Source: Candidatus Doudnabacteria bacterium (GTDB lineage Bacteria; Patescibacteriota; Doudnabacteria; UBA920; VMFF01). Taken from it: DNA of 64,000 nucleotides. Where the stretch lies: assembly GCA_963840645.1 (NCBI GenBank), contig CAWIZL010000004.1:203470-267469 (forward strand), in the 5' to 3' direction. The stretch's first letter is position 1; every line of letters begins with the position of its first letter. Made by a program: the position numbers and the translations under genes. This document shows, piece by piece, positions 1-64,000 of this stretch. The notes under the pieces were generated by a model, which had not been told where the DNA came from, made no database searches, and saw only the letters and a list, made by a program, of their open reading frames with translations.

Positions 1-250
1 GTCCTTGTTAAATTCAAAACTTATAAACTATTATACATAATAATTAACGATATGTCAAGCCCTAGAAGAGCCCTTGCGGTTTATTGCCCACAAGCATATA
101 AAATCGCTTATTTAAGCCATTTTATGTGTCTGGAAACAATGCTTTTTGAAGTTTTTGAAAAAAGGTGGGAGCACACAACAAGCTGGTTGGCTTGAATGTG
201 CTCCCTAGTTTAACTTCATCTGTTCATGGAAAGGATCTTGGCCGGCTGCC

Positions 251-2446
251 TTATGGGATTGGGATTATTGGACGAATCCCGTTCGTGATGCTTTGCAAAG
301 CAGTTCCTACTGGCTTCGTGCCAACGATGGTAGAAATGTGCGTTGCGCCACCAATAAAGTAGCTCAGGCCAAAGCCAACTGCAACTCCACCAACAAAGGT
401 CAGCACAGGAACCCACTTCGACATCCCCTTCTTTGGTACCCAGACTTTCATCGGGCATACCATCAAAGTGCCGTTAATTGAGAACGTGACTTGCAGGGTA
501 TAGTACCCTGGCGTGAGCTCTGGAGATTCCAGAAACTCTCTCACGTCACCTGCGGGCTGGCGAAACATTTCGAAGGAAAGCACTTCGCCGACCTTCAAGG
601 TTTTCGAGCTCGCTCCGTGGCCGATCTTGACCTCTTTCTGCTTTTTACCATCATCGCCTGTTTCATCCAGGCTTACTGTTGCGCGAAGTACCTTTGTCTG
701 CCCTGAGTTTGGTAAGTCAGGACTGACGTAGATGTCCACTGGCTGACCTTGCGGCACAGCGTAGCGGGCAGTTGTCGACAGCAGTCCAAAGCAGCTCGGC
801 GCGCAGCTGGTAGGCGGCGCGGGAACCGTGATGACTGTAGGAGGCGGAGGAGCGGGAACGAATGTAACGAACGCCCGATCCTGAACCTTCTGCTGGTTCG
901 AGTTTGTCGCCGTCGCAGTATTGGTAATCGTGGTCACGACCTTGAGCGTCGTGTCCACTTTGTACTCAGCCCTGCGAACTTCTTCCATTCCTGGAAGAAC
1001 ATCGGGGAGCTTCATACACTGAGGACTGGCTAGTTCCTGTGCAATACTGTCGGCTGGGATGCGCCCAGGGACAGCAGGATCACAGAGAACGTTGCCCGTC
1101 GAGGTCGTTGGTCCGGCGTTGCGAAACGTGAGCAGAAAGAACACGCTGCTCTCGTTTTGTTGGGCGAAGACGGTTTCCGTCAATTTGAACGAACCTGTCG
1201 CCGTCTTGTTAACCCGCTTGGTGAGCGAGATGTGCGGCCAATCTGTCGTAACGGGTGGCTTGCCAGCATTCACCACAAAGTTGTCGCCCTCTGCACGAAA
1301 CTGAGACATCGTTACAGGAGGTGCTCCGTTGAGGCAAACTTGCAGCAAATCCATGTAGAAGTACCCCGAACTATCCGCGTTGTCTAACCTTACGCGGGCA
1401 ACCAGGAATGGCTTCTCTGCAGGTTTCGGAACGTACGCGAAGTTCTCGCTCACGATTCCTTGCCTTCCGTAGTTAGCGTAGTATGCAGCTGCCATTGGTT
1501 CGACGGTGTATTCACCGTTGTGCAGTTTCTGGATGAACTCGTCCATCTGAGCTTGGGTAAGCTTTTGATCTCGGACTCCACGCAGGTAGCCTTCCAACTT
1601 CTCGCTTCGATCCTTGTCTGCCATGAGCTCGTCCAGCATGTCTTTGAACTCCGCTGGGGTGCGAGCTGTGGTGAAGCCGCCATACAGACCAGCAGTTTCC
1701 CTGGTGGTATGCTTTCGGAGGTAGTCGTTGTCAACCACGTTCCAGTGCTCGTAGGACTGATCTGACTTGTACCAATTCGGGTCAGTTACGACCGTCATGG
1801 TTGTCTCAGATGAAGATACGTTGGCCTTCTGACAAGCTTGGTTCTTGTACTTTGAGTACCAGGCGCGAGCACGAGCCAGCATGACCTGGTGGATGCGGGG
1901 CGAGGAATCAATTACCCCCTTGTACTCCTGTTGAACCTTGTCGTCCATACAGGCAGCCTTCTTCGTGATACTCAGTATCTCTGCCTGCACTTCCTGCGTA
2001 AAGTCATTCGGATTCGCAGGCATAGGCCAGGTGACCTCAACCCCTTTATCCGTCAGCGTGACAGTTTTGGGAGCCAGAGTCGGCGCCGTTGCCGGCACTT
2101 GCCGAACCCGTACTGCGCGATCCGCTGGAGTGCTTGCTGCGGCAGACAAAGCTGCCTGGGACGGATTGTAGCTGCCAATCTGCTCCCCTGCATCAGGGGA
2201 GGCTTCAGCACGCTGTGCCTGCATGCACGCCTTGAAGGCTCCATACAGTTTCCCGTCCGGATCTTGCGCCGGCTGCAAACATCTGCCGATCATTTTGCCT
2301 TTCGGTCGAGAATCGGGACGAGCGGCTGTTGTTTGAATTGGCTGTTGCGCAAGCACGACCTGTGCCTGCACAAAAACCATAAGCGTTAGCAATGCAACGG
2401 CTTGGTTAACCGTCGCGAGATAGTTTCGCGTTTTTTTCTTTTCCAT
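251..2446 (-). CDS. large secreted / membrane-anchored hypothetical protein
   Basis: ORF 251..2509. The ATG at 2446 is preceded by GAGGAGGA. The N-terminus MEKKKTRNYLATVNQAVALLTLMVFVQAQV looks like a signal peptide and WVPVLTFVGGVAVGFGLSYFIGG like a C-terminal TM helix. No catalytic motif recognised. Confidence 0.6.
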   Translation of the reverse strand: MEKKKTRNYLATVNQAVALLTLMVFVQAQVVLAQQPIQTTAARPDSRPKGKMIGRCLQPAQDPDGKLYGAFKACMQAQRAEASPDAGEQIGSYNPSQAALSAAASTPADRAVRVRQVPATAPTLAPKTVTLTDKGVEVTWPMPANPNDFTQEVQAEILSITKKAACMDDKVQQEYKGVIDSSPRIHQVMLARARAWYSKYKNQACQKANVSSSETTMTVVTDPNWYKSDQSYEHWNVVDNDYLRKHTTRETAGLYGGFTTARTPAEFKDMLDELMADKDRSEKLEGYLRGVRDQKLTQAQMDEFIQKLHNGEYTVEPMAAAYYANYGRQGIVSENFAYVPKPAEKPFLVARVRLDNADSSGYFYMDLLQVCLNGAPPVTMSQFRAEGDNFVVNAGKPPVTTDWPHISLTKRVNKTATGSFKLTETVFAQQNESSVFFLLTFRNAGPTTSTGNVLCDPAVPGRIPADSIAQELASPQCMKLPDVLPGMEEVRRAEYKVDTTLKVVTTITNTATATNSNQQKVQDRAFVTFVPAPPPPTVITVPAPPTSCAPSCFGLLSTTARYAVPQGQPVDIYVSPDLPNSGQTKVLRATVSLDETGDDGKKQKEVKIGHGASSKTLKVGEVLSFEMFRQPAGDVREFLESPELTPGYYTLQVTFSINGTLMVCPMKVWVPKKGMSKWVPVLTFVGGVAVGFGLSYFIGGATHISTIVGTKPVGTALQSITNGIRPIIPIP

Positions 2447-2618
2447 GAACTTGTCCTCCTCAGAACATTTCAACTTGATTGCCGCTCTCGAAACTGTGGT
2501 GCTTGCCACAGTTCGCGAAAGCTACGGAACCCCGCACAAACCACTCTCTATTAATTGTGCGGAGCTCTAAGCTCTAGCGAAACCTGGGTGCCGACGAAAA
2601 CCAACCTAAAATCGTACT

Positions 2619-3834
2619 CTACTCTTCAACCTGGGTCAACTCGCCAAACACGACGAGGCGGTTCTGCGATGTGCCCACTGGCCAACAAGTTGAGAGCGCC
2701 ACGGTTGACTTGCCAATATTGGCAAACTGCTGCTGGTCTGTTGCAGTGAAGATGCCCTTGTCGAGCACGACGTAGTCGTACGTCACTGTCTTGCCCGCTG
2801 TGTCTGTCACCGTGATGCTGAACGAGTCGTCAGCCTTCAGGTTGTTGAGCGTGGAGAAAATTTTATTGTACTTTCCAGGAATCCATGAGTAGTTAGACGA
2901 GTGGCCAGAAATGTACGATGTGCCAATGTCGCCCGGCAGCGGAGTGCCTGGGTAGTGGACAACGCCGTTCGGCAAATCACTGAGGAGGTCACTTGCGTTC
3001 TGCGTGAAGATGAGCGGCGCTGTAATGCCGAGGCTTGGCACGCTGAGCGTGCCGTTCTTTGTCTGGTCAATGGTCACGTCACCGCGCAGTGGCGTTGGCG
3101 TTGGGCCAGTGCTGCCGCTCACGCCAGCAGACGTCGATGCACCTGCAACCTCTGGCTCGCCGCCGCTCGCCTGCATTGCATCGAGCGTCAGCTTGTTTGA
3201 AATCTCTTCAAGGTCAATGCTCGAGGCAATAATTTGCTTCTGCTGTGATGTGACAGGCTTCGCCCGTGAGAGGGTCAATGCCCGCAATGAGCGCCTGTGC
3301 ATCTGTCATGCTTGAACCTGCGAGCGTTGTTTGGACGCGTGGGTTCAGGCCGAGCAGGTACTTTTGGTAGTTGGTGAGGCCGCCACCTGAAATGTCGTTG
3401 TTTGGATCAAGGATGCTCGGGTCTGACACGTCGTAGAAGTAGCTCTCAATCCACGTGTTGTACGCTGCGAGCTGAGCTGCGCTGAGCTTTGGGGTTTCGC
3501 TCGTTGCGGCCACCTGGGCTGTTTGCTGCTGCGCTGTTTTTGCAGCACCGGGCAGCCAAGACTTCACCGTGTTGGTAAAACCAGAAAAGCTGTTGGTCAC
3601 AACGCCAAAGTAGAATGCGAGCGCAACAATGAAGACCAGTGCATACACCCACACCTCGCGGAAAATTTTACCCGCAACGCTTGGCTTGGCAGGAGTAACA
3701 GGCTCTGTTATTTCTTTCATTCCAGAAGGCTGCTCAGTAGGGGCAGTGGCATTGGCATCAGTGGCAAGGCTCGGATGAACCACGCCACCCAGCAAGTTGT
3801 ATAGATCGTTTGTCCCCTGTGGAAGGTTTGCCAT
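2619..3834 (-). CDS. sortase-family transpeptidase with N-terminal TM, split by an apparent frameshift near 3270 (ORFs 3214..3834 + 2619..3302)
   Basis: Sortase motifs are present: ISGHSS (His), ALSTCWP (TLxTC-like Cys) and NRLVVFG (Arg). The upstream ORF ends ...DPLTGE and the downstream frame continues AKPVTSQQKQIIASS. Confidence 0.7.
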
Positions 3835-3920
3835 AGTTATAGGTTTAACAAACCAATGTTAACATAGTATTATACTTTTGTCAAGTACCAAAAAGCGACG
3901 TTTTACCTTATAATAAACAC

Positions 3921-5402
3921 GTGCAAAACATCAATAAAAACTACTATTTAGCGGGCATAGCCGCACTTTTGCTCTTCACCCGCCTTGGGCTTGGCTCAAT
4001 CTTTACCAGTGCCTCTGACATTACGCCCGAGAGCGTGAGCGCGGGTGTCAACAATGAACGCTCAACCAGGAGCATCCCCACCCTAAACTACAACTCTGAC
4101 CTAGCAGAAGCTGCAGCCTACAAAGCGCAGGACATGATCACCAGAGACTACTTTGCCCACCAAGACCCTGACGGAAACTACATTTGGCCAACAGACGTTG
4201 CTGACGGCTACACGCCGTACACAATTCTCGGAGAAAACCTTGCCATAAACTTTCCTGACACAGACAGCCTCATGTCTGCATGGATGGACAGCCCAGAGCA
4301 CCGCACGAACATTCTGAACCCAGCGTTCCAAGACCAAGGTGCTGGGGTTGCGAGCGGCAACACGAGCCAGGGACAGTACTCGATTTCAATTGCAAATGAG
4401 TTTGGTGCGCTCGCCGTGGTGCAGAAAGCTGCGCCGCCTGCACCTAAGCCAACGCCGACGCCAGCCCAGAAAACTACGCCTCTGCCAACAGTCACGCCGA
4501 CGCCAAGCAGCGTACTGTCCCCTGCTCCGGCGACCTTGTCCCCTGCTCCGGGCGCCTGTCCCCTGCTCAGCCAACTCCAGCACCTGTTGTGTTGCCGTCA
4601 GTTGCACTGACAGGTGCAACGCAGACAGGCAACGGCAGCAACGTGACGCTTGCCGGCACAGCTGCACCAAACTCCAGTGTCACAATTTCAGACACTGCTT
4701 TCCCAAACGTGGGACGGGAAACGGTGACGGCCAACGCAACCGGCGACTTCACCAAAAATTACGCGTGGCCTCCAGAACGGCACGCACGTGTTTGTGGCAG
4801 TCCTCGCAGATGGCAGCGCAACGAGTGCACCGTACTCTGTGGATGTCTCGACGTCTGTGCCACCAGCTGTTCAGGCTGCCACGACAGCGGCGCTCAATGC
4901 GCCGAGCGTTGACGCGCAGTCAATGAAGCTTGCTGCCTACGCGCTGGGAACTGGCACTGCCCTCGACGTGAGCGTGAACGTTGGTGGCGACGTTGCGAGC
5001 GTGAGCGCCACGGTGAACGGACAGTCAGCCAGCCTGTCTGGTGAACCAACGTCCTACTCTGGCACGCTCCTGCTGCCAGAGCACACGGGCTTAGCAGGCC
5101 AGAGCATTGTGGTCACGGCAACAGCTCCAAACGGCAAGAGCAGCTCAGCGAGCACGCCGCTCGGAAGCATTCCAATCCAGCAAACGTCTAGCGCGGGCGG
5201 CCTTTCCAATGCAGACCTCTACGGTGTATTCAAAGGCATTGCCGTGGTGTTCGGCACTGTGTTCGCAATCTTCCTGATTGGCGATTTTATTCACTCTATA
5301 AAAAACCGAGGGATGACAGCAGAAGATATAGTAAAGGGTTCTCACATTGCCGTTCTGCTCATCGCAGTGGGCACAATGCTCTTGGTGAGCTGGTGGCACT
5401 AG
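3921..5402 (+). CDS. CAP/SCP (YkwD-like) domain surface protein with Pro/Thr linker, Ig-like region and C-terminal TM; two apparent frameshifts (~4550 and ~4770)
   Basis: CAP-domain signatures YFAHQDPDGN, GENLA and WMDSPEHRTNILNP. Three consecutive ORFs (3921..4610, 4589..4912, 4788..5402) continue each other's sequence. C-terminal TM helices. Confidence 0.65.
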
Positions 5403-6316
5403 CAGCGGCTGATTCGTTCTGCAAAATTTGTGGTGCCAAACACGAGCACCAGCATGATGACGAAGATGACCAGGTTCTCGAACACGTTGTCTCGGGTAAA
5501 GTTTTTGTTCACAGAGTGGAAGAACAGGCCCCACGCCAGGTTGTAGATTGCAGTCATGAGCAGCCCTGCTGAGAAGTAGTTGACGTTCCAGAATGCGAAC
5601 ACGAAGTACGAAACGCTTGCCATTGCCAGCGCCACGAGCGCGGCGAGCGCCACGTTGCGGAAGTTCAGGCTGTTGTACTGGTACAGCGCCTGGTACTTGA
5701 GCGTGAACGTCACCGCAAAGGCGAGCGTGTAGAACGCAGCAGGTGGGAAGCAGTAGTACCAAACCACGCCGAGCGCAGCTGCGTACGCGAGCCACGACGC
5801 GTACAGCTTTGCGTAGTAGAGCAGCAGGAAGCGAGCGTTTGAAACTGGCAGGTTCTTGGTGCGGAAAATTTCTTTGAACAGCGTGTAGCAAACGACGAGC
5901 GCAACAGAGGATGTAACGATGATGGCCTGCTGCAGCTCGACGTGCCCAAAGTTTATGCCGACCAGTAGCACCGTGCCCCAGTAAATAATACCAGGCAGCA
6001 TGGCGCTGTTGTACAGGTGGCGAACGTTCTTCCACACAGCTACGTGGCCGAACCGCAGGCGGCACGCGTGCGCAAACGACTCTGCCTCAGCCAGTGGCGT
6101 GGTGCGGTCACGGAAGTGCAGGTCAAAAATGAACACGAGCCACAGCAAGAGGAACGCGTACACCACGAGGCTGAGGTACACGTACTGGGTAGGCTGGTAC
6201 AAGTTGTTCACAGCTGCGAGAGCCTCAAAGCCCCCGAACGACAGCAGCGTTACGGCAACAATTGCAATGACGTGGTGTACCCTCTCGCCCACAACTGGGT
6301 CTGTAATTTTTTTCAT
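5399..6316 (-). CDS. polytopic integral membrane protein, function unknown
   Basis: 305-aa ORF with many hydrophobic segments. It is tightly packed against its neighbours (4-nt overlaps). Confidence 0.55.
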   Translation of the reverse strand: MKKITDPVVGERVHHVIAIVAVTLLSFGGFEALAAVNNLYQPTQYVYLSLVVYAFLLLWLVFIFDLHFRDRTTPLAEAESFAHACRLRFGHVAVWKNVRHLYNSAMLPGIIYWGTVLLVGINFGHVELQQAIIVTSSVALVVCYTLFKEIFRTKNLPVSNARFLLLYYAKLYASWLAYAAALGVVWYYCFPPAAFYTLAFAVTFTLKYQALYQYNSLNFRNVALAALVALAMASVSYFVFAFWNVNYFSAGLLMTAIYNLAWGLFFHSVNKNFTRDNVFENLVIFVIMLVLVFGTTNFAERISRC

Positions 6317-7041
6317 GTGTTTTTTTTAGCTGCAGTTGCCGTATCGTGCATGAGCTGGTTCGCCCTGTACAGCGACTCGAACGTGCCTGCATCAATCCAC
6401 TCGCCGTTAATGGTGCTCACCGCAAGCTCTCCGCGCTCCATGTACCACCTGTGGATGTCCGTGATTTCAAGCTCTCCGCGCGCTGATGGCACGAGCTGCT
6501 TTGCAACTTCAACGACGCGGCTGTCGTACAGGTACAAACCTGGGATTGCGTAGTCTGAGACGAACGCCTTTGGCTTTTCGATAATCTCAACAGCCCGCAT
6601 CTGGTCGTCGAACCTCACCACGCCCATGCGCTGCGGATCTGGAACTTTCTTTGCAAAAATGTGTGCGCCGCTCTTGAAGCTCTTAATTGCGCCAGAAAAA
6701 TCATCCATGAAAATATTGTCACCCAAGATGAGAGCCACGTCAGACTTCTCTATGAACGTCTCGGCAATGGTGAACGCCTGCGGCAGACCCTCTGGCTTGT
6801 CCTGAATTTCGTACGTGAACTTTGCGCCAAACTCTTTGCCAGACCCCAGGATGCGCAGGTAGTCGCCCGCACGCTCTGGCGATACGACAATGAGAACTTC
6901 CGTGATGCCTGCAGACAGGAGCGTCTGGAGCGGGTAAAAAATCATTGGCCTGTCGTACACCGGCAAGAGCTGCTTTGACGTGACCTTCGTGAGCGGGTAC
7001 AGCCTCGTGCCGAGGCCGCCCGATAGAATTATCCCCTTCAC
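6313..7041 (-). CDS. sugar-1-phosphate nucleotidyltransferase (glucose-1-phosphate thymidylyltransferase family, short form)
   Basis: N-terminal GGLGTRLYPLT (GxGTRLxPxT) followed by KQLLPVYDRPMIFYPL, typical of RmlA-like enzymes. Confidence 0.8.
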   Translation of the reverse strand: MKGIILSGGLGTRLYPLTKVTSKQLLPVYDRPMIFYPLQTLLSAGITEVLIVVSPERAGDYLRILGSGKEFGAKFTYEIQDKPEGLPQAFTIAETFIEKSDVALILGDNIFMDDFSGAIKSFKSGAHIFAKKVPDPQRMGVVRFDDQMRAVEIIEKPKAFVSDYAIPGLYLYDSRVVEVAKQLVPSARGELEITDIHRWYMERGELAVSTINGEWIDAGTFESLYRANQLMHDTATAAKKNT

Positions 7042-8107
7042 TTGACCACCATGTTAAGGTCTACGTTCGTGCTCGACTTGCCGCGCACAATGGTGAGCGG
7101 CACCTGCTGGTCGCTCGTGTAGCCTGACAGCAGGCTCTCGAATGAGTTTGCCAAGCTCACAGCTGTGCCGCCAACTTTGGCCACAACATCGCCAGCCTCA
7201 ATGCCAGCTTCGGCAGCTGCACTGCCCTTTGCAACGGAGACAATGGCTGCACCACTCGGCACGCTGTTGAGCGATGCCAGCGAAATGGGCGTGTACTGGT
7301 ACACAATCCCAGCTCTTCGCGCTCAATCTTTCCACTGGCAAAGTACGTGCCCATGGCTGACTTCACCGTATCTGAGGTGATCACGCCAGAGCTATCAAAC
7401 AAACCTTCAACGTTGCCATCGAGCGCCACAATGGCCGAGCCACTGGCACCTGTCGCGCCGTCAATGCCAAACGTGGTTGCAACGGTGTCTGTTGAGTAGT
7501 CAGTGCTCGGGTTCAGGTTCTCTGTTGTGCTCGAAAGGTACGTTAGGTTGTCCACTCCCTGGTGCTCATCGAGCGATGGCGACAGCACAATGACGCGCTC
7601 GCCCAGCTCGAGCTGGGAAGGCTCGTCGAACGAAGCTGTAGGCTCGCCCGACACACCTGCAACTTTAATGAACACGAGGTTGCTGGCTGGGTCTTGTGCT
7701 GCCACAGTGGCGTGGCCAACTGTTCCATCTGCAAACACGACTGCCGTATTGCCAGTTTTCAGCTCAGCGCCGAGCGCGGCTTTGGTTGTGGCAACGAGCC
7801 CGTCAGACGTTAGGGTAAGCCCCGCTCCCTGGAGCACAGAACCTTGGGTTGGGCTTGCCGGTGACACAATGCCAACCACCCACGGCTGGCTGTGCTGGAT
7901 TGCGGCAATGCTGTCCGTGCCCTCGTCTTCGTGAACCACCTGCTGGTTCGTGATCACTATTGGCGCTGTCTGCGGCAAGAGGTTCCAGCGCACGAAGAAG
8001 CTGTTCTGGTTCAGGCGCGGCAGCACGTAGCGTACCAGCACCCATCCGCCAATGCCGCCGAAGATGAAACTTGAAAGTATAATGAAGGTGACGAGTTTCT
8101 TGTTCAT
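7038..8107 (-). CDS. HtrA-like serine protease with N-terminal TM and C-terminal PDZ domain; apparent frameshift near 7310
   Basis: ATG at 8107 follows GGAGG. Trypsin-fold region with GATGASGSAIV. The second ORF 7038..7304 encodes a PDZ-like segment (GAAIVSVAKGSAAAEAGIEAGDVVAKVGG). ORFs overlap at 7157..7304. Confidence 0.7.
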
Positions 8108-8114
8108 AGAAATT

Positions 8115-8837
8115 TTACCTCCACGGCGTTGACACGAGCGCAATGAACGTCACTGCAACGGCAAACCCAACGTGGAACGTAACCTTCTTACTGGTTAAGT
8201 TGTGGAACAGGTGGTAGTACGCGAGAATCCATAGGACGTAGAAAACGTTCAGCATCACAATGGCGAGCACTGTGAAGTGGAGCGGCAGGAGCACCAGGCA
8301 CCAGGCTAGCTCAACGACGCACACCACGAGGAGGCTGGCGTACGTAGACTTCACGGAACCAGGCTGCAGCACGTGCTCGAACGAAGTGCGGCAAACCGCG
8401 AACGTGGCCAAGCCGAGGAGCAGCAGCACCAAGAACGTGTTGTTCGGCATGTAGAAGTTTGCTGCAAACAGGCCAATGCTCAAGCCAAAGAACGTGAGCA
8501 GCGTTGCAAAAAAGTTTGCCTGCTCTGACACCTTTGCCAGGGTTGCCTCGCCGAGGTACAAGAGCGCTGCCGCAAGGATGAGGTACAGGCTGCGGACAGG
8601 ACTCGCAATGGGCAACAGCAAGTACACGCACACGAGCGCCGCAACAAACAATGGCACTCGAACGAGCAGCCAGGGCGTGTACACTTTTTGCTGCAAGAGG
8701 TAGCGGTAGCTGTACATGGTGAGAGCCGCTACGTACACGAGCACAGCTGGCAGCAGAAACCTAAAAACGGCAGACGTCAGCTGCACGGTGATCAAGAACA
8801 GTACGGCGAACGCGCCGCTAGCTAGCTTGTGGTTCAT
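8115..8837 (-). CDS. polytopic membrane protein, function unknown
   Basis: 240-aa hydrophobic ORF that overlaps the lgt end by 20 nt. Confidence 0.5.
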   Translation of the reverse strand: MNHKLASGAFAVLFLITVQLTSAVFRFLLPAVLVYVAALTMYSYRYLLQQKVYTPWLLVRVPLFVAALVCVYLLLPIASPVRSLYLILAAALLYLGEATLAKVSEQANFFATLLTFFGLSIGLFAANFYMPNNTFLVLLLLGLATFAVCRTSFEHVLQPGSVKSTYASLLVVCVVELAWCLVLLPLHFTVLAIVMLNVFYVLWILAYYHLFHNLTSKKVTFHVGFAVAVTFIALVSTPWR

Positions 8838-9648
8838 GGTGTTTGCGAAGCCTCACGGCTAGTATAGCTGAAGCGACCAAAACTATTAAGAGCGCCACGA
8901 CCTGGTTCAGCCTGAACACGCCCACGCCAAAGTTGATGAACGTGCTGTCAATGCGCTGGTACTCGACAAAGAAACGTCCGATGCTGTACAGGATTGCGTA
9001 CAGCAGAACCAGGTTTCCTGGCTTGGCTGTTAGCTTTTGGGCAAGCTGTGACTTTCGGCTCGCCAGCCACAGCAGCGCGCAGAACACTGCCAAATCCCAC
9101 GCCATCTCGTACGCGAACGTTGGCGTGAAGTACGAGAACGCAGCGTAGCGCTCTGGACGAAACTGCAGGGGCACGTACATTTTCCACGGCAGGTTTGTGG
9201 GGTAGCCAAATGCCTCGTAGTTCACAAAGTTACCGATGCGGCCAATTGCCTGGCCGAGCGGCAGGCCGACAACCGCGACGTCCACGAGTTTGCCAAAGCT
9301 CACCTTGTGCCTGCGGCAGAACCACCACAGCGCGACTGCGCCAAAGGCAACTGCGCCGTAAATGCCAAGTCCCCCGTTCCAAACTTCCAAAATTTCTACT
9401 GGGCGCAGCAGGTAGTACGTGCCGGATGAAAACACGTGGTAGAGGCGCGCCCCGACAAACCCCCAGACAACCACCCAGAACAGTGCATCATCAAACTGAT
9501 CCTGGGTGATCTGGCTGGCTAAGTCACTCTTCTTGAACTGCCAGCGTGCCACAAAGTACGCGGCAACAATGGCAATGGCCATGATCACACCGTACCAGTG
9601 CACGTACACAGAACCTATGCTGAAACCTTGCGTGAGGATGAATGACAT
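8818..9648 (-). CDS. lgt: prolipoprotein diacylglyceryl transferase
   Basis: Lgt motifs HWYGV, GARLYHV, GRIGNFVN and PTFAYE, with a multi-TM profile. Confidence 0.85.
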   Translation of the reverse strand: MSFILTQGFSIGSVYVHWYGVIMAIAIVAAYFVARWQFKKSDLASQITQDQFDDALFWVVVWGFVGARLYHVFSSGTYYLLRPVEILEVWNGGLGIYGAVAFGAVALWWFCRRHKVSFGKLVDVAVVGLPLGQAIGRIGNFVNYEAFGYPTNLPWKMYVPLQFRPERYAAFSYFTPTFAYEMAWDLAVFCALLWLASRKSQLAQKLTAKPGNLVLLYAILYSIGRFFVEYQRIDSTFINFGVGVFRLNQVVALLIVLVASAILAVRLRKHHEPQAS

Positions 9649-9667
9649 TAGTGCCGTGCTCAGTTAG

Positions 9668-10244
9668 TTAAAAGAGGCTTACCTGCTTTTGTACAGACTG
9701 CTTTGGCACTGGCTCTGACCACTTTACTGGAATGCTCTTCACATCAAAGAAATCTTTGTAGTGAATTTTTCCGTTCACCATGCCAAACTCGTACACGTCG
9801 CGCGTGATGCGCACGTCGTCTTGGCAGTACTTCTTCAGCAGTTGCCATGCGGCCGTTGCGCCAGTACACCAGAGCCTCGCGCCCGCTGCCAGACTTGCCA
9901 GTGCCGAGCGTTGCCTGCGCAATTGTATCGAGGCCAATGCGGTGGCCAAGGTACGACTGAGCGCTCTCAATGATATCGAGGTACGGCACCTGGTGAATGT
10001 CAAAGTTCAGGTACGGGCGAAGCACCTCAAAGTCAAAATCTTTTATGTTGAACCCAATGACCTGGTCTGTGTTCTGTAAAATTTCTGCCAAGCGGTGGAT
10101 TTCGCCTTCAGTGTAGGAGCTGAACTTTCCTGTTTCGTACTCGTAAATGCAGCAGACTGAAATTTTGAGGAGGTGGTTCTTGCCGCGGCCACCAACCTCT
10201 GCAAATTCTTTTTGTGTCTCTAAATCTAGAACTATTTTTTTCAT
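9668..10244 (-). CDS. RNase H-fold 3'-5' exonuclease (DEDD type), apparent frameshift near 9850
   Basis: Begins MKKIVLDLET (ExoI D-E). Also GFNIKDFDF, and the C-terminal piece in the second frame reads WQLLKKYCQDDVRITRDVY. ORFs 9744..10346 and 9668..10003 overlap. Confidence 0.6.
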
Positions 10245-10349
10245 TGTGTGGGTTTGTTCTTGTGTATGGTAGCGCACTTTTGACGATTTGCAAAATATAT
10301 TGGAAAGTGGTAGAATGTTTTTGTTACACGCAAACCAAGGAGGCAAGCG

Positions 10350-10691
10350 ATGAACTATAGGTGCATTCTAGTAAAGTGTTCCTACGTGAAGAACCCTGGC
10401 GTTGTAGCCGAGATCAACCTGGCAGTTCTGGGAGAACGACAGGGCAAGGATTTCATGGATGAAATCGATGCTCAACTTTGGGAAGCAGATTTCGTGGCAG
10501 AACTTGCGAGGACCCCAAAGGACAAGGTTATTCATCTCTCAGCGTGCGGCGTCCAGCAAACCAACCTCAACAACGAAACGTGGTCTTACGTCTATGGATC
10601 TGCCGAAGAAATCATTCAGAGAGCAAGAGCACACACCCTACTGCTGGTGCAGGGATCCAACGCTCCCATCAGCTCGCCCGCCGGAACCTAA
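10350..10691 (+). CDS. hypothetical protein
   Basis: ATG preceded by AAGGAGG. 113 aa. The stop codon sits inside the loop of a strong terminator. Confidence 0.55.
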   Translation: MNYRCILVKCSYVKNPGVVAEINLAVLGERQGKDFMDEIDAQLWEADFVAELARTPKDKVIHLSACGVQQTNLNNETWSYVYGSAEEIIQRARAHTLLLVQGSNAPISSPAGT

Positions 10692-10710
10692 CCGGCGGGC
10701 ACTTTTATTT
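10676..10710 (+). terminator. rho-independent terminator
   Basis: Stem GCCCGCCGG / CCGGCGGGC with a 7-nt loop, followed by ACTTTTATTT. Confidence 0.7.
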
Positions 10711-10724
10711 CTGCGCAATTTTAA

Positions 10725-10741
10725 TGTATAATGCACCAATG
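10725..10741 (+). promoter_or_regulatory. extended -10 promoter (TGTATAAT) placed 6 nt before the aspS ATG; candidate leaderless start
   Basis: TATAAT at 10727..10732 and ATG at 10739, with no Shine-Dalgarno sequence between them. Confidence 0.45.
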
Positions 10742-12503
10742 AAAAGAACACTCGCACAAGATCTTACAGCAGTTCCGAAGGATCCAGAAATTACCGTAAA
10801 AGGTTGGGTGAACAGCCGTCGCGATCACGGTGGCCTCATATTTATAGACCTACGCGACCACACAGGCTTAGTCCAGGTTACAGCAAACTCGCAGGCAAGC
10901 GAAAGCGCTTTTAAAATTGCAGAAACCCTCCACGATGAGTACGTTGTAGAAGTTACCGGCACTGTTGTTGAACGCTCACCAGAAATGGTGAACCCAAACA
11001 TTCCAACAGGCTCTGTAGAAATTCGCGCAGCGAACATTTCAATACTCGGCGCGAGCAAGACTCTCCCATTCCCAATTGGCGATGATGAGAACGTGAACGA
11101 AGAACTCCGCCTGAAGTATCGCTACTTAGACCTGCGCCGTCCAAAACTGCACGGCTACCTGGTCATCCGCTCAAAAATGATGCGCTACATCCGGGACTTC
11201 ATGGATGACAAGGATTTTGTAGAAGTCACGACACCGATACTCGCAAACTCATCGCCAGAGGGAGCACGCGACTTCTTGGTGCCATCGCGCCTGCACCCAG
11301 GAAAATTCTACGCACTGCCTCAGGCGCCACAGCAGTTCAAGCAGCTGCTCATGGTTGGAGGCATTGCAAAGTACTACCAAATTGCGCCGTGCTTTCGCGA
11401 TGAAGACCCCCGCGCAGACCGCTCGCCTGGCGAGTTCTACCAGCTCGACATGGAAATGGCTTTTGCCACGCAGGAAGACGTGTGGGAAGTCACGGAAGAG
11501 CTGTGGAAGAACGTGACTGAAAAGTTTTCTACAAAGAAAGTTCTGCAGTACCCGTTTCCAAAAATTACGTACGCAGATGCAATGGACACGCTTTGGCAGC
11601 GACAAGCCAGACCTCCGCTTTGGCATGGAGCTGAAAGATGTCAGCGAGCTCGTGGCAGGCTGTGGCTTCAGCGTGTTTGCAAAAGCTACTGAAGACGGTG
11701 GCGCTGTGAAGGCAATTGTCGCACAGGCTGGCAACTTCACACGCTCTCAAATTGACGAGCTCACAGAGCTGGCAAAGAAAGAAGGCGCGAAAGGCTTGGC
11801 GTACATAGTTGTTGAAACTGATGGGTTGAAGTCTCCAATCACAAAGTTCTTGGGTGATGACCTCGCAGCGCAGATCGTGAAGAAAGTCGGCGCAGAACCA
11901 GGCGACATAATTTTCTTTGGCGCTGACGAAAAACTCGCTGTCAACAAAGTACTCGGCAAAGTTCGCAGCGTGCTCGGCGACATTCTCGGGCTGAAAGATC
12001 CAAACGTCATGGCGTGGGCGTGGATCTACGATTTCCCAATGTACTCGTGGAGCGACATTGAGAACAGAATTGATTTTGAGCACAACCCATTCTCACTTCC
12101 AGTTGGCGGTTTAGAGGCACTCAACACACAAGACCCGCTCACCATAAATGGACAGCAGTACGACCTTGTGGCAAACGGCTACGAGATGTCATCAGGTGCT
12201 GTGCGCAACCGTGACCCAGAAACAATGTACCGCGCATTTGAAATTGCAGGGTACACGCGCGAGCGGGTTGACGCAAAGTTTGGCCACATGATTGAGGCAT
12301 TTTCTTACGGCGCGCCGCCACACGCTGGCAATGCACCAGGCTTGGACAGAATTTTCATGGTGCTCAACGATGAGCCAAACATTCGCGAGGTCATTGCGTT
12401 CCCAAAGAACGGCAAGGCAGAAGACCTCATGCTCGGCGCACCGTCAGAGGTGACTGAGGCGCAGCTGAAAGACGTGCACATTAAGTTGAACTTGAAAGGT
12501 TAA
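10739..12503 (+). CDS. aspS: aspartyl-tRNA synthetase, apparent frameshift near 11585
   Basis: OB-fold N-terminus, class II motif 2 CFRDEDPRADRSPGEFYQLD, GSDKPDLRFGMEL in the second frame, and motif 3 GLDRI. ORFs 10478..11692 and 11577..12503 overlap. Confidence 0.9.
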
Positions 12504-12526
12504 GGCTCGACGCACGACGCAAAAAT

Positions 12527-13228
12527 TTGGAAATAAAAATACAACAATTCACGGGGCCGCTCGACCTGCTGCTCCAGTTAATAGAGGAGCAGAACCTGGA
12601 CATCACGCAGATTGCCATTGCTTCGGTCACTGAGCAGTTCTTGGCACACGTGCGCAAGCTCGAGCACGTTGACCCAACGACTCTGGCAGACTACCTGTCA
12701 ATGGCTGCAAAGCTCTTGGTGATAAAGTCAAAGTCAATTCTGCCAACGCTCGAGCTCGATGCAGAAGAGGCTGAGGTTGCAGTTGATTTAGAGAGCCGGC
12801 TTCTGGTGTACAGGAAGTTCAAGGAAGCTGCAAAGTACCTCAAGTCGCTCGATGCAGCGCAACTGCAGAGCTTTGAGCGCGAGGTGAGCTTTGACGAGAA
12901 GGTGACGTTCTACCCAGACCCAGAGGTGAGCGTGGGCAAGCTGCACAGCTGCATCTTGGTGGTGCTGAAATCTCTCGATGAGATTACAAATTTACCGAAG
13001 CGCACCATCAAGGAGGCAATTTCGATTCAGGAGAAAATTGCCCACCTGCAGACACTGATTGGGTCGCAGATTGAGACGAAACTATCTTCACTGTTAACGA
13101 GCGCAAAAGACAAGACCGAGGTAATCGTAACGTTCCTTGCACTACTGGAACTCATAAAGCAGCGTATTTTGGTTGTTGATCAAGATGGTCTATTTGCAGA
13201 TGTTAACATTAAAAAATATGCTGGGTGA
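12527..13228 (+). CDS. scpA: segregation and condensation protein A
   Basis: N-terminus FTGPLDLLLQLIEEQNLDITQIAIASVTEQF is typical of ScpA. TTG start. Located directly upstream of scpB. Confidence 0.8.
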   Translation: MEIKIQQFTGPLDLLLQLIEEQNLDITQIAIASVTEQFLAHVRKLEHVDPTTLADYLSMAAKLLVIKSKSILPTLELDAEEAEVAVDLESRLLVYRKFKEAAKYLKSLDAAQLQSFEREVSFDEKVTFYPDPEVSVGKLHSCILVVLKSLDEITNLPKRTIKEAISIQEKIAHLQTLIGSQIETKLSSLLTSAKDKTEVIVTFLALLELIKQRILVVDQDGLFADVNIKKYAG

Positions 13229-13234
13229 TCCAGT

Positions 13235-13311
13235 AGAAGTTTTTTCGCGCGGCTCGTTTCTTGGCTTCTGCACAGCAAAAGAAACGAGACTCGAAGCGCG
13301 AAAAAACTTCT
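13235..13311. repeat. 77-nt palindromic element between scpA and scpB, homologous (in reverse orientation) to 17263..17340
   Basis: Outer 16-bp perfect stem AGAAGTTTTTTCGCGC / GCGCGAAAAAACTTCT and inner stem CTCGTTTCTT / AAGAAACGAG. Shares the blocks CTTCGAGTnTCGTTTCTTT and AAGCCAAGAAACGAGC with the second copy. Confidence 0.7.
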
Positions 13312-13344
13312 CCCCGCCCAGCCAAATAAATTAAAACTTTGCAC

Positions 13345-13902
13345 ATGGAAACCACCTCAAAATTACAGTCGCAGGTAGAGAGCATCTTGTTCGTTGCGAG
13401 CAAGCCACTGAGCGCAATTGCAATTGCAAAGGTGCTCGGTGTTGGCGAAGCTGCCGTGAGCGCGGCACTTGCCGAACTTGCACAAAATAAAAAAGACTCT
13501 GGCACTGTGCTGCTCGAATCAAACGGCACGTGGCAGGTTGCGACAAACCCAGAGAACGCTGCGAACGTGAAGGCGTTCCTCAACACAGAATTGCGGGAGA
13601 AGCTCACAGACGTGACCGTGGAGACGCTCGCCATCATTGCCTACCGCCAGCCAATCTCAAAAGTAGAAATCGAGGCAATCCGTGGCGTGAACTGCCAGTA
13701 CAGCCTTCGCACGCTCCTCATCCGCGGCCTCATTTCGAGGACAGCAGACCAGAGCGATGGACGGCAAGTGCTCTACCAGACAACGCACGAGTTCATGAAG
13801 CACATGGGCCTGCGCAGCGTGAAAGATCTGCCAGACTTTGATACGCTCGTTGCCAAAGTAACGCTCAGCGCACCTGCTGAGCCAGCAGAGCAGCCCCAAT
13901 AG
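13345..13902 (+). CDS. scpB: segregation and condensation protein B
   Basis: SQVESILFVASKPLS ... ETLAIIAYRQPISKVEIEAIRGV is typical of ScpB winged-helix repeats. Confidence 0.85.
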   Translation: METTSKLQSQVESILFVASKPLSAIAIAKVLGVGEAAVSAALAELAQNKKDSGTVLLESNGTWQVATNPENAANVKAFLNTELREKLTDVTVETLAIIAYRQPISKVEIEAIRGVNCQYSLRTLLIRGLISRTADQSDGRQVLYQTTHEFMKHMGLRSVKDLPDFDTLVAKVTLSAPAEPAEQPQ

Positions 13903-14670
13903 CTCCTGCGAGATCGCCGAGTTCGCCCCCGACGATGCGCACATCCCTCGATGCTGGCGACAGCACGTGGGCGCGCATTATTTTTTCTGCCTGTGGAATG
14001 AAGCGCTCGGCGCGGTCATCCACGAAGCCACCTGAGAGCACGATGAGCTCTGGGTCGAGCACGTTCACGAGCGAGGCAAGGGCCTGCCCGAGGTACTTTG
14101 CGACACGGCTGAACTCAGCCTTGCTGCCGTGCACAACAGTTTTTCCAGATGCGAGTGTCTCGAAAAATTTTCCGCTATCGAGAATGGTGTGCCCCAGCTG
14201 GCCTGCGCTCCCCTGTCCTTTATAGATTTTTCCACCCACGATAATGGCACCGCCAATGCCAGTGCCGATTGTGATGAGCAGCGCATTCTTGGCGCCACGC
14301 GCTGCGCCAATGCACAGCTCACCGTTTGCCATTGCCACAGCATCGTTGACGAGGACTGCCGTGGGGCTCACGAGTTTCAAAAATTTCAAGACGTCAATAC
14401 CTACCAAAAATTTTAGGTTCGGGGCTGCCAGCACCTTGCCTGTTTTTTCGTCAATGGCAGCTGCCAGTCCCATGCCAACGCCACGAACCCTTGTTTTTCC
14501 AGAAGGAACAACCTCGCTAATGTGGTTTCGCAGGGCAAGAAAAACGCCCTGCTATTCTTTGGGGTTGCGTACTCAGCGCCGCTCAGCACGCCGCGCCTGC
14601 TGCTGTAGGAAATTACCCGCGTGGTGGTGCCGCCAACGTCAATGCCAATGGTGATGGATTCTTTTTTCAT
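13865..14670 (-). CDS. ROK-family sugar kinase (glucokinase-like), apparent frameshift in an A5/T5 run at ~14540
   Basis: N-terminal GIDVGGTTTR (14413..14670) and LITIGTGIGGAIIVGG ... GHT in 13865..14473. The second frame stays open upstream as VFLALRNHISEVVPSGKTRVRGVGMG. Confidence 0.75.
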
Positions 14671-15890
14671 ACGTCAATAGAGTTACTTTTACAAATCTGC
14701 GCGTAGTACCGAGCACTCGGCCGCACGCGCCGCTCTAAGCCCTGCTCACGGTCAACCTCAACGAGCCCAAACTTCATCTGGTACCCTTCAACCCACTCGA
14801 AGTTATCGAGCAGCGACCAGTACATGTACCCGCGCACGTCAACGCCTTCGGAAAGCGCACGGTGCACGTTCACCAAGTGGTCGTGGATGTAGCTTGCCCG
14901 CAGCTTGTCGCCGGCGTCCGCAATGCCGTTCTCGAGGACGTAGACCGGCAGTTTCGGGTAGCGCTCCTTGCAGAGCACGAGAGCATCGTAGATTCCTTCT
15001 GGGTAAATTTCCCACCCAAAGTCTGTGAATGGCCCGCGTTCATAAGCAGCGTACACGAAAGGCCTGCGCCACGTTGCGCGAATTGCGTTGCTGAAGTAGT
15101 AGTGCACGCCGATAAAGTCTGACCTGTCTGCAACTTGGTCAATGAACCTGTAGTTGACGCTCAGCAAGCGCGGCGCAAACGGCTTGAGGAACCAGCTGAA
15201 CCTGTTTGATGTGAACGGGTAGGCAGAGCCAACCTGAACGTTTGGACGGATTTTCTTGATTGCCGTGTACGACGCACGGTGCGCCGCAATCAGGTTGTCT
15301 ACCACGTGCAGCGCCAAGCGTACGTTCTTCTTCTGCGGAGGGTAGTCGCCTTGAATGTAAGCGTACGTTGCGTACGCGTTCGGCTCGTTGATGGGCGTGA
15401 TGAAGTCAATGAGGTCGCCCAATTTTTCAGCAACCTCTGCGCTGTACGATTCAAAGTGTGCCACGTTCTGAGCTTTCTCAAAGCCACCCAGTGCCGCAAA
15501 CCAAATCGGCAGCGTGAAGTGGTGGAGCGTGACGAACGTTGCCATGCCACGTTCTCTGAGCGCGCCTAGCACGTGCCTGTAGTGCTCAATTTCTTTCAAA
15601 TCGAACTCGCCCTTCTTTGGCTCGATCCGCGACCACTCCACAGAGATGCGCTGGGAGTTCATGTTGAGCTCTGCCGCAATGTCAAAGTCTTCTTCGTAGC
15701 GGTGGTACGAATCGCACGCGTTGCCCGAGAAGTAGGCTGCTGGATTTTTGCCGTGCGCTGTTAAATCGGTGGCGCGGCCAGCAGAGTGTTCCCACTGCCA
15801 CCAGTCTGTGTTGGTATTGCCACCCTCTGTTTGGTACGCAGAGCCAGCGCTGCCCCACAGGAAGCCTTTTGGGAAAAATAGCTTTGGCAT
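14667..15890 (-). CDS. GH1 family beta-glucosidase
   Basis: FPKGFLWGSAGSAYQTEG, TLHHFTLP, INEPN (acid/base Glu) and YVLENGIA (nucleophile Glu). The ATG at 15890 follows AGGAG. Confidence 0.85.
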   Translation of the reverse strand: MPKLFFPKGFLWGSAGSAYQTEGGNTNTDWWQWEHSAGRATDLTAHGKNPAAYFSGNACDSYHRYEEDFDIAAELNMNSQRISVEWSRIEPKKGEFDLKEIEHYRHVLGALRERGMATFVTLHHFTLPIWFAALGGFEKAQNVAHFESYSAEVAEKLGDLIDFITPINEPNAYATYAYIQGDYPPQKKNVRLALHVVDNLIAAHRASYTAIKKIRPNVQVGSAYPFTSNRFSWFLKPFAPRLLSVNYRFIDQVADRSDFIGVHYYFSNAIRATWRRPFVYAAYERGPFTDFGWEIYPEGIYDALVLCKERYPKLPVYVLENGIADAGDKLRASYIHDHLVNVHRALSEGVDVRGYMYWSLLDNFEWVEGYQMKFGLVEVDREQGLERRVRPSARYYAQICKSNSIDV

Positions 15891-15897
15891 GGATAGC

Positions 15898-16914
15898 CTA
15901 GCTCCTGTAACCTGTCCTGTACTCGCCAACTAGAGCCACGAAAATTGCCATGACAATTGGACCAAAGAAAAATCCTGGAATACCAAACAGCGCAATGCCG
16001 CCCAGCACGCCGAGCAGCACGAGGAGCGGGTGGAGCTTTGCCTCAGAGCCAATGAGCTTTGGTGGAAGCAGGTAGCTCATTGGCACGTTGATGACCAGGA
16101 ACCACACTGTCAGGATGATGGCAGCAAAGCCAGACTTAAATATGAGCAAGAAAAAGATAGCCGGGACAATGACGATCGCAATGCCAATGGCAGGAATGAA
16201 CGAGGCGACGAATGCGACAACGCCCCACACCAGCGGCTGCGGCACACCTGAGATGTAAAAACCAATAATTGCTGCCACGCCCTCAGCGAGTGCGAACAAG
16301 AAGCTACCCCGCACAATTCCGTTTATGGAGCCAACGAGCCTGTCGACAACGAGGTTTCGCTGCGATGCAGAGAGCGGGAACATGCTGATGGAAAACTCTT
16401 TAATCTTCTTGCTGTCTTTCAAGAAGTAGTACGTGCTGAACAGGAACACGAAAAAGCCGAGGAATATTCCCGCTATGTTCTGCAGCGTGTTGGCAACGTT
16501 CAGGACTGCGTTCTGCGCCCACGTGTTGAGGCGCGCAGCACCTTCACCAATGATGTTCACCACGCGTGCCTGCCACGCCGGAGACAGGTTATCCAAGGCA
16601 AGGTCGCCAGAAATGCGGAGGTTGCCATTCTTGTAGTTTGCGTAGAACGCAAAAACTTCTCTCACGATAGCCTGCCCGAGGAAGTACAGCGGTATGCCAA
16701 TGACAACGAGCATGAGCAGAATCGTCACGAGGGCTGCGGGCGACCCGTGCTTGAACTTACGGTGGAGGTACGTGTACACTGGCATGAACAGGAACGCCAA
16801 AATTCCAGCGAGCGCCAGTAGCTCGAAGTACGGCCGCACAATTGCCAGTGCCAGGACAAAGAAAATTAAGAGAAGGGCGAAGAAACCAGCTGTTTGTACT
16901 GTCTTATTGTCCAT
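15898..16914 (-). CDS. AI-2E family transporter (PerM/UPF0118-like permease)
   Basis: 338-aa multi-TM protein with the family's typical N-terminal TM pair and C-terminal GxxGxxxxPI-like region. Confidence 0.65.
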   Translation of the reverse strand: MDNKTVQTAGFFALLLIFFVLALAIVRPYFELLALAGILAFLFMPVYTYLHRKFKHGSPAALVTILLMLVVIGIPLYFLGQAIVREVFAFYANYKNGNLRISGDLALDNLSPAWQARVVNIIGEGAARLNTWAQNAVLNVANTLQNIAGIFLGFFVFLFSTYYFLKDSKKIKEFSISMFPLSASQRNLVVDRLVGSINGIVRGSFLFALAEGVAAIIGFYISGVPQPLVWGVVAFVASFIPAIGIAIVIVPAIFFLLIFKSGFAAIILTVWFLVINVPMSYLLPPKLIGSEAKLHPLLVLLGVLGGIALFGIPGFFFGPIVMAIFVALVGEYRTGYRS

Positions 16915-17046
16915 TGTAGCTTAATCTTACACTAGTTTTGCTTAGATTAAAAAATGGTTATCCACTGTACTGCGGTGGTATAGTGTTGGCGTAAGGAGCA
17001 AAAAGGTCGAAACAAAAGGTAAGCACAGTAACATTAAATTAAAATT

Positions 17047-17253
17047 ATGAAAACATTGAATGCATGGGATTGGATTGCGCTCGTCCTGACAATCATCGGC
17101 GGCTTGAACTGGGGCCTGGTCGGTTTCTTCAAGTACAACCTTGTTGACTCAATTTTCGGCACCATGTCAGACGTTTCGAGGATAATTTACGCTCTCGTGG
17201 GTTTGGCTGCAATCTACTTAATATTTGTTGTCGGAAGTTTTACAAAGAAGTAG
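17047..17253 (+). CDS. DUF378 small membrane protein
   Basis: 68 aa. WDWIALVLTIIGGLNWGLVGFF is the DUF378 signature. Confidence 0.75.
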   Translation: MKTLNAWDWIALVLTIIGGLNWGLVGFFKYNLVDSIFGTMSDVSRIIYALVGLAAIYLIFVVGSFTKK

Positions 17254-17262
17254 GCAGACAAA

Positions 17263-17340
17263 AAGAACATTCCAGGAGCTTCGAGTTTCGTTTCTTTCGC
17301 GGAGCGAAAGCCAAGAAACGAGCGCGATGGGAATGTTCTT
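17263..17340. repeat. 78-nt palindromic element, second copy of the 13235..13311 family; likely a bidirectional terminator between convergent genes
   Basis: Outer stem AAGAACATTCC / GGGAATGTTCTT and inner CTTTCGC-GGA-GCGAAAG. Shares CTTCGAGTTTCGTTTCTTT and AAGCCAAGAAACGAGC with the reverse complement of the first copy. Confidence 0.7.
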
Positions 17341-17371
17341 TTTTGTTTGCCCCGTATTTACTCGTAAAGCT

Positions 17372-18025
17372 TCATGGCAAATAATTCAGGGGGTTCAGCC
17401 ACCCGCTCAGGTCAGACTGGACTGGAACGTAGCCCAAAATGTTTATTGAGGTTCCAATGTGAATCCCGAAGTGGAGGTGCTTGCGCTCGCCATCTGTTTC
17501 AGTGCTGTAGCCAGTGCCGAGCACTGCAAACTGTTCGCCGGCCGTGAGCTGTGTACCTGTTGCAGGAGTTATGCTGCTCAACCTCAGGTGTCCATAGATT
17601 ATAGTCACAGCTTGGCTGTTGATAGTGCAGGCCTGTGCAGCAACTCCGCCGTAGCCACTCGCCCACTCTTTCAATAAAAGTTTGCCTGTGCACGCAGCGT
17701 AAATGGGGACGTCGGTGTTCTGCTCATCTGGGTACGTCTCAAAGTCTACGCCTGTATGGTAGCCCGTGAACCGCTCTGGCACTATCGGCGAGTCTGTGGG
17801 TGTGACGTACGTGCCAAAAAATATTTTTGTAACACGAGCCCTCCCGCCACTGATTGGATTGACCAGGACAGCTTGCGGATTTGGTGTGGGTGTTGGGGTA
17901 GGAGTAGCGGTTGGCGCAGCTACTGTTTTGGTTGGGCCTGGCCGCACAAAACTAACCAAGGCTGATGGGTTACACCCAACTGCAATTAAGCAAATTACTG
18001 CAACTAATGCTGCGAATCTTTTCAT
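17372..18025 (-). CDS. M23 family metallopeptidase lipoprotein
   Basis: Lipobox LIAVGC after MKRFAALVAVI. M23 motifs HTGVDFE and HLHFGIH. Confidence 0.85.
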   Translation of the reverse strand: MKRFAALVAVICLIAVGCNPSALVSFVRPGPTKTVAAPTATPTPTPTPNPQAVLVNPISGGRARVTKIFFGTYVTPTDSPIVPERFTGYHTGVDFETYPDEQNTDVPIYAACTGKLLLKEWASGYGGVAAQACTINSQAVTIIYGHLRLSSITPATGTQLTAGEQFAVLGTGYSTETDGERKHLHFGIHIGTSINILGYVPVQSDLSGWLNPLNYLP

Positions 18026-18126
18026 GGAACCACTATACCACCGCGGGTTTCAAAGGACAATTCAAACTCGCCCACTTTGACTATTTAAAGTATACTGAAG
18101 TTGGTAAAATTTCGAGAGGAGGCAAC

Positions 18127-18462
18127 GTGGAAATCGGAACTCTGGTTGCGGTATTCAACGAAGCAGAACTGGCTCCGAGTACATTTATCGGACTTGCCCG
18201 GTACGTCGGGGATGCTGTCATCTACTTCATCGTGACACCTGACAAGGAATACTTTGCCTGCCCAAACAGGGAAGCACGTCCGACTGAGGCGGTAGCTGAA
18301 CAGTTCCACGGCAAAATAGAAGTCTGGGAGAAACAGGCAAAGCTCTTTCTGCAAACTGGCGGCGTACGCTACGGCTGCGAAGTCTGCTACGTGGAGTACG
18401 CAGAAGTGAAACGGCTAGTTGACCCAGTCCTTCGGGCGCGAGAAAAGGTTCTGCATAACTAG
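18127..18462 (+). CDS. hypothetical protein
   Basis: GTG at 18127 follows GAGGAGG. 111 aa. A strong terminator follows. The long ORF 17965..18462 overlaps the M23 gene start and is probably over-extended. Confidence 0.5.
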   Translation: MEIGTLVAVFNEAELAPSTFIGLARYVGDAVIYFIVTPDKEYFACPNREARPTEAVAEQFHGKIEVWEKQAKLFLQTGGVRYGCEVCYVEYAEVKRLVDPVLRAREKVLHN

Positions 18463-18467
18463 AGCAA

Positions 18468-18500
18468 GTGGCCAGACGTACGTCTGGCCACTTTCATATT
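18468..18500 (+). terminator. rho-independent terminator
   Basis: Stem GTGGCCAGAC-GTAC-GTCTGGCCAC followed by TTTCATATT. Confidence 0.7.
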
Positions 18501-18513
18501 AAATAAATTTGGT

Positions 18514-18593
18514 TGGTAGCCGAACAGGATATTTATTTGAAAGACTTGGTACGGGAAATATACACTATACGGGAAAAGGTGGCAATTCTGTGA
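18514..18593 (+). repeat. att-like repeat copy 1 (core TGGTAGC + conserved arm encoding VAEQDIYLKDLVREIYTIREKVAIL*); distal island border
   Basis: Core at 18514..18520 is identical to 30073..30079. The arm is near-identical to copies at 21521, 23241 and 23897. Similarity starts exactly at the core. Confidence 0.85.
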
Positions 18594-18603
18594 CCTATGG
18601 ACA

Positions 18604-18642
18604 GAAAAAAATCAGGTAGACGCAGCAACGCTGGCTACCTGA
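18604..18642 (-). terminator. rho-independent terminator of the minus-strand module A operon
   Basis: Stem TCAGGTAG / CTACCTGA, followed on the minus strand by a T-run (A-run 18604..18611 on plus). Confidence 0.6.
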
Positions 18643-18671
18643 CTGACACGAAGTCAAAAAACATTGAGCGA

Positions 18672-19196
18672 TCATTTGCGTAAGTTTGGTCTCTGCTGTG
18701 GCTTAGGATTCAGTATTTCCCTCAGGTAGCCTTCCAGCTTTTTAAGCTCCTCGTCCTGGGAACCTTCCAGACCACGCGCGATGCTGAGCGTTAGCCTGAT
18801 CTGGGGAATAACCTGCTTCTTGGCGTACTCGTCACCCGTACCAGCCACGGCGGCCAGCACCTCGTAGGCGTAGCCAGAAACACCCTCATCTGGATCTTTG
18901 GTAAGCTTCACCAAAGAATCAACGATGACGGTAGTATCCTTGTACGGGGCTAGCTTTATTGCCCAGAAACCGATCAGCCCTGGCGAGTCAAACTTACGGC
19001 GATCTTGCAACGCTTCGGCTAAGATCGGGATAGCCTCCTGCCGATGTGATCGCACGAACTGAACCTCCTTATCCGTGACGCACAGACTGTCTATGCACAC
19101 AGCACTGATCAAACTCGAAACCTGATCCTTCTGATCAGCCTGCATGCAGGCCACAGAAAAAATCATGGACGCGAAAAACCTTCTCGACCGTTTCAT
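18672..19196 (-). CDS. lipoprotein with HEAT-like repeats
   Basis: The ATG at 19196 gives MKRSRRFFASMIFSVAC (lipobox FSVAC). AIPILAEALQD and VDSLVKLTKDPDEGVSGYAYEVLAAV resemble HEAT/PBS-lyase repeats. Confidence 0.6.
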   Translation of the reverse strand: MKRSRRFFASMIFSVACMQADQKDQVSSLISAVCIDSLCVTDKEVQFVRSHRQEAIPILAEALQDRRKFDSPGLIGFWAIKLAPYKDTTVIVDSLVKLTKDPDEGVSGYAYEVLAAVAGTGDEYAKKQVIPQIRLTLSIARGLEGSQDEELKKLEGYLREILNPKPQQRPNLRK

Positions 19197-19281
19197 ACAC
19201 AACCTCGATAACGGAAATATACACCGTTCGGTCAAAAGTGGCAACCTTGTTGGCGTAGGTTTCAGTCAAAACCAATGGGCA

Positions 19282-19584
19282 CTATTTCCACACGCTGCAA
19301 GCTATTCGTGCACACCGTCCGTAAGCCCCCCTCAAAGCAAAAAACAAGAATCCAATGAAGAGAGGGATTGACACCAATTTTTTAAAATCAGGGAACGTTA
19401 CCAAAAAACTAACTCCGATAGTTGAAAAGATGGTGGCAAAAATAACAGACACACTTGATTGCGATGTCCAATATTGCACTACGGGTGCTAAACTAGCACC
19501 AGGTGGTGCATCGTTTATGCCGTTCTCACCGACTATAAAAAGTGCAGCCTTGTCTAAACCCTTATACTTTTCTATCTGAGACAT
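19282..19584 (-). CDS. small two-TM membrane protein
   Basis: 100 aa with two hydrophobic helices. Its start overlaps the stop of the upstream HEPN-like gene by 23 nt. Confidence 0.5.
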   Translation of the reverse strand: MSQIEKYKGLDKAALFIVGENGINDAPPGASLAPVVQYWTSQSSVSVIFATIFSTIGVSFLVTFPDFKKLVSIPLFIGFLFFALRGAYGRCARIACSVWK

Positions 19585-19865
19585 TGGAGTGGTCTGGTTT
19601 ATTAACTGCTCTTAAGTAATCCATAAGTATTTTCTCTTTGGTAGCTCGGAGCAAAAGGTCTTTGCCTTCGTAAGCCAAAGCGTGAATCCTACCATGGCTA
19701 ATATCGTCTCTGATTTTCTTGAGCTTCCAAAGAATACCTGTCACATTGTTCTTTCCAGACATACCCTCGTATAGACGTATCTTATCGGTAAAGTATTCAA
19801 GATTATCAACTTGGCAGGTACCCATTTCTTCGGACGCCTTGTGCCTCTAGTGTAGCGTGTGTTGG

Positions 19866-20685
19866 TTAGTTTGTGAATACTGTTTGCCGCTGGGCGTAGA
19901 CGCTCGGCGGCATTTTCAGTGCGCTGTGGATGCGCTCGTTGTTGTAGTACAGGATCTGCAGGTGGAGGGCGACGGCCAGCTCGGCGAGGCTGCCAAACCG
20001 GTCTGGGTCGCCCAGGTCAACCTTGAACTGCGAGTAGAACGACTCCTGGTAGCCGTTCTCCCACGGGCTCGCCTTGCGGCTCATGGATACCTGGATGCCG
20101 CACTGCCCAGCAAACCTGGTGTAGGCCTTTGCCCGGTACTCGTTGCCCTGGTCTGAGTGGGTCAGTGCCGGTGCGTCGCGCTTGCCCAGGGCGTCGATGA
20201 GGGCCGTGACGGTCAGCTGCGCCGTGTGCGCGTTCAGCACGCTCCAGCCGACGACCTCGCGGCTCCACAGTGACCATGACGGTCGCCAGGTACACGAACC
20301 TGCCGTGGAACTTGAGGTACGTGAAGTCGGACACCCAGGCGATGCCGGCTCGTGCGGGGAACGGGATGGCGAGCAGCAGGTTCTGGTACGGCGCAGCGTC
20401 CCTGCCTGAATCACGAGCCTTTACCGGCCTCTTCGCCCTCCTGCGGAACGGCTTGATGCCGAAGAGCTTCATGACCCGCAGCGCGGACTTCCGGTTGACC
20501 CCCAGCTCCCGGGCGATCCGCTTGTGCCCGTAGCTCGGGTGGGCGTGGAGCACCCCCTCGATTCTGACCTTGAGCTGCCAGTCGCGCTCGGGCATCTTGG
20601 GGCGGTAGTACAGCATGGAGCGGGACAGCCCACCGCTCTCCGCGAGTGATTTCTTCGTCGGGTTGTGAAGGTGCACGGCGCTCAC
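19866..20685 (-). CDS. IS3 OrfB (DDE transposase), with an extra frameshift near 20280
   Basis: AWVSDFTYL (D), THSDQGNEY (D) and NERIHSAL (E region). Two overlapping ORFs, 20017..20685 and 19866..20414. Confidence 0.8.
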
Positions 20686-20689
20686 CAGC

Positions 20690-20959
20690 TCAGCGATCCA
20701 GCTCTTTTTTTTCCAGCTGCGACAGCCTGACCGTCAGCCTGCCGATGATCTCGTGGAGCGCCGAGTTCTCCCGCCTGAGCCTGGACAGCTCCAAGATCGA
20801 CGGCGGGGCGGTCACGTTCGAGGCGACCCACTTGTAGATCGTCTTCGGGCTGAGGCCGTACTGCTTCGCCAGGTCTGGCACGCTCTCGCCGCTCTCCTTC
20901 AGCTTACGCAGCACCTCAGACTTAATCTCTGGACTGGCGGCTGGTGTTCCCTTGGGCAT
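20690..20959 (-). CDS. IS3 OrfA (HTH transposase N-terminal protein)
   Basis: LAKQYGLSPKTIYKWV helix-turn-helix plus a leucine-zipper-like C-terminus. Ends at the A8 slippery run. Confidence 0.85.
   Translation of the reverse strand: MPKGTPAASPEIKSEVLRKLKESGESVPDLAKQYGLSPKTIYKWVASNVTAPPSILELSRLRRENSALHEIIGRLTVRLSQLEKKELDR
20704..20713 (-). promoter_or_regulatory. programmed -1 ribosomal frameshift site of IS3 (A-run)
   Basis: The minus strand reads CTGGAAAAAAAAGAG at the orfA end. The -1 frame continues KKSWIAELVSAVHLHNPTKK into OrfB. Confidence 0.6.
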
Positions 20960-21410
20960 ACGTTGGTTCTCCTTTCACCCAGTATACCGGAAGCGACAAG
21001 GTGTCTGATATTCGGGGTACCTGCCAACTCCCCGTTGCCTCTTTAGAAAATAATTCTTCTCTACAGCACTCCTTATTTCCACAGCGGTAGCTACAGGTAA
21101 GTCTTTCAGGATATCTTCGAGTGGCTTATTTGATTTTTTTCCACCGAATATAGATTCTTCCAATAATCTCTTTGCCTCGTCAATGGCTTCGTGCTCAGAC
21201 GTTTCGGTAGCTTTTTTCCAAGCAGCCTCCAACGAATCTCCCAGATCCTTCTCTGCCAGAAAACATAGCCAAAAAACAAAGGATAGCGTGTCGATCTGCT
21301 CATCAGTTAATTTCAAACTGCCCTTTGAAATCAGAGTAATTAATTTATCCTCAGAAATCTGGCTCATCCTTTCTTCAATGGCTTTTAAATTATACATGGT
21401 AAATAAACTA

Positions 21411-21520
21411 GATGAAATTATTTTTCAGCAAATCAGTAAGAACGGCCTGGACAACAGGCACGGCAACGGCATTGCCAAATTGCCGTACAGGGCTGTTGCC
21501 GAAAGACCTAGAAATGAAGT
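21411..21520 (-). pseudogene. 3' remnant of a C5 DNA cytosine methyltransferase (motif X only)
   Basis: The minus-strand frame reads NFISRSFGNSPVRQFGNAVAVPVVQAVLTDLLKNNFI*. QFGNAV.VP is C5-MTase motif X. Homology stops at the repeat core at 21521. Confidence 0.7.
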
Positions 21521-21606
21521 TGGTAGCCGAACAGGATATTTATTTGAAAGACTTGGTACGGGAAATATACAATATTAGGGCAAAGGTGGCAACTTTGGTC
21601 GTGTAA
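21521..21606 (+). repeat. att-like repeat copy 2 (core + arm encoding VAEQDIYLKDLVREIYNIRAKVATLVV*)
   Basis: Core TGGTAGC at 21521..21527. The arm aligns with copies 1, 3 and 4. The left flank is unrelated to the other copies. Confidence 0.85.
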
Positions 21607-21613
21607 ATTCTGG

Positions 21614-21654
21614 CATAAAAAAATAATAGGGTCGCCAGAATTAACTGACGACCC
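21614..21654 (-). terminator. rho-independent terminator of module B
   Basis: Stem GGGTCGCCAG / CTGACGACCC, then a T-run on the minus strand (ATAAAAAAATAATA on plus). Confidence 0.6.
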
Positions 21655-21746
21655 ATGAGAAACCACCGCCTACGGATGATCTATGGCATCGAGGCTTCGT
21701 AACATTTCCACGTCATTCTCGGCCTCAGCTTTTTTCCTGAGCTGCC

Positions 21747-21899
21747 TCAGAAAGTAAGCGATCCGTCGGAGCTGTAAGTGACTAAGGGCAAGCTGAGCCC
21801 CTCCACGCCACTGTTCGCCCTTGGCTCCAACAGCTGGTTGGCGAATCTGCCAAGAATCTCACCCAGAGATTCCAATAGTTCTGGTGCCTTTTTGAACAT
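21747..21899 (-). CDS. small hypothetical protein (50 aa; may extend to 21670 if frameshifted)
   Basis: ATG at 21899 is preceded by GAAGGAGGTGGGT. Not in the ORF track because it is under 60 aa. A second frame continues as RRIAYFLRQLRKKAEAENDVEMLRSLDAIDHP*. Confidence 0.45.
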   Translation of the reverse strand: MFKKAPELLESLGEILGRFANQLLEPRANSGVEGLSLPLVTYSSDGSLTF

Positions 21900-21916
21900 A
21901 CCCACCTCCTTCTATC

Positions 21917-22420
21917 TTACTTCGCGGTAACCCAAGGCTGGAGCAAAGTGCACTTGCCGATGGTGCTGTATAGCAGCTGGATTCCCGGCGTCCGCAGCTG
22001 CTCATCAACCTCATACTGTTTCCTTTCAGTAGAAGCTTTAGAACCGAGCTGCGTTTCGATCCACCGCTTCATCGCTGCGTCCAGGATCAGTGACGCCTTG
22101 CAAATTTCTGTGTTGCCAGCGTGCCCCCGCGCCACGGCGTTCGCGAAATTCTCGATGATGTCGAGCGACTGGTTACGGATGTTCGACTGGAGTGCCCGTT
22201 CGGCTTCGCCAGCGTCGGTAATGTAACGCTCTCGCCCATCCACTTCTCTTTTTTCAACAGTCCATCGGACGTTGATCAGCTCGACGATTTTCTTGTCGGC
22301 GAGCTGATCGTTGGCGAGCTTCGTTGCGGCTGCCAGACTGGCAGGCGTTGCGGTTTTCGTTTGCTGGGCGAACGACGTGCCCAGTACGAGCAAGGTAAAG
22401 GCGATGAGTTTCTGCGTCAT
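21917..22420 (-). CDS. secreted hypothetical protein
   Basis: MTQKLIAFTLLVLGTSFAQQ is signal-peptide-like. 167 aa. No recognised domain. Confidence 0.55.
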   Translation of the reverse strand: MTQKLIAFTLLVLGTSFAQQTKTATPASLAAATKLANDQLADKKIVELINVRWTVEKREVDGRERYITDAGEAERALQSNIRNQSLDIIENFANAVARGHAGNTEICKASLILDAAMKRWIETQLGSKASTERKQYEVDEQLRTPGIQLLYSTIGKCTLLQPWVTAK

Positions 22421-22539
22421 GGTCTTGCACACTCCACTTTCCCCTGGTTACTCCCAGAGAATCAAAGAGCCTACGGTGAAAGTAAGCACCTGGATACTCT
22501 GGAAGTAAACATATTTGAAAAATAAACCTCCTTTGTGCT

Positions 22540-22578
22540 CTCACCTCAACAAACCAGAGACTGGTTTATTGAGGTGAG
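22540..22578. terminator. long perfect hairpin, probable terminator after the 22674..23015 gene
   Basis: CTCACCTCAA-C-AAACCAG-AGA-CTGGTTT-A-TTGAGGTGAG. A T-rich tract follows on the minus strand. Confidence 0.55.
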
Positions 22579-22673
22579 TCCGCGACGTTGGTGCTGTCGC
22601 GGCAAGTGTGCGTGTACGCTATCGGCCGAAGGGGTCATCTGCGTAGAGTGCGAACGAGCGCAGGGTCTCCTGC

Positions 22674-23015
22674 TTAAACGCAATACTCGCAGGTGGACAG
22701 ACTGGCTGCATTCTCACATTGTCCGAAGAACCACGTGTGCGCCCCGCAGCGGCACGTGAGGCGGTACGCTGGTGTATTTGGAACTCCAGAGCGACTGAGC
22801 CCGCTCTGCAGCTCAACGCCACTTGCTGACCGGTAGCGGTCGAAGTACTCCAGTGAAGCATCGTGGCTGTGGTGCTCGGCGGCAAAGGCAGTGAAACCTT
22901 GAGCCTCACCAATTGATTCGAACTCGTGGTCTACGGAGATGCCTTTGTTCGGTTTGAACCGAACAGTCCATCCGATGAACGTGCCCGTGACAACCTGTTG
23001 CGTAGCGTTCGGCAT
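22674..23015 (-). CDS. hypothetical protein with C-terminal Cys-rich (zinc-ribbon-like) tail
   Basis: GAAGGAGAAAAGCAA precedes the ATG. The C-terminus reads CRCGAHTWFFGQCENAASLSTCEYC. An upstream TTGACA promoter carries the palindrome AGCAAATAGTTTGCT. Confidence 0.55.
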   Translation of the reverse strand: MPNATQQVVTGTFIGWTVRFKPNKGISVDHEFESIGEAQGFTAFAAEHHSHDASLEYFDRYRSASGVELQSGLSRSGVPNTPAYRLTCRCGAHTWFFGQCENAASLSTCEYCV

Positions 23016-23200
23016 TTGCTTTTCTCCTTCGGAATGTAGAAACCTCGCTATTGCTAGCTATCGAAAGAGTAGCAAACTATTTGCTTTTTGTCAACGGATA
23101 TTGCGCAATATAAATTCTGGTTTAGTACAAGATCCAACTTACGAGAACATTGCTTAAATAAAATTTCGAGCTGCTCCAGCTCACTCAATTCCCAAAACAA

Positions 23201-23326
23201 TACCAGACAGCTGATCCTCACTGCGTGAGGAACACCTGCCTGGTAGCCGAACAGGATCTTTATTTGAAAGACTTGGTACAGGAAATATACAATATTTGGG
23301 CTAATGTAGCAATCTTATCTGGGTAA
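23201..23326 (+). repeat. att-like repeat copy 3 (hairpin left arm + core + arm encoding VAEQDLYLKDLVQEIYNIWANVAILSG*)
   Basis: Core at 23241..23247. About 40 nt left of the core is shared only with copy 4 and contains nested inverted repeats (CCTCAC-TGC-GTGAGG). Confidence 0.85.
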
Positions 23327-23425
23327 AGAAAAGCTGCAGCTCCTGAGCAATAGAGCTTTTACTGCACCTGAGACAGTTGCCCGAAACTATCCTTTGTGAT
23401 AGTCTCCAGTTGAATTGGAGGATTA

Positions 23426-23765
23426 ATGCTTACACTTTCGCGAGTTCGTCGGGCGCTGCACCTTGAAGCATCGATACGAGATCCGCTGACAACAGCCTTG
23501 GGACTTATCCGAATGAGGGGGTTGGACTACATCGGTATCAATGTTCGCTCTTTGCCAACAGACAACAGGGTGGTCATCGCTCGCTACGCGACGGCTCTAC
23601 GCCAACGTTCCACTGGATCAGTTGCTCGCAGAGCCGATTCCAGACGACTTAATCGAACAGATCCGATCTTTGTTTCCAGAACGCGAATGCTGCGTAATCC
23701 CAATCGTAACAGCAGACGATTTGGAGAAAGAGAAACGCTGGTTCCAAAGCATGAACGCTGAATAG
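23426..23765 (+). CDS. hypothetical protein, probable frameshift near 23600
   Basis: GGAGGATTA precedes the ATG at 23426. The acidic C-terminal part (23541..23765, ...PLDQLLAEPIPDDLIEQIRSLF...) is in a second frame. A terminator follows. Confidence 0.4.
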
Positions 23766-23788
23766 CGAAAGTGAGCCGTAAAATATTA

Positions 23789-23827
23789 CCCCGCCTCTAT
23801 CCTTCAAGATTGGCGGGGTTCATTTTT
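23789..23827 (+). terminator. rho-independent terminator
   Basis: Stem CCCCGCC / GGCGGGG followed by TTCATTTTT. Confidence 0.6.
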
Positions 23828-23856
23828 AAAATTAGACAGCGAAGAAAAGATACCCG

Positions 23857-23976
23857 TACCAGGCAGCTGATCCTCACTGCGTGAGGAACACCTGCCTGGT
23901 AGCCGAACAGGATGTTTATTTGAAAGACTTGGTACGGGAAATATACAGTATTCGGGAAAAGGTGGCAACTTTTTGA
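23857..23976 (+). repeat. att-like repeat copy 4 (hairpin left arm + core + arm encoding VAEQDVYLKDLVREIYSIREKVATF*)
   Basis: Core at 23897..23903. The left arm is the same as in copy 3. Confidence 0.85.
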
Positions 23977-24058
23977 AGCTTAAATAGGGAATTCCGCCAG
24001 CTGTACAAAGCCATATTTTTATTCTATAATTTTTTATACAAATCCCACATCAAACACA

Positions 24059-25082
24059 ATGCCCAACCAACTACTGCTGAACAGAAACGAGGTCACGCAG
24101 GCCCTCTCCGCGGTGCTTGAAAATCCTGAAAAACTTTAAACCAAGCCACATCAATTTTTATTTTGATAGCTACTATGGCTCAGCTCTGCTGTCTAAGCTG
24201 TCGAACGTCTTTGCCTTACCGAATGAACAGGTAATAGTTGGCTACGGAATTGAGGATATACTGCGAACAATTTTTGATTCTCTGAGCAATGAAAGTGACA
24301 GCGTTCTAACCCACGAGCTGCACTACACCTACTACGACAAGTACCTGACTTTCAAGAAAATAAAAGTGGAGCTGTTCAAGTTGAGTGAGAGCACAACCTC
24401 TTTTGAGTTTGACATTGAAGACTGCCTCAACCAAATCAAGTTCGTGCATCCAAAAATTATTCTCGTTACATCTCCAAATAATCCAACAGGAAATTCGATC
24501 GCCGTCACTGACCTAAAAAAAATTTTGGCAGAGGCAGATAAGAGTAGCCTGGTCATTCTCGATGAAGCCTACTACGGTTTTGATTCAGTATACGACGAAA
24601 AGGGCATCCTATCTTTGCTCGGCGAGTACGATAACTTCGTTATCCTGAGAAGCTTCTCTAAGCTGTACGCGCTGGCTGGTATGAGGATAGGCTTCGCGCT
24701 CTGCGGCAAAAAGGTAAGGGAAATGATCGAGTACCAAGATCCGTATTTAGGCGGCAGCAGAATTTTGGAAGAGGTGGCAATCGCGGCACTCGAATCAAAG
24801 GAATACTACGCCAATCTTTCAAATGAAATCATCCAAGATAGAGAAAATTTTACAGCAGGGGTAAATAGCCTATCGCACTTCAAAGCCTACACCTCAAGAG
24901 CTAACTTTGTGCTGGTGAAAGTGTCCGACGAAGCCAAGCTGCTGATGGAAACAAAAATGGAGCAGCTAAATCCACTCATAGCAAAATTTGTCACAGGTAA
25001 CTACATGCGTCTGTCCATTGGAACAGAGCAGCACACTCAAAAATTTCTAGAAGTTCTGTCTGACGTAAACGGAGAGGTATGA
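24059..25082 (+). CDS. class I/II PLP-dependent aminotransferase (histidinol-phosphate aminotransferase-like), apparent frameshift near 24100
   Basis: SPNNPTG, DEAYYGF and RSFSKLYALAGMRIG (PLP lysine). The N-terminus MPNQLLLNRNEVTQ lies in another frame starting at 24059, downstream of TATAAT at 24024. Confidence 0.75.
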
Positions 25083-25713
25083 CAAAGGCAGTCTTGTTCG
25101 ACATGGATGGCCTCCTGGTGGACACAGAGAACGTAGATTTGAGTGTTGCGGTAAAAATCTGCCACGAGATGGGAATAGACCTGACTGACGAGGAGAAGGA
25201 GAGCCGCGTCGGCGTGGCTAGCAGAAAATTTTACAGCGGCTCTTTGAGAAGAGACGAGTTCATTTTGATCTAGAAGAAGTTTTGAGCAAGCACTTCAAGA
25301 TTTATGATGAGCTGCTAGAGGTTGGCCTGTGTCACTTTCCAGGAGCGAAATCTTTGCCAGCACTGTTAAAGTCACGAGGCTATAAATTAGGATTGGTATC
25401 AGGTAGTACCAGGAAGCAAGTTGAAACAATTCTATCACAGTTGGGTATAAAAAACTTCTTTGGTGTCATTATTGCAATAGAAGATGTTGCTCACGGAAAA
25501 CCTGATCCAGCTGCATACCTACTCGCTGCACAAAAATTGCAGGTCACCCCAGAAGAGTGTGTCGTTTTAGAAGATGCTCTCCCTGGCATCACAGCGGGCA
25601 AGAGAGCGGGTATGAAAGTAATTGGCGTTACCAATAATGGCGGCCAAGACCTATCACTAGCTGACTTGGTTGTTAACGGTTTGGACGAAGTTGAGATTGG
25701 AATGCTAACATAA
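25079..25713 (+). CDS. HAD-superfamily hydrolase (beta-phosphoglucomutase/phosphatase-like), apparent frameshift near 25245
   Basis: LFDMDGLLVDTE (motif I), SGSTRK, GKPDP and LEDALPGITAGKRAGM (motif IV). ORFs 25079..25273 + 25282..25713. Confidence 0.75.
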
Positions 25714-25717
25714 CTTT

Positions 25718-26476
25718 ATGAAAACGAAGATTTACGAAAGCTTGGCAAACCTATTTCCCCTGTGGAGAGAAACAATCCTCGGCAAGCAAGGGCACGAGAA
25801 GACAGAGGTAGATTTTGTCACCAGTGTATTGAACAAGTACCCATCTGAAATCAAGAGCGTGATTGACCTCGGCGGTGGGGTTGGACTGCACTCGCACCTG
25901 CTCAAAGAATCTGGCTACGATGTGACCTTGTTTGATAGGTCTGAAAAGGCACTGCAAATCGCAAAGGAAAATGATCCATCGCTCAAGGTGGTTCAAGGAA
26001 GCTTTGAGGACATAGGCGTTGCGGGTTCATTCGATGCGTCAATCTGCCTGTGGTCTACCCTGTCTTACGTCTACTCGGAAGACGGCAGGAAAAAATTCTA
26101 CGATTGGCAGAAAAATCATACGGGCAAGGTCATCATCCTAGACGAGGCAAACTTCTACCGATACTCTGAAAATTTCCACAAAGTTTATTTTGGCGAGGAC
26201 AGCAACCACATAATGAAAGTGGTTCGCGATTGGACGTTAACGAAAGATAACTTAAAAGAAACCAAGTTCACTTACGAAATCACCGATAAAAATACTGGCA
26301 GGACAGAGACTATCGAGGACGCAGAGAGCGAGCAATACGTGCCAGTGGAAAAGCTGGAAGAATACCTTGGGGCAGAATGGAAGCTACAGTACCTATGCGG
26401 AGATTACAATTTAAATTCTGCATTTGATAAGACAAACTCATCCAGAATTATCGCCGTATTCTTTAAGTACAGATAG
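25718..26476 (+). CDS. class I SAM-dependent methyltransferase
   Basis: Motif I VIDLGGGVGLHS followed by an acidic residue (LFDRS). Confidence 0.7.
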   Translation: MKTKIYESLANLFPLWRETILGKQGHEKTEVDFVTSVLNKYPSEIKSVIDLGGGVGLHSHLLKESGYDVTLFDRSEKALQIAKENDPSLKVVQGSFEDIGVAGSFDASICLWSTLSYVYSEDGRKKFYDWQKNHTGKVIILDEANFYRYSENFHKVYFGEDSNHIMKVVRDWTLTKDNLKETKFTYEITDKNTGRTETIEDAESEQYVPVEKLEEYLGAEWKLQYLCGDYNLNSAFDKTNSSRIIAVFFKYR

Positions 26477-26495
26477 TGCACCGCGCACACAGCCG

Positions 26496-26566
26496 TTGAC
26501 AAACTCACCCGCTGCGGCTTTTCATTAATGACCGCTTTTGACAAAACCACCCGCTGCGCGTATACT
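26496..26566 (+). promoter_or_regulatory. two 21-nt direct repeats (iteron/operator-like); the second forms a consensus promoter TTGACA-17-TATACT
   Basis: TTGACAAACTCACCCGCTGCG at 26496 and TTGACAAAACCACCCGCTGCG at 26538. TATACT at 26561..26566. Confidence 0.6.
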
Positions 26567-26573
26567 TCCATCA

Positions 26574-26856
26574 CAACTTAATAACTCAGCAAGAATCATC
26601 ACACGAGGGTAGGTGGTTTCCAGTCGCCACGGATGGGCGGCCTACCGATAACACATAAAGGAAACCTTCGCAGCCATTGCCAGGCTGCGCGATGTACGAA
26701 TGGGTGGGCGCCCAGTTATAAATAAGTCCCTTGCAGGCAAACCAAAACGAAAGGTTTTGAAATGCCTGCATTCAGCGTGCTGGTCTGTACCCAATACAGC
26801 CAGCTGACAAAGAAATACAGCCACGACACAACCCCAGTACCGCCTGGGGCTTTTTT
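26574..26856 (+). ncRNA. candidate structured non-coding RNA or single-strand origin (sso) of the adjacent RCR replicon
   Basis: No convincing ORF, but many complementary segments: GGTAGG/CCTACC, CGCC/GGCG, AAACCTTCG/CGAAAGGTTT, GCAGCC/GGCTGC, TGCAGGCA/TGCCTGCA and CTGG-CTGTA/TACAG-CCAG. Ends with CCCCAG-TACCGC-CTGGGG + T6. Confidence 0.4.
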
Positions 26857-27027
26857 ATCGCACCCTCACACTACTGGCTGCCCCCACGCCGATGGCTCGG
26901 CGAGAGGTGCGCCAGCACCGGGGGTGTCGCGGCGGGGATGGCGGCACGCCGCCAACCCGCCTGTGTTCTGCTCCCCGTTCCCGTCCCCTGTATCACTAGA
27001 TACTAGGTACACGTTAGGCGGAAACGT

Positions 27028-27897
27028 ATGAAGCTGACGAGCGTCAAAACCATCATCCTTGGCTCCAAGGTCAAGTTCCTGTACTTCGACACGCCCATCA
27101 GCTACGACTTCGAGAACATCGCGGCGCAGCAGAGAAAAAGCGGGAAAGAAATAATTACGATTGGAGACGACAGGGGCGACAGCATGGAGCTGTCTGCGCT
27201 CAAGGCCAGGTCACGGCTGAGGAACTTAGTCTGGTGCAACGCGTGGCAGTACAAGAAAGCAAACGGCAGCCTGTTTGTCCCTCAGTTCTCGACGTTCACC
27301 TTTGACCGCGACGTAGTGGACTTCGCCACGGGACACCCGCTGTACAACAACTTCATCAAGCGGCTCAACTATCAGTTCGATGAGAAGGTGCTCTGCATCA
27401 CGGTTCCTGAATTTCAGAAAGACACGGACTACCACGGCAAGGTCAAGGAGCTGGGCGGCAGGGTGCACTACCACGCCGTGTTCTTCAACCTGCCGTACCT
27501 GAAAAACCCTCATGCGTTTTTGAGCGACACGTGGGGCAACGGGTACGTGTTCAGTAAGTCAATCAACTCCGTGCAGCACCTCTCGCGCTACGTTACCAAG
27601 TACGTCCAGAAAGACCTAGAAAACAAGCACATCAAGTTCAAGAAGCGGTACTTAGTCTCGCGCGGCATCAAGCGGCCTGTCGAGATCTACGACCAGCAGT
27701 TCGCCGTTGACTTCGAGCGGTACATCTCCGCGCCAGGTATCCACACGACCAGAGAAAATGACTACGATTCCACTGACGGCAGGAAGATCCACGAGCTGGA
27801 GCTGACGTTCCCCGACGGATTCGATTTGTCGAGCCTCGTTGGTGAGACACCACAGGACACGCTGAGGCTCGCCCAGCAGATGGGAATCACCCCATGA
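27028..27897 (+). CDS. rolling-circle replication initiator (HUH endonuclease, phiX174 gpA / microvirus VP4-like)
   Basis: Motif 1 FSTFTF, HUH motif VHYHAVFF, and two-tyrosine motif YVTKYVQK. Confidence 0.8.
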   Translation: MKLTSVKTIILGSKVKFLYFDTPISYDFENIAAQQRKSGKEIITIGDDRGDSMELSALKARSRLRNLVWCNAWQYKKANGSLFVPQFSTFTFDRDVVDFATGHPLYNNFIKRLNYQFDEKVLCITVPEFQKDTDYHGKVKELGGRVHYHAVFFNLPYLKNPHAFLSDTWGNGYVFSKSINSVQHLSRYVTKYVQKDLENKHIKFKKRYLVSRGIKRPVEIYDQQFAVDFERYISAPGIHTTRENDYDSTDGRKIHELELTFPDGFDLSSLVGETPQDTLRLAQQMGITP

Positions 27898-28013
27898 CGG
27901 ACGAGGAGACACAAAACTTCCGCGACCTTCAGCAGGCTCTCGTCGAGCTCGCCTTTGCGTTTTGGCGCGAGGAAAAATTACAGCAGATGACGGAAAACAA
28001 AAAGGATGTATAA
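27894..28013 (+). CDS. small helical protein (39 aa) translationally coupled to rep
   Basis: ATGA overlap with the rep stop. Sequence MTDEETQNFRDLQQALVELAFAFWREEKLQQMTENKKDV. Below the ORF-track length cut-off. Confidence 0.4.
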   Translation: MTDEETQNFRDLQQALVELAFAFWREEKLQQMTENKKDV

Positions 28014-28038
28014 TACAACCATTCATTAAATATCTACC

Positions 28039-28584
28039 ATGTCCACCTTTACCATTCCATTTCCAGAGTACGACATCGCCAACATCCTCCAGAAAGAATT
28101 TGCCAAGAAGGATAGCTTTTCAGTTGCTATACCACTGAGCCGCCAGCAGAAATTCTACGACCTGCTTCTGGTGAATGGGCAGACCAAAAAATCTGTGACT
28201 ATCCAAGTAAAAAGTTCGAGGACATGGTTGGGATTAGGTAAACAAGAATACCAGCATTACTCTTGGCTCAACCACTTTGACATCAAGGACAACTACAGCG
28301 ATTTTTATTTCGTCTACATGACATATCCGTTGCTAGATAAAAATTTCCACCCTGGAGCAAAGTGGGACAGAAAAATACTCGTCTTCAATCAAAAGGAGAT
28401 GCTGGAACTTCTCGGTAACGTAAAAACAAAAGCAGGTAAACAGGGACGCTTCTTCGGCTTCGGATTCAACAATAGAGACAACGAGATATACAGCACCCTC
28501 GGCTTTTCGCATCTAGGTTTACAAAATTTTTCAAAAAATCTCCTCAAGAACAAGCTCGCCGAGATAAAAAAGAAGCTGGTTTAA
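28039..28584 (+). CDS. PD-(D/E)xK-like nuclease-fold protein (tentative)
   Basis: YDLLLV ... VTIQVKSS resembles a D...(E/Q)xK restriction-endonuclease-like core. AT-richer than the flanks. TGTATAAT promoter at 28006..28013. Confidence 0.4.
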   Translation: MSTFTIPFPEYDIANILQKEFAKKDSFSVAIPLSRQQKFYDLLLVNGQTKKSVTIQVKSSRTWLGLGKQEYQHYSWLNHFDIKDNYSDFYFVYMTYPLLDKNFHPGAKWDRKILVFNQKEMLELLGNVKTKAGKQGRFFGFGFNNRDNEIYSTLGFSHLGLQNFSKNLLKNKLAEIKKKLV

Positions 28585-28592
28585 AAACTGCT

Positions 28593-30113
28593 ATGGAACA
28601 ACCACACGGCGTCATCTACTATCGCGTCTCGACCACAGAGCAGGCGGAGCACGGCTTCAGCCTGGAGAACCAGCGGGAGACGTGCCTGCGGTACGCCGAG
28701 CACCACGGCATCAAAATCGTCAAGCTGTTCTCCGACGACGGCGTGTCGGCCAAGACCGCCGACAGGGACGGGCTGCAGGCCATGCTGTCGTTCTGTGGCG
28801 ACAGGTCAAATAGCGTCAGCGTCGCCATCATCTACAAGGTGGACAGGCTGTCGCGCAACGTGCACGACTACGGAGGCATCGTCATGCTGCTCAGGAAGCA
28901 CGGCGTGCGGCTCGTCTCGGCCACGGAAGCCATTGATGAGACCCCGTTCGGCGTGGCCGTGGGCAACATCATGATAACGTTCTCCGAGTTTGACAACGCC
29001 GTGCGCAAGGAGCGCACCAAGGCGGGCATGGTGCAGTGCCTCAACTCTGGCAGGTTTCCGCACAGGGTAAAGATTGGCTACCTGAACGTGGTTGACCCGC
29101 ATGGAAACAAAAAAATAATTCTTGACCCAGAGCGTGCAGCTACGATTAAAAATATTCTCCAAGAGTTCTCGAAGGGCATCTACTTCCAAGAGGAGCTGCG
29201 GCAAAGGTTCAATGCCCAAGGCTTTCTCACGCGCGAGGGAAATCCCCTGTCCTTCCAGATGATGAACAAGATTCTGACGAGCAAGTTCTACTGCGGCACA
29301 ATGACCGTGAGTGGCATTGAGTACCAGGGCAGCCACGAGCCGCTGATTTCTGAAACAATCTTTCACAAGAACCAACAGCTACTGAGAAAGAAATCTACTG
29401 CGCCATCGCTGAGCACCACGTCTGAGTTTGCGCTCAGGAACTACGTCATCTGCGGCGACTGCTCGCGGCCGCTGACGGCTGGATTTTCAATTGGGCAGAA
29501 CGGCGGCAGGTATCCGTACTACCGCTGCTACAACCCAAAGTGCCCGTCACGAAAATCATACGCAAAGGGAAAGCTGGAGGCAGCATTCATAAAGCTGCTC
29601 CGAAGCGTTACCCCGACAGAGGAAAACATTGCCTCACTCAAAGAGGTCATCGTGAACCACTGGAACAAGCAGTACAAGAACCTGAACAAGAAAAATGAAC
29701 GGTTAGAGAAGCAGCTCGTTGAGCTTCAAGCTGAAAAGGCTCAGATCTTCAACATGGGCAAGAAGCAGCTCATCTCTGATGAAGACTTCAAGGAAGCGTT
29801 CGATACCGTAAAACAAAAAATAGCCGATTGCCAGCTTGCTCTCGCAGGAACGACGATTGAAGACTTTAACGTGAACGAGGCAGTAGACTTCGTGTTCGCC
29901 TTCGTGCGGCGCATTCCAGAGTACTGGGAGAAAGCTGACTACGCCAAGCGTGTAAAATTGCAGGGTTTGATTTTCGCCAAAAATCCCATCTTCCAAAAAA
30001 CAGAGTTTGCAACCCCAGTTCTGACCAATGTTTTCAAGGCAAAAGAGTTCATTTGCAATCAAAATTCAACGATGGTAGCGCTACGGGGAATCGAACCCCG
30101 ATTTAGTGGATGA
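28593..30113 (+). CDS. large serine recombinase (integrase); 3' end runs into the complement of tRNA-Glu
   Basis: Resolvase catalytic domain YYRVSTTEQ ... DRLSRN, a recombinase domain, zinc ribbon CGDC...C..PKC, and a coiled-coil region. The final residues VALRGIEPRFSG are encoded by tRNA antisense sequence. Confidence 0.9.
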   Translation: MEQPHGVIYYRVSTTEQAEHGFSLENQRETCLRYAEHHGIKIVKLFSDDGVSAKTADRDGLQAMLSFCGDRSNSVSVAIIYKVDRLSRNVHDYGGIVMLLRKHGVRLVSATEAIDETPFGVAVGNIMITFSEFDNAVRKERTKAGMVQCLNSGRFPHRVKIGYLNVVDPHGNKKIILDPERAATIKNILQEFSKGIYFQEELRQRFNAQGFLTREGNPLSFQMMNKILTSKFYCGTMTVSGIEYQGSHEPLISETIFHKNQQLLRKKSTAPSLSTTSEFALRNYVICGDCSRPLTAGFSIGQNGGRYPYYRCYNPKCPSRKSYAKGKLEAAFIKLLRSVTPTEENIASLKEVIVNHWNKQYKNLNKKNERLEKQLVELQAEKAQIFNMGKKQLISDEDFKEAFDTVKQKIADCQLALAGTTIEDFNVNEAVDFVFAFVRRIPEYWEKADYAKRVKLQGLIFAKNPIFQKTEFATPVLTNVFKAKEFICNQNSTMVALRGIEPRFSG

Positions 30114-30147
30114 GAACCACTTGTCCTAACCGTTAGACGATAGCGCC
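30073..30147 (-). tRNA. tRNA-Glu (anticodon CUC)
   Basis: Manual cloverleaf: acceptor GGCGCTA/TAGCGCT (G1-U72), D stem GTCT/GGAC, anticodon stem AGTGG/CCACT with loop TTCTCAT, T arm CGGGG-TTCGATT-CCCCG, encoded ACCA. Confidence 0.85.
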
Positions 30148-30213
30148 ATGATGGGTTCAGGGAGCATTGTAACAGAAATAGCTGCTGTAGACAAGCGAAC
30201 GGAGAACAAAAAA

Positions 30214-31491
30214 CTAGCTCTTCAGCCACTTGCCATACTGCCTGCACACCAACCACGCAGCCTGATCCGGATGCTGCATCACGGCAACAACAATCTTCTC
30301 CATGCGCGTACCTTGCGAACCTTTCACCAAAATCACGGTGCCAGGTTTGGCAAGCTCCCTGACCTTTTCAATTGCACCAGACGACTTTGCAAAGTGGAGA
30401 ATTCTGCCAGCTGGAAAACCGCCGCGCACAGCCGCATCAACAGCAATCCGCATGCGCTCCCCAACAGCCACAAAGTAGCCATCTTTCAAGTGCTCTACAA
30501 TGTACTCGCCCACTTCTGCGTGTGCAGCATCAGACAGTGGCCCAAGCTCGAGCATGTCACCGAGCACCGCAACCTTTTGCCCAAGAGGAAACTCTGCGAG
30601 CTCTTCAAGTGCTGCACGTGTAGATAGCGGCGCAGCGTTGTACGTGTCGTCTAAAACAATAGATCCGCGCACGCCGCCAAGCACGGTCAGCCTGCCCGGC
30701 TGCGCATGGTAAGACTGGACAGATTGAGCAGCACCGTCAAATGCAATTCCAGCTGCAATTCCAGCTGCAACACCTGCTGCGCACGCGTACACGTGTGGGG
30801 TACCAACAACGTTTGGCAGGCAAACCTCGCGCACAGCACCCGCGTGCTCTAACTGAAAAATGGTGCCGTAAACTTTTTTCTCTTCTAGGTAGGCTGTCCT
30901 TGGGTGTGCAATTCGCACGTCAGAACCAGCAGCTGTTCCGTACGTCACGCACCTGCCATGGAAATTTGGCACCAGGCTCGCCACGTTTGCATCATCTAAA
31001 TTTAGAACCGCAACGTTCCGCTCCCCAAAGTGTTTAAAAATTTTCGCCTTTTCTTTTAAAATCTGCTGCTCATCTTTGAAGTACTCTAGGTGCGACACGC
31101 CAACAGTCGTGAGCACGGCAACATCCGGGCTCACAATTTCCATGAGCCTATCCATGTCTCCAGGCCTATCAATGCCGAGCTCGAGCACGAGAGCCTCTGG
31201 GTAATCGCGCTGCGCACTCTGCGCCAAAAACCCTTTCCAAAAAACACCCAGCCACTTAAAAATATTTCTGCCTGGAGCCTCAACGCCAATGACCGTGAAT
31301 GGCAAGCCAAACTCATTGTTGTAGTTGCGAACGTTCGTGCGCGTGGCGTACCTTCCAGATAGCACCGCAAAAATAGCTTCCTTTGCGGAGCTCTTGCCAA
31401 TGCTGCCTGTCACGGCAACCACCATTGGCCTGTGCTGCTCTAAAATTTTCTTCGACGTAGCTGCGAGCCTGCTCTGTATGGTTTCCTTCAT
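30214..31491 (-). CDS. murF: UDP-N-acetylmuramoyl-tripeptide--D-alanyl-D-alanine ligase
   Basis: Mur ligase P-loop AVTGSIGKSSAKE, NNEFGLP and DDTYNA. Located at the end of the dcw block. Confidence 0.85.
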   Translation of the reverse strand: MKETIQSRLAATSKKILEQHRPMVVAVTGSIGKSSAKEAIFAVLSGRYATRTNVRNYNNEFGLPFTVIGVEAPGRNIFKWLGVFWKGFLAQSAQRDYPEALVLELGIDRPGDMDRLMEIVSPDVAVLTTVGVSHLEYFKDEQQILKEKAKIFKHFGERNVAVLNLDDANVASLVPNFHGRCVTYGTAAGSDVRIAHPRTAYLEEKKVYGTIFQLEHAGAVREVCLPNVVGTPHVYACAAGVAAGIAAGIAFDGAAQSVQSYHAQPGRLTVLGGVRGSIVLDDTYNAAPLSTRAALEELAEFPLGQKVAVLGDMLELGPLSDAAHAEVGEYIVEHLKDGYFVAVGERMRIAVDAAVRGGFPAGRILHFAKSSGAIEKVRELAKPGTVILVKGSQGTRMEKIVVAVMQHPDQAAWLVCRQYGKWLKS

Positions 31492-31496
31492 TCTTT

Positions 31497-33197
31497 CTAC
31501 CTAGTTGTCGGCACCTGGTAGTAGTTTAGAATGAACTTGGCTATTTGGCCAAATGCGGGTGCAGCTGTTGTTTCAGCAAACGCCACGTCGCGTGGGTTGT
31601 TGATGTTCACGATCATCACAAACTGCGGGTCATTCACAGGTCCGTAGCCAACGAACGACCCAATGTTGTCGTTTGCAATGTAACCCTTGCTGGTGGCAAC
31701 CTGGGCAGTGCCTGTCTTGCCGGCAATGTAGTAGCCCTTCACGCCAGCCTGTGCACCGTACCCGTGCTCAACGTCATCGACGAGCATGGAGGTCATGAGC
31801 TGCGAAGCGCTCGCAGAAATAATTTGACCGTCGCTCACGGGCTTTGCTGTGGTTCGCGCGCCGTCTGGCGCAATGGTGCTGTCTACGATGTACGGCTGCA
31901 TCATCACGCCGCCGTTCGCAATGGCCTGGTACGCCTGCAGCATCTGAATTGGCGTCACGGTAATGCCCTGGCCAAAAGAAGCTGTATCGTAGTTAATCTG
32001 CGCGGCGTTTGGCGTGAGGTTAGACAGGTCGCCAACTTCTTCTGGCAGCTCAATGTTCGTTGCCTGCCCAAAGCGGAACTTGTTCAGGTACGTAAGGAAC
32101 TGCGCGTTGCCGAGCAAGCCCTCGACGTACGCAGCGCCGGTATTCAAAGAGTGGTCAATGACCGCTGTCATGGTTGTGGTTGGCCCGAGGTCTGTCATTT
32201 CTGAGTTGTGAATTGTGTAGCCGCTCACCTTGAGCGACCCTGTGTTGTCGTACGTTGACTGCGGCGTAATTAAATTCTGGTCGAGTGCCGATGAGAGCGT
32301 GACAGCCTTCATGGTTGACCCTGGCTCGTACTCTTCGGTTGTTGCCTCGTTCTGGAACACTGACAAATCTGTAACCTGGTTGTACTGGTTTGGGTTGAAG
32401 CTCGGGTACGTTGCCATGGCAAGGATTGCACCTGTCTTGGGGTTAGCCACAATCACGTTGCCAGAGTCTGCGCCGTGCTGCTGCACAACCTGGCTCAAGA
32501 CTGTCTCAACCTCGTGCTGGATAGACCTGTCAACGGTGAGCAGGAGGCTGCTACCATCTACCACGCTCTGCGCGCTGTTGCCAGTGCCAGCCAACACAGG
32601 CTGCTCGTAGCGCTCGAGTCCATACAGCCCAACCTTTGTGGTGCCAGTAGCTGGGTACCCAACAAAGCCGAGAACCTGGCTCATGAAGTTGCCCTCTGGG
32701 TAGTAGCGCACCTCTTCTGGCTCCAAGAAGACGCCAGCAAGCTTTGCAGCTGTAACCGCGTTTGAGTCGGCAGTGCTCAGGTCACTGGCAATTGGCACGT
32801 ACGCGCGCTGCGGCGCTGTGAGCTTCTGTAAAATTGTGGGCTGGCTCAAGCCTGTGCCAGCTCCCAAAATTCCCACGAGCTGGGTGGCCTCTGTGTTTGG
32901 GTCAGTGACCTCTGTTGGCACAGCGTACACGGTGTCCTCAACCGTGTTCGTCGCAACTGGGTACGGCGTCGTGGAGTACTTGTCTGTAATGAAAATTTCT
33001 CCTCGCTGTGGCTGCACAACTGGAACGTACGACTGCTGGCTCTGGGCTTCAGCCAGGTAGTACGCGTGCTGCCCAATGGCGATCGAAAAAAGTTTGGCGA
33101 GCACGAGCACCGCAAAAATACAGACAGCTGATCCGTAGACCAGCAGCCTGAGGCCAAAGGCTCTCTCCTTGGAAGGTTTTCTGCTAGCGGATTGCAA
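31497..33197 (-). CDS. ftsI: penicillin-binding protein, transpeptidase (FtsI/PBP3-like)
   Basis: GSTMK (SxxK), HSLN (SxN) and KTGTAQ. N-terminal TM. Probable TTG start at 33197 after AGGAG; the long ORF to 33335 overlaps ftsL. Confidence 0.8.
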   Translation of the reverse strand: MQSASRKPSKERAFGLRLLVYGSAVCIFAVLVLAKLFSIAIGQHAYYLAEAQSQQSYVPVVQPQRGEIFITDKYSTTPYPVATNTVEDTVYAVPTEVTDPNTEATQLVGILGAGTGLSQPTILQKLTAPQRAYVPIASDLSTADSNAVTAAKLAGVFLEPEEVRYYPEGNFMSQVLGFVGYPATGTTKVGLYGLERYEQPVLAGTGNSAQSVVDGSSLLLTVDRSIQHEVETVLSQVVQQHGADSGNVIVANPKTGAILAMATYPSFNPNQYNQVTDLSVFQNEATTEEYEPGSTMKAVTLSSALDQNLITPQSTYDNTGSLKVSGYTIHNSEMTDLGPTTTMTAVIDHSLNTGAAYVEGLLGNAQFLTYLNKFRFGQATNIELPEEVGDLSNLTPNAAQINYDTASFGQGITVTPIQMLQAYQAIANGGVMMQPYIVDSTIAPDGARTTAKPVSDGQIISASASQLMTSMLVDDVEHGYGAQAGVKGYYIAGKTGTAQVATSKGYIANDNIGSFVGYGPVNDPQFVMIVNINNPRDVAFAETTAAPAFGQIAKFILNYYQVPTTR

Positions 33198-33558
33198 CTG
33201 CTCCTGTCTGAATGTACGTGATGGTATCAACTGGAACCATGGTCGCAACAGCTGGGTCTGACTCTGTGCGCTGGAGTGACTCGAGCTGCGCTGCCTGCAC
33301 CTCGAGCGACTGGTACTGGTTCTGCGCGCTGGCAATCTGCTGCTGCACGCTGCTGCTCACAAACCCAGACGTTGACGAGGTGTTAGCCTGGTAAACGTAC
33401 GAACAGATCGCGCCAACAATGCCGAGCGCAATGAGCGGGCCAGCAATGGCTGCAAGGTTGTAGCGTGCCTTGGTATCGTTTACCATTTTTTGCTTTGTCC
33501 TCTGCACGTGTGCCGAGTACTGTGGCACGAGCCGTGCTAGCGTAAAATTCTTTCCCAT
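33184..33558 (-). CDS. FtsL-like cell division protein (TM + coiled coil)
   Basis: Positioned between rsmH and ftsI. Single TM (LAAIAGPLIALGIVGAI) followed by a Q-rich coiled coil. Confidence 0.55.
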   Translation of the reverse strand: MGKNFTLARLVPQYSAHVQRTKQKMVNDTKARYNLAAIAGPLIALGIVGAICSYVYQANTSSTSGFVSSSVQQQIASAQNQYQSLEVQAAQLESLQRTESDPAVATMVPVDTITYIQTGAVAIR

Positions 33559-33559
33559 T

Positions 33560-34519
33560 TTATTTTTGTTTTTGGATTACCCTTAACTTTGCTGGTTTGC
33601 TGCGTGGGTTCTGAGCGACTTCTTCGGGTGACGCGGTCACAGGCTTCTTCGTGAGAATTTTTCCCTCAGGAACTTTGCCGCACCGACACTCTGGAAAATC
33701 TGGTGGGCAGGTGCACCCCTTTGCCTTTGCCAGAAAGAACTGCTTCACGATCCTATCTTCCAGTGAGTGGAAGCTGATGACTGCGAGGCGACCACCTGGC
33801 GCGAGCGCCTTGAACGCTTTTGGCAAAAAAGTGCTGAGGTTTTCTAATTCGCCGTTCACCTCAATGCGCACTGCCTGGAAAATCCTGCGCGCGCTGTCTG
33901 CGGCTTTGTACCGAATGCTGCCTGGCAAGCTGTGCTTGATGGCATCAAAGAGCTGGGCTGTTGTTGCAATGGTGCCAGTCTGGCGCTGCGCAACTATGCC
34001 TTTTGCAATTCGCGATGAGTGCCTGTCTTCAGCGTAAGCCCTGAAGATGTCCGCGAGGTGCTGCTCTGTGTACGTGTTCACAATGTGCGAGGCTGTCTGC
34101 TTTGCCGCTGGGTCAAAGCGCATGTCGAGAGGCTCGTCACGTTGGAACGTGAATCCCCTGTTTGACTGCTCGAGGTCAAAGCTCGAGATGCCGACATCAG
34201 CCAGGATCAGGTCAACACTCTTGGTGTCCACCTGGTCTAAGATGACGTCAATGTTTGCGTAGCTGCCTTGGATGAACTTGTGCTGGCTAGCAGGCTTTTC
34301 TTTTTTGAACAGAGCCTCTGCAGCTGCAACTGCAGCTGGGTCAAGGTCAATGCCAATGATCTTGCCTTGCCTGCCTAAGCGCTGTGCAATTTCCAGCGCG
34401 TGTCCGCCGCCGCCGAGCGTGGCGTCTACGGCAACCTCACCGCGCTTTGGTGCGAGCAACTCTACGACTTGTTTTGAAAGAACTGGTACGTGGATAAAAT
34501 TCTCGTGCTCGCCAGACAT
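33560..34519 (-). CDS. rsmH: 16S rRNA (cytosine1402-N4)-methyltransferase
   Basis: HVPVL ... VDATLGGGGHA ... DLGISS-like ADVGISSFDLE, typical of MraW/RsmH. Confidence 0.9.
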   Translation of the reverse strand: MSGEHENFIHVPVLSKQVVELLAPKRGEVAVDATLGGGGHALEIAQRLGRQGKIIGIDLDPAAVAAAEALFKKEKPASQHKFIQGSYANIDVILDQVDTKSVDLILADVGISSFDLEQSNRGFTFQRDEPLDMRFDPAAKQTASHIVNTYTEQHLADIFRAYAEDRHSSRIAKGIVAQRQTGTIATTAQLFDAIKHSLPGSIRYKAADSARRIFQAVRIEVNGELENLSTFLPKAFKALAPGGRLAVISFHSLEDRIVKQFFLAKAKGCTCPPDFPECRCGKVPEGKILTKKPVTASPEEVAQNPRSKPAKLRVIQKQK

Positions 34520-34951
34520 TTAAACGCCGATCTCCCCGAGCTGCTCTGCGATCTTCGTGCTGTCCTTCTCAGTTGCGCGCTTGTACTTCTGCCAGCCCTC
34601 ATCGCTCCAAATTTCCATGCGGTTGTACATTCCCGCAACAACCACGCGCTTCTTGATCTTGGCAAACTCTCGCAGGTAGTCTGGCACGATGATGCGGCCA
34701 GAGCTGTCCATTTCGCAGTCCATTGCGCCTGCGAGCATGAGGCGCGAGAACGCGCGCGAGTTTGCCTTCGAGATAGGCAGGCTCGCAAGCTTCTGGGCCA
34801 GCTTTTCCCACTCTGGCATTGAGTACAGGAACAGCGAGCTGTCGAGGCCGCGCGTGACCACTGCCTTGCCCTTCAGGTCGCCACGAAACTTTACCGGCAC
34901 AGAGAGCCGACCTTTGTCATCGATGGTTAAACTGTACTCGCCGATGAACAT
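34520..34951 (-). CDS. mraZ: transcriptional regulator MraZ
   Basis: MFIGEYSLTIDDKGRLSVPVKFR and a second SpoVT-AbrB repeat DSSGRIIVP. Confidence 0.9.
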   Translation of the reverse strand: MFIGEYSLTIDDKGRLSVPVKFRGDLKGKAVVTRGLDSSLFLYSMPEWEKLAQKLASLPISKANSRAFSRLMLAGAMDCEMDSSGRIIVPDYLREFAKIKKRVVVAGMYNRMEIWSDEGWQKYKRATEKDSTKIAEQLGEIGV

Positions 34952-34997
34952 GCAGCGTGTGCCTTAAAGTTCTAGCGTAAACCCACAAATAGCAGTT

Positions 34998-35028
34998 GTC
35001 CACTTATCCCCACTTTATACCACTTTCT
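34998..35028 (-). promoter_or_regulatory. three direct AAGTGG repeats at 10-nt period upstream of mraZ (MraZ operator-like)
   Basis: The minus strand reads AAGTGGTATA AAGTGGGGAT AAGTGGACAA. Confidence 0.5.
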
Positions 35029-35120
35029 GCCATTTGATTTAATTGTACTCCACACTTCCCCATGGGTCAAAAGAACGGCTCTGACCACAACATGTAGTGG
35101 CAAAATTTTTATGCCAAAGA

Positions 35121-35146
35121 AAAAACCCGCAGCTGCGGGTTTTTTA
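35121..35146. terminator. bidirectional hairpin terminator
   Basis: AAAAAACCCGCAGCTGCGGGTTTTTT. Confidence 0.6.
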
Positions 35147-35274
35147 AAACACGCACAAGTGGAAATTTTTAAGCACCACTAAGAGTTATCCACAACTTTT
35201 CGCACGAGTATCCCTTGACAACAAGTAATTAATGAATTACTATGTAACAAAGAAGTAATAATTATACTAATTAT

Positions 35275-35439
35275 ATGGAATTAAAAAAATCTAGCAGAAA
35301 AGAAATTGGTACTTTTTTCTGGGTACTGCTGCTTTTTGGCATACTACTGGGTAAATTTTTGATTGGTGGCATATTAATTATTTTAAGCATCATTCCTGGA
35401 ATAATTTGGATTTATAGAAAAACCAAGAAAATTCATTAA
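35275..35439 (+). CDS. small membrane protein (54 aa) in an AT-rich segment
   Basis: MELKKSSRKEIGTFFWVLLLFGILLGKFLIGGILIILSIIPGIIWIYRKTKKIH. Below the ORF-track cut-off. Lies 6 nt upstream of the transposase gene. Confidence 0.4.
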   Translation: MELKKSSRKEIGTFFWVLLLFGILLGKFLIGGILIILSIIPGIIWIYRKTKKIH

Positions 35440-35445
35440 TTAGCC

Positions 35446-36312
35446 ATGAAATACACAATCAGAGACTTCAAAAAGGACTTCCCAGACGATGAGGCTTGCC
35501 TAGCCTACATCTTCCAGAACCGCTACGGCAGCTCCTACGCCTGCCCGAAGTGCGCCAAGGTATCTTGGCACAAGGTATCTGGTAGAAAGGTGTGGGCGTG
35601 CGCGTGGTGCGGGCAGCAGGTACACCCTCTGGCTAGCACAATCTTCCATAAGTCAGACACGCCGCTCTCGCTGTGGTTCTTCGCCATCTACAAGTTCGCC
35701 AACTCTAGGAACGGCGTATCGGCTAAGGAGCTTGAGCGTGATTTAGGCGTTACCTACAAGACGGCGTGGCGAATGGCAAAGCAGATACGCTCCCTATTCG
35801 ACACCGACGGCTACAGGCTCGGTGGCAACGGAACGATTGTAGAGGTTGATGAAGCCTTTATGTCTAAAATTCAAGACCAAGCGCACAGGAGAGGCACGCC
35901 AAAGGCAATTGGGCTGGTGGAGCGCGGCGGAGCTGCAAAGGCTGTCGCCGTAGACAACGTGCGCAAGTTGAACACGATACCCCTAATCAACCACGAAGTT
36001 GAAAAGGGCAGCCAAATCTTTACAGACAGGGCTGCGCTCTACAGGGCAAAGAATTTAGAGGGCTACGGGCACGAGGCGGTGAACCACTCGGCTGGCGAGT
36101 ACTCTTTTGGCGGTGTGCATATAAACAACGTCGAAGCCTTGTTCAGCCAGATCAAGCGTTCAATTGACGGGACGTACCACCGTATCTCGCGGAAGTACCT
36201 ACAGGCTTACCTAGACGAGTTCGCGTGGAAGCTGACCCACGGGCGGAACGGGCAGGCTCTGTTCCCTTTGCTGCTACAGGAGCTTTGCCAGCCGCGAGCT
36301 TTAGAAGTTTAA
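35446..36312 (+). CDS. IS1595-family (ISXO2-like) DDE transposase with N-terminal zinc ribbon
   Basis: CPKC...CAWCG zinc ribbon. GVSAKELERDLGVTYKTAWRMAKQIR (HTH). IVEVDEAF and IFTDRAALY DDE-region motifs. Confidence 0.8.
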   Translation: MKYTIRDFKKDFPDDEACLAYIFQNRYGSSYACPKCAKVSWHKVSGRKVWACAWCGQQVHPLASTIFHKSDTPLSLWFFAIYKFANSRNGVSAKELERDLGVTYKTAWRMAKQIRSLFDTDGYRLGGNGTIVEVDEAFMSKIQDQAHRRGTPKAIGLVERGGAAKAVAVDNVRKLNTIPLINHEVEKGSQIFTDRAALYRAKNLEGYGHEAVNHSAGEYSFGGVHINNVEALFSQIKRSIDGTYHRISRKYLQAYLDEFAWKLTHGRNGQALFPLLLQELCQPRALEV

Positions 36313-36447
36313 AGAATTGAATTTTATCCACAGGGTGTTTGCTTGAACTTAATTCTTTTTTCATGTATTGTGATTGTAACAGGTAATTAATACCTGGTAA
36401 ACAATTTGAACTCCGTTCATACCGGAGCAGCCAGAAGCTCACTCGAG

Positions 36448-36564
36448 CAAAACTGTTTAGTAGCGGGTACTCTAGTGGAATAGCGATATTCCCTGAGGGT
36501 ATGAAACTTAGGGCATAAAAGACTTGGCTTTTATTCCCTAGAGTCCTGGCTAGTGAACAGTTTT
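36448..36564 (+). other. unassigned structured RNA-like region upstream of tRNA-Ser
   Basis: Long hairpin AAAACTGTTTAGTAGCGGGTACTCTAG ... CTAGAGTCCTGGCTAGTGAACAGTTTT enclosing three smaller hairpins (GGAATA/TATTCC, CCC-TGA-GGG, GGGCATAAAAG/CTTTTATTCCC). Confidence 0.35.
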
Positions 36565-36612
36565 ATTTCAGACAAAATAAAAGGCTCTCTTCGAGGGCTG
36601 AGATAGTACGTG

Positions 36613-36700
36613 GTGTTCGTAGCAAATACTGGTTAATGCACTCGTTTGGAGAACGAGAGGCTGACCGCCAATGTGGGTTCGATTCCCATCGAACACCCCA
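36613..36700 (+). tRNA. tRNA-Ser (anticodon GGA), class II with long variable arm
   Basis: Acceptor GTGTTCG/CGAACAC, anticodon stem CTCGT/ACGAG with loop TTGGAGA, variable arm GGCTGACCGCC, T arm GTGGG-TTCGATT-CCCAT, encoded CCA. Confidence 0.75.
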
Positions 36701-36726
36701 AATTAACCAATAGGTCGATCTATCTC

Positions 36727-36749
36727 AGCTCCCAAAAGGAGCTTTTTAT
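36727..36749 (+). terminator. rho-independent terminator after tRNA-Ser
   Basis: AGCTCC-CAAAA-GGAGCT followed by TTTTT. Confidence 0.65.
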
Positions 36750-36941
36750 ATCTTCTAAAGAAACAAAAAATCTTTGCGCCACCTCTCGTCATCAGGGGTT
36801 GGCCAAAGCGTTACATTAGACTACACAAAGTTTTATCTTCTGTCAAGGTCACACAGCGTTGGCCTTATTATCGCCTTGTACGGTACACCCTGTCAAATTT
36901 ATTTATGCACAAGCTCTATACGGTAATACGAACACCCGTTC

Positions 36942-37475
36942 TTAAATGGTACTTGTTGTCAAGGGATACTCGTGACTTTTCGATGCAATTCTATTCGCTG
37001 CTATTCCAAATGCCACGCCCACGTTCAGGCTCTCTTTTTTACCGTACATTGGGATCTCAATGACGTCATCGGCAAGCGCCACTAGGCGTGCTGGCAAGCC
37101 TTTCACCTCGTAGCCGAGCAAGAGTGCCATTGGAAAGCGGGGCTTGTAACCATTCACGTCTACGCTGCGCCCTGCAACCTGTTCGAGCGCTACAATGCGC
37201 ACACCTTGAGCCTTCAACTTTTTGATGAGGCGAGCAGGCTGCCTGTGGTGCTCCCACGGTATCCAGTCTTCTGCTCCGAGCGCAACCTTAGAAATTTCAT
37301 TGCGCGGCGGCGTGCCAGTGTACCCTGTCAAGAAAATTTTGGTCACGCCGAACGCATCCCCCGTGCGGAAAACTGTGCCGACGTTGAACAGGCTGCGTAC
37401 GTTCTGGCAGATGACGTAAAACTCTGGTCTGGCACCCGCAGCTGGAGCAGCTCTAATTTTACCTTTCCTTCGCAT
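36942..37475 (-). CDS. SpoU/TrmH-family RNA 2'-O-methyltransferase
   Basis: NVGTVFRTGDAFG, LLLGYEVKGL and IPMYGKKESLNVGVAFGI are SpoU motifs 1-3. Confidence 0.8.
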   Translation of the reverse strand: MRRKGKIRAAPAAGARPEFYVICQNVRSLFNVGTVFRTGDAFGVTKIFLTGYTGTPPRNEISKVALGAEDWIPWEHHRQPARLIKKLKAQGVRIVALEQVAGRSVDVNGYKPRFPMALLLGYEVKGLPARLVALADDVIEIPMYGKKESLNVGVAFGIAANRIASKSHEYPLTTSTI

Positions 37476-38739
37476 TCTTGAAGCTTACCTTGAACTCCTT
37501 CATTCGTCCAAAGCCAATTGAGTCGCGAATGATGCTGCGGGCCTTCCACGCTGGCACGCGGCTGACGGTGAAGTCACCGTACTTGTCGTTAATTTTGTCG
37601 AGCGAGTTCACCAGCTTCGCCGCGCGCTGCTCGCGGTCAAACAGCGGAACCTGCCCGCTGTCAGGCTTTAGGCCAGAAACAGTCACGCCAACGTACCTAA
37701 AAATTTGCGCGTTGCCACGTGGCAAACTTGCCAGGTGCCTCTCGAACATCTTTGCAGCCTCTAGAAATATTTCCATGCCATCGTGCACCTGGTGGCCAAC
37801 GTTTACCTGTTGGCTGAAGTCGCCCACAACGCAGTGCACGTTCAGGCCGCTGCGCCCTGCCACGCGCAGCCTGCGCCCAACCATTTCAGACAGCTTGCAC
37901 AGCACACTGAACACCACGTCTGGATTGGACGTTCTTGCAGGCATTGTGTACGCGTGACCCATTGATTTAATGACCTCTCCGCGCTCGCCGCCAAAGCTGC
38001 CTTCGCCCCAGCTACCTTTGAGCTGGCCTGCGCAGTACAGGTGGTGGCCCATAATGCCAAAGTGCCCAATGAGCCTGTCGTACGGAAAGTCGCGCAGATC
38101 TTTCAGCGTGTGAATGCCGAGGCTGTTCAAGCTCCTCTCTGTGCGACGCGCAATGCCCGGAATGTCTGTGAGCTTCAACCTGTCGTACAGTAGGTGTTTT
38201 TCATCTGGTCGAATAACCGTGAGGCCATCTGGCTTCTGCAAATCACTGCCAATCTTTGCCAGGAGCTTGTTGTCTGCAATACCCACAGAACAGGTGATGC
38301 ACTCGCCGCAGGCACGTAGAATTTTTGCCTTAATTTCCACGGCCACCCTGGCTGCGTCTTGCCACGGATCTGGGTTCTTTGGAAAATTTTCTGTCATGTC
38401 TAAGAACGCTTCGTCAATGCTGTACTTCTCAATGCGCTCTGTGTACGTGTACAAAACTTTTAGGAATTTTTCAGTTGTGGCGCGGTACTTCTGTGGATCT
38501 GTTGGCACGAGGATGATGCCTGGGCACAGCTTGCGCGCATCCCACACTGGCATGGCAGTCTTAACGCCAAGTGCCTTTGCCTGGATTGAAGGCGCAATGA
38601 TAATGCCGCCAAGGTGCTCGCACACGCCAACAGGCTTGCCACGCAGCGCAGGGTTTGCCTGCTGCTCGCACGAGGCAAAGTAGGAGTTCATGTCTATGTG
38701 GAAAATAACCTTTGGTGGCATAGGTATACGATTGTACAC
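37459..38739 (-). CDS. dinB: DNA polymerase IV (Y-family)
   Basis: FHIDMNSYFASCE, SIDEAFLDMT and the little-finger region. Confidence 0.85.
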   Translation of the reverse strand: MYNRIPMPPKVIFHIDMNSYFASCEQQANPALRGKPVGVCEHLGGIIIAPSIQAKALGVKTAMPVWDARKLCPGIILVPTDPQKYRATTEKFLKVLYTYTERIEKYSIDEAFLDMTENFPKNPDPWQDAARVAVEIKAKILRACGECITCSVGIADNKLLAKIGSDLQKPDGLTVIRPDEKHLLYDRLKLTDIPGIARRTERSLNSLGIHTLKDLRDFPYDRLIGHFGIMGHHLYCAGQLKGSWGEGSFGGERGEVIKSMGHAYTMPARTSNPDVVFSVLCKLSEMVGRRLRVAGRSGLNVHCVVGDFSQQVNVGHQVHDGMEIFLEAAKMFERHLASLPRGNAQIFRYVGVTVSGLKPDSGQVPLFDREQRAAKLVNSLDKINDKYGDFTVSRVPAWKARSIIRDSIGFGRMKEFKVSFKNAKER

Positions 38740-38775
38740 CTACACAGTAGCACTTTGCTTCAAAGAAGTGCAACT

Positions 38776-38895
38776 CCAATCCAAAATCCCGAGCGAAGTT
38801 CAAGGCAAAGCGCGAGGACTTTTGGAGACGTAGTTACCTACGTCGACAAAAGCCACAGCGCTTTAACGAAGAAATTTGCCAGGATTTTGGATTGG
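38776..38895. repeat. 120-nt long imperfect palindrome in the dinB / RRM-protein intergenic region
   Basis: Outer 14-bp perfect stem CCAATCCAAAATCC / GGATTTTGGATTGG. Inner pairs GGCAAA/TTTGCC, GCGC/GCGC, CTTTTG/CAAAAG and GACGTAG-TTAC-CTACGTC. Confidence 0.65.
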
Positions 38896-38904
38896 CCTGC
38901 AGAT

Positions 38905-38932
38905 CGAAAAACAACTCCCTTTCGGGAGCTGT
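38905..38932 (-). terminator. rho-independent terminator of the RRM-protein gene
   Basis: The minus strand reads ACAGCTCCC-GAAA-GGGAGTTGT followed by TTTTCG. Confidence 0.6.
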
Positions 38933-38970
38933 TTTAAAATTTCAGTTTGATGTGGGGATCGTGCTGTCAG

Positions 38971-39300
38971 CTAGAAGCTGTCGCGACGACCTGCGCCACC
39001 ACCGTAGCCACCGCGGCTTCCGCCACCGTTGCCACCAAAACCTGTCTTAGCGCGAGGCTCCATAGGACGTGCCTCGTTGACTACCAGTGTGCGTCCGCCG
39101 TACTCCTGGCCATCGTACATCTGCTTAGCCTTCTCGCCATCTTCGTCAGACATTTCGACGAAGCCAAAACCCTTGCTCCTACCGGTCATCTTATCCATGA
39201 TGACTACTGCGGAGATAACTGAACCCGCGTTTGCGAACAGCTGCTGCAGCTCTTCGCTGGTCGTCGCCCATGGGAGACCGCCAACAAACAATTTTGCCAT
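38971..39300 (-). CDS. RRM-type RNA-binding protein with Gly-rich tail
   Basis: RNP-2 LFVGGL, RNP-1 KGFGFVEM, and C-terminal GGNGGGSRGGYGGG. Confidence 0.9.
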   Translation of the reverse strand: MAKLFVGGLPWATTSEELQQLFANAGSVISAVVIMDKMTGRSKGFGFVEMSDEDGEKAKQMYDGQEYGGRTLVVNEARPMEPRAKTGFGGNGGGSRGGYGGGAGRRDSF

Positions 39301-39412
39301 TTACTTGGCCTTTCACAATCAAGACTTACACCACCTAGATAAGTCTGGAAACAAAAAATAAGGTAGATGATTGATTAGAGTATACACTATGTGGGTTAAT
39401 TTGGCAAGCAGC

Positions 39413-40243
39413 CTACTGCTCGTCTGACAGCGCCCCCATGAAGAGCATGAAGCGGCGCTCGATTTCTTCAATGCGCGCCTCGATTTTTTTCTTTAATGAT
39501 TCAGCGCCCTGGATTTGGGCTTCAAAAGTTTCGTGAGAGAACTTGCGCATTGATTCGAGAGTGCGTTCTAGGAACGTGTGGCTGAGCTTGTAGCCATCGA
39601 GGCTGAGCTTGCAGTTAATGACCCGAATAGCCAGCTCTCCAAAATCGTAGAACGAGTCACCGCTGTTGAGCGCAAAAATTAGCTTGTCTGGAACGAGAAT
39701 GCCGTTAACCTTGATGCGGAACATGTCTCTGTCGCCCTCTGCCTGGAACTTTCTCGTGAGCTCGTACAGCTCAGCTATGAGGAACTGGGAATCTCTGTAG
39801 AGGAAGTCAAACTGCCACGGCTGGTTAGCTTTCTGCTTGCTGAAGTCTGGGAGTTCTTCCCAAGATTCTACGCTGTCAGCACGGCTCGGGTGGTATGGAT
39901 TCTCTCGGTTCCTGCGCTTTGACTCTGATTGAATGTAGAAACCGTAGTCTTGCTTGATCTTGTCCCACTTTCCAACGTGGCTGGGATTTGCCATGAACTG
40001 CCTGAAAACAGCTCCGTGGGATGTGCCAAACCCTGGGTCTGCTTGCCCGAGCGTTGCAATTGCCTCGTCGAGCACTGGACTGTACCCAGTCTCGCCAATG
40101 CTCTCAGCATCGTAGACGAGCAGGTACTCGAACATTTCTTTTAATTTTCTGTTTCTCCTGAACTCTTCATTGCTGTGGTCATTTTTTGTACGTGGCAGAT
40201 CCAGCAGTGCCACGTTGGTCGTAAATGGCTTTACGTACCTCAT
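39413..40243 (-). CDS. hypothetical protein (no recognisable domain)
   Basis: ATG at 40243 follows GGGGAG. 276 aa with a C-terminal coiled-coil-like segment. Confidence 0.5.
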   Translation of the reverse strand: MRYVKPFTTNVALLDLPRTKNDHSNEEFRRNRKLKEMFEYLLVYDAESIGETGYSPVLDEAIATLGQADPGFGTSHGAVFRQFMANPSHVGKWDKIKQDYGFYIQSESKRRNRENPYHPSRADSVESWEELPDFSKQKANQPWQFDFLYRDSQFLIAELYELTRKFQAEGDRDMFRIKVNGILVPDKLIFALNSGDSFYDFGELAIRVINCKLSLDGYKLSHTFLERTLESMRKFSHETFEAQIQGAESLKKKIEARIEEIERRFMLFMGALSDEQ

Positions 40244-40295
40244 GTCGCTCCCCAATTAATTTTCTTGGTACTGTGATTATAGTACGCGCGGGAGA

Positions 40296-43211
40296 TTAAA
40301 TAAACATTAAATGTGCAATGGCACTGATAAAATTCCAAATCCCGAGCAAGACCTTAGAAATTGTACTGGGTTTGCCACCTGCACCACTCACAAAAAGAGC
40401 CGTCACGTGTCCACCTTGACTGCTCAGTGGCGCAGGCTCGGTGTTATCCCCAGGTGCTGCGCCCACTGTTGCACCTAAGCCAGCCTGGTCTTGTGGCTGG
40501 CGCACAGTTACGTTTATGTCAATTGGCGGAATTGTGCTGCCTTGCTGCGCTGTCACCTGGCCATCACCTGAAGCATCGTCTGAGGTGTCGTCCAAAGCAT
40601 TGCCACCTGGATCAGAAGCTGCCACAGTGTCAGCATCAGGGACAACAATACTCGTTTGAGCATCACCACCAGCTGCCGTGCCATCGTCACCATCGCCACT
40701 GGCATCATCCTGCGACGTTGAGATCGGGGTTGGGGTTGGCGTAGGCGTAAAAACAGGCGTTGGTCCTTCAGGCTCAACCACGACAGTCTGAGCAGGCGCA
40801 GGCTCAACAACAGTCTGCTGTGGGCTAACCCAATCAAACGTCACTGTCTGAGGAGCTTCAGCAAGGTCATCTTTTGAGACGCTGAAGAATACCACAGATC
40901 CGCTGTCTGGTGGCACAGACAAAACTACCTGTGGATCAGCAGACGACGTGTACGTGCTGCCCCCATCGAAAGAGTACGTGTAGGCAAGGAAGCTTGTCGG
41001 GGTCCGAAACTGTCAACTGCACGCGGGAGTCTGCTGGATCAAGCTGCAGCACCCCGCCTGCTGGAAGCTGCTGCGCAGTGTACGAGCGAATTGTTGTGGT
41101 GAGCGGCGCTGCGGTGGCCAGAGAGCCTTGGTCAAAGCTCGTTGTTGCTGGCACTGTTGAGGTGCTCCCATCTGGGTTGTCCTGTGTGACTGTTGGGGCA
41201 CCATCCCCAATGCCCACGTCAATTGGGTCTTGTGGCGAAGTCGGCACTTTGTCGTAGTCATCCACGGTGACTGTCTGGTTTGCAACCTGGCTGACAGAAA
41301 CATTCTCCTGCGTTGGCGCTGCAGTGCCTGACTGCACCTCTGTTTGGACAGGAACTGCGGGCGGCGTGAGGGTCACAACGTACACCTGCCCTGTGCCAGT
41401 TGGAATGAAAATATTCTTGTCTGTGTCAATGTCTTCACTCGGAAAGCTAGATGGGTCAACTGACGTGTTCGTGGTCAGGTCTGTGATGGTGATGTCCATG
41501 TCTTGGTTGTAGCTGATGAGCTTGCCGTTGAGCACGCAGGTCGAGCTGTCCTGTGTTACACCTGGTGCTGTTTGAATTGGCTGCCCAGCAAGAATTTCTA
41601 AAATTTGCGACTCAGCTGCTGTGTTGCTCAGCATGCTCGCGTGCTCTGCGCCGTTGACGTAGTAGGTGTTACCCTGTGGCACCAAGAGGTGGCTGGCACT
41701 TGGCACGAGCACAGTACCATCGCCACTGTCAGCGTATATTCTGTACTTCGGGCCGCTCACAATACTGGCCAACGTGCTGCCAGTCCCAGAGTACATCCTA
41801 TCTATTGTCTTGAGCGTGAACACGCCGCACCCAACAATGTTGTAGGCGCTGTACGGCCGCGATGAAAAATCAAGCTCATCGAGGGCTGTGCTGTGGAACG
41901 CATCTGCTGCTGCGAGCAGGCTCGCGTTCTTGCCGAGCCCAAGCAGCAGGCTCTCAGCTTGGTCGTGGTTCAGTATGCCACCAACTTTTGGGTTTGCCAG
42001 GTCATCGTAGAAACCAGCAGAGCTGTTGTAGTAGTCAGGGCTCGGCAGCAAGCTGTAGATGCTGGGCATGTTGAGCGACAGTTTCTGGACCTCAGATTCA
42101 CTCAAGAGCGGCACGCCAAAGTTGCTGCCAAAGATTAGGGCCTTGGCAGCCTCTGCGCTGCCCAAATTTGGAACTGCCACGAACACCAGCTTGCCAATTT
42201 GCTCTTCAGCAGCGGGGTTTGAAGCGTGGATGTTGTTCAGGTACTGCTTGAGCACCAGCCCGCCCAAGCTGTGCGCAACAATGTCCACCTTTTGCGCGCC
42301 AGTCTGGCTGAGGACACGGCTTACCTCAGCTCCAAGCTGCACAGCAGTATCTTTTGGACTGAGACGCCAGTCGTACGGGAACACGAAGATGTTCGTGTTC
42401 AAAGTGTAGCCGTTTGCCTCGAACAGCTGGATGAGGCTATCGCTGTAGTGGAACGTGCCAAACTTGTAGTCAATCTTATCCAAAATTCCTACTGGAACTA
42501 CGTTGGAATCTGTTGGCGCGCCATTCGCACTCAGGCTCAGTGGATCCATGAAGCTGCTCGTTGGATCAAGCACCATGTTGGCCAAGTTTGGCCACAGGGC
42601 CACGTCCTGGTCTTGCAACGCTGTGCCAAGAATTCCTGGGACAATAATTACGGGATCGCGCTGGGACGTGTCAGTGCCGCTCACAGGAACCGACGTAGAC
42701 GTCACGCTGGTGGATCCGCCTCCAACAAAACCATTGAACGCAACTTGCGTGTAAGGTGTTCCATCAGGCATGGCTGCTGGCAGGTCTGTAACCCACGTAC
42801 CATCAACGGCGAGGGGCCTGCTGTCAGCTGCTCCTGCCTGTCATCGTCCCAAATTTGGTAGTGCGTTTGCGTGGTGAACCTGATGCTGTAGTCAACATCG
42901 CCCGCTGGAAGCGAGAAACCCGGCACTGTTGCCTGCACGTACTCTGACGAACAGTCAGGCGAGTACAGGTAGAACCCGAACGCCCAGCCACGCCCATCAT
43001 CGTACGTTGGCAGAAGCCTGAGGTGAATGTTGAGGAAACCATTGACGTACCCTTCGCTCTCGTACGTGCTGTCGAACAAGTACCCATTTGCCGTAAAAGT
43101 GGCGCACTGTACTGCTGCGGCATCAGCGCGTGCTGCTGAGTGGAACGTTGGGAGCAGCACTGCGCACACTGTAGCTGCCACAGCTGCTGCTTGTCGAAAC
43201 AATTTTTTCAT
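40296..43211 (-). CDS. large secreted LCAT/PGAP1-like alpha/beta-hydrolase (lipase/acyltransferase) with C-terminal anchor; two apparent frameshifts (~42820 and ~40990)
   Basis: Signal peptide MKKLFRQAAAVAATVCAVLL. PYDWR and AHSLGG (GxSxG) lie in the 40936..42771 ORF. Adjacent ORFs continue in other frames (…ADSRPLAVDGTWVTDLPAAMPDG; …SFLAYTYSFDGGSTYT). C-terminal TM. Confidence 0.65.
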
Positions 43212-43381
43212 GGTGTTTTCTGCTTACTTATCCAACGTGCATTACAGCAGACAAACATTAAAACGCTCTTAAATAGGGCTGTTTACTTATCCACCCCTGT
43301 GGAAATGACACTGCCCTTGCAATCTGTTATATTCAAATGTAAGCAGAATTTAATTTTCCTTTAACGAAAATTTCACAAGAG

Positions 43382-44834
43382 ATGGAGTACGGCACGAACA
43401 ACCAGCAACAGGGAGCGCAGTCGAACGCCGCGATCACCCGCATCCCGCCACAGAACCTAGAGGCAGAGGCTGGCATTTTAGGCTCGCTCATGCTCGACCG
43501 AGACGCCATCATCAAAATTGCCGACATTGTGCACTCTGAAGATTTCTACGATGAAAAGCACAAGGCAATTTTCCTCAGCATGCTCGAGCTCTACGAGAAG
43601 AGCGTCTCAATAGACATCCTCACTGTCTCAAACCTGCTCGATGAGCAAAAAAAACTTGACTTCATTGGCGGATCAAGCTTCTTGGCAACGCTCGTCAACA
43701 CAGTGCCAACAGCTGCGCACATCTTGCACTACGCAACCATTGTCCAGCGCAAGGGCACGCTGCGCAGGCTCATTCAATCTGCCAACGAGATCAACAACAT
43801 TGCGTACAAAGAAGACAGCGACATTGAAACAATACTAGACCAAGCTGAGCAGAAGCTATTCTCTGTTTCGCAGAAGTACATGAAGCAGAACTTTGTGCCT
43901 CTCACGCAGGTGCTGCACGAGACGTTTGACCGCCTCGATGAGCTGCACCGCAACAAAGGCCAACTGCGCGGCATTGGCACAGGGTACGTTGACCTAGACA
44001 ACCTGCTCGGCGGCTTGCAGAAATCTGACCTCGTCATTTTGGCGGCCCGCCCTTCAATGGGAAAAACTTCGCTCGCGCTCGATATTGCGCGACACGTTGC
44101 GGTGAACACAAAGCTGCCTGTTGGCATATTCTCGCTTGAAATGAGCAAGGGACCAGAACTGGTGAACCGCTTGCTCTCATCAGAGGCTGACGTGAACCTG
44201 TGGAAGCTTCGAACAGGAAACCTTTCTGACCAAGGCGAGAACAGTGACTTTGTGCGCATTGGCGAAGCAATGGGCAGGCTATCTGAAGCGCCGATATTCA
44301 TAGATGACGCAGCTGGCGCAAACATTATGGAAATTCGCACGAAGGCTCGCCGCCTGCAGGCAGAAAACCCGCTCGGCCTCATTGTGATTGACTACCTCCA
44401 GCTCATGACAGGCCACAACACAGAGAACCGCGTGCAAGAGGTTTCTGAAATTTCACGTGCGCTCAAGAGCCTGTCGCGCGAGCTGAACATTCCAATCTTG
44501 GCGCTGTCACAGCTGAATCGCGCTGTTGAGAGCAGGCCTGACAAACGTCCAATGCTCGCTGACCTGCGCGAGTCAGGATCAATTGAGCAAGACGCTGACG
44601 TGGTGATGTTCATTTACCGCGAAGACATGTACAACCGTGGCCAAGCATCAGAGCGCCCAAACATTGCAGAAATTTTAATTGCAAAGCACCGCAATGGTCA
44701 GAACTGGCCGCGTTGAGCTGTACTTTGACAGCGAGAAAACCAGCTTCAGGAACCTGGACAAGAACTTCACACAGGCAGTGCCGCCGCCAGTACAAATGTT
44801 TGCACAGGATGCTGCGCAGGACATTGAAAATTAA
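43382..44834 (+). CDS. dnaB: replicative DNA helicase, apparent frameshift near 44700
   Basis: PPQNLEAEAGILGS and Walker A ARPSMGKTSLAL. The C-terminus KHRNG is then in another frame as TGRVELYFDSEKTSFRNL, ending at TAA 44832..44834. Confidence 0.9.
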
Positions 44835-45430
44835 TGAAAACTCCACGATCTGTAGAGAAACTTGCCAATGAGTTTGGCAAGCTGCCTGGCATAGGGCAAA
44901 AAACAGCCAGCAGGCTGACGTTCTACTTACTGAAAAAAAATGACTTAGACGTTGACAGCTTGGCTGATGCTGTTTCCGGGTTGAAAGCTGGCGTGACGTT
45001 CTGCTCAATCTGCCACAACATGGCAGAGGGTGACCCGTGCGCAACGTGCACTGACACCACGCGAGACCGTTCCATTATTTGCGTAGTCGAAGAGCCGCTC
45101 GATGCCCAGGCGCTGGATGCAACTGGCGGCTACAATGGCCTGTTCCACGTGCTCGGCGGGGCGCTTTCACCTCTAGACGGCATTGGACCTGAACAGCTGA
45201 ACATTGAATCTTTGGTTAGCCGCGTGCAAAGTGGTGAGGTTCGCGAAGTAATCTTGGCAACGAATGCATCTTTGGAAGGCGAGGCAACAGCCAGCCACAT
45301 TGCCAGCCGCTTGAAGCCGCTCGGTCTAAAAATTACACGGCTCGGCCGGGGCTTGCCTGTTGGGGGCGACCTTGAGTACGCTGATGGAATTACGATCACC
45401 AGGGCGCTTGAAGGCAGGAGCGAGTTCTAG
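44834..45430 (+). CDS. recR: recombination protein RecR
   Basis: HhH GIGQKTASRL, C4 zinc finger CSICHNMAEGDPCATC, and a Toprim domain. Confidence 0.9.
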   Translation: MKTPRSVEKLANEFGKLPGIGQKTASRLTFYLLKKNDLDVDSLADAVSGLKAGVTFCSICHNMAEGDPCATCTDTTRDRSIICVVEEPLDAQALDATGGYNGLFHVLGGALSPLDGIGPEQLNIESLVSRVQSGEVREVILATNASLEGEATASHIASRLKPLGLKITRLGRGLPVGGDLEYADGITITRALEGRSEF

Positions 45431-45443
45431 CTTAAGCAGACGT

Positions 45444-45472
45444 TTGACTGTTGATAACTTTTGGGCTACAAT
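45444..45472 (+). promoter_or_regulatory. near-consensus sigma70-type promoter TTGACT-17-TACAAT
   Basis: TTGACT at 45444..45449 and TACAAT at 45467..45472. Followed by a hairpin at 45484..45515 + TTTT, and ~250 nt before the next start codon. Confidence 0.55.
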
Positions 45473-45727
45473 GGCGGCAGATACAGCGTCTATCGGCGTT
45501 AGATCGATGGCGCTGTTTTCAATCCACAGGAAAAGAGAAGAGAATAGAATGGGTCTTACGAACGAAGTCTCTCATGTGCACGAACAGAGAGGCTGGAAAT
45601 CTTCGTTGAACCGGCGCACGATAGTGGTCGGAAAAGCGAAAGGGTGCTGTGCAAGAGCATCCCGAATGTCGAGAAGAGGATTTTTCATTTCACGGGGTAG
45701 CATCCCGTGTGGAACCAGGAGGAGTTC

Positions 45728-45979
45728 ATGAACACCGAAGAACAAGAGCAGGCCATGGCCAAGGCAAGAGCTGTGCTGGGGATACCGTCTCCTTCTCCTG
45801 CGGCTCCAGTTCCCCAAGTTGGGAACGAACGCGAATGTACACCTCGCGTGCACACCAGAACTCAGGTAACGTTTTCGCAAAGCAGCCGCAAGAGCTGCGG
45901 ACAGACGTTACCCAGGCCCAGTGACGGGGCGCACTACGGCAGCCTGAGCGGCGTTGTTCCTATAAGAAAAGTTTGCTAG
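45728..45979 (+). CDS. small hypothetical protein (83 aa)
   Basis: The ATG at 45728 is preceded by CCAGGAGGAG. Two hairpin terminators lie downstream. Confidence 0.5.
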   Translation: MNTEEQEQAMAKARAVLGIPSPSPAAPVPQVGNERECTPRVHTRTQVTFSQSSRKSCGQTLPRPSDGAHYGSLSGVVPIRKVC

Positions 45980-46065
45980 CTGCCGCAGAGCAGCCACCAA
46001 CAACCCACGCGCTGCCAGATCCCGAAGTCTGGCAGCCGTATTATTTTGGAATTTTTTCGCACTTC

Positions 46066-46103
46066 TAAAAATTCCCCGCACGTAGCTGTGCGGGGAATTT
46101 TTA
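46066..46103. terminator. bidirectional hairpin terminator (serves rplU on the minus strand)
   Basis: AAAAATTCCCCGCAC-GTAGCT-GTGCGGGGAATTTTT. Confidence 0.65.
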
Positions 46104-46120
46104 TTACCCAAAAACCTAAC

Positions 46121-46429
46121 CTAGATTTTCGTTACCTCAATTTCAGTGTAGTTCTGCCTGTGGCCCTGCTTGCGGCGGTACTTTGACTTTGCCTTGTACT
46201 TGAAGACCAAAATCTTCTTTGCGCGAGCCTGCTTCAGAATTTTTGCCTCGACAACAGCTCCTGCAATGAAAGGCTTGCCAATCTGCATTGTGCTGTCTGT
46301 TGCCTTGAGCATGACCTTGTCAATCTTGATGGTATCCCCTGCTTGGCCAGCCACTTTTTCTATCTGAACCTTGGTGTTTGGCGACACCAAGTACTGTTTG
46401 CCGCCCGCGTGAATGATTGCTACGTTCAT
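46121..46429 (-). CDS. rplU: 50S ribosomal protein L21
   Basis: MNVAIIHAGGKQYLV ... FKYKAKSKYRRKQGHRQ. Confidence 0.9.
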   Translation of the reverse strand: MNVAIIHAGGKQYLVSPNTKVQIEKVAGQAGDTIKIDKVMLKATDSTMQIGKPFIAGAVVEAKILKQARAKKILVFKYKAKSKYRRKQGHRQNYTEIEVTKI

Positions 46430-46504
46430 AGGTATATTTAGAAATTACTCAAGAATACTAACAGAAAAGGTCGAGTACGTCAAACCGACTACTGCATACT
46501 CATA

Positions 46505-47587
46505 CTAACTACTTGTGCCTGGGATGTGCGGGTGCCTGTTCTTGAAAGCTACAACAGTAGAAATGGCCAGAAACAGCATTACCCCGAGCAGGACAACGAG
46601 TGCAACCAGCTTGCCCAAAGACTGCAGGAATATGGCGACAAGCCCAAACGCTGCTGCAATGGCGTACAGAATGAGCACTGTCTGGCGCTGTGAAAATCCA
46701 ATGTCTAAAAGACGGAAGTGCAGGTGCTTGCGGTCTGCCTTGAACGGCGATGAGCCAAACCAGATGCGCCGAACAACAACCCACGCAACATCTAGAATTG
46801 GGATGCCCATCACGAGCAAGGCTGTGGCGATTTTGCCACCGAGCAGCACTGACAAAACACCCAGCATGAACCCGCACAGCGTGCTGCCAGCTTCTCCTAA
46901 AAATATGCTGGCTGGGTTGAAGTTGTAGACCAGGAAACCGAGCAGTGCACCGCTGAGCGCAATTGCAAGGCTCGCTGTTGTACTTTGGTTGATGCGCGGC
47001 GTGAGGGACAGCGCAAAGAGCGTTGTGCTGGCAATGAGTGAAATTCCGCCGCACAGGCCATCCATGCCATCCAAAAATTTAGTTGTGTAGATCATGCCCA
47101 AGATGAACACGAAAATGAAGATGCCGGAGAACGGCACGCCGAGCACCACGAAGTTCAGCATGAACGGGTTGCCGAACGGGTTTGATACCTGCGTGATGCC
47201 AATGCCAATGCCAGAGGCCACAACAGCAACTGCGGCAACAGCGGGTGCAATGAACGAGAGGTTTGGCGGAAGGCTGTACTTGTCATCGAAGAACCCACCA
47301 ATAACCAGCGCGAGGCCGCCAGTGGCAATCCCAATGTAGAAGCGCAGAGGAACAACGTTGAAGTCTGGGTGGGCAAACAGCAGGTACGCTCCCATTGCCA
47401 GAACGAAAGCTGCGTACACGGCAATGCCACCCAGCAGGGGGATTGCGCCGCGGTGGATTTTCCGTTCACTGTTTGGGATGTCTACTGCACCACTGAAAAC
47501 AGCCAGCCTCTTGGCGAGCGGCACGAACAGCAGGCTCAAGGCGAAAGCTCCGAGGAACATTAAAATGTAAGTGGTGAACATGTACAT
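46505..47587 (-). CDS. GT4 polyprenyl-phosphate N-acetylhexosamine-1-phosphate transferase (WecA/TagO-like, MraY superfamily)
   Basis: DIPNSERKIHRGAIPLLGG, FFDDK, KFLDGMDGLCGG, FLGEAGS and DRKHLHF. Confidence 0.75.
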   Translation of the reverse strand: MYMFTTYILMFLGAFALSLLFVPLAKRLAVFSGAVDIPNSERKIHRGAIPLLGGIAVYAAFVLAMGAYLLFAHPDFNVVPLRFYIGIATGGLALVIGGFFDDKYSLPPNLSFIAPAVAAVAVVASGIGIGITQVSNPFGNPFMLNFVVLGVPFSGIFIFVFILGMIYTTKFLDGMDGLCGGISLIASTTLFALSLTPRINQSTTASLAIALSGALLGFLVYNFNPASIFLGEAGSTLCGFMLGVLSVLLGGKIATALLVMGIPILDVAWVVVRRIWFGSSPFKADRKHLHFRLLDIGFSQRQTVLILYAIAAAFGLVAIFLQSLGKLVALVVLLGVMLFLAISTVVAFKNRHPHIPGTSS

Positions 47588-47589
47588 GG

Positions 47590-49261
47590 CTAATTATTTA
47601 CGTGTGGCATAACCTCATCCCCGCTCCTGTACTTTGGCGTGACCCAGAACTGCATGTACTTGCCGAGCATGAGGCGCGTCTGCGCGTCAATTGCAGGCAG
47701 TGAGCCAAAGATAACGGAAATTAAAGGCACCAAGAACCACTGCAGGTACATTTCAATTGTACGCCATACAGTGTACTTTGCGGGGCGCGGTGGCAGGATT
47801 ACCATGTTGATGTAGACTGAAAAAATAAGGAACGCTGTTGCTGTTGTGAGCAGAATTCTGGTCATTGTGGGCAGGTTCGTGGCAATGACAGTCTGCCCAA
47901 AGTTGCTGCCGCCAATGATGAGCGGCAGCCAGCCCAGCAGAGAAATAATAATTGACGCTGCTGCCCAGTTGTAGTTGCCCTCAACGAACTGAAAAATTTT
48001 GTAGATTTTTTCTCGCAGCGAAATGTTCAGGCTCAGCAGGCGTGGCAGCAGGCTCGGGTAGTACTCAACGTTGTACGCCCAGCGGCGCTTCTGCTTGTAC
48101 TGGTTCACCATTGTTGACCAAAACTTGCCGTCGTAGCACGTGTCGAGCGAAATAGAAATGAACAGCGGCACAGAGCGGTAGTCGCCGCCGTAGTGGAGGT
48201 AGCACTGCCAGAAAATGTAGCCGTCTTCATTCACAAGGTCTTTGCGCCAGAACCCAACGTCCACGAGTGCGCGCAGGCTCATGCTGTGCGAAGAGAACGT
48301 GCGGAGGCGGTTCGGCCTGGAGCTCTCCAAGAACTGCCAGAACGTGTTGTTGATGGCCACCAGCCTCACGAGGGCGTTTGATTCCCAAATGTTGTTGTTG
48401 TAGATAGCCACTGGCTGGTAGCTGGAGCGGTACGGCTTCTCCGCGAGCAAGAACTCGTACGTAACGCGCGAAAAGTACTCTGGGTGCACAATTGTATCTG
48501 AATCAAAGTTTGAGACAATGACCTGGTCTATGCCAATGCTCATGCGCTCAAGCTCTGGCAGCACAGACTTAACAGCCCAGCTCGCGTTTGCGCTCTTGCC
48601 CTTTATCTCATCTGGCAAGCCGTCTGGGTGGACGCTCACGAAGAAACCTTTAAACTTTGAGCCAAAATCTTCGCGGACGCGGCTGGCAACGTCTTGCGCA
48701 CTCTGTCCAGCGCGCTCTTCGGATGCCAGCACGGTGATAATGCGTTCGCCAACTGGGTAGTGCGCTGCTGCGAGCGAGCGCAGGCTGGTGCTGAGCACCT
48801 CGTACCCTTCATTGACGAACGGGTAGATGACCAGGTGGTACAGCTCTCTGTAGTCTTTAGCCGGAGCACCTCTGTCAATTGTAGCATCAACTTTTTCAAC
48901 CTCACCCTGCAGGAAAATCCTGTGGCGAGAGCTTTTCTCAAGCTGAATGTGGCCCACCAAGAATGCCCTGTACGATTTGAGTGTCCTGCAGCTTTTCCAG
49001 CCAAGAAAACCAGTCAATGGTAATGAAAAACTTGTACTTCAAGTAGCCGCTCATGATGTGGATTGCGCTGTTCACCGCTTTGAGGAGCCAGTACAGGTCA
49101 AACAGCACAATGAACACAGCAACCCACGCAGGGTGGCTGCGTGAAAAAAATACGCAGAAAACCAAGGTCAGCCAGAACATGGCGCCCGGCAAAATCTCCC
49201 AGGCTCGCTCGGCTGCGGTGCGCTTCCTGAACACGCGGTGCTGTACTTGTTGCTCAGCCAT
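47590..49261 (-). CDS. membrane GT2 glycosyltransferase (processive, cellulose-synthase-like fold), apparent frameshift near 48980
   Basis: NFDSDT (D,D motif) and QKRRW (QxxRW). N-terminal TM part in ORF 48938..49261 and C-terminal TMs in 47590..49017. Confidence 0.7.
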
Positions 49262-49600
49262 TTATATGATGATTCTGGACTTCAAAAAAAACACAGCAAT
49301 GAGCACAAAAATTTGGCTGGCAAGCGCAGTGCCGGCAACTGAATTTGCAATGAATGCGTCCAGCTTAGCTGTGCGACGGTACAAGAAATAGTTGAAGAGC
49401 AGAATGACAGAGCCAACCAGTGGCACTGCGTACAGGTAGTAGCCGCTGCCCGCTAGGTCTGTTCCGTAGAAAACATTGTAGTGGAGGGGCACTGTCACAG
49501 ACGTTGGCCGAATTAGGAAAACCACAATCCACCATGCTATAATGTTCAAAAGCAAACCAGCTGCAAAGAGAAACAAAATTTTGGGAAATCTAAATTTCAT
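49262..49600 (-). CDS. small membrane protein
   Basis: 112 aa with 3-4 hydrophobic helices. Abuts the GT2 gene. Confidence 0.5.
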   Translation of the reverse strand: MKFRFPKILFLFAAGLLLNIIAWWIVVFLIRPTSVTVPLHYNVFYGTDLAGSGYYLYAVPLVGSVILLFNYFLYRRTAKLDAFIANSVAGTALASQIFVLIAVFFLKSRIII

Positions 49601-49645
49601 GGTGCGTAGACACCATTATAGTGAATAATTAAACAAACATCAAAT

Positions 49646-51592
49646 ATGGACAGTAAGAGGGTGAAAATTATCCAGTACGTGCTGTTGGGGATAGTGCTGC
49701 TCACGGCGCTCTACTTTCGGTTCCACCTAATAGGAAAAATACCGGGCGGGCTCTACCCAGACGAGGCTGCGAACGGCCTAGACATTAACAACATTCTCAA
49801 AGGCCACATTGCGCCATTCTTTCTGCGCGGCAACGGGCGCGAGGCGCTGTTCTTCTACTTTGAAGCTGCCAGCGTGCTAATGTTTGGGCGCGGCGTGTGG
49901 CAGTTCCACATTGTGTCTGCAACAATTGGCGTGCTCTCAGTGCTGGGCTGCTACCTCGTGGCATCGCGCTTCTACAATCGCTCTGTTGGGCTCATGGCTT
50001 CATTCTTCATGGCTGTTGGCACGTGGCACATTGTGCTCTCGCGCACAGCGCTACGGGCAATTCAAACTCCCCTGTTCATCAGTTTCCTGTTCTACTTTGG
50101 AGCACGCGCGCTACAGGCTAAAACTAAAGCTGAGCGCTACTGGTGTGCAGCTATTGCCGGCATATTTTTAGGCGGCGGACTCTACACGTACATTGCGTTC
50201 AGGGTTGTGCCGCTCATCATCATCTTTGTGCTGGCAATTGTGCTTCTGGTTGACTGGCGCCAGAAGTGGGCTTGGGTCAAAGAGTACTGGGGTGCTGCGT
50301 GCACAACGTTTGTTGTTGCGCTCGTCACGACGCTCCCAATTGACTGGTACTTTATCACAAACCCTGGCTCGTTCAGTGGCCGCTCATCGCAGGTGTCTGT
50401 GTTCAACCCAGACTTAAACCACGGGCACCTGCTGGCAACAATTGGCACGGTATTCTTCAAGCAGGTTCGTGCGTACTTCATTGACGGAGACACGAACTGG
50501 CGCCAGAACATTTCTGGCTTCCCGTTCTTGTCGCCGCTCATCAGCCCATTCTTTGGGGTGTGCCTGCTCGCGCTCACGCTTATCACCGTTGTGGTTGTGT
50601 ACAAGGCACTCGCAAAGAGGCTATCAGCTGAAGAGCTGAAGAAAAAACTGGCGAGCGTCACGGTTGTGGCAATTTTCTGGGTCATGCTCATTCCGGTTGT
50701 TGCCACTGACGAGGGCATCCCGCACGGCCTGCGCTCTGTTGGCACAATTCCAGCTGTCTACATTCTATCGGCTGTTGGGGTTGCGTACGCTTGGAAAAAG
50801 CTCCACGAACTGTGGCACCACGGGTGGATGGAGTACCTGTACAAGCTCGTGGCAGTCCTGTTCTTTGCATCAATGGCGTTCATTTCGTACCAGCAGTACT
50901 TTGTGTACGCGGCGAACGTGCCAATGGTCAACCCTGGCGACAGCGTCGACGCGTTCCGCTCAGACCTCACCCGGGTTAGCTCGTGGATCAACGCACACCC
51001 GAACGCAAAGCTGCACACGTACCTGGTGCTCGACCTCTACTCTGTGCAGACCGTTGACTACCTCACCACGGCCGCTGGAAACCCGTACGTAATTGTCGAT
51101 CCAGCCCACGCGCAAGACCTGCACGTGAGCCGTGGGGACACCGTGCTGTTCACAGGTTCAACAGTGCCAGATGCTGAGCGGTTCCTGCAGGCACACCAAG
51201 GTCGCGTTGCCATTGCGGAAGAAGCGTACAACAGGTTTGGCGCAGTAGAGCTCATTGTGGTGAACGTCACGGCAAATGACCCGAGCGTGAGCCTGGGCGC
51301 AAACGCGGACGGCAGCTTCACGGTCCTGAACTTTGGCCAGAGGATCGACTGGTACTGGGAAGACGTCTCGTTCTACCCGTGGGTGATTAAAATTTGGCAG
51401 TGCAGCACGGCTGACTGCAGCGATGCGCAGCTCGTGAAAACAAACAACCAGAACGACTACCTCTCAACGGCAGACAACGAGCTTGTAGACGGCACAAGGT
51501 CTGATTTGTACTTCCACGCAGTTGGATACGACAGCAAGGGCAATGTAATTAAAGACTACGGAACCATTAAAGCACCAAAGTATGTCCAGTAA
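49646..51592 (+). CDS. GT39/GT83-like (ArnT/PMT family) membrane glycosyltransferase
   Basis: First-loop acidic motif GGLYPDEAANG, multi-TM N-terminal half and soluble C-terminal domain. Confidence 0.7.
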   Translation: MDSKRVKIIQYVLLGIVLLTALYFRFHLIGKIPGGLYPDEAANGLDINNILKGHIAPFFLRGNGREALFFYFEAASVLMFGRGVWQFHIVSATIGVLSVLGCYLVASRFYNRSVGLMASFFMAVGTWHIVLSRTALRAIQTPLFISFLFYFGARALQAKTKAERYWCAAIAGIFLGGGLYTYIAFRVVPLIIIFVLAIVLLVDWRQKWAWVKEYWGAACTTFVVALVTTLPIDWYFITNPGSFSGRSSQVSVFNPDLNHGHLLATIGTVFFKQVRAYFIDGDTNWRQNISGFPFLSPLISPFFGVCLLALTLITVVVVYKALAKRLSAEELKKKLASVTVVAIFWVMLIPVVATDEGIPHGLRSVGTIPAVYILSAVGVAYAWKKLHELWHHGWMEYLYKLVAVLFFASMAFISYQQYFVYAANVPMVNPGDSVDAFRSDLTRVSSWINAHPNAKLHTYLVLDLYSVQTVDYLTTAAGNPYVIVDPAHAQDLHVSRGDTVLFTGSTVPDAERFLQAHQGRVAIAEEAYNRFGAVELIVVNVTANDPSVSLGANADGSFTVLNFGQRIDWYWEDVSFYPWVIKIWQCSTADCSDAQLVKTNNQNDYLSTADNELVDGTRSDLYFHAVGYDSKGNVIKDYGTIKAPKYVQ

Positions 51593-53147
51593 CAACGAGG
51601 TGAGCGCCAACGTAAAGGCTTGGTTCAAGCGGAACTGGATCTTAATTATCATTTTGGTTGTTGCAACCTTGATGAGGCTCTACGACCTCACGGCAATTTC
51701 ACTGTGGCACGATGAGGCATTCTCTGCGCTGCTCATCACGTACCCGTGGCACGAGATGATGTACCGCATTGGCCTGGACGTGCACCCGCCAGCGTACTAC
51801 ATCGCGCTGCGCGTGTGGGCTGACGTGCTCGGGCACTCGCTGCTCTCGCTGCGAGGGTTCTCGGCATTCTTCGGCATTGGCACTGTGTGGGCAACCTACC
51901 TGTTCGTGAAAGAGGCGTTTGGAAAGAAGGACGTCGCGCTGGTGGCAGCTGCACTCATGGCAGTGGATGCATTCCAGATAACCTTTGTCACAGAGGCACG
52001 AATGTACACGTTTGGCACGTTCTTCTTAATGGTTTCTGCGTACGCGCTGGTGGCTGCATTCAAGAGGCAAGCTGAACTTGAAGCTGGCAACACAGCGGCG
52101 CGCAGGTGGACCATTTGGTTCTGGTCGCTGTTCACGGTTTCAACTGCCCTCATAATTTACACGCACTACTACCTGCTATTTTCGGCACTCGCAGTGGGGC
52201 TGTACGGGCTCTGGTACGTCATAAAAACCTACGGAAAAAAATGGAAAAGCTACACGTGGTGGGTCTGCTCCTACCTCGTGGTGTTTGCTGCGTACATCCC
52301 GTGGGTCAAGACTTTCGTGTTCCAATTCAACCAGGTGCAGGCAAACTACTGGATTCCCGCCATGAACATTTGGTCTGTGCCTGTCACAAACTACCAGCTG
52401 CTGCTGGGCGCAGGCGCTGACTCAACGAAAACAAGCACGCAGGTGGGACTGGTGCTCGCCTGCCTCGTGTCAATCTACATCATCTACCGCGTCGCGCGGC
52501 GCGAGGAGCATAAGGCAAAGTGGCTGGTGCTGCTCGCGCTGGTGCTGCCGTTCGTGTGCGGCGTGGCAGCATCTGCCAAGCGTTCACTGTACGAAGATCG
52601 TTACTTCGTGTTTGCCGCGCTGTTCTACAGCGTTGCGGTAGCGCTGTTTGCTTGGACTTTTGAAAAAAAATGGGTACGCTATGGCTTGGTCACGCTCGTT
52701 GCGGTCATCAGTATTTTCAACTGGTGGCAGGGCTGGGTGAGCCTAGACATTAAAGACAAGCCCGGCATGTCTGGAGCCGCCGCGTACATCAACGCAAACT
52801 TTCAACCTGGCGACAGGCTCGACGTTGGCTCATCGTTCGAGTTCTTCAACTTCCAGTACTACAACCAAACCGGTACACCGCCGCTCCTGTACACGCCTGG
52901 CACCACGCACGTAAGCCAGCTGCCAAACTACTCTGGCACTGCGCTGCTGAGCGATGGCCAGCTCCTGCCGAGCCTCACCGCAAACGTAGCAAAGGGAGAC
53001 CACGTGTGGATGCTATGGACGAACGGTTTTGGAGGCTCACAGCCAACAGTGCCTGCGAACTGGGTTCAGTTCGTGAACCAGAGCTACCCAGACGTGCGTC
53101 CGTACGTTGGCACAACCATTTACGTGGACGAGTACCTGGTGCAGTAG
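51582..53147 (+). CDS. GT39/GT83-like (ArnT/PMT family) membrane glycosyltransferase, paralog
   Basis: SLWHDEAFSAL motif and multi-TM profile. Overlaps the upstream paralog by 11 nt. Confidence 0.7.
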   Translation: MSSNNEVSANVKAWFKRNWILIIILVVATLMRLYDLTAISLWHDEAFSALLITYPWHEMMYRIGLDVHPPAYYIALRVWADVLGHSLLSLRGFSAFFGIGTVWATYLFVKEAFGKKDVALVAAALMAVDAFQITFVTEARMYTFGTFFLMVSAYALVAAFKRQAELEAGNTAARRWTIWFWSLFTVSTALIIYTHYYLLFSALAVGLYGLWYVIKTYGKKWKSYTWWVCSYLVVFAAYIPWVKTFVFQFNQVQANYWIPAMNIWSVPVTNYQLLLGAGADSTKTSTQVGLVLACLVSIYIIYRVARREEHKAKWLVLLALVLPFVCGVAASAKRSLYEDRYFVFAALFYSVAVALFAWTFEKKWVRYGLVTLVAVISIFNWWQGWVSLDIKDKPGMSGAAAYINANFQPGDRLDVGSSFEFFNFQYYNQTGTPPLLYTPGTTHVSQLPNYSGTALLSDGQLLPSLTANVAKGDHVWMLWTNGFGGSQPTVPANWVQFVNQSYPDVRPYVGTTIYVDEYLVQ

Positions 53148-53561
53148 CTACTGTATATCCTGCTGCAGCTGGTTTGGGTTTAGGTTCTCAATGCCTTGGA
53201 GCTGTGCTGGCGTCGCAACGCTCTGGATGAGCACGTCTATAAAAATCAAAGTGATGGCAACAATGAAAACCGTGAGGCCAATGCACACGAGGGCAAGTTT
53301 GTGGGCATCCTCTTTCTTGTTGAACCACCAAAAGTAAGCTGCGATGAGCAACCCAACTGGCGGGAAGAGCAGCGAGGCAGTGTACGACCAGTTGCGAACT
53401 TTATTTGAAACATGCGAGTGCTCCTGGTTGTCCATTGCAGACATCACAAGAGCCGCAACGTCAATTTGCCTGTCTGGGTTTGCAGCTGCCAGAGCCTTGT
53501 ACTCATCAATCTTTGCCTGCAAATCTTTTTCTGCACCCTCTGTGCCGAGTAGGTCTACCAT
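53148..53561 (-). CDS. small membrane protein
   Basis: ATG at 53561 (MVDLLGTEGAEKDL...). Two TM helices. The longer ORF to 53687 overlaps the upstream gene. Confidence 0.5.
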   Translation of the reverse strand: MVDLLGTEGAEKDLQAKIDEYKALAAANPDRQIDVAALVMSAMDNQEHSHVSNKVRNWSYTASLLFPPVGLLIAAYFWWFNKKEDAHKLALVCIGLTVFIVAITLIFIDVLIQSVATPAQLQGIENLNPNQLQQDIQ

Positions 53562-53568
53562 AGGTTTA

Positions 53569-54484
53569 TTATACACCAGGAGTTGGCGTCGGGCTTGGGC
53601 TTGGGGTGGCTGTTGGCGGCAGCACTGTTGCCGCACACGGGTCCCCCTTGTAGCAGCCGTAGGCCTTTGGATCAAAGCGCATGTCAAAGTACGCGAGCTT
53701 TGCCTGTTGGCTGGGAGTCAGCTGGCCCCACAGAGTTTGGAGCCTGCTCAACGACAGGCTTGGGTCTGATGTGTCATCGAATAGGAAGCGTGCGCCGTTC
53801 TGCGCCACAACCGTGAAGGTTGTGTCAGCCTCCGAGTTTACCTCAAAGTGTGAAATCGCCAGTGGCAGTAGCTTTGAAAAATTAGCCGCAACGTACTTCA
53901 CGAATGCAACCTGCTGCTGCGTAAATAAGTGGCTACCCTGCACAACAGGGTCGCCTGCGGTACTGTCTACAATCGTGGTGCCCTGCGGCTGGTCAATTTG
54001 GCCGCCCAGCGTGCCGTCAGAGTACACCGTGTAGTTCAGGCCATTGACCTGGAGCGCATACGTTGGCACGCGCTGCACAACGGAAACAGCGACCGTGTGC
54101 CACAGCTTGCGGTGCACTGACACAACCTGGGAAATTTGCGGATCTCCAGCTGCCAAGAAACTGGCAAAGCGGTTTGGCATGAAGAGCACAATGTTTGACT
54201 GTGGCAAACCGTACGGGTGCTGGCTTTCGTAATCTTGCAGGCTGCTCAGAATTTGCGCTGCCACCTGGGAATCTGCACCTGTGACCGTAGCGGCATTCAC
54301 AGATAAAAACTTTGCAAAGTAGGCAAGGTAAACAAGGGCTGCCCAAGACAACAACACCTGGCACAACCCACTTCAGCGCTGTAAAGTTTCGCGATGCCTG
54401 AACCCGCGGCACGCTGCGCTTGTACGCGCGCTGCGCCCTAATTTGGCTCTTGTAGTGCGGATTGTTGAAACGTTTTGTGTCCAT
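53569..54484 (-). CDS. FtsQ/DivIB-like cell division protein (TM + POTRA), apparent frameshift near 54360
   Basis: Basic N-terminus and TM in ORF 54017..54484. The second frame continues VLLSWAALVYLAYFAKFLSVNAATVTG (POTRA start) in 53569..54366. Confidence 0.55.
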
Positions 54485-54522
54485 TGTTTAGTGGCGCAGT
54501 GGCCACGATGAACTGCCCTGAG

Positions 54523-55815
54523 CTACTTTTTTATTTCTGTCCTGCCAGCAGCGTAAGGCTGGAGAGCTGCTGGAATTTTAATTGATCCATCTGCTTGCTG
54601 GTAGTTCTCCATGATTGCAATGAGCAGCCGGCCAATGGCAAAGGCTGTTGCATCGTTCATGTGCACGTACTCAGACTTGCCGCTGCTTGCACCTGTCGTG
54701 CGCTTCACCTTGATGTTCAGCCTGCGCGCCTGGTAGTCTGTCATGAGGTCTGCACTGTGCGTCTCGCGGTACTTGTTCTGGCCAGGCATCCACGTCTCAA
54801 GGTCAATGTGGCGCGCATCAGGGTCGCCCATGTCACCTGTTGAGCAAATCACGAGTCTGTACGGAAGGCCAAGCCTGCTAACCAAGTGTTCCTGAATTGC
54901 GACGAGCAGGTTCTGCTCTTCAATAGAATCTTCTGGCAGACAGAACGTTTCCATTTCAAGCTTGTCAAACTGGTGCAGGCGCAGAATTCCCTTTGTGTCC
55001 TTGCCGTACGAGCCTGCCTCACGGCGAAACGACGTTGAGTAGCCCAGGTAGCGAATTGGCAGCTCAGCTTCTGGAATTGTCTGGTCCATGTGCAGCGGCC
55101 CGAGCGTGTGCTCTGCGCTGCCAATGAGGTACGCGTCATCGCTCGGAATGTAGTAGCGTTCGTCGCGCGGCTCGAGCCTGCCCATGCGCTGGAACACCTC
55201 AGGCCTGATGAACACCGGCGGCACAACTGGCGTGAAAGGCTTTGCTGAAATGCTCAGGCCTGCTGCGTCAACAATTTTTTGCATTGACTCAGCATCAGTG
55301 AGCGTGTGCATGACGAACTGGATAACGGCAAACTGGAGCAACGCCAAGTCGCCCTTCAGGTACGTGAATCGTGCGCCAGAAACCTTGGCTGCTGTCTCGT
55401 TGTCTATTACCCCGAGCGTCGCCCCAAGCTCCCAGTGTTCCTTTGGTTCAAAATCAAACTTTGGCACCTTACCCACTGTCTTGAGAACAACGTTCTCATC
55501 TTCACCTGCGCCAACTGGCGTATCGTCAGACGGCAAGTTTGGAACTGCCAGCATGAGCGCGGTGAATTCAGCGTCAATGCGGGCGTGCTCTGCTTCGAGC
55601 GGCTCGAGCTGCTGCTTGATGAGCTTGCCGCTTTCTACGTTGCGATCTTTTGCAGCTGCTGTGCGCTCTTGGTTCAGTGCCTCAATGCGCACCTGCAGGC
55701 TGTGGCGCTCTGCGTCGAGCTTCAAGATGAGGTCAACGTCTACGTCAACGTTTTTCTGCTTTGCCTTCACACGAACGAGCTCTGGATTTTCACGGATTCT
55801 CTTGATGTCTAGCAT
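54523..55815 (-). CDS. serS: seryl-tRNA synthetase
   Basis: MLDIKRIRENPE coiled-coil arm. Class II core FRREAGSYGKDTKGILRLHQF and GRLLIAIMENYQ. Confidence 0.9.
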   Translation of the reverse strand: MLDIKRIRENPELVRVKAKQKNVDVDVDLILKLDAERHSLQVRIEALNQERTAAAKDRNVESGKLIKQQLEPLEAEHARIDAEFTALMLAVPNLPSDDTPVGAGEDENVVLKTVGKVPKFDFEPKEHWELGATLGVIDNETAAKVSGARFTYLKGDLALLQFAVIQFVMHTLTDAESMQKIVDAAGLSISAKPFTPVVPPVFIRPEVFQRMGRLEPRDERYYIPSDDAYLIGSAEHTLGPLHMDQTIPEAELPIRYLGYSTSFRREAGSYGKDTKGILRLHQFDKLEMETFCLPEDSIEEQNLLVAIQEHLVSRLGLPYRLVICSTGDMGDPDARHIDLETWMPGQNKYRETHSADLMTDYQARRLNIKVKRTTGASSGKSEYVHMNDATAFAIGRLLIAIMENYQQADGSIKIPAALQPYAAGRTEIKK

Positions 55816-55920
55816 AGGAAAAGTATACCAATTCTTAAGGTTTTGGGCAAAAAGTTGTCTGGAAATAAAAATCGCTGGATCCCCTTGCGAGGATCCAGCG
55901 TGCGACGTAGCACTTAAACG

Positions 55921-56439
55921 TCACAATTTATAGAATACGTACACAGCAGCGATCAGCAGCGTCATCAAAACGATACCAAACAGAGCGCCATCGCGCACGT
56001 TCTTCTTCGCCTCGACTCGCCCCTTGAAGAAGGTTGCCACGACTTCACGTGGATCTGGAGGGCAGCTGTGCGTCCACCGGTAGAGCGGGTACACGTCGTA
56101 ATCAGTGTTCTCACCCATCAGGCAAACAACTAGAATGCACGACGCGGAAAGGCACGCAGTGGCGTCAGTCCAAACCCACAGGTCAATCGGCTTGTCGTAG
56201 ATTTTAGCCGCGTCCTGCAGTTCATCACACCGCGCAACCAGAAACTGATAAATTGCGTCAGGCCACTTGTTAATTTGCGCCACCACCAAAGCCTCCATTG
56301 CATGGTAGCGTGTGGAGAGTGGAGCTCCCGTCACAGCGGCTTCACTGGCGGCGTAGCGCTTTTCCAAGCAAAACAGGCTTGGATTGAAAACGGTAACTGT
56401 GCCGCCCTCTACTGCTTCCTGTAGCGTCTCTATGCTCAT
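55921..56439 (-). CDS. hypothetical protein with C-terminal TM
   Basis: ATG at 56439 follows TGGAGGTG. C-terminal ALFGIVLMTLLIAAVYVF. Confidence 0.5.
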   Translation of the reverse strand: MSIETLQEAVEGGTVTVFNPSLFCLEKRYAASEAAVTGAPLSTRYHAMEALVVAQINKWPDAIYQFLVARCDELQDAAKIYDKPIDLWVWTDATACLSASCILVVCLMGENTDYDVYPLYRWTHSCPPDPREVVATFFKGRVEAKKNVRDGALFGIVLMTLLIAAVYVFYKL

Positions 56440-56574
56440 ACACACCTCCATTTGTAGATTTCAAACATTTCTACTATACCAAAAAATTTTAAAAAAAGCA
56501 AGCGAAGACGCGTGAACTAAAAAGTGACCAGCTGCGGCGGGCTGCTCACTCAACAAAAAAATTTTGTGCCTATG

Positions 56575-57060
56575 CTACCGAATTGCCTTCAGCTCGTAGT
56601 GCACATCGCCTGCTGGCGTTGTGACTGGAAACGTCTCGCCAACCTTGCGGCCGAGCAGAGCCTTGCCAATGAGCGATTCATTTGAAATTTTACCCTCTGA
56701 TGGGTTTGCCTCGTTTGCGCCGACAATGGTGTACGTGCGCTCTGCTGGTTTGTCATCGCTCGCACGCTTCACCATGACGACGACTGTTGAGCCAATGGTG
56801 ACCGTGCTGCGGTGGTTGCTCGTGTGGTGGATGATCTCGGAGTTCTTGATGATCTCCTCAATTTCCTGCACGCGGCCTTCTATGAAAGACTGCTCTTCTT
56901 TTGCCTGCGCGTAGTCTGCGTTCTCGGAAAGGTCGCCGTGCGACACAGCTTCCTGGATGCGCTCAATAATTTCTTTGCGGCGATCGTTGACAAGTCCATC
57001 GAGCTCTAGCTTCAGCTTCTCGAGGCCTTCTGGGGTCAGCAAATGTTTCTTCTGGCTCAT
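56575..57060 (-). CDS. greA: transcription elongation factor GreA
   Basis: LTPEGLEKLKLEL ... GDLSENADYAQAKEEQ ... C-terminal FKBP-like domain. Confidence 0.9.
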   Translation of the reverse strand: MSQKKHLLTPEGLEKLKLELDGLVNDRRKEIIERIQEAVSHGDLSENADYAQAKEEQSFIEGRVQEIEEIIKNSEIIHHTSNHRSTVTIGSTVVVMVKRASDDKPAERTYTIVGANEANPSEGKISNESLIGKALLGRKVGETFPVTTPAGDVHYELKAIR

Positions 57061-57113
57061 GGGGAATGTCTGCTTAATGTACGGGATAATACTACGGGAA
57101 GAACGGCCCGATG

Positions 57114-57926
57114 TCAAACTTCCGTGCGTTTGCGCGCAGCAACCTTAGCTACATTCGCGAGGAGCATGGCAACTGCCACCGGCCCAACGCCACCTGGCAC
57201 AGGAGAGATTGCGGCCACCTTGCGCGCAACGTTCTCAAAATCTACGTCACCGGAAATACCAACGACTGTATCTGACGTGCCTGCATCAATGACGACGCAG
57301 CGCTCGTTCACCATGCCAGCTGTAATGAGGCCTGGCACGCCAGCGGCTGACACTAGGATATCTGCGACAAGGCACAGCTGTGACAAATTTTTCGTTGATG
57401 CATCTGCCACGGACACATGAGCACCAGCATCCTTGAGGAGTGCCGCTACTGGCTTGCCAACAAGGTCGCCTGCGCCAACGACTACAGCGTGTTTTCCAGC
57501 AACGTTAACACCTGCATAGTCCAGCATCTTCATAACCGCAGTGGCTGTCGGCGACTCGATCACTTTCTGCCTTGAGGTAATTGCGTCAACGTCAAAACGG
57601 GGATCAATGCCGTCTACCACGAGCTGCTTATCCATGTGGCTCGGCAGTGGCAGCTGGACAATGACCCCGCAGATATTTGGCTCTCTACAAATCTCATTTA
57701 CAGCAGCAGCAAGCTGAACCTCGGCAACACCTTCTGGAAATTTTCTCTCTTCAAAATCAATGCCGACGCTAGCCGAGCGGCTGCGCTTTATGCCAACGTA
57801 CTGGTCAACAACAGGGTTGCTGCCAACAACAATGTCAACGAGCTTTGGCGTAAACGGAAGCAGCAAAACATCGCGCCCAACCTGCTCCAAAATTTCACCG
57901 GCAATTTTTCGTCCATCAATCAGCAC
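57114..57926 (-). CDS. folD: bifunctional methylenetetrahydrofolate dehydrogenase/cyclohydrolase
   Basis: GVIVQLPLP, VVVGAGDLVGKPVA and PVPGGVGPV. GTG at 57926 follows AAGGAG. The longer ORF overlaps the PBP2 3' end. Confidence 0.85.
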   Translation of the reverse strand: MLIDGRKIAGEILEQVGRDVLLLPFTPKLVDIVVGSNPVVDQYVGIKRSRSASVGIDFEERKFPEGVAEVQLAAAVNEICREPNICGVIVQLPLPSHMDKQLVVDGIDPRFDVDAITSRQKVIESPTATAVMKMLDYAGVNVAGKHAVVVGAGDLVGKPVAALLKDAGAHVSVADASTKNLSQLCLVADILVSAAGVPGLITAGMVNERCVVIDAGTSDTVVGISGDVDFENVARKVAAISPVPGGVGPVAVAMLLANVAKVAARKRTEV

Positions 57927-59899
57927 TGGGCGACTCCTTGTCGTACCTGTTCGTGATCCACCACTTGAGCGCATCCTGAACAATTGGCTCTGACACTGAC
58001 GAGCCTTCACCGCCAGCCTCAATGAGCACCACAATGGTAATTTGAGGGTTGACGAACGGCGCAAATGCCGTGAACCACGCGTGGGCTGCTTCTGGGTCTG
58101 CATCGTCAAACTGCGCTGTGCCAGTTTTGCCAGCAACCGCAATTGGCAGCTTGTTCAAGCTCGTTGCAGTACCCGCTGTGACTGTCTGCCTCATGCCCTC
58201 GCGCACAACCTCTATATTGGCTGGGTCAATGAAGCCAGTGCGGATCACGGTCGGGTTGTTCTGGAAAACCACCTTGCCGCTTGGGTCTACAACTTTACTG
58301 ACAACGTACGGCGTGTAGAGCGTGCCGCCGTTCGCCACTGCAGCTGTCCACTCTGCATCTTGCAGCGGTGTCACTGCCATGTCACCCTGCCCAATTGATT
58401 CGTGGTACGTGTCGCCGAGGTACCACTGCTGCCCAGTTGCTTGCTTGTGCTCTGCTGGCGAGCCAACAGTGCCGGCTGCCTCGCCTGGCAAATCTATTCC
58501 CAAAGGTCGAGCCCATGCCAAAGAGCTTATCGTACTTTTCAATGAGCGCTGGCCCGAGGCCAGAGATGCCGAGGTTTGCCTGTCCGCCGCCAACAGTGTA
58601 AAAGTAAATGTCTGATGACATGGCAATTGCGGAGCGCATGTTCATCATGCCGAGTCCGCCCGGCTTCCACCCGTGGAACTGGTACGAGCCAACCTTCAGG
58701 TCGCCATTGTCGTCAATGAGCGTGTCTGGGGTCACCACGTTTTCTTGGAGCGCCGCAGAAGCCATCACAGGCTTTATGGTAGAGCCTGGAGGGTACGTGC
58801 CTGAAATTGGACGGTCAAACAGCGGCTGCTGTGGATTGTTAACGAGGGCATCGTAGTCTGCCGTCGAAATTCCAGTTGAGAATAGGTTACTGTCGTAGCC
58901 TGGCACGCTCACGAGCGCCAGCACCTTGCCGTTCTGCGGGTCGAGCGCAACAGCAGCAGCCTTCTTGCCGTTGTTCTTAGCAACAATGTCATTGTACAGG
59001 AAGGTCTGCAGGCCAGCGTCAATGTTCAAGTCCAAGCTGTCGCCAATCTGGGCAGGCACTGTGCCGAGAACGCTCTGCACGTGGCCTGTTGCGTCAACCT
59101 CAACCTGCTCTTCGCCTGGCGTGCCGCGCAGCCACTTTTCGTACGTGAGCTCAACGCCAGTCTTGCCAATGTAGTCATCCATTGAGTACGGAGGATTTAC
59201 GGTGGAGTTTGCTGAAACATCAGCTGGACTCACCTTGCCAGTGTAGCCTAGGATGTTAGAAAAAACATCTGGGTTTTGGTACTCGCGCACAGGGTTGTTC
59301 TCTATTGAAAAACCTGGGAACTGGCTTGCGTCTGCCTGGAACACCAGAGATTGGTCGTGCGTCACGTTCGGGTTGATGCTCACGGCTTCATAGCTCGACG
59401 TGCCAGCTGACTGTATGGCAGCTAGCGCAGCTTGGGCATCAGTGCCCGTAATTTTTGCAAGAGACGCAACCTCTGCGGCAAGCTGCGTTGGATCTTTTGG
59501 CAAGTCCATTGGCGTGGCAATGAGCTCAAAGCTCGGGACATTGTCAACGAGCGGAGTGCCCTGAGAATCGTACACAATGCCGCGCGGCGGCAAAATTTCC
59601 TGCTCGCGGATGTGGTTGCTGTTGGCCTGGGCCAGGTACGATGCACCGTGCGCTATCTGCAGCACGCCGAGGCGCGTGGCAAGCCCCACGAAGATGAGCG
59701 CGAGGCACGCCAAGAACAGCTTAACGTTCGGCGTTGTACCGTGGCCTTCGTAGAAGTCTTCTGGATTTTCAGCGCTGCCGTGGGCAGATTCTTCCCAGGA
59801 TAGGCTGTGCGTCCGCACGCCCTTGCCGTACAGTTTTTTCTTGGCACTGGCAGCTGCGCTGTCTGGGTTGTAAATAGAGAATGGGTTTTGCATGTACAA
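57916..59899 (-). CDS. mrdA: penicillin-binding protein 2 (elongation transpeptidase), apparent frameshift near 58515
   Basis: PPRGIVYDSQG and GSTIKP (SxxK) in 58382..59899. KTGTAQ in 57916..58626. Frames join at KLFGMG / RPLGIDLPGE. Adjacent to mreBCD. Confidence 0.8.
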
Positions 59900-59978
59900 C
59901 CTATTCTACTAGAGTTTTTAGGTTACTTCAACACAAAAAAATGGGGGAAGCCGAAGCTTCCCCACTGAACAAGTTCTA

Positions 59979-60356
59979 CTAAATTGGGTCGTGAGTGGGC
60001 AGAGCGGGCGGTCGAAGAACTATACCTTTCCACTCAAAAATTTCTCTCCCACCCTTTATTGGCACAGAAACTACGGGCACCGTGTCTCCCAGTTTGAATG
60101 CCGCACATTCATCCAAAAGTAGATCACCGAGGTAGTCTGCCCCTTCCACCCACGCAGTGTACGTTGTCCCCTTCATGGTCACCGTCAGCTTGCAGTTGTC
60201 TCCACCTGCATCATCTTTGGAAACAACGGCTGTCTGGACGTTTCCCTCAGTTCTTTGCTGTCGGGCGACGATGAGGTAGATGGCAATCCAAACCAATACA
60301 CATGGTACCAGCACCGCCAAAAATTGCCTCGCAACCAATGGCAACCTACTGTTCAT
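59979..60356 (-). CDS. hypothetical membrane-anchored protein
   Basis: N-terminal TM FLAVLVPCVLVWIAIYLIV. 125 aa. Confidence 0.5.
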   Translation of the reverse strand: MNSRLPLVARQFLAVLVPCVLVWIAIYLIVARQQRTEGNVQTAVVSKDDAGGDNCKLTVTMKGTTYTAWVEGADYLGDLLLDECAAFKLGDTVPVVSVPIKGGREIFEWKGIVLRPPALPTHDPI

Positions 60357-60414
60357 AAAACCTCCTGCGAAGAACTATACTAAAATTTTACAACCGTATC
60401 AAGGCTTTGGTAGC

Positions 60415-60936
60415 CTACAGCATTGCCTTCCTGTGCCTGTCGTGCCGCTCAACGTAGCGATCAATTGCTGCGACCAAAAGGTGCACTGGGTACGCGAGCA
60501 AGACGTTGAATGCTAAGTCGAGCCAAATTTTACGCGTGACAAACAGCGGCGAGAGCGGAAGAGCTGCCATGTAGTGGCTGGCAATCAGAGCCACCGCGTA
60601 CAGCACAACCACCGTGAAGAAGTACGACACAGCAACAAAGCCTGCGAGCGCTGCAGGAGAAAAATCTGCGCTGAAGATTGTTGCCGTTGCGTACTTGACG
60701 AGCAGCGCAATGAGCAAGAACGCAATCGTGTACGTGCCAAAAATCAAACCAGAAGATGAATCGAGCAGGAGGCCGCTGAAGAACGCTACCCACAGGAACG
60801 CGCTGCTGTCACCTGACAGACTCGCGCACACAACAAACAGCAGCAGCAAGTTTACACTGCCGCCAAATGGCTGGGGCAGCACCGTGTTGAGTGCGTACAG
60901 GACAATTGCCGCGAGCGTGTAGAGGATGAACTTCAT
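60415..60936 (-). CDS. mreD: rod shape-determining protein MreD
   Basis: Hydrophobic 173-aa protein directly downstream of mreC. Confidence 0.65.
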   Translation of the reverse strand: MKFILYTLAAIVLYALNTVLPQPFGGSVNLLLLFVVCASLSGDSSAFLWVAFFSGLLLDSSSGLIFGTYTIAFLLIALLVKYATATIFSADFSPAALAGFVAVSYFFTVVVLYAVALIASHYMAALPLSPLFVTRKIWLDLAFNVLLAYPVHLLVAAIDRYVERHDRHRKAML

Positions 60937-60948
60937 GGGCGTACCAGA

Positions 60949-61746
60949 CTACTTCACCACGTCCACAAACTGGATGTCTGAAATGTTAACGGCGGAAATG
61001 ACCGTTGCGCGCTGGAGCAGGTCATTCTTGTTCGAGAGAATGTCGCCAACAGAGCCAACGAGCACGTTTGCGGGCACGTTTGCATTGAGGTTAGCTGTGA
61101 CAACCTGTTCGCCAGTGGTGAGCGTTGCCTTTGGTGAAACGCTGTCAATGACAGTGCCAGAACCGTACGAGCCTTCCAGAATGCCGTTCTCGCCACTGTC
61201 AGCCAGCTCCACGTCTATGGCGCTGCTCGGATCTGTGATGAGCGTAACCTTTGAGGTGAGCGGCGTGGCAGATGCAACAGAGCCAACGAACACACCCTGG
61301 CTCAGCACGCTGTCCCCTGTCTTTACGCCCGCCGACGTTCCAGCGTCAATAACCACTGTCTGCGTGAAGCCTGTTGGGTCTGTTGCGATGACAGTTGCCG
61401 GCACGAGGCTGAGCGTGGTGACCTGGCGGTAGCCGAGCTCTTGCTTGAGCACCTGGTTCTGCAGCTGCTCTTCAGAGAGAGTTGCGACCTGGCCCTGCAA
61501 GCTGCGCACCTGGCTCTCGAGCTGTGCATTCTGGGTGCTCAGGCTGTGCGCAGTGCCAAAGTAGCTGCCAAAATTTTTAGCTGCTGTAATCGTGCCGCGA
61601 AACAGGTACGTAATTGGGCGCGGCACTTCTGCAATGGCGCCTTCTGCTGGTGCAAGCACGCTGCGCGACTGCAGCATGGAAAGCACGACTGCTGCTGCCA
61701 GTAAGATGAAAAATACTATGAAGGTTCTCGTGTAAATAAACCGCAT
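60949..61746 (-). CDS. mreC: rod shape-determining protein MreC
   Basis: N-terminal TM, coiled coil (LESQVRSLQGQVATL), beta-rich C-terminus. Lies between mreB and mreD. Confidence 0.75.
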   Translation of the reverse strand: MRFIYTRTFIVFFILLAAAVVLSMLQSRSVLAPAEGAIAEVPRPITYLFRGTITAAKNFGSYFGTAHSLSTQNAQLESQVRSLQGQVATLSEEQLQNQVLKQELGYRQVTTLSLVPATVIATDPTGFTQTVVIDAGTSAGVKTGDSVLSQGVFVGSVASATPLTSKVTLITDPSSAIDVELADSGENGILEGSYGSGTVIDSVSPKATLTTGEQVVTANLNANVPANVLVGSVGDILSNKNDLLQRATVISAVNISDIQFVDVVK

Positions 61747-61856
61747 GGGGGCAAGTAGTCAGTATAAATATTTAGTAGACGGATCCGTAAAACTTTTCAT
61801 TCTGTTGGTAAGCGGCGGCAGTTTAGCTACTGCATACTATACTGACCACCTGCGTT

Positions 61857-62912
61857 CTAGTACCTCGGCGTTTTTTCAAACGAGGTGTTGACCAGCACGT
61901 CTTTGAGCGTTTCTAAATCTTCGACAACAACGCCAGCGCCGCGGACAGCTGCCGTGAGCGGGTCATCCGTAACGTGCACAGGAATTTCTGTGCGCTCGTA
62001 CACGAGCTGGTCTAAGCCGCGCAAGAGCGCGCCGCCGCCGGCAAGGTGGATGCCGCGCTGCATGAGGTCTGAGATGAGCTCTGGTGGAGTTTCTTCAATC
62101 GCACCTTTGATGTTGTTCACGATAACGCGAATGGACGGCGCGAGAGCTTCACGAATTTGTTCGTCGTTGACGGTTACCTCTTTTGGCAAACCAGTAACAA
62201 GGTCGCGGCCGCGCATTGAAGTTTGCAGCGGGTGCTCGAGCTCGTACGCAGATCCAATGCGGATCTTCACGTCTTCTGCTGTGCGCTCGCCAATGAGCAA
62301 GTTGAAGTTGTCGCGGGCGTACTGCACAATGTTCTCGTTCATCTTGTCGCCAGCCACGCGGATGCTGCGCGAGATCACAACGCCGCCGAGCGAGATGACG
62401 GCAATCTCAGCTGTGCCACCGCCAATGCTCACGATCATGCTGCCAGCAGCATCTTGCACTGGCAGGCGCGCGCCAATAGCTGCTGCCATTGGCTCTTCTA
62501 TTAAGAACGCTGCACGTGCGCCTGCGTTGAGCGCTGCATCTTGCACAGCGCGCTTCTCAACTTCTGTGACGCCTGATGGAATGCCAATCACAACTCGCGG
62601 CCTGCGCAGGAACGAAAAAGTTTTCTGGTGAACTTTGTCTATGAAGTACCGCAGCATCTGCTCTGTGATTTCAAAATCTGAAATCACGCCGTCTACGAGC
62701 GGACGACTGGCAACTATGTACGGTGGCGTTCTGCCAACCATGAGCTTTGCGTCATTGCCTATTGCGAGAATTTGCTTTGTCTTGGTATTGAGCGCGACGA
62801 CGGACGGCTCGTTGATGACAATGCCCTTACCCTTAACGTACACGAGGGTGTTAGCTGTGCCAAGGTCAATGCCAATGTCTTTTGAGAAGCGCTGGAATAG
62901 AGGGTCGAACAT
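61857..62912 (-). CDS. mreB: rod shape-determining protein MreB (actin homolog)
   Basis: IGIDLGTANTLVY, EPMAAAIG and GGGTAEIAVISLGG. Confidence 0.95.
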   Translation of the reverse strand: MFDPLFQRFSKDIGIDLGTANTLVYVKGKGIVINEPSVVALNTKTKQILAIGNDAKLMVGRTPPYIVASRPLVDGVISDFEITEQMLRYFIDKVHQKTFSFLRRPRVVIGIPSGVTEVEKRAVQDAALNAGARAAFLIEEPMAAAIGARLPVQDAAGSMIVSIGGGTAEIAVISLGGVVISRSIRVAGDKMNENIVQYARDNFNLLIGERTAEDVKIRIGSAYELEHPLQTSMRGRDLVTGLPKEVTVNDEQIREALAPSIRVIVNNIKGAIEETPPELISDLMQRGIHLAGGGALLRGLDQLVYERTEIPVHVTDDPLTAAVRGAGVVVEDLETLKDVLVNTSFEKTPRY

Positions 62913-63061
62913 GTGAGCTGTGGTAGTTAGGAATCTGAATTTTCAATCCGTCTCTCTACTTTACCTGAAAAGACTATACCTGCAAAGTTGACTTAAAATA
63001 CTGCTTATTTTATAATCTTTAGTCAGTCACCCTGAGGGTGCACTGTAGGAGGAGTTGAACG

Positions 63062-63520
63062 ATGATGAGCAACAAGACAGTAGAAATACTGATAGTGGTT
63101 TTCATTGTGGTGTCTCTCTTGATGGCTCGCGATACCTGGGTCAAGAAATCGCGAAAAAGAAAACGGGAGATGTTCCTGAAAAGAGTCACTGTTTTTATTT
63201 CCATAGCGAAAGACCCTCACTACGAACACGAACACTGTCTCTTGCAGTATGAGGTGGGAAAAGCGCTTGAAGCCTACGGCGTGCAAATCAGCTACGTACC
63301 GGCCGCTGGAAAGTTTACCAACTGGAAAATATTCCTGTGTGGCACGGTTACCCCACACTCAAAAGTTAGCACGGTTACCTACGACATGGTTGCACGGGAC
63401 GAGATCGGCCACACAATCAGAAAGACTTTTGACACTGCCTCAAGCTCACGCGTAGCCGAAGATGTGGCGCAGTACCTGCTAAGCTGCATTACACCGGGAG
63501 AAATCCCAGTCCTCGCTTAG
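63062..63520 (+). CDS. hypothetical membrane-anchored protein
   Basis: GTAGGAGGAG precedes the ATG. N-terminal TM ILIVVFIVVSLLM. A T-run hairpin follows. Confidence 0.5.
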   Translation: MMSNKTVEILIVVFIVVSLLMARDTWVKKSRKRKREMFLKRVTVFISIAKDPHYEHEHCLLQYEVGKALEAYGVQISYVPAAGKFTNWKIFLCGTVTPHSKVSTVTYDMVARDEIGHTIRKTFDTASSSRVAEDVAQYLLSCITPGEIPVLA

Positions 63521-63638
63521 CAATTAAGCAAACCAAAGGGCCGGCCTTTGCAGGTCGGCTCTGTTTTTTATTCCAGCTGCCAAGAATTGACAAAAAATGT
63601 TTAATGTGTCAATATTTACAAGTCCTGAGGAGGAGCGT

Positions 63639-64000
63639 ATGTCTACAACGACCAAAAAGGAAGTGGTATCCGCAATGTTTCGGAGTGCAGCGTTCCGGCT
63701 GCACCCAAACCTCAACGAACGAGCCCAAAATGTGGCAAAGACGAAACGCTGGGGCATTGGCTTGCTCGTCCTAGCCGTTGCCTTGGCCACTGCGTGGAGC
63801 GCCACCGTGGTATTTTACCCAACGCACCGTGGCTGGGTGATATGGATGTTGTGTGTGTCCACCATTGCGAGCGCCGCAATTGGCATGATGTTCCTCGCAG
63901 AATCCTTCAGGGATTACGAGGAGCTACCTCTCGAGCTGAATTGCCTTGCTCGGCAGGTCTATGGCCTGGAGCCAATCGATTTCTATGACCTCACAGAAGA
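63639..64000 (+). CDS. hypothetical membrane protein (3' end outside the window)
   Basis: GAGGAGG precedes the ATG at 63639. The frame stays open to the window end. Two TM helices (WGIGLLVLAVALATAW, WVIWMLCVSTIASAAIGMMF). Absent from the ORF track because it has no stop. Confidence 0.5.
   Translation, partial: MSTTTKKEVVSAMFRSAAFRLHPNLNERAQNVAKTKRWGIGLLVLAVALATAWSATVVFYPTHRGWVIWMLCVSTIASAAIGMMFLAESFRDYEELPLELNCLARQVYGLEPIDFYDLTE

Follow-up and report, generated by a model that had tools for sequence, protein, structure and literature searches.

The 64,000-nt window of Candidatus Doudnabacteria DNA analysed here carries a gene for a large serine recombinase (28593..30113, plus strand; ORF call, translation and Pfam), whose product of 506 aa represents the integrated isoform discussed below. 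It contains the Resolvase (PF00239, E=1e-32, residues 7-148), Recombinase (PF07508) and Zn_ribbon_recom (PF13408) domains, that is, an N-terminal resolvase-type catalytic domain with a serine nucleophile, followed by a recombinase domain and a zinc-ribbon with an inserted coiled coil, as in serine integrases. In an alignment of 32 homologs R11, V12, S13 and Q17 are invariant, the catalytic Ser being kept, and the zinc-ribbon cysteines C287, C290, C312 and C317 are conserved among the homologs. The AF2 model of the homolog P0016 (mean pLDDT 87) exhibits long coiled-coil helices at residues 347-394 and 400-424 and a C-terminal tail predicted, at moderate confidence, to be helical at 498-525 (pLDDT 62-80), and Foldseek returned full-length matches to the SPbeta, Bxb1, phiC31 and LI integrases (E=1e-21 to 1e-12). 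The exact recombinase sequence is also present on a public contig of 523,761 nt.

The 3' end of this gene overlaps an intact tRNA-Glu(CUC) gene on the opposite strand (30073..30147; ARAGORN, Rfam tRNA at 62 bits). An earlier, sequence-only reading had noticed that the ORF runs for 41 nt into the complement of the tRNA, which is borne out by the ORF call, the translation, ARAGORN and Rfam: the final 12-13 residues are tRNA antisense (MVALRGIEPRFSG for the last 13), and the stop codon TGA lies within the tRNA anticodon loop. The common core at the junction, TGGTAGC (30073..30079), is the antisense of the last three acceptor-stem bases, the discriminator A and CCA (GCT-A-CCA). The tRNA gene forms the B' side of this junction (attR), while the putative P half-site, placed at 30028..30072 (plus strand) by attP reconstruction and the known layout of serine-integrase sites (PMC3783163), would lie inside the recombinase 3' coding end.

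Inserted at the very 3' end of tRNA-Glu(CUC), positions 23897-30072 make up an integrative element of modest size (6.2 kb), with genes for a rolling-circle-type replication protein and the large serine recombinase and three cargo genes. Judging by the names of the homologs, the host genome probably belongs to the Patescibacteria (CPR). The cargo block (24117..26476, plus strand; Pfam) consists of an aminotransferase (24117-25082), a HAD hydrolase split across two frames (25079-25273 and 25282-25713) and a SAM methyltransferase (25718-26476). It is followed by the Rep gene (27028..27897, plus strand; PF23343 REP_ORF2-G2P) and by an ORF of 181 aa (28039..28584, plus strand), which had no match in a Pfam search. 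Rep and the recombinase form a conserved module, with the same Rep adjoining the recombinase in the loci L004, L005, L166 and L008, and the gene pair with the 181-aa ORF is found on a second contig as well.

Apart from the copy at 30073, the core heptamer recurs at 18514, 21521, 23241 and 23897, each time as the start of a similar arm, as the sequence-only reading had proposed. The heptamer by itself is not rare in the window (13 copies against 6.5 expected), whereas a 26-mer from within the arm occurs four times against none expected. The four arms are 88-95% identical across 72-80 nt, and their similarity starts precisely at the heptamer, to the left of which there are three unrelated sequences. 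All of them are open in the phase of the recombinase (xTG GTA GCx) for 26-28 codons, ending at stops at 18593, 21606, 23326 and 23976, and they read LVAEQD[ILV]YLKDLV.EIY, with a variable codon that is ATT, ATT, CTT and GTT, respectively. Each consists of the core and a P' arm on the plus strand: arm 1 (18514..18593), the outermost, 11,559 bp from the tRNA, reads LVAEQDIYLKDLVREIYTIREKVAIL, arm 2 (21521..21606) LVAEQDIYLKDLVREIYNIRAKVATLVV, arm 3 (23241..23326) LVAEQDLYLKDLVQEIYNIWANVAILSG and arm 4 (23897..23976), at the near border of the 6,176-bp recombinase unit, LVAEQDVYLKDLVREIYSIREKVATF, all followed by a stop. When the recombinase and an arm are joined in silico, the ORF continues into ...CNQNSTMVAEQDIYLKDLVREIYTIREKVAIL and a stop. 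The original proposal was to join the recombinase to the arm at 18521 onward; the frame of this join holds, but the choice of the outermost arm is not unique, for the arm at 23897 is an equally good partner. A repeat search and hand translation revealed also a degenerate fifth arm (19204..19257, plus strand), limited to the distal half, 74% identical and reading in frame ..SITEIYTVRSKVATLLA and a stop. Segments A, B and C lie between the four arms, and an IS3-type transposase (19866..20959, minus strand; Pfam), comprising an HTH orfA and a frameshifted rve orfB and exhibiting a GC content of 63-65%, is inserted in segment A.

The flanks of the arms contain hairpins. The inverted repeat directly left of arm 3 (23201..23240, 40 nt) includes a 28-mer that has two exact copies in the window, and its right stem ends in ..CTGCC, which pairs into the core TGGTA; repeat comparison showed that a further copy of this hairpin (23857..23896) adjoins arm 4 on its left. 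In the left flank of the outermost junction (the B arm, 18474..18513) a GC-rich hairpin gives way to an AT-rich run, and comparable flanks with a hairpin and a T-run are found in L004, L008, L012 and L168.

The relationship between the tRNA-overlapping gene end and the arms becomes clear from comparison with homologous loci. Among the 120 best homologs, 107 terminate with a tRNA-antisense tail (..VAPRGIEP..), four with an arm-type tail and nine are truncated or end otherwise. According to ARAGORN, an antisense tRNA lies across the recombinase stop codon in 44 of the 85 scorable loci (Glu in 28, His in 6, Ala in 4, Asn and Leu in 2 each, Arg and Ser in 1 each), and the tRNA-tailed loci include those from Myxococcales, Eisenbacteria, Flavobacterium and Nanosyncoccus. 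On the other hand, an amphipathic tail of the arm type, anticipated for the free forms, is present at the end of homologs without an adjacent tRNA (P0016, P0044, P0091, P0102 and the loci L088, L089 and L179). P0016, which ends with ..SSIVDYCIENLHPLVLDIKKW.., is encoded on a tRNA-free contig of 10.8 kb (L001) that we regard as a circle because its termini overlap by 30 nt, while L088 and L089 are viral contigs with recombinase tails of the ..LVD..SWN.. type. P0016 also provides a matched pair with the recombinase of L168: the two are 72% identical over residues 6-499 and their similarity ends exactly at the core, past which the L168 protein runs into tRNA antisense, with the matching tail, LVDHCIQNLNPIIQDIQKW.., located at the far border of the island. 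The same in-frame relation is seen in the closest relative, L004/L005 (67% identical), which shares the Rep-recombinase module, is associated with tRNA-Glu(UUC) and carries TGGTAGC+VVADRGEFLKNLVGEIERF at its far border. Core matching located the far borders of L008, L009 and L012, and those of L168, L170, L182, L188, L192 and L011 came from a tail profile whose training set excluded these six loci; at a score of at least 12 the profile gave 21 matches on the recombinase strand and one on the control strand. In L038, 125 nt left over from a recombinase 3' end run directly into a tail of the free type. Exact matches to the arm numbered zero in the metagenome and viral collections searched; nowhere did the arm turn up without a recombinase of this kind, and an array of four arms is unique to the window among the sequences searched. 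In total, the split geometry is found in at least 11 independent islands (CPR bacteria, Myxococcales, Saccharibacteria), and this, together with the P0016/L168 pair, upholds the claim that the attP core lies within the recombinase 3' end and that the native tail is displaced to the far border. We consider the split-gene attP/tRNA arrangement and its family-wide nature highly probable. In the window's own lineage (VAEQD/VADRG tails) the homologs included no contiguous free form, the closest contiguous examples being ~46% identical, and curated phage and plasmid records yielded no close relative (best <32% identity). A split tail is the rule across a large and apparently undescribed clade of tRNA-gene-targeting serine integrases.

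These observations suggest the following course of events. The attP site of the element resides within the recombinase gene, which in the free circle would read ...CNQNSTM-VAEQD(I/L/V)YLKDLVREIY...stop (~519 aa), with the crossover heptamer TGGTAGC at about codons 494-496 and an expected circular junction of CAAAATTCAACGA-TGGTAGC-CGAACAGGAT. Its partner in integration is the tRNA 3' end, left intact because the heptamer is the antisense of GCT-A-CCA. Insertion strands the conserved amphipathic C-terminal helix (~25 residues) as the arm at the far border, with the inserted ORF reading 41 nt of tRNA antisense (ALRGIEPRFSG) and stopping in the anticodon loop, and excision would rebuild the long form. 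The recombinase may read the tRNA T-loop (TTCGAAC) as the zinc-ribbon motif of attB, with the arm mimicking the T-loop (TTGGAAC, TTTGAAA in the window) 5 bp further out, as for attP. In 13 of 16 arms GAA(C/A) occupies column 27, and 9 of 10 tRNA sides have GAAC at column 22, so that for the P' and B' halves, to which the comparison applies, the motifs are shifted by 5 bp; in serine integrases the zinc-ribbon motif lies 5 bp nearer the centre in attB than in attP (PMC3783163). Dyad symmetry summed over 15 reconstructed attP sites peaks weakly at column 5.0 (0.32; background ~0.26) and about as high at columns 9.0 and 11.5, i.e. there is no clear symmetry and the exact crossover is not fixed by it.

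How the displaced tail is conserved bears on whether it matters to the enzyme. The same geometry would be observed if the tail swap were a neutral by-product of an attP that overlaps the gene end in a compact element, the arm being kept as a P' half-site with promoters, the last ~25 residues dispensable and the two isoforms alike. This explanation has a real, if somewhat less than even, chance of being correct. It agrees with the variation within the window, where 4 of the first 54 sites differ among the four arms and the changes fall 4/4/6 on the codon positions, with no coding signature and no excess at third positions, so that as judged from the nucleotides the conservation of the arms here could be purely at the DNA level. 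Moreover, the best-kept tail residues, Trp-Asn, coincide with the DNA motif TGGAAC, a motif whose conservation may lie in the DNA, in the Trp-Asn or in both, the arms contain promoter-like hexamers on both strands, the last 28 residues of the SPbeta integrase are disordered in cryo-EM maps, and most members in the databases are intact in their tRNA-tailed form. However, no stop interrupts the frame for 25-38 codons in any arm or free form, and the tail pattern L-[IV]-x-E-I-x-x-[WY] occupies codons 12-19, i.e. 34-57 nt from the core, beyond a half-site of ~25 bp, and persists across phyla despite different codons; besides, the extreme C-terminus of SprA influences directionality. Since the protein conservation reaches well past the DNA half-site, a function of the free tail is a prospect to which we give even chances, and if it has one, activity would differ between the free enzyme and the integrated one. 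It is very improbable that the arm serves mainly as a regulatory repeat, acting as a bidirectional promoter or operator, and is associated with the tRNA heptamer and the recombinase frame by coincidence. It is true that, of 15 promoter-like sites in 18300-24200, 10 fall in arms (4.3 expected for the region), namely TTGCCA-17-TATATT (minus strand) and TTGAAA-18-TACAAT (plus strand), and that the degenerate arm (19204-19257) retains the promoter part. Nevertheless, the arm similarity begins precisely at the tRNA-end heptamer after three unrelated left flanks, the L004 arm has no clear promoter hexamers on visual reading, and the homologous in-frame tails, which mark the far borders of 11 or more other islands and close the contiguous free genes, as well as the P0016/L168 pair, contradict regulation as the sole explanation. 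A promoter role of the arm can be compatible with its att role.

A single integration does not account for four arms. They may, with roughly equal odds for and against, record repeated insertions beside the tRNA that pushed older units outward, an outcome that the weak constraint on the chromosome-side half-site allows, and the window indeed contains att-derived direct repeats (four arms and the degenerate one) that bound unrelated segments on the tRNA-distal side. However, no recombinase similarity was detected left of arms 2-4 in the window, and this counts against simple tandem insertion, since the latter would leave a remnant of an earlier integrase, as in L038. The arms would instead form a cassette-like array if the recombinase-less units B and C were moved in trans, like satellites or integron cassettes, rather than being decayed leftovers. 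Segments B (1,720 bp) and C (656 bp) are alike at their ends only, in the arm on the left (72 nt at 92% identity) and the 40-nt hairpin on the right (97.5%), and as the hairpin palindrome reaches the TGGTA of the core, a circle of either would contain a 112-nt hairpin-core-arm unit. In addition, the minus-strand promoter-like site of each arm faces the minus-strand ORFs of the preceding segment, and the segment B protein has a 74% paralog elsewhere in the same genome. We nonetheless deem such an array unlikely: more than one arm was seen in no other locus examined, the hairpin has no evident similarity on visual comparison to the recombinase-side P arm, although binding by a serine-integrase dimer would call for such similarity, the end of segment A differs, and independent copies of B or C were not found.

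The system shares features with several known ones. In domain architecture, fold and short att sites it resembles the large serine integrases of phages and ICEs (phiC31, Bxb1, A118/LI, SPbeta SprA), in which the host-side DNA motif also lies 5 bp nearer the centre than that of the element, but it differs in having its attP inside the integrase 3' coding end and a tRNA 3' end as target. Enzymes of this group recombine attP with attB and depend on a directionality factor for excision; no candidate for such a factor emerged here. A site within the integrase gene, partitioning of that gene and a tRNA target are features of the SSV-type 'suicidal' integrases (SSV1, pTN3, pT26-2), which are tyrosine recombinases split into two inactive fragments and have been described as exclusive to Archaea (PMC8371274). 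The present enzyme is not one of them: it is bacterial, Pfam identifies serine-recombinase domains only and not the Phage_integr_3 tyrosine recombinase, and instead of falling into two non-functional parts, the integrated 506-aa ORF retains all three domains, losing only the last ~25 of ~519 codons and gaining a tRNA-encoded tail. In mycobacteriophages BPs and Brujita attP is inside a coding sequence and the C-termini of the free and integrated forms differ, which acts as a switch (PMC3694055); however, in this integration-dependent immunity the split gene is that of the repressor, the integrase is a tyrosine recombinase and what the protein loses is a degradation tag, whereas here the split gene is the integrase itself. 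In SprA, a 2021 study, as cited in PMC11722253, reports an influence of the last residues on the direction of recombination, but there the C-terminal element is always present and a separate directionality factor is used, while here the tail would be removed by integration and restored by excision. Finally, the arm array fits tRNA-seeded growth of islands, as in tycheposons and in accretion of cis-mobilizable elements; there, insertions beside a tRNA push older elements outward, leaving att-derived repeats and remnants (10.1101/2020.12.28.424599). Those systems employ tyrosine recombinases and are marked by partial tRNA copies, in contrast to the stranded recombinase 3' end that serves as the marker here, at internal junctions without recombinase remnants.

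Gene-splitting integration, known from archaeal tyrosine recombinases, thus extends here to a bacterial serine integrase, whose own tail is swapped for tRNA-derived residues. The suggestion in the sequence-only reading that the swap could act as a built-in switch is a plausible hypothesis; that it sets the direction of recombination, as a directionality or commitment switch of the integrase, is a more tentative and rather doubtful proposition. If it were true, the long isoform, made by the free circle only, would possess the C-terminal helix needed for integration between attP and attB, or limiting the enzyme to it, and the resident element would make only the tRNA-tailed isoform, which for want of the helix would behave differently: it might excise without a separate directionality factor, or stay inert until rescued. 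The recombination reaction would then rewrite its own enzyme, in a clade for which the universal tRNA T-loop would moreover serve as attB motif.

The window encodes a large serine recombinase of 506 aa (28593..30113, + strand), in which an ORF and domain search identified three domains and which belongs to the large serine integrases. Its reading frame runs into a tRNA-Glu(CUC) gene on the opposite strand (30073..30147, - strand; detected by ARAGORN and scored at 62 bits by Rfam), so that the final 41 nt of the ORF are tRNA antisense, the protein ends in MVALRGIEPRFSG, and the stop codon TGA is located in the anticodon loop of the tRNA. The heptamer TGGTAGC at this junction (the core) is the antisense of the discriminator, the CCA and the last three bases of the acceptor stem, and further copies are found at 18514, 21521, 23241 and 23897. 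TGGTAGC alone is not rare in the window (13 copies vs 6.5 expected); a 26-mer located inside the arm, i.e. the core with the sequence on its P' side, occurs four times vs none expected. The four arms are 88-95% identical across 72-80 nt, and the similarity begins exactly at TGGTAGC beside left flanks of three unrelated kinds, which rules out a chance match of the heptamer. All four are open in the phase of the recombinase for 26-28 codons, encoding LVAEQD[ILV]YLKDLV[RQ]EIY..., and then hit a stop; a degenerate fifth arm lies at 19204-19257. The overlap with the tRNA, the recurrence of the core with its arm and the shared frame, all of which had been described in the sequence-only reading, are thus borne out.

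An alternative identity of the arm as a structured RNA was rejected, since it has no match in Rfam and it is the ORF that is conserved. The Rfam scan of 17500-31000 found the tRNA alone; a mir-16 match at 21587-21665 was below the threshold and was dismissed. An exact 38-nt arm pattern with one N gave no matches in metagenome and viral contig collections. A public contig of 523,761 nt carries the identical recombinase. So does a 2,164-nt contig in a second assembly, from the Logan sample ERR11571140, which also encodes the upstream 181-aa ORF and terminates within the tRNA, at the stop codon of the recombinase.

In the model, integration into tRNA-Glu exchanges the C-terminus of the recombinase, and the arm would be its stranded native 3' end. 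The circular junction would then read ...GCAATCAAAATTCAACGA-TGGTAGC-CGAACAGGAT[ACG]TTTATTTGAAAGAC, and the empty site would comprise the tRNA-Glu 3' end ...CCCCGTAGCGCTACCA followed by ACCAAATTTATTTAATATGAAAGTGGCC. Depending on the arm used, the circle could measure 6,176, 6,832, 8,552 or 11,559 bp. In the smallest interval, the 6,176 bp from arm 4 (at 23897) to the tRNA, every gene lies on the plus strand, in the order aminotransferase, HAD hydrolase (in two frames), methyltransferase, rolling-circle-type Rep (PF23343), a 181-aa protein of no assigned function (28039-28584), and the recombinase. A Rep gene beside the recombinase is also found in four of the fetched homologous loci (L004, L005, L166 and L008). 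The HAD hydrolase (25079-25713, +) is divided between two frames, with an N-terminal ORF of 64 aa and a second ORF of 143 aa, which reflects a frameshift, a pseudogene or a sequencing error. The composition of the element is mosaic, with 54-56% GC in the Rep region (26500-28000) vs 40-47% in the cargo genes (24000-26500).

A homolog search with the reconstructed protein as the query returned 309 relatives, the few named ones being Patescibacteria (Woesebacteria, Falkowbacteria, Paceibacterota), names by which the host phylum is probably Patescibacteria as well; curated phage and plasmid records contained no close relative. Among the best 120 of the 309, 107 end in antisense of a tRNA T-arm (..[LVM]V[APV].RGIEP..), four carry another, amphipathic tail, and nine are truncated or end otherwise. 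In 44 of the 85 fetched loci with a scorable C-terminus, the stop codon is spanned by an antisense tRNA according to ARAGORN (Glu 28, His 6, Ala 4, Asn 2, Leu 2, Arg 1, Ser 1), and many of the loci outside the 44 have tRNA-like tails at contig ends. A search of genome contigs with the single protein gave no match, while the alignment-based search retrieved mostly distant recombinases among the matches listed; these include relatives of 26-30% identity from Myxococcales, Eisenbacteria, Flavobacterium and Nanosyncoccus that also read into a tRNA. Read-through into a tRNA is therefore a trait of the family and not a peculiarity of the window locus, with the frequencies valid for this clade only, as the loci were picked by similarity to the window enzyme. 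About 90% of the deposited sequences of the clade (the 120 best relatives) end in 8-13 residues of tRNA antisense (..RGIEPLLPG), so that most database entries, and the alignments built on them, lack the native C-terminus. For annotation this means that a tRNA-derived pseudo-tail stands in place of the native end in some 90% of the database sequences.

Homologs in apparently free form carry the long, arm-type tail, as is seen most clearly in a matched pair of one free and one integrated form. The free relative P0016 is encoded on a contig of 10,823 nt without a tRNA; the two contig ends share 30 nt, the overlap that assembly at k=31 leaves in a circular molecule, and the recombinase ends in ..ANSSIVDYCIENLHPLVLDIKKWAIGIKVLTQTSF. 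It shares 72% identity over residues 6-499 with the recombinase of the integrated locus L168, which then continues as APTGFEPVLPH, i.e. tRNA-Glu antisense. At the far border of L168, the island end opposite the tRNA, 11.4 kb upstream, lies LVDHCIQNLNPIIQDIQKW.., a homolog of the P0016 tail. Related tails with the motif (S/N/E)WN(S/T/P) are present in P0091, P0102, L179 and the viral contigs L088 and L089.

The in-frame relation of far-border arm and recombinase also holds in homologous islands. The closest relative of the window element, L004/L005 (67% identity, the same Rep-recombinase module), reads 41 nt into tRNA-Glu(UUC). At 4,467 bp upstream, a terminator-like flank precedes TGGTAGC and the in-frame VVADRGEFLKNLVGEIERFSEVFSAL, which is homologous to the window tail. 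Core matching revealed equivalent junctions in L008 and L009 (Myxococcales) and in L012 (Saccharibacteria). A profile built from the tails of these loci was run on every stop-to-stop fragment of all loci and gave 21 matches with a score of at least 12 on the recombinase strand vs one on the opposite strand. It is a small profile, which its own training sequences match by construction; six of the matches, in L168, L170, L182, L188, L192 and L011, are new far-border arms that had no part in building it. In L012, a Nanosyncoccus island, the left flank and core (aacaagttctctctttttcaatttc-TGGCGGA) are duplicated 88 bp apart, at 5372 and 5460, with a tail-type arm only after the second copy.

When arms and tRNA sides were aligned on the first tail codon, GAA(C/A) was found at column 27 in 13 of 16 arms, inside A(A/G)TTGGAAC (TATTTGAAAG in the window), and the T-loop GAAC at column 22 in nine of ten tRNA sides. 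This offset agrees with the zinc-ribbon rule for serine integrases, by which the shared motif lies 5 bp nearer the centre on the host side (PMC3783163). From these alignments we infer that the T-loop may be the attB motif read by the clade and that the arm may mimic it, which would explain the moves of relatives between tRNA species. The conserved Trp-Asn is encoded by the same bases as the motif, so constraints on DNA and on protein are inseparable there.

Within 10 kb of flank, every other locus examined has a single arm at most. The window arms delimit segments A (18514-21520), B (21521-23240) and C (23241-23896), which have only the left-end arm in common; B and C also share their final 40 nt (97.5% identity), a hairpin with a palindrome extending into the TGGTA of the core. 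Segment A (~47% GC) contains an IS3-type transposase of 63-65% GC (19866-20959, - strand; HTH orfA, frameshifted rve orfB), probably a later insertion. The ORF of segment B (21917-22432, -) encodes a signal-peptide-like orphan protein, for which the homolog search returned, apart from the protein itself, a single paralog (74% identity), encoded beyond the window on the 523,761-nt contig that also carries the recombinase. We prefer to read the four arms as accretion, to which we give about an even chance, the nearest precedent being the tycheposon model of tRNA-seeded island growth. The crossover lies at the extreme end of the tRNA, so that on the chromosome side whatever sequence happens to follow serves as the half-site, and the enzyme has to accept it. 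Insertion beside the junction of an older element does occur: at the far border of L038 from Flavobacterium ajazii (4780-4999), a 125-nt 3' remnant of a second recombinase is fused to a free-type tail, an internal attP-like junction that indicates tandem insertion at tRNA-Leu. No recombinase remnant was found left of the internal window arms; conjecturally, such precise, remnant-free junctions could arise if the recombinase catalysed a deletion between an internal attP-like junction and a secondary site bearing TGGTA, e.g. the hairpin. The main alternative to accretion, that B and C are cassette-like units mobilised in trans, appears improbable.

Promoter-like hexamers occur in every arm (18537-18585, 21544-21592, 23264-23312, 23920-23968 and, in the degenerate arm, 19216-19244 on the minus strand). 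The minus-strand site, TTGCCA-17-TATATT, faces outward over the core, and the plus-strand site, TTGAAA-18-TACAAT, faces into the element. Arm sites make up 10 of the 15 promoter-like sites in the region vs 4.3 expected, and in arm 4 the plus-strand site is favourably positioned as a candidate promoter for the complete run of plus-strand genes, as far as the recombinase.

The C-terminus encoded in the free state necessarily differs from that of the integrated state, the window enzyme measuring ~519 aa (reconstructed) in the former and 506 aa in the latter. The free tail of P0016 is predicted by AF2 as a helix (residues 498-525, pLDDT 62-80), and the tail pattern is kept across phyla at 34-57 nt from the core, which is outside the serine-integrase half-site. 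We infer that the tail has a role in the free form, so that the resident enzyme would differ, and give such a functional difference about an even chance. That the swap is purely neutral is somewhat less probable; in its favour, the window arms vary without a coding signature (4/4/6 differences by codon position among the four), and the C-terminal residues in SPbeta structures are disordered. A switch of directionality is a more doubtful proposition still; the extreme C-terminus of SprA has already been implicated in directionality, in work cited in PMC11722253.

The behaviourally close systems differ in kind from the arrangement in the window. The archaeal 'suicidal' integrases, which have the target inside their own gene and were called exclusive to archaea in a 2021 review (PMC8371274), are tyrosine enzymes split into inactive halves, whereas the window enzyme is of the serine type. 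In integration-dependent immunity (PMC3694055), a tyrosine integrase swaps the C-terminus of a repressor, while here the swapped gene is that of the serine integrase itself. A large study devoted to the discovery of serine integrases never mentions tRNA, and we found no description of a serine integrase gene spanning its own attP or overlapping a tRNA in the searchable open-access literature. The claims of recent reviews that integrases with the target in their own gene are confined to archaea, and that tRNA genes are not a known target of serine integrases, would need widening. Serine integrases are major tools of genome engineering, and what makes them integrate or excise is under active structural study; the clade offers a natural experiment, in which a recombination event exchanges the extreme C-terminus of the enzyme and the two isoforms are directly comparable. 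If the T-loop (TTCGAAC) is the host-side motif, the target would be present in nearly all tRNA genes, which would explain the spread of these enzymes across phyla and might make practical use possible.

Follow-up and report, generated by a model that had tools for sequence, protein, structure and literature searches.

Organisation of the island beside tRNA-Glu

Within the window, by which we mean the whole 64-kb stretch of DNA that was analysed, four repeats precede a tRNA-Glu(CTC) gene. Each consists of the core TGGTAGC (at 18514, 21521, 23241 and 23897) followed by an arm of ~75 nt, and the modules between them occur in both orientations. The features are as follows, T1 to T4 being the tails of the four copies and LSR the large serine recombinase.

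18468..18512, plus strand: B arm of the original attachment site, comprising the hairpin terminator of ORF 18127..18462 and an A/T-rich spacer
18513..18593, plus strand: copy 1, core (18514-18520) and tail T1; recombinase frame LVAEQDIYLKDLVREIYTIREKVAIL, then stop
18594..19203, minus strand: module A1, with a single ORF (18672..19169, ATG start)
19204..19260, plus strand: fifth, degraded tail remnant, ending in SITEIYTVRSKVATLLA, then stop; core-proximal half gone
19261..21399, minus strand: module A2, minus-strand genes, with a 230-aa ORF interrupted by an IS3-like element
21400..21519, minus strand: C-terminal fragment of a C5 DNA methylase (motif RQFGNAVAVPVV), severed right at the copy 2 core
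21520..21606, plus strand: copy 2, core (21521-21527) and tail T2; LVAEQDIYLKDLVREIYNIRAKVATLVV, then stop
21607..23200, minus strand: module B, ORFs 21747..21905, 21917..22432 and 22674..23015
23201..23245, no strand: hairpin arm H of copy 3, TACCAGACAG..CTGCCTGGTA, covering the first 5 nt of the core
23240..23326, plus strand: copy 3, core (23241-23247) and tail T3; LVAEQDLYLKDLVQEIYNIWANVAILSG, then stop
23327..23856, plus strand: module C, ORF 23426..23761 (111 aa) with its own hairpin and T-run (23791-23818)
23857..23901, no strand: hairpin arm H of copy 4, differing from that of copy 3 at 1 of 45 nt
23896..23976, plus strand: copy 4, core (23897-23903) and tail T4; LVAEQDVYLKDLVREIYSIREKVATF, then stop
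23977..30072, plus strand: module D, the sole complete element, with cargo, Rep, ORF 28039..28584 and LSR
28593..30113, plus strand: LSR gene, with Resolvase, Recombinase and Zn_ribbon_recom domains
30073..30147, minus strand: tRNA-Glu(CTC), the integration target, whose 3' end GCTACCA is the core

The left flank of copy 1 is the hairpin and T-run that follow ORF 18127..18462, as a first-pass annotation of this DNA had stated, and it is conserved in the related genome L096, where window positions 18223-18519 match 5938-5641 at 74% with the homology running through the core. Copy 1 is the attL of the entire array and copy 4 that of the intact element D. The cargo of D comprises an aminotransferase, a split HAD hydrolase and a methyltransferase, and is followed by a conserved non-coding stretch (26535-26860) and a rolling-circle Rep (27028..27897). 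No Rep or recombinase remnant was seen in modules A-C. The ORF of A1 and the three ORFs of B gave no family match, and a search for a homologue of the module C protein found none. The truncated C5-methyltransferase previously placed to the left of copy 2 is recognisable by its last ~28 positions (PF00145 296-323 of 324), at an E value of 0.005 that lies below the curated cut-off. The IS3-like element of module A2 (~19848-20990, GC 64%) has a frameshifted transposase and inverted repeats at 19811-19842 and 20996-21027, so the recombinase is not the sole mobility gene of the island. Together with the severed methylase and the half-lost fifth tail, this insertion marks decay in the presumably older modules. 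Tail decay is out of step with position, the fifth remnant and T3, which among T1-T4 has diverged most, being the most degraded.

Repeats and the recombinase C-terminus

A search with a 26-nt arm pattern (up to three mismatches) matched exactly the four copies in the 64 kb, with 0.00 matches expected from shuffles. The four positions at which a shared core and right arm had been described were therefore recovered, and the arm does not behave as a generic dispersed repeat. Pairwise, T1-T4 are 82-92% identical, with at least 95% identity over the first 45 nt and only 66-86% over the last 35 nt. These identities rule out a recent duplication of one copy, and the four tails derive from different donor elements. 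The tail of copy 1 matches the tail HMM with an E value of 3.6e-14, and the fifth remnant (~19204-19260, inside module A), absent from the first-pass annotation, was assigned by the match of EIYTVRSKVATL to EIYNIRAKVATL. The core corresponds to the tRNA 3' end in reverse complement, and the similarity of copy 1, copy 2 and the tRNA junction starts precisely at TGGTAGC, with 52 identical nt in copies 1 and 2 counted from the core on. Both the abrupt end of similarity between these copies and the placing of the breakpoints at a short crossover core were thus correctly read, the core lying within the 3' end of tRNA-Glu.

The LSR reading frame continues from 30072 across the core into the antisense strand of the tRNA (ending in MVALRGIEPRFSG, then stop), and an antisense-tRNA peptide of this kind (for example ending in LVAPRGIEPLLPG) forms the C-terminus of 98 of the 120 LSR homologues, all of them from Patescibacteria wherever named. 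The few homologues lacking the peptide have tails that align with those of the window (L7, L10, V11, I14). One of these belongs to a contig of 10.8 kb that has no tRNA and whose ends overlap by 30 nt; this contig is the free circular form and carries the full-length recombinase. In the window, all four arms are open in the recombinase frame and reach a stop codon after 26-28 codons; the reconstructed LSR has 519 aa, against 528-530 aa in the free-form homologues P0015 and P0044. The arm is thus the native C-terminal tail of the LSR, whose gene spans its own attP. The arms, in frame and homologous to free-form C-termini, are what the earlier reading of the repeats as displaced recombinase 3' ends had proposed.

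Nine related integrated loci were scanned for tRNAs, and every one lies in tRNA-Glu; beyond these nine, the junction sequence of L098 and L099 matches the tRNA. A homologous tail is present at the far end in four loci (L081, L084, L085 and L087). The serine recombinase family that drives the growth of the island is undescribed, as gauged against the phage and plasmid recombinases searched, to which the LSR is at most ~29% identical in partial alignments.

The hairpin arm

Copies 3 and 4 have 45 nt more in common leftward of the core (23201-23245 and 23857-23901), and 50 identical nt across hairpin and core. This extra left arm is a nested palindrome, in keeping with the nested inverted repeats noted before, with a folding energy of -21 to -24 kcal/mol; on the tRNA strand of copy 3 it is followed by UAUUGUUUUGGG. 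Since the DNA abutting tRNA-Glu among related elements usually encodes an intrinsic terminator, arm H was most likely the terminator of the tRNA gene which it once adjoined. Two modules end in hairpins that differ at 1 of 45 nt, yet the adjoining tails differ at 13 of 80. Hairpin arms and tails, which meet at the core, have separate histories, and some exchange at that point is needed to account for them.

Variation of the locus among relatives

The locus was compared across related genomes; close relatives of this bacterium are absent from the collections, and the comparison is one between species. In L096 (MurF 78% identical) the same left flank and core are followed by an unrelated 0.83-kb insert with no recombinase. 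In L097 (MurF 71% identical) a tail 86-93% identical to those of the window accompanies a 2.4-kb island with neither Rep nor recombinase, in which a stretch of 247 nt matches part of module D at 91% identity. The two genomes have different recombinase-less inserts at the same crossover. A fixed arrangement in relatives, which would have spoken against module-level exchange, is thus not what these loci present. No module of the array was seen again among 19 related loci.

Origin of the array

Island growth of this kind, here next to tRNA-Glu in an uncultured member of the Patescibacteria, is known, and the formation of tandem arrays at tRNA genes is well established (PMC7192596). The array probably arose by serial site-specific integration, and every element except the one nearest the tRNA would have lost Rep and recombinase. 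Positions 18514-30072 (11.6 kb) would then be a tandem array of one family of integrative, rolling-circle-plasmid-like elements, all inserted by an enzyme of the LSR type at one crossover within the last 7 nt of tRNA-Glu(CTC). Integration would cut the LSR gene ~26 codons before its stop and strand the tail at the far (attL) end, the remaining frame running on into the antisense tRNA, and each dispersed copy would be the P' arm, that is the recombinase tail, of one integration event. At least five such events, from related but different donors, would be represented: element D alone still has Rep and recombinase, and A1, A2, B and C would be remains of earlier arrivals. A separate origin of the modules, which the copies had been said to delimit, follows from tails that differ by 8-18% and from unrelated cargo.

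By the established site logic of LSRs (Bxb1, phiC31, A118), attP is known to recombine with attB only, so a second element should not insert beside a resident that has its P arm against the tRNA, and serial integration needs an extra step. The absence of Rep and recombinase remnants from modules A-C, and tail decay that is out of step with position, also weaken the case. No recombinase 3' sequence survives at the internal junctions, which suggests that loss of Rep and recombinase from older elements was itself site-specific, probably catalysed by the recombinase at the core. The Rep-recombinase part might be excised via a secondary site while the cargo stays, or an attP-like internal junction might recombine with a pseudo-site, a use of pseudo-sites by LSRs being documented (PMC5937489). 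Either route would restore an acceptor site beside an intact tRNA, at which a further element could insert.

Near-identical hairpins (1/45) on tails differing at 13 of 80 nt are not expected from independent deletions. In an integron-like accretion at tRNA-Glu, modules B, C and perhaps A would be non-autonomous units with a hairpin-core-tail site, inserted and excised by a helper recombinase; arm H stands as a separate unit of 45 nt that two modules share almost unchanged, and the differing tails imply exchange at the core. Module C is a single gene between two such sites, core-bounded inserts without recombinase are seen again in L096, L097 and possibly L084, and the exact repeat of 50 nt that copies 3 and 4 share would make an integrated C equivalent, in an assembly graph, to an empty site plus a circle of C. 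We nevertheless consider this unlikely. The hairpin is found at only two of the four junctions and agrees with the P half-site of the resident recombinase at just 8 of 22 nt, and the left arms at recombinase-less junctions (methylase fragment, hairpin H, L096, L097) have no common motif. Two hairpin-core-tail sites recombining would amount to attL x attL, a reaction that LSRs are not known to perform. Module orientation is mixed, promoter-like sites lie in tails and elsewhere in modules, no homologue of the module C protein was found, and the modules recur in 0 of 19 related loci. Of the first-pass interpretation, then, the displaced 3' ends, core breakpoints, separate modules and serial integration with later loss of recombinases (the first of its two alternatives, and the best-supported reading) stand, whereas the trans-mobilised cassettes are unsupported and unlikely.

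The genome is evidently metagenome-derived and segments across repeats of ~50 nt have an order beyond short-k assemblers, so the exact repeats of copies 1/2 (52 nt) and 3/4 (50 nt) could have joined alternative alleles or excised circles into a chain that is not one chromosome. We think this very improbable: every junction combines a unique left arm, core and tail, whereas alternative alleles would end in core and tRNA; the largest k of common assemblers exceeds the repeat length; and recombinase-less material lies between tail and tRNA-Glu in L097, and possibly L084, independently of the window's assembly. We give hardly any credence to the idea that the repeat has a regulatory role (as outward promoter, small antisense RNA and terminator) and was spread by homologous recombination or gene conversion, not left as an integration scar. 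A minus-strand TTGCCA-17-TATATT, which ranks with the best promoter-like matches of the 6.3 kb, occurs in each of the five copies, even the degraded fifth, with a minus-strand ORF directly downstream; the repeat also has a plus-strand TTGAAA-18-TACAAT, and the hairpin and U-rich stretch could terminate a ~90-nt transcript. Against this, the tRNA 3'-end core is the exact start of the unit, whose frame is that of the recombinase and which is homologous to free-form recombinase C-termini. The hexamers overlap codons that are themselves conserved (EIY, VA), which is enough to explain why the hexamers persist; in the L081 tail the promoter is not kept, and the copies are too divergent for recent copying.

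Comparison with known systems

Serial integration at tRNA-Glu is closest in logic to SCC composite islands. In SCC/SCCmec, large serine recombinases target a conserved gene at its 3' end, which integration restores, tandem arrays have modules parted by short direct repeats of the crossover region, and pseudo-elements without recombinases lie beside one having them (10.1101/336396, PMC3900703), all of which has its counterpart here. The SCC target is rlmH, whereas here it is tRNA-Glu; here, moreover, there is a single recombinase (with the identities to phage and plasmid enzymes given above), the repeat of ~80 nt is coding sequence displaced from the end of that gene, a rolling-circle Rep is part of the elements and the host is a member of the Patescibacteria.

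In the tRNA arrays described with Islander/TIGER, the core is likewise restored at both ends, further elements insert there and neighbours are diverse, but the integrases are overwhelmingly tyrosine enzymes and each unit is defined by its own; that survey found tRNA-gene use by S-Int, previously unreported, in 14 of 297 (PMC7192596). Here, only one of at least five units has a recombinase, and internal junctions carry no integrase remnant.

The breaking of an ORF on integration, so that free and integrated forms encode different proteins, is shared with the SSV1-type (fusellovirus) integrases. Those are tyrosine recombinases of archaeal viruses, with attP inside int and a gene split into two large parts, whereas here a serine recombinase is deprived of no more than ~26 terminal codons, and 13 codons antisense to the tRNA are gained. 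The phiRSM filamentous phages of Ralstonia use rolling-circle replication and insert at a tRNA 3' end. As in the island, a serine recombinase acts as the integrase of this group, according to work cited in PMC7192596; the phiRSM enzyme is small and resolvase-like (S-Core), without the Recombinase and Zn-ribbon domains that the LSR has. With integrons, the analogy drawn in the first-pass annotation, the island has in common that gene modules gather serially at one site and that a structured repeat marks some boundaries. It differs in that it lacks an IntI tyrosine recombinase, attI and Pc, and does not have an attC at each boundary; its modules lie in both orientations, promoter-like sites occur in tails and elsewhere, and its repeats are coding remnants.

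Crossover within the 3′ end of tRNA-Glu bounds each module

The heptamer TGGTAGC, followed by an arm of about 75 nt (the tail), is present in four plus-strand copies in the window, with cores at 18514, 21521, 23241 and 23897. We scanned the 64 kb with a 26-nt arm pattern, allowing up to three mismatches, and matched those four places only, where none is expected by chance; this rules out a generic dispersed repeat. The copies, cores and arms described in the first-pass annotation are borne out. At 30073 the heptamer recurs; its reverse complement, GCTACCA, forms the 3′ end of a tRNA-Glu(CTC) gene (30073-30147; 62 bits), which is intact and lies at one end of the array. Between this tRNA junction and all attL-type copies identity is restricted to TGGTAGC, and in copies 1 and 2 leftward similarity ends at the core, while copies 3 and 4 have 45 more nt in common that contain a nested palindrome (the hairpin arm). 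The left flank of copy 1 is a hairpin and T-run after the ORF 18127..18462, and that of copy 2 is the extreme C-terminus of a minus-strand C5 DNA methylase. Crossover occurred within TGGTAGC.

The four tails are 82-92% identical in pairwise comparisons, with at least 95% identity over the first 45 nt and just 66-86% over the last 35 nt. This divergence rules out recent duplication of one repeat and indicates that the donors were related but different elements. A fifth copy, half-lost and without its core half, lies at ~19204-19260; all five have the same orientation, and the array holds at least five independent tails.

The tails also carry promoter-like hexamers, which fall on conserved codons and are at most putative promoters. 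TTGCCA-17-TATATT is found in all five (TTGCTA in copy 3) and points out of the element; in the fifth tail it lies directly upstream of a minus-strand ORF starting at 19169. The four full tails have in addition an overlapping plus-strand TTGAAA-18-TACAAT.

Promoter-like TTGCCA-17-TATATT sites in the tails
18557-18585, minus strand, tail of copy 1
19216-19244, minus strand, half-lost fifth tail
21564-21592, minus strand, tail of copy 2
23284-23312, minus strand, tail of copy 3
23940-23968, minus strand, tail of copy 4

A single module carries the replication and recombination genes

Module D (23977-30072), adjacent to the tRNA, is a complete element with cargo, a Rep gene (PF23343) and the only large serine recombinase (LSR) gene; modules A-C contain no Rep or recombinase sequence. 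The coding strand is minus in A and B and plus in C and D. Decay marks the older modules: in module A a 230-aa ORF is interrupted by an IS3-like element, the methylase at copy 2 is reduced to its last ~40 residues, and the fifth tail is half lost. Every module differs in its cargo, of which no counterparts were found among 19 related loci, and the search for homologues of the module C protein returned none. Module proteins gave zero matches to PHROGs and PADLOC, and the sole Rfam match was the tRNA.

The recombinase gene spans its own attachment site

The ORF 28593..30113 encodes an LSR with Resolvase (PF00239, N-terminal catalytic; E 1e-32), Recombinase (PF07508; 3e-13) and Zn-ribbon (PF13408; 2.5e-8) domains, all above curated cut-offs, and with the catalytic-serine context inside the recombinase motif YYRVSTTEQ. 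Its reading frame passes through the core into antisense tRNA, ending in ..MVALRGIEPRFSG and a stop codon. All the arms are open in the same frame and reach a stop after 26-28 codons (LVAEQD[I/L/V]YLKDLV[R/Q]EIY..). The best 120 homologues come from Patescibacteria in every case with a name, and 98 of them end in a tRNA-derived peptide of this type, such as ..LVAPRGIEPLLPG. A few end instead in a tail that can be aligned with the window arm, such as P0015 (..IVDYCIENLHPLVLDIKKW..). The open arms and these two kinds of ending together indicate that the LSR gene spans attP, and integration leaves its last ~26 codons stranded at the element's distal end. P0015 is a full-length LSR with its native tail, encoded on a 10.8-kb contig (L083) that lacks a tRNA and whose ends overlap by 30 nt. 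We take this contig to be a free circular form with an uninterrupted attP, from a family member and not from the window's own element. When the crossover dinucleotide was mapped, dyad symmetry about the core TA was weak (12/24 for the window attP, 10/24 for that of L083).

The best match to the window LSR in the collections is 67% identical, and identity to the searched phage and plasmid recombinases does not exceed about 29% over partial alignments. Among the ORFs tested from 14.6 to 33.3 kb, Pfam identified no tyrosine recombinase. A tRNA scan of nine integrated relatives placed every one of them in tRNA-Glu, with anticodon TTC or CTC, and tRNA sequence matches at the junction in two more (L098 and L099). 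Homologous tails were located at attL in four relatives (L081, L084, L085 and L087), the simple case being L081, a single 4.5-kb element of Rep, LSR and one tail whose Rep-recombinase core resembles that of module D.

A short ORF between rep and the LSR gene, kept in relatives at 50-63% amino acid identity, had zero matches in a family search and is a candidate excision or directionality factor.

Short ORF between rep and the LSR gene, by sequence match
~27890-27980, plus strand, window
5548-5637, relative L081
9730-9813, relative L084

Probable terminator hairpins adjoin the core

On the tRNA strand, the final ~42 nt of seven of 11 LSR genes (L085, L086, L087, L092, L098, L099 and L001) fold with a stability that ranks 0-5 among ~200 windows per gene. 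Each of these hairpins is followed by a U run and lies 7-12 nt past the tRNA-Glu 3′ end; the LSR genes of the window (compare 30030-30072), L081 and L084 have no terminator-like hairpin. The last codons of the recombinase thus look as if they encode, in antisense, a replacement intrinsic terminator for the tRNA. Chromosomal left arms have terminator hairpins too.

The hairpin arm (23201-23245 and 23857-23901) folds at -21 to -24 kcal/mol, followed in copy 3 by UAUUGUUUUGGG. Its position relative to the core is that of the LSR-encoded hairpins: the inner hairpin is 12 nt from the core, against about 7-13 nt for those in the last codons of other family members. Given this position and the terminator hairpins across the family, we read the arm as a former terminator of tRNA-Glu. 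Its two copies differ at 1 of 45 nt, and the tails to which they are joined at 13 of 80, so arms and tails have separate histories and meet at the core. The arm may be left over from another LSR subfamily, may have been captured from the chromosome, or may belong to dedicated cassettes. Its sequence is open in frame; profile HMMs of the C-termini of 98 family members (last 35 or last 18 residues) found nothing significant in it, in the other internal left arms, in the rest of the island or in the related loci L084, L096 and L097, so our reading leans against a recombinase 3′ remnant. No recombinase 3′ sequence is kept at the internal junctions. A B-type motif common to the left arms was sought, and none was found beyond A/T richness and hairpins.

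Related loci vary module by module

Two loci were reached via the host MurF gene that adjoins the tRNA. L096, the best MurF match (78% identical), has an orthologue of 18127..18462 with its terminator, followed by TGGTAG, which sets the chromosomal boundary at copy 1. Next is a 0.83-kb insert, unrelated and recombinase-less, which TGGTAGC and the tRNA border on its other side. We rejected a degenerate tail at the start of this insert, as the alignment had no convincing similarity past TGGTAG. In L097 (MurF 71% identical) a tail 86-93% identical to those of the window is found 2.4 kb from the tRNA, with no Rep or recombinase between them; the insert holds two cargo genes and a 247-nt stretch with 91% identity to 26535-26780 in module D, and a hairpin with T-run adjoins the core. 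The contents of the two loci demonstrate that the locus varies among relatives at the level of modules, rather than keeping the fixed arrangement that would have counted against the first-pass annotation, and that the repeat is linked to tRNA-Glu.

A profile-based locus search of species-representative genomes was dominated by generic serine-recombinase motifs, and its true relatives were L001 and L002 only. Exact tail-pattern scans of viral, metagenome and genome collections gave zero matches; the metagenome scan also missed L097, a JGI contig that carries the searched pattern exactly, so its zero says little about absence.

In L084 a terminator-like hairpin at 3986 is followed by TTTTGTAATTTTT and GGTAGAC, where no tail can be recognised, and then by a 1.4-kb module with a CopG-like antitoxin pair. 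At 5375 a similar hairpin, a spacer, GGTAGCC and a true tail precede the LSR-bearing element. The stretch 3950-5400 is a possible two-step array in another genome.

The gene order tRNA-Glu, MurF, penicillin-binding protein, small ORF and RsmH is common to the window and L096, and L092 has the same order with MraZ after RsmH. In that lineage the integration hot spot is therefore at the edge of a cell-division and cell-wall cluster. The site at the cluster edge in L092 is occupied by a different, larger element with a tubulin-like protein, an AAA_25 helicase and an LSR of the same family.

Shared order of the cell-wall cluster
30073-35000, window
11469-16700, L092/L093

Comparison with known islands and origin of the array

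SCC composite islands offer the nearest working analogy: they use serine recombinases, target the 3′ end of a conserved gene, and combine pseudo-elements that lack recombinases with direct repeats that separate the modules (10.1101/336396, PMC3900703). In the window, too, direct repeats of the integration-site sequence flank the modules, and some of these modules have no recombinase genes. However, the target here is tRNA-Glu and not rlmH, and among the phage and plasmid recombinases compared the nearest staphylococcal phage enzyme listed has 26% identity; on target and recombinase identity the island is not a member of the SCC family. As in the integrative element arrays defined by TIGER/Islander, adjacent units are split by att-core repeats with an intact tRNA at one end, but that definition has an integrase in each unit, whereas here only module D has one. 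Tandem arrays at tRNA genes are known, and a 2020 survey reported no known use of such genes by large serine integrases (PMC7192596). The array is real and in principle ordinary; the recombinase system is unusual.

The mechanism that follows is inferred in all its steps beyond the sequence anatomy. Elements probably arrived in succession at a reconstituted tRNA end. The integrases of Bxb1, phiC31 and A118 are known to pair attP with attB only. A P arm joined to a tRNA half would be an attR, closed to further arrivals, which fits the absence of P arms at the internal junctions. This points to each resident first having shed its Rep-recombinase portion as far as the crossover. The loss could proceed by excision via a secondary attL-like site, the cargo staying behind, or else an internal attP-like junction could recombine with a pseudo-site. 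Use of pseudo-sites by LSRs is known (PMC5937489). Selection for an intact, terminated tRNA would favour the observed products. Pairing of attR with a core-tail site anywhere upstream could still let the resident LSR excise D on its own or as part of a composite, and composite excision would carry recombinase-less modules in cis.

Independent cassettes mobilised in trans are an improbable alternative, for which mainly the hairpin arm common to two modules and the single gene of module C speak. Yet the hairpin is unlike the resident P half-site, the left arms have no motif in common, and nothing recurs elsewhere, either in the module C homologue search or among the 19 related loci. The integron-like logic suggested at first pass fares poorly: integrons require IntI with an adjacent attI and Pc, whereas the recombinase here is a serine enzyme; an attC-type palindrome stands at every integron cassette, and the hairpin here at two of four junctions; and integron cassettes are promoterless and co-oriented, whereas these modules have both orientations, and promoter-like sites in their bounding tails and elsewhere. 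The strong minus-strand promoter-like site in all five tails would suit a repeat of purely regulatory origin, which is unlikely. Exact repeats of 50-52 nt link the modules and could have misled an assembly, but we consider an assembly artefact behind the chain very improbable. A further, doubtful reading is that the recombinase-less modules are more than debris and that cargo is deposited at tRNA-Glu by a programmed second recombination. This step would free a Rep-recombinase 'vehicle' and leave cargo and terminator hairpin at the core, so that the tRNA would get its terminator back and the site would re-open for newcomers. If true, this would be a serine-recombinase cassette-accretion platform in Patescibacteria, from which modules might also depart again in composites that include the resident one.

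That islands grow through tandem integration is familiar, and three features here seem new, no description of them having turned up in a full-text search of limited extent among open-access papers: a large LSR family dedicated to tRNA-Glu; an LSR gene that crosses attP, so that C-termini differ between the free and integrated states; and LSR last codons whose other strand appears to supply a replacement tRNA terminator in most members whose DNA was examined. The difference between the two C-termini may serve as an intrinsic switch that sets direction or activity. The genomes of Patescibacteria are small, and few mobile elements have been described in them, so a hot spot where cargo such as restriction-modification remnants, metabolic genes or orphan genes accumulates next to an essential tRNA offers a useful handle on their gene acquisition. 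The precise junctions without recombinase remnants also pose a testable question about what LSRs can do at secondary sites.

Further features of the modules

The IS3-like element of module A consists of an HTH_Tnp_1 ORF and an adjoining, broken transposase-like ORF. Its removal rejoins the 230-aa minus-strand ORF from 20975..21397 and 19562..19825. In module D a HAD-family hydrolase gene is split into two ORFs (64 and 143 aa; 25079-25713, plus strand) and is probably a pseudogene. Just upstream of rep, a promoter-like TTGACA-17-TATACT precedes ~260 nt in which no ORF is convincing, and a terminator comes next. This non-coding stretch has no Rfam match and a fold z-score of -3.0, and is a candidate for a non-coding RNA carried by the element or for an origin region.

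IS3-like element and non-coding stretch
~19848-20990, window, IS3-like element (GC 64% against ~47% around it)
19811-19842 and 20996-21027, window, inverted repeats of the IS3-like element
26535-26860, plus strand, window, non-coding stretch
5729-6047, minus strand, L097, counterpart of the non-coding stretch (247 nt 91% identical)

Follow-up and report, generated by a model that had tools for sequence, protein, structure and literature searches.

A probable chromosomal small-RNA gene and the left end of a rolling-circle element meet at an integration junction beside tRNA-Glu

The segment considered here, 26496–27027 of the window (the whole stretch of DNA that was analysed, 64,000 nucleotides long), lies downstream of low-GC genes for an aminotransferase, a HAD protein and a methyltransferase. 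It is followed by the gene for a rolling-circle initiator (Rep), two further reading frames, the gene for a large serine recombinase and, on the opposite strand, a tRNA-Glu(CUC) gene. To the right of the tRNA is a cell-division and cell-wall (dcw) cluster with MurF, a penicillin-binding protein (PBP) and MraW; MurF homologues at ~50% identity are labelled Doudnabacteria. The features of the segment and of the genes beyond it are collected in Table 1.

The initial annotation read the segment in either of two ways: as a double-strand origin, made up of Rep-binding iterons and a nick site, followed by a single-strand origin, or as a structured non-coding RNA (ncRNA) running from promoter to terminator and carried by the element. 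The features that it described are all found in the sequence. The two 21-nt direct repeats, at 26496–26516 and 26538–26558, agree at 19 of 21 positions and start 42 nt apart, the second copy forms TTGACA-17-TATACT, and the motif CAACTTAATAAC stands at 26574–26585. The complementary pairs GGTAGG/CCTACC, AAACCTTCG/CGAAAGGTTT and TGCAGGCA/TGCCTGCA are present, a GC hairpin at 26832–26849 is followed by T6, and the run up to the rep ATG (26857–27027) is 66.7% GC, compared with 52.5% for the whole window.

Table 1. Positions of features at the junction and in the adjoining element (window coordinates)
Feature	Position	Strand	Remark
Upstream copy of the 21-nt repeat, TTGACAAACTCACCCGCTGCG	26496..26516	+	No usable -10
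Predicted sigma-70-type promoter of the RNA gene, TTGACA-17-TATACT	26538..26566	+	11/12 consensus positions; contains the downstream repeat copy 26538–26558
Predicted ncRNA, ~284 nt	26573..26856	+	Start placed ~7 nt past the -10 box; end at the T-run
Motif CAACTTAATAAC of the initial annotation	26574..26585	+	~+1 to +12 of the predicted transcript
Most conserved part of the RNA (core)	26606..26783	+	96% column identity, window vs L089
Variable 3' hairpin, GCUGGUCUGUA / UACAGCCAGC	26779..26804	+	A different hairpin at the same place in L089
Putative intrinsic terminator, CCCCAG-TACCGC-CUGGGG + CU6	26832..26856	+	Hairpin, then T6
Left junction (attL)	26857..26861	.	Located within ~5 nt; 26856 is the last nt of the host terminator
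GC-rich (67%) non-coding left end, proposed origin region	26862..27027	+	Alignable only with Rep-element relatives L001–L006
GC-rich hairpin, GGCGG-CACG-CCGCC inside CGGGG/CCCG	26928..26965	+	Upstream of the nick motif
Conserved origin block, CCTGTATCACTAGATACTAGGTACACGTTAGGCGG	26987..27021	+	Nearly invariant among relatives with 55–61% Rep identity
Rep, HUH rolling-circle initiator of predicted phiX174 gpA type, 289 aa	27028..27897	+	FSTFTF, HYHAVFF, YVTKYVQK
39-aa ORF (orf39)	27894..28013	+	Follows rep in all close relatives; 36-aa counterparts in L003 and L005, 56–62% identity
orf181, 181-aa cargo ORF, 40% GC	28039..28584	+	Absent from related elements
Large serine recombinase (integrase), 506 aa	28593..30113	+	Resolvase + Recombinase + Zn_ribbon_recom domains
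Right junction (attR)	30064..30072	.	At the CCA end of tRNA-Glu
Intact tRNA-Glu(CUC), integration target	30073..30147	-	98.8% identical to the L089 copy

The two closest relatives by MurF, L088 and L089, both give element-free versions of the locus, and the identity of the window with each of them begins at 30073 and runs rightwards. The coding flanks of L089 are 78% identical to those of the window. In this genome the reverse complement of window positions 26535–26783 is found 76 nt past the tRNA-Glu gene at 90.7% identity, a terminator is joined straight to the tRNA with no element between them, and neither Rep nor integrase is encoded on the contig. Because the same segment adjoins tRNA-Glu in L089, 26538–26856 is placed in host DNA, and the comparison assigns ~26859–30067 to an element of ~3.2 kb lying between the terminator and the CCA end of the tRNA. 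The flagged segment is probably composed of two unrelated features, a chromosomal small-RNA gene and the left end of a rolling-circle element, that meet at an integration junction. The RNA gene is a bystander whose own terminator became the left flank of the element.

That 26496–26856 belongs to the Rep element, with the repeats as Rep-binding iterons, CAACTTAATAAC as the nick site and a single-strand origin behind it, is suggested by the closeness of rep, the direct repeats, the strong folding of both strands and the partial likeness of CAACTTAATAAC to the phiX174 origin string. Set against the element-free genome, in which the segment is 92% identical, this arrangement is barely credible: the segment proposed as paired origins is host DNA, it is missing from all 86 Rep loci searched by nhmmer, blastn and covariance model, and the element has a far better conserved origin at 26987–27021. 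The ncRNA reading fits these observations better than does the combination of iterons, nick site and single-strand origin.

The individual parts of the composite origin fare no better. Iterons belong to the replicon, close to its origin, and are shared by related replicons, whereas the 21-nt repeat exists in two copies only (2 matches in the window, where shuffles predict 0.01), in host DNA, and is absent from every one of the 104 other loci with as many as 4 mismatches allowed, so that the label does not hold. L089 has a single copy, diverged in its spacer part (TTGACAAAACCACACCTCAGG); its two promoter hexamers are retained at the same distance, with a different sequence between them. The upstream copy in the window lies outside the block shared with L089, which starts at 26535, and the duplication coincides with the point where the variable region upstream breaks off. 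The repeat is a recent, window-specific local duplication of the -35 box and spacer of the promoter.

Likewise, the likeness of CAACTTAATAAC to the phiX174 origin comes down to a gapped match lacking the six nucleotides GATATT that hold the nick between G and A; the motif has no recognition and nick core of the form ACTTG/ATA (the slash, here and in the origin sequences below, marks the nick). It lies in host DNA outside the replicon, is not conserved with rep, and reads CAATTCAATAAC in L089, with 2 of 12 positions changed. The resemblance is no better than incidental. A single-strand origin of the ssoA type would lie on the replicon and carry a CS-6 loop, TAGCGT/A; 26573–26856 lies in host DNA, and the hexamer occurs on neither of its strands.

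What remains at 26538–26856 has, by its sequence, the organization of a host ncRNA gene convergent with tRNA-Glu: a promoter, a constrained core, a stable fold and a terminator, with transcription presumed from these. As RNA, the 286 nt of 26573–26858 fold with -93.5 kcal/mol, and none of 200 dinucleotide shuffles folds as well (z = -3.2), which bears out the dense structure seen earlier; the minus strand stands out less (z = -2.6). The L089 orthologue also beats all 200 of its shuffles (z = -4.1). From the -35 box to +211 (alignment columns 1–208) the window and L089 are 92.3% identical, well above the 78% of the adjacent coding DNA, and the core, with a run of 57 nt identical to L089, contains the hairpins GUCGCC/GGCGGC and GCAGCC/GGCUGC and a 39-nt hairpin at 26732–26770. 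The background around this stretch is saturated: no significant similarity to L089 is found upstream of the -35 box. The same holds for the 3' 76 nt of the RNA compared with the last 76 nt before the tRNA in L089, where 43.6% of aligned columns agree (alignment z = 1.7).

Both orthologues end in a hairpin and a terminator, of unrelated sequence. The L089 terminator, a 16-bp A-run/T-run hairpin lying 10 nt from the CCA end of the tRNA, would therefore work in both directions. In the uninterrupted locus one terminator is probably common to the ncRNA gene and tRNA-Glu. The description that emerges is of a gene with a near-consensus sigma-70 promoter, a structured core of ~210 nt under sequence constraint, a 3' hairpin free to vary and an intrinsic terminator, which would be transcribed towards tRNA-Glu. 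Of the initial annotation's second reading, the kind of feature stands, in that promoter, core and 3' end are kept in L089, no reading frame is kept and no Rfam family matches; its ownership by the element does not, since L089 has the RNA beside tRNA-Glu with no Rep or integrase.

The pattern of substitutions between the two genomes is no more than suggestive as to the predicted structure. Seven predicted pairs carry a change on one side, and six of these belong to the conserved core; every one of the seven still pairs, although the structure was itself chosen on these two sequences, and the six in the core do so through G-U. The 3' part that cannot be aligned holds all four double changes. 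Nowhere is a predicted pair broken between the window and L089, a count from RNAalifold that is biased towards kept pairs and is drawn from two sequences only.

Other functions of the conserved block deserve consideration as well. Instead of specifying a stand-alone RNA, it may act as DNA, for example as a site for protein binding or recombination, or else encode a leader or a micro-protein. The palindrome TGGGCGCCCA (26705–26714) becomes TGGACGTCCA in L089 by a double change that keeps the dyad, and it cannot be an RNA hairpin pair because a 2-nt loop would result; for a coding variant there is an SD-like AAAGG 7 nt before an ATG at 26762. A consensus promoter and terminator, retained in both genomes, bracket the block, however, and in L089 a leader would have no gene to lead into, as only the convergent tRNA lies downstream. 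The frame from 26762, the only one with a conserved start, diverges completely from L089 after six codons, and the other frames are shifted by indels. Such functions are accordingly very unlikely. The small frames at 26633–26725, 26700–26807 and 26762–27031 were all set aside as coding on these grounds, 1-nt and 2-nt indels against L089 frameshifting ORFs of 30 and 35 aa. The initial annotation, which had seen no convincing ORF, is upheld by the finding that none is conserved in L089, and the conserved frame that homologues might have revealed did not appear.

How widely the RNA occurs was addressed by searches of several kinds. Rfam, run over the whole window, gives no family for the segment at the gathering threshold; at E <= 10, Rfam 15 returns for 26300–27200 only chance-level matches to mir-449 and Chloroflexi-1, at 19.9 bits against thresholds of 60–80. 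RNase P, SRP, 6S and tmRNA were rejected by eye, by Rfam and by ARAGORN, which found no tmRNA, and riboswitches, OLE, ROOL, GOLLD, HEARO and the other families of Rfam 15 come nowhere near their gathering thresholds. No match to 26480–27030 was found by blastn among E. coli genomes, phages and plasmids, nor in three exact-block scans of viral contigs. A scan of metagenomes with a loop-anchored pattern gave 11 random matches and no homologue, and did not recover even L089. With six-frame pseudo-proteins as queries, 5.8 billion proteins were searched for mis-called ORFs over homologous RNA genes and no relatives were found, and the covariance model R1 found in 0.97 Mb of CPR DNA only its two training sequences, the window and L089.

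The tRNA-Glu loci of related genomes did not yield it either. The closest relative, L088, has unrelated DNA after its tRNA and no RNA beside it; synteny walks from MurF at two distant Doudnabacteria loci (~50% MurF identity) reached a tRNA-Glu with no RNA. Among everything searched, the RNA is thus known from the window and L089 only. Because both the wider searches and these tRNA-Glu loci came back empty, it appears to be lineage-specific, and its absence beside tRNA-Glu in L088 and the distant Doudnabacteria argues that it is not a universal housekeeping RNA. No description of it was found in the literature. The best guess is that it is a lineage-specific, presumably trans-acting RNA of a Doudnabacteria-related bacterium of the Patescibacteria (CPR).

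A distribution of this kind also raises the issue of how the block came to lie where it does, as recent transfer, and not constraint, could account for the high identity between it and L089. The ~250 nt might be what is left of an older mobile element, or might have been its cargo, such as a regulatory RNA, lodged at a hot spot by tRNA-Glu; the identity with L089 would then result from recent horizontal transfer and not from purifying selection in the host. Its absence beside tRNA-Glu in L088 and the distant Doudnabacteria would fit such a history, as would its position at the edge of a variable region of patchy GC, the abrupt beginning and end of homology with L089 at 26535 and 26783, and the failure of every search to find a further homologue. 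Yet no mobility gene is linked to the block in L089, the substitutions in predicted stems all keep pairing, and promoter and terminator appear intact by sequence in both genomes. This history of the block is unlikely, and would change where the feature came from and not its nature, which would still be that of an RNA gene.

The element that adjoins this host RNA gene has boundaries fixed from both sides. At the left, homology with the element of L003 starts at CACC (26862), with the T-run of a host terminator directly before it in both. At the right, the last ~41 nt of the integrase gene run antisense into tRNA-Glu. As expected of a serine-recombinase element at a tRNA, the three-domain integrase lies at one end and the flanks are contiguous in the empty site. 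A displaced 3' half of the tRNA was looked for at the left junction and is absent, which places the crossover at the CCA/3' end of the tRNA and not in the anticodon or T arm; the exact point would lie within the ~5-nt bracket. An inverted repeat, 25674–25686 / 30123–30135, had been entertained as a pair of att half-sites and was dismissed as noise when the boundaries became known from the empty site.

Elements of the same family are widespread in CPR bacteria. Homologues of Rep number 77 proteins, with 183 genomic matches of which 80 loci were kept, nearly all in assemblies of Patescibacteria/CPR. The closest, L001–L006 (55–61% Rep identity), have in common the order rep, small ORF, serine integrase and tRNA, with integration at tRNA-Glu(UUC) and tRNA-Lys. 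The window integrase is 67% identical to that of L003 and matches the phrog_95 integrase. PADLOC gives nothing for orf181 or Rep, and no description of this Rep/serine-integrase family was found in the literature.

Comparison of these elements points to an origin elsewhere than in the host RNA gene. Among the related elements, conservation upstream of rep is confined to CCTGTATCACTWGATAYTAGGKWCACRTWAGGCG at 26987–27021, ~420 bases downstream of CAACTTAATAAC and invariant in the four closest elements. Within it, following a hairpin, lies ACTAG/ATACTAGGTACAC (26995–27012), which fits the layout ACTTGAT-N7-ACAC, a core conserved among the related replicons. Between -300 and +60 of the estimated rep start, the motif CT[TC]GAT-N7-A[AC]A[CT] occurs at 33 of 84 loci, as against 0.6% of control windows of 360 nt, and most copies lie 25–75 nt upstream of that start. 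This origin falls inside the GC-rich stretch that the initial annotation mentioned and left uninterpreted.

The 74 nt before the motif fold strongly in the relatives (mean z = -3.1, with 60% below -2, n = 30), and a hairpin takes the same position in them although the stem sequences are unrelated, which indicates, as far as sequence can, that a hairpin before the origin motif is conserved. Rep should nick between G26999 and A27000 (ACTAG/ATAC). The window copy reads ACTAGAT in place of ACT[T/C]GAT, with an A at a position that is T or C in every relative with the motif, and may be weakened or impaired by this one deviant base.

The Rep protein itself points to the same system. It matches PF23343 (REP_ORF2-G2P) with E = 8e-12, and its HUH motifs FxTxTF, HYH and YxxKYxxK are invariant in 24 homologues. 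Comparison by hhalign of the Rep alignment with phiX174 gpA, which is itself above the PF23343 threshold, gives a probability of 84% (E = 7e-6) over FxTxT, HxH and YxxKY; a profile search of solved structures with the same alignment gave no match. Rep is thus assigned, by its motifs and profile matches, to the gpA-type two-tyrosine HUH proteins, and the block at 26987–27021 adjoins its gene in the same element. In the phiX174 record the origin is annotated at 4306 within CAACTTG/ATATTAATAACAC, which also has the layout ACTTGAT-N7-ACAC, and cleavage there is placed at G4305/A4306, with Tyr343 and Tyr347 (bioRxiv 10.64898/2026.07.25.740675).

Several known systems resemble parts of this arrangement, each in different respects. 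With phiX174 the element shares the FxTxT, HxH and YxxKY motifs of its initiator and the ACTTGAT-N7-ACAC layout of its origin. The phiX174 origin, however, is inside gene A, whereas that of the window element is intergenic, 8–40 nt upstream of rep, with a GC-rich hairpin before it; the element also has no capsid or other phage genes, would integrate by a serine recombinase and carries the ACTAGAT copy. The gene II protein of the Ff phages (f1/M13) and ORF2 of the plectroviruses, the namesakes of PF23343, belong to the same Pfam family as Rep. In the Ff intergenic region, as in the window element, the origin is non-coding and lies beside hairpins, those of the (-)-strand origin being directly upstream of the (+)-strand nick; the Ff phages and the element have no similarity in origin sequence, and the element has no morphogenesis genes.

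In the rolling-circle (RCR) plasmids (pT181, pMV158 and pC194, with single-strand origins of the ssoA type), an HUH Rep likewise has its nick site near its own gene, and these plasmids were the source of the earlier idea of a structured single-strand origin. Their Reps are of another family than the window Rep, and the 280-nt segment differs from their single-strand origins in lying outside the replicon, in lacking CS-6 and in being kept in an element-free genome. Integrative mobilizable elements (reviewed in PMC5704250) are likewise small and combine a serine recombinase with an RCR-type initiator or relaxase; they are from Firmicutes, with Rep_trans or Rep_2 relaxases. The window family differs in being of Patescibacteria, in targeting the 3' ends of tRNA genes and in having a gpA-type Rep.

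The RNA gene, for its part, is like the orphan small RNAs of bacteria in being a promoter-to-terminator unit with no ORF, a conserved core and a terminator hairpin that is variable and always present. Most of these are shorter than its ~284 nt and less structured; it is found in two genomes and has no Rfam family. What was flagged comprises two features of known kinds, a bacterial orphan RNA gene and, next to it, an RCR/serine-integrase element with a gpA-type Rep.

These comparisons suggest a sequence of events for the junction. The large serine recombinase would have inserted the element, with its origin, rep, orf39, orf181 and integrase genes, between the terminator and the CCA end of tRNA-Glu, by recombining an attP that spans the 3' end of the integrase gene and the GC-rich left end with an attB made up of the 3' end of tRNA-Glu and its terminator. 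Once excised, the element would be expected to replicate by a rolling circle, with Rep nicking ACTAG/ATAC at 26999/27000, and the GC hairpin upstream may load Rep or prime the complementary strand, thereby filling the role of a single-strand origin.

The finding that an integration junction can mimic a composite replication origin corrects an attractive earlier picture of this locus and bears on both of its halves. On the host side it leaves an orphan RNA gene, known in two copies and strongly conserved in nucleotides, in organisms whose ncRNAs are almost unexplored. It is possible, if doubtful, that the conserved ~250 nt of promoter and core (26535–26783) encode a new class of structured RNA, confined to a Doudnabacteria-related CPR lineage and with a specific cellular role, and not a generic small RNA or the leftover of a mobile element, and that, in addition, the elements are an undescribed family of capsid-less single-stranded-DNA replicons of the phiX174 type that integrate at tRNA 3' ends throughout the Patescibacteria. 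For the small Rep/serine-integrase elements, widespread in the CPR and apparently undescribed in the literature, the likely real origin has been located, and its sequence links a CPR element to the classic phiX174 gpA system, from which a specific nick site is predicted.

The 3' end of the tRNA-Glu gene is a recombination hot spot. At the same position in the closest relative (L088), which is free of the element, about 830 nt of unrelated DNA including a 118-aa ORF (L088:4813-5640) lie 3' of the tRNA gene, and the non-coding RNA gene is not there. The integrase ORF of the window element has no stop codon within the element (30070-30113) and extends about 41 nt into the tRNA gene in antisense, ending in ...VALRGIEPRFSG; the integrase of a related element at tRNA-Glu(UUC) is likewise stopless and runs antisense into its tRNA gene (L003:7154-7194). 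Because joining the element ends in silico swaps this tail for 35-45 residues whose codons lie in the GC-rich origin stretch, the integrase C terminus would be predicted to depend on integration state. The origin core of the integrated copy (26995-27001) is ACTAGAT, compared with ACT[T/C]GAT in all motif-bearing relatives, and as the deviant A is located 2 nt 5' of the predicted nick, this origin is possibly crippled.

The 181-aa ORF of the window element has no counterpart in any related element and no Pfam or PADLOC match, with only a weak match to phrog_5018, and is therefore probably acquired cargo. Missing from the window element is a module of two related elements (L001 and L005). It consists of a roughly 290-aa ORF (31% identity between the two elements), a terminator and then a covarying palindrome (CCGAAATTTCGG / CAGAAATTTCTG), with the origin region lying downstream. 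The core of the host RNA gene contains a palindrome of its own, TGGGCGCCCA in the window versus TGGACGTCCA in a related element-free locus (L089), the two changes preserving the dyad. As a hairpin would have a loop of only 2 nt, this dyad is suggestive of pairing between two molecules or of protein binding.

Features of the window and related loci (bare coordinates, window)
Feature	Coordinates	Remarks
GC-rich island	19900-20900	~1 kb; 64-67% GC vs ~42% GC neighbourhood
IS1595-family transposase gene; tRNA-Ser(GGA)	35446-36312; 36613-36700	neighbouring features
181-aa ORF	28039-28584	between small ORF and integrase; ~40% GC
Promoter-like site before the 181-aa ORF	27987-28014	
~75-nt repeat	18512-18585; 21517-21601; 23241-23312; 23897-23972; L089:8023-8107	
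RNA-core palindrome	26705-26714	
Covarying palindrome	L001:4780-4830; L005:1765-1815	

Other possible mobile-element traces occur in the window. An ORF of 222 aa that matches HTH_21 weakly lies within the GC-rich island, which is possibly an insertion-sequence remnant. The patchy-GC variable region (18.5-24 kb) is punctuated by copies of the ~75-nt repeat family that are 86-93% identical to the L089 copy. Each starts with TGGTAGCCGAACAGGAT, resembling a tRNA 3' end (CCA included) in reverse complement, followed by a promoter-like TTGAAA...TATACA. These copies may mark successive integrations.
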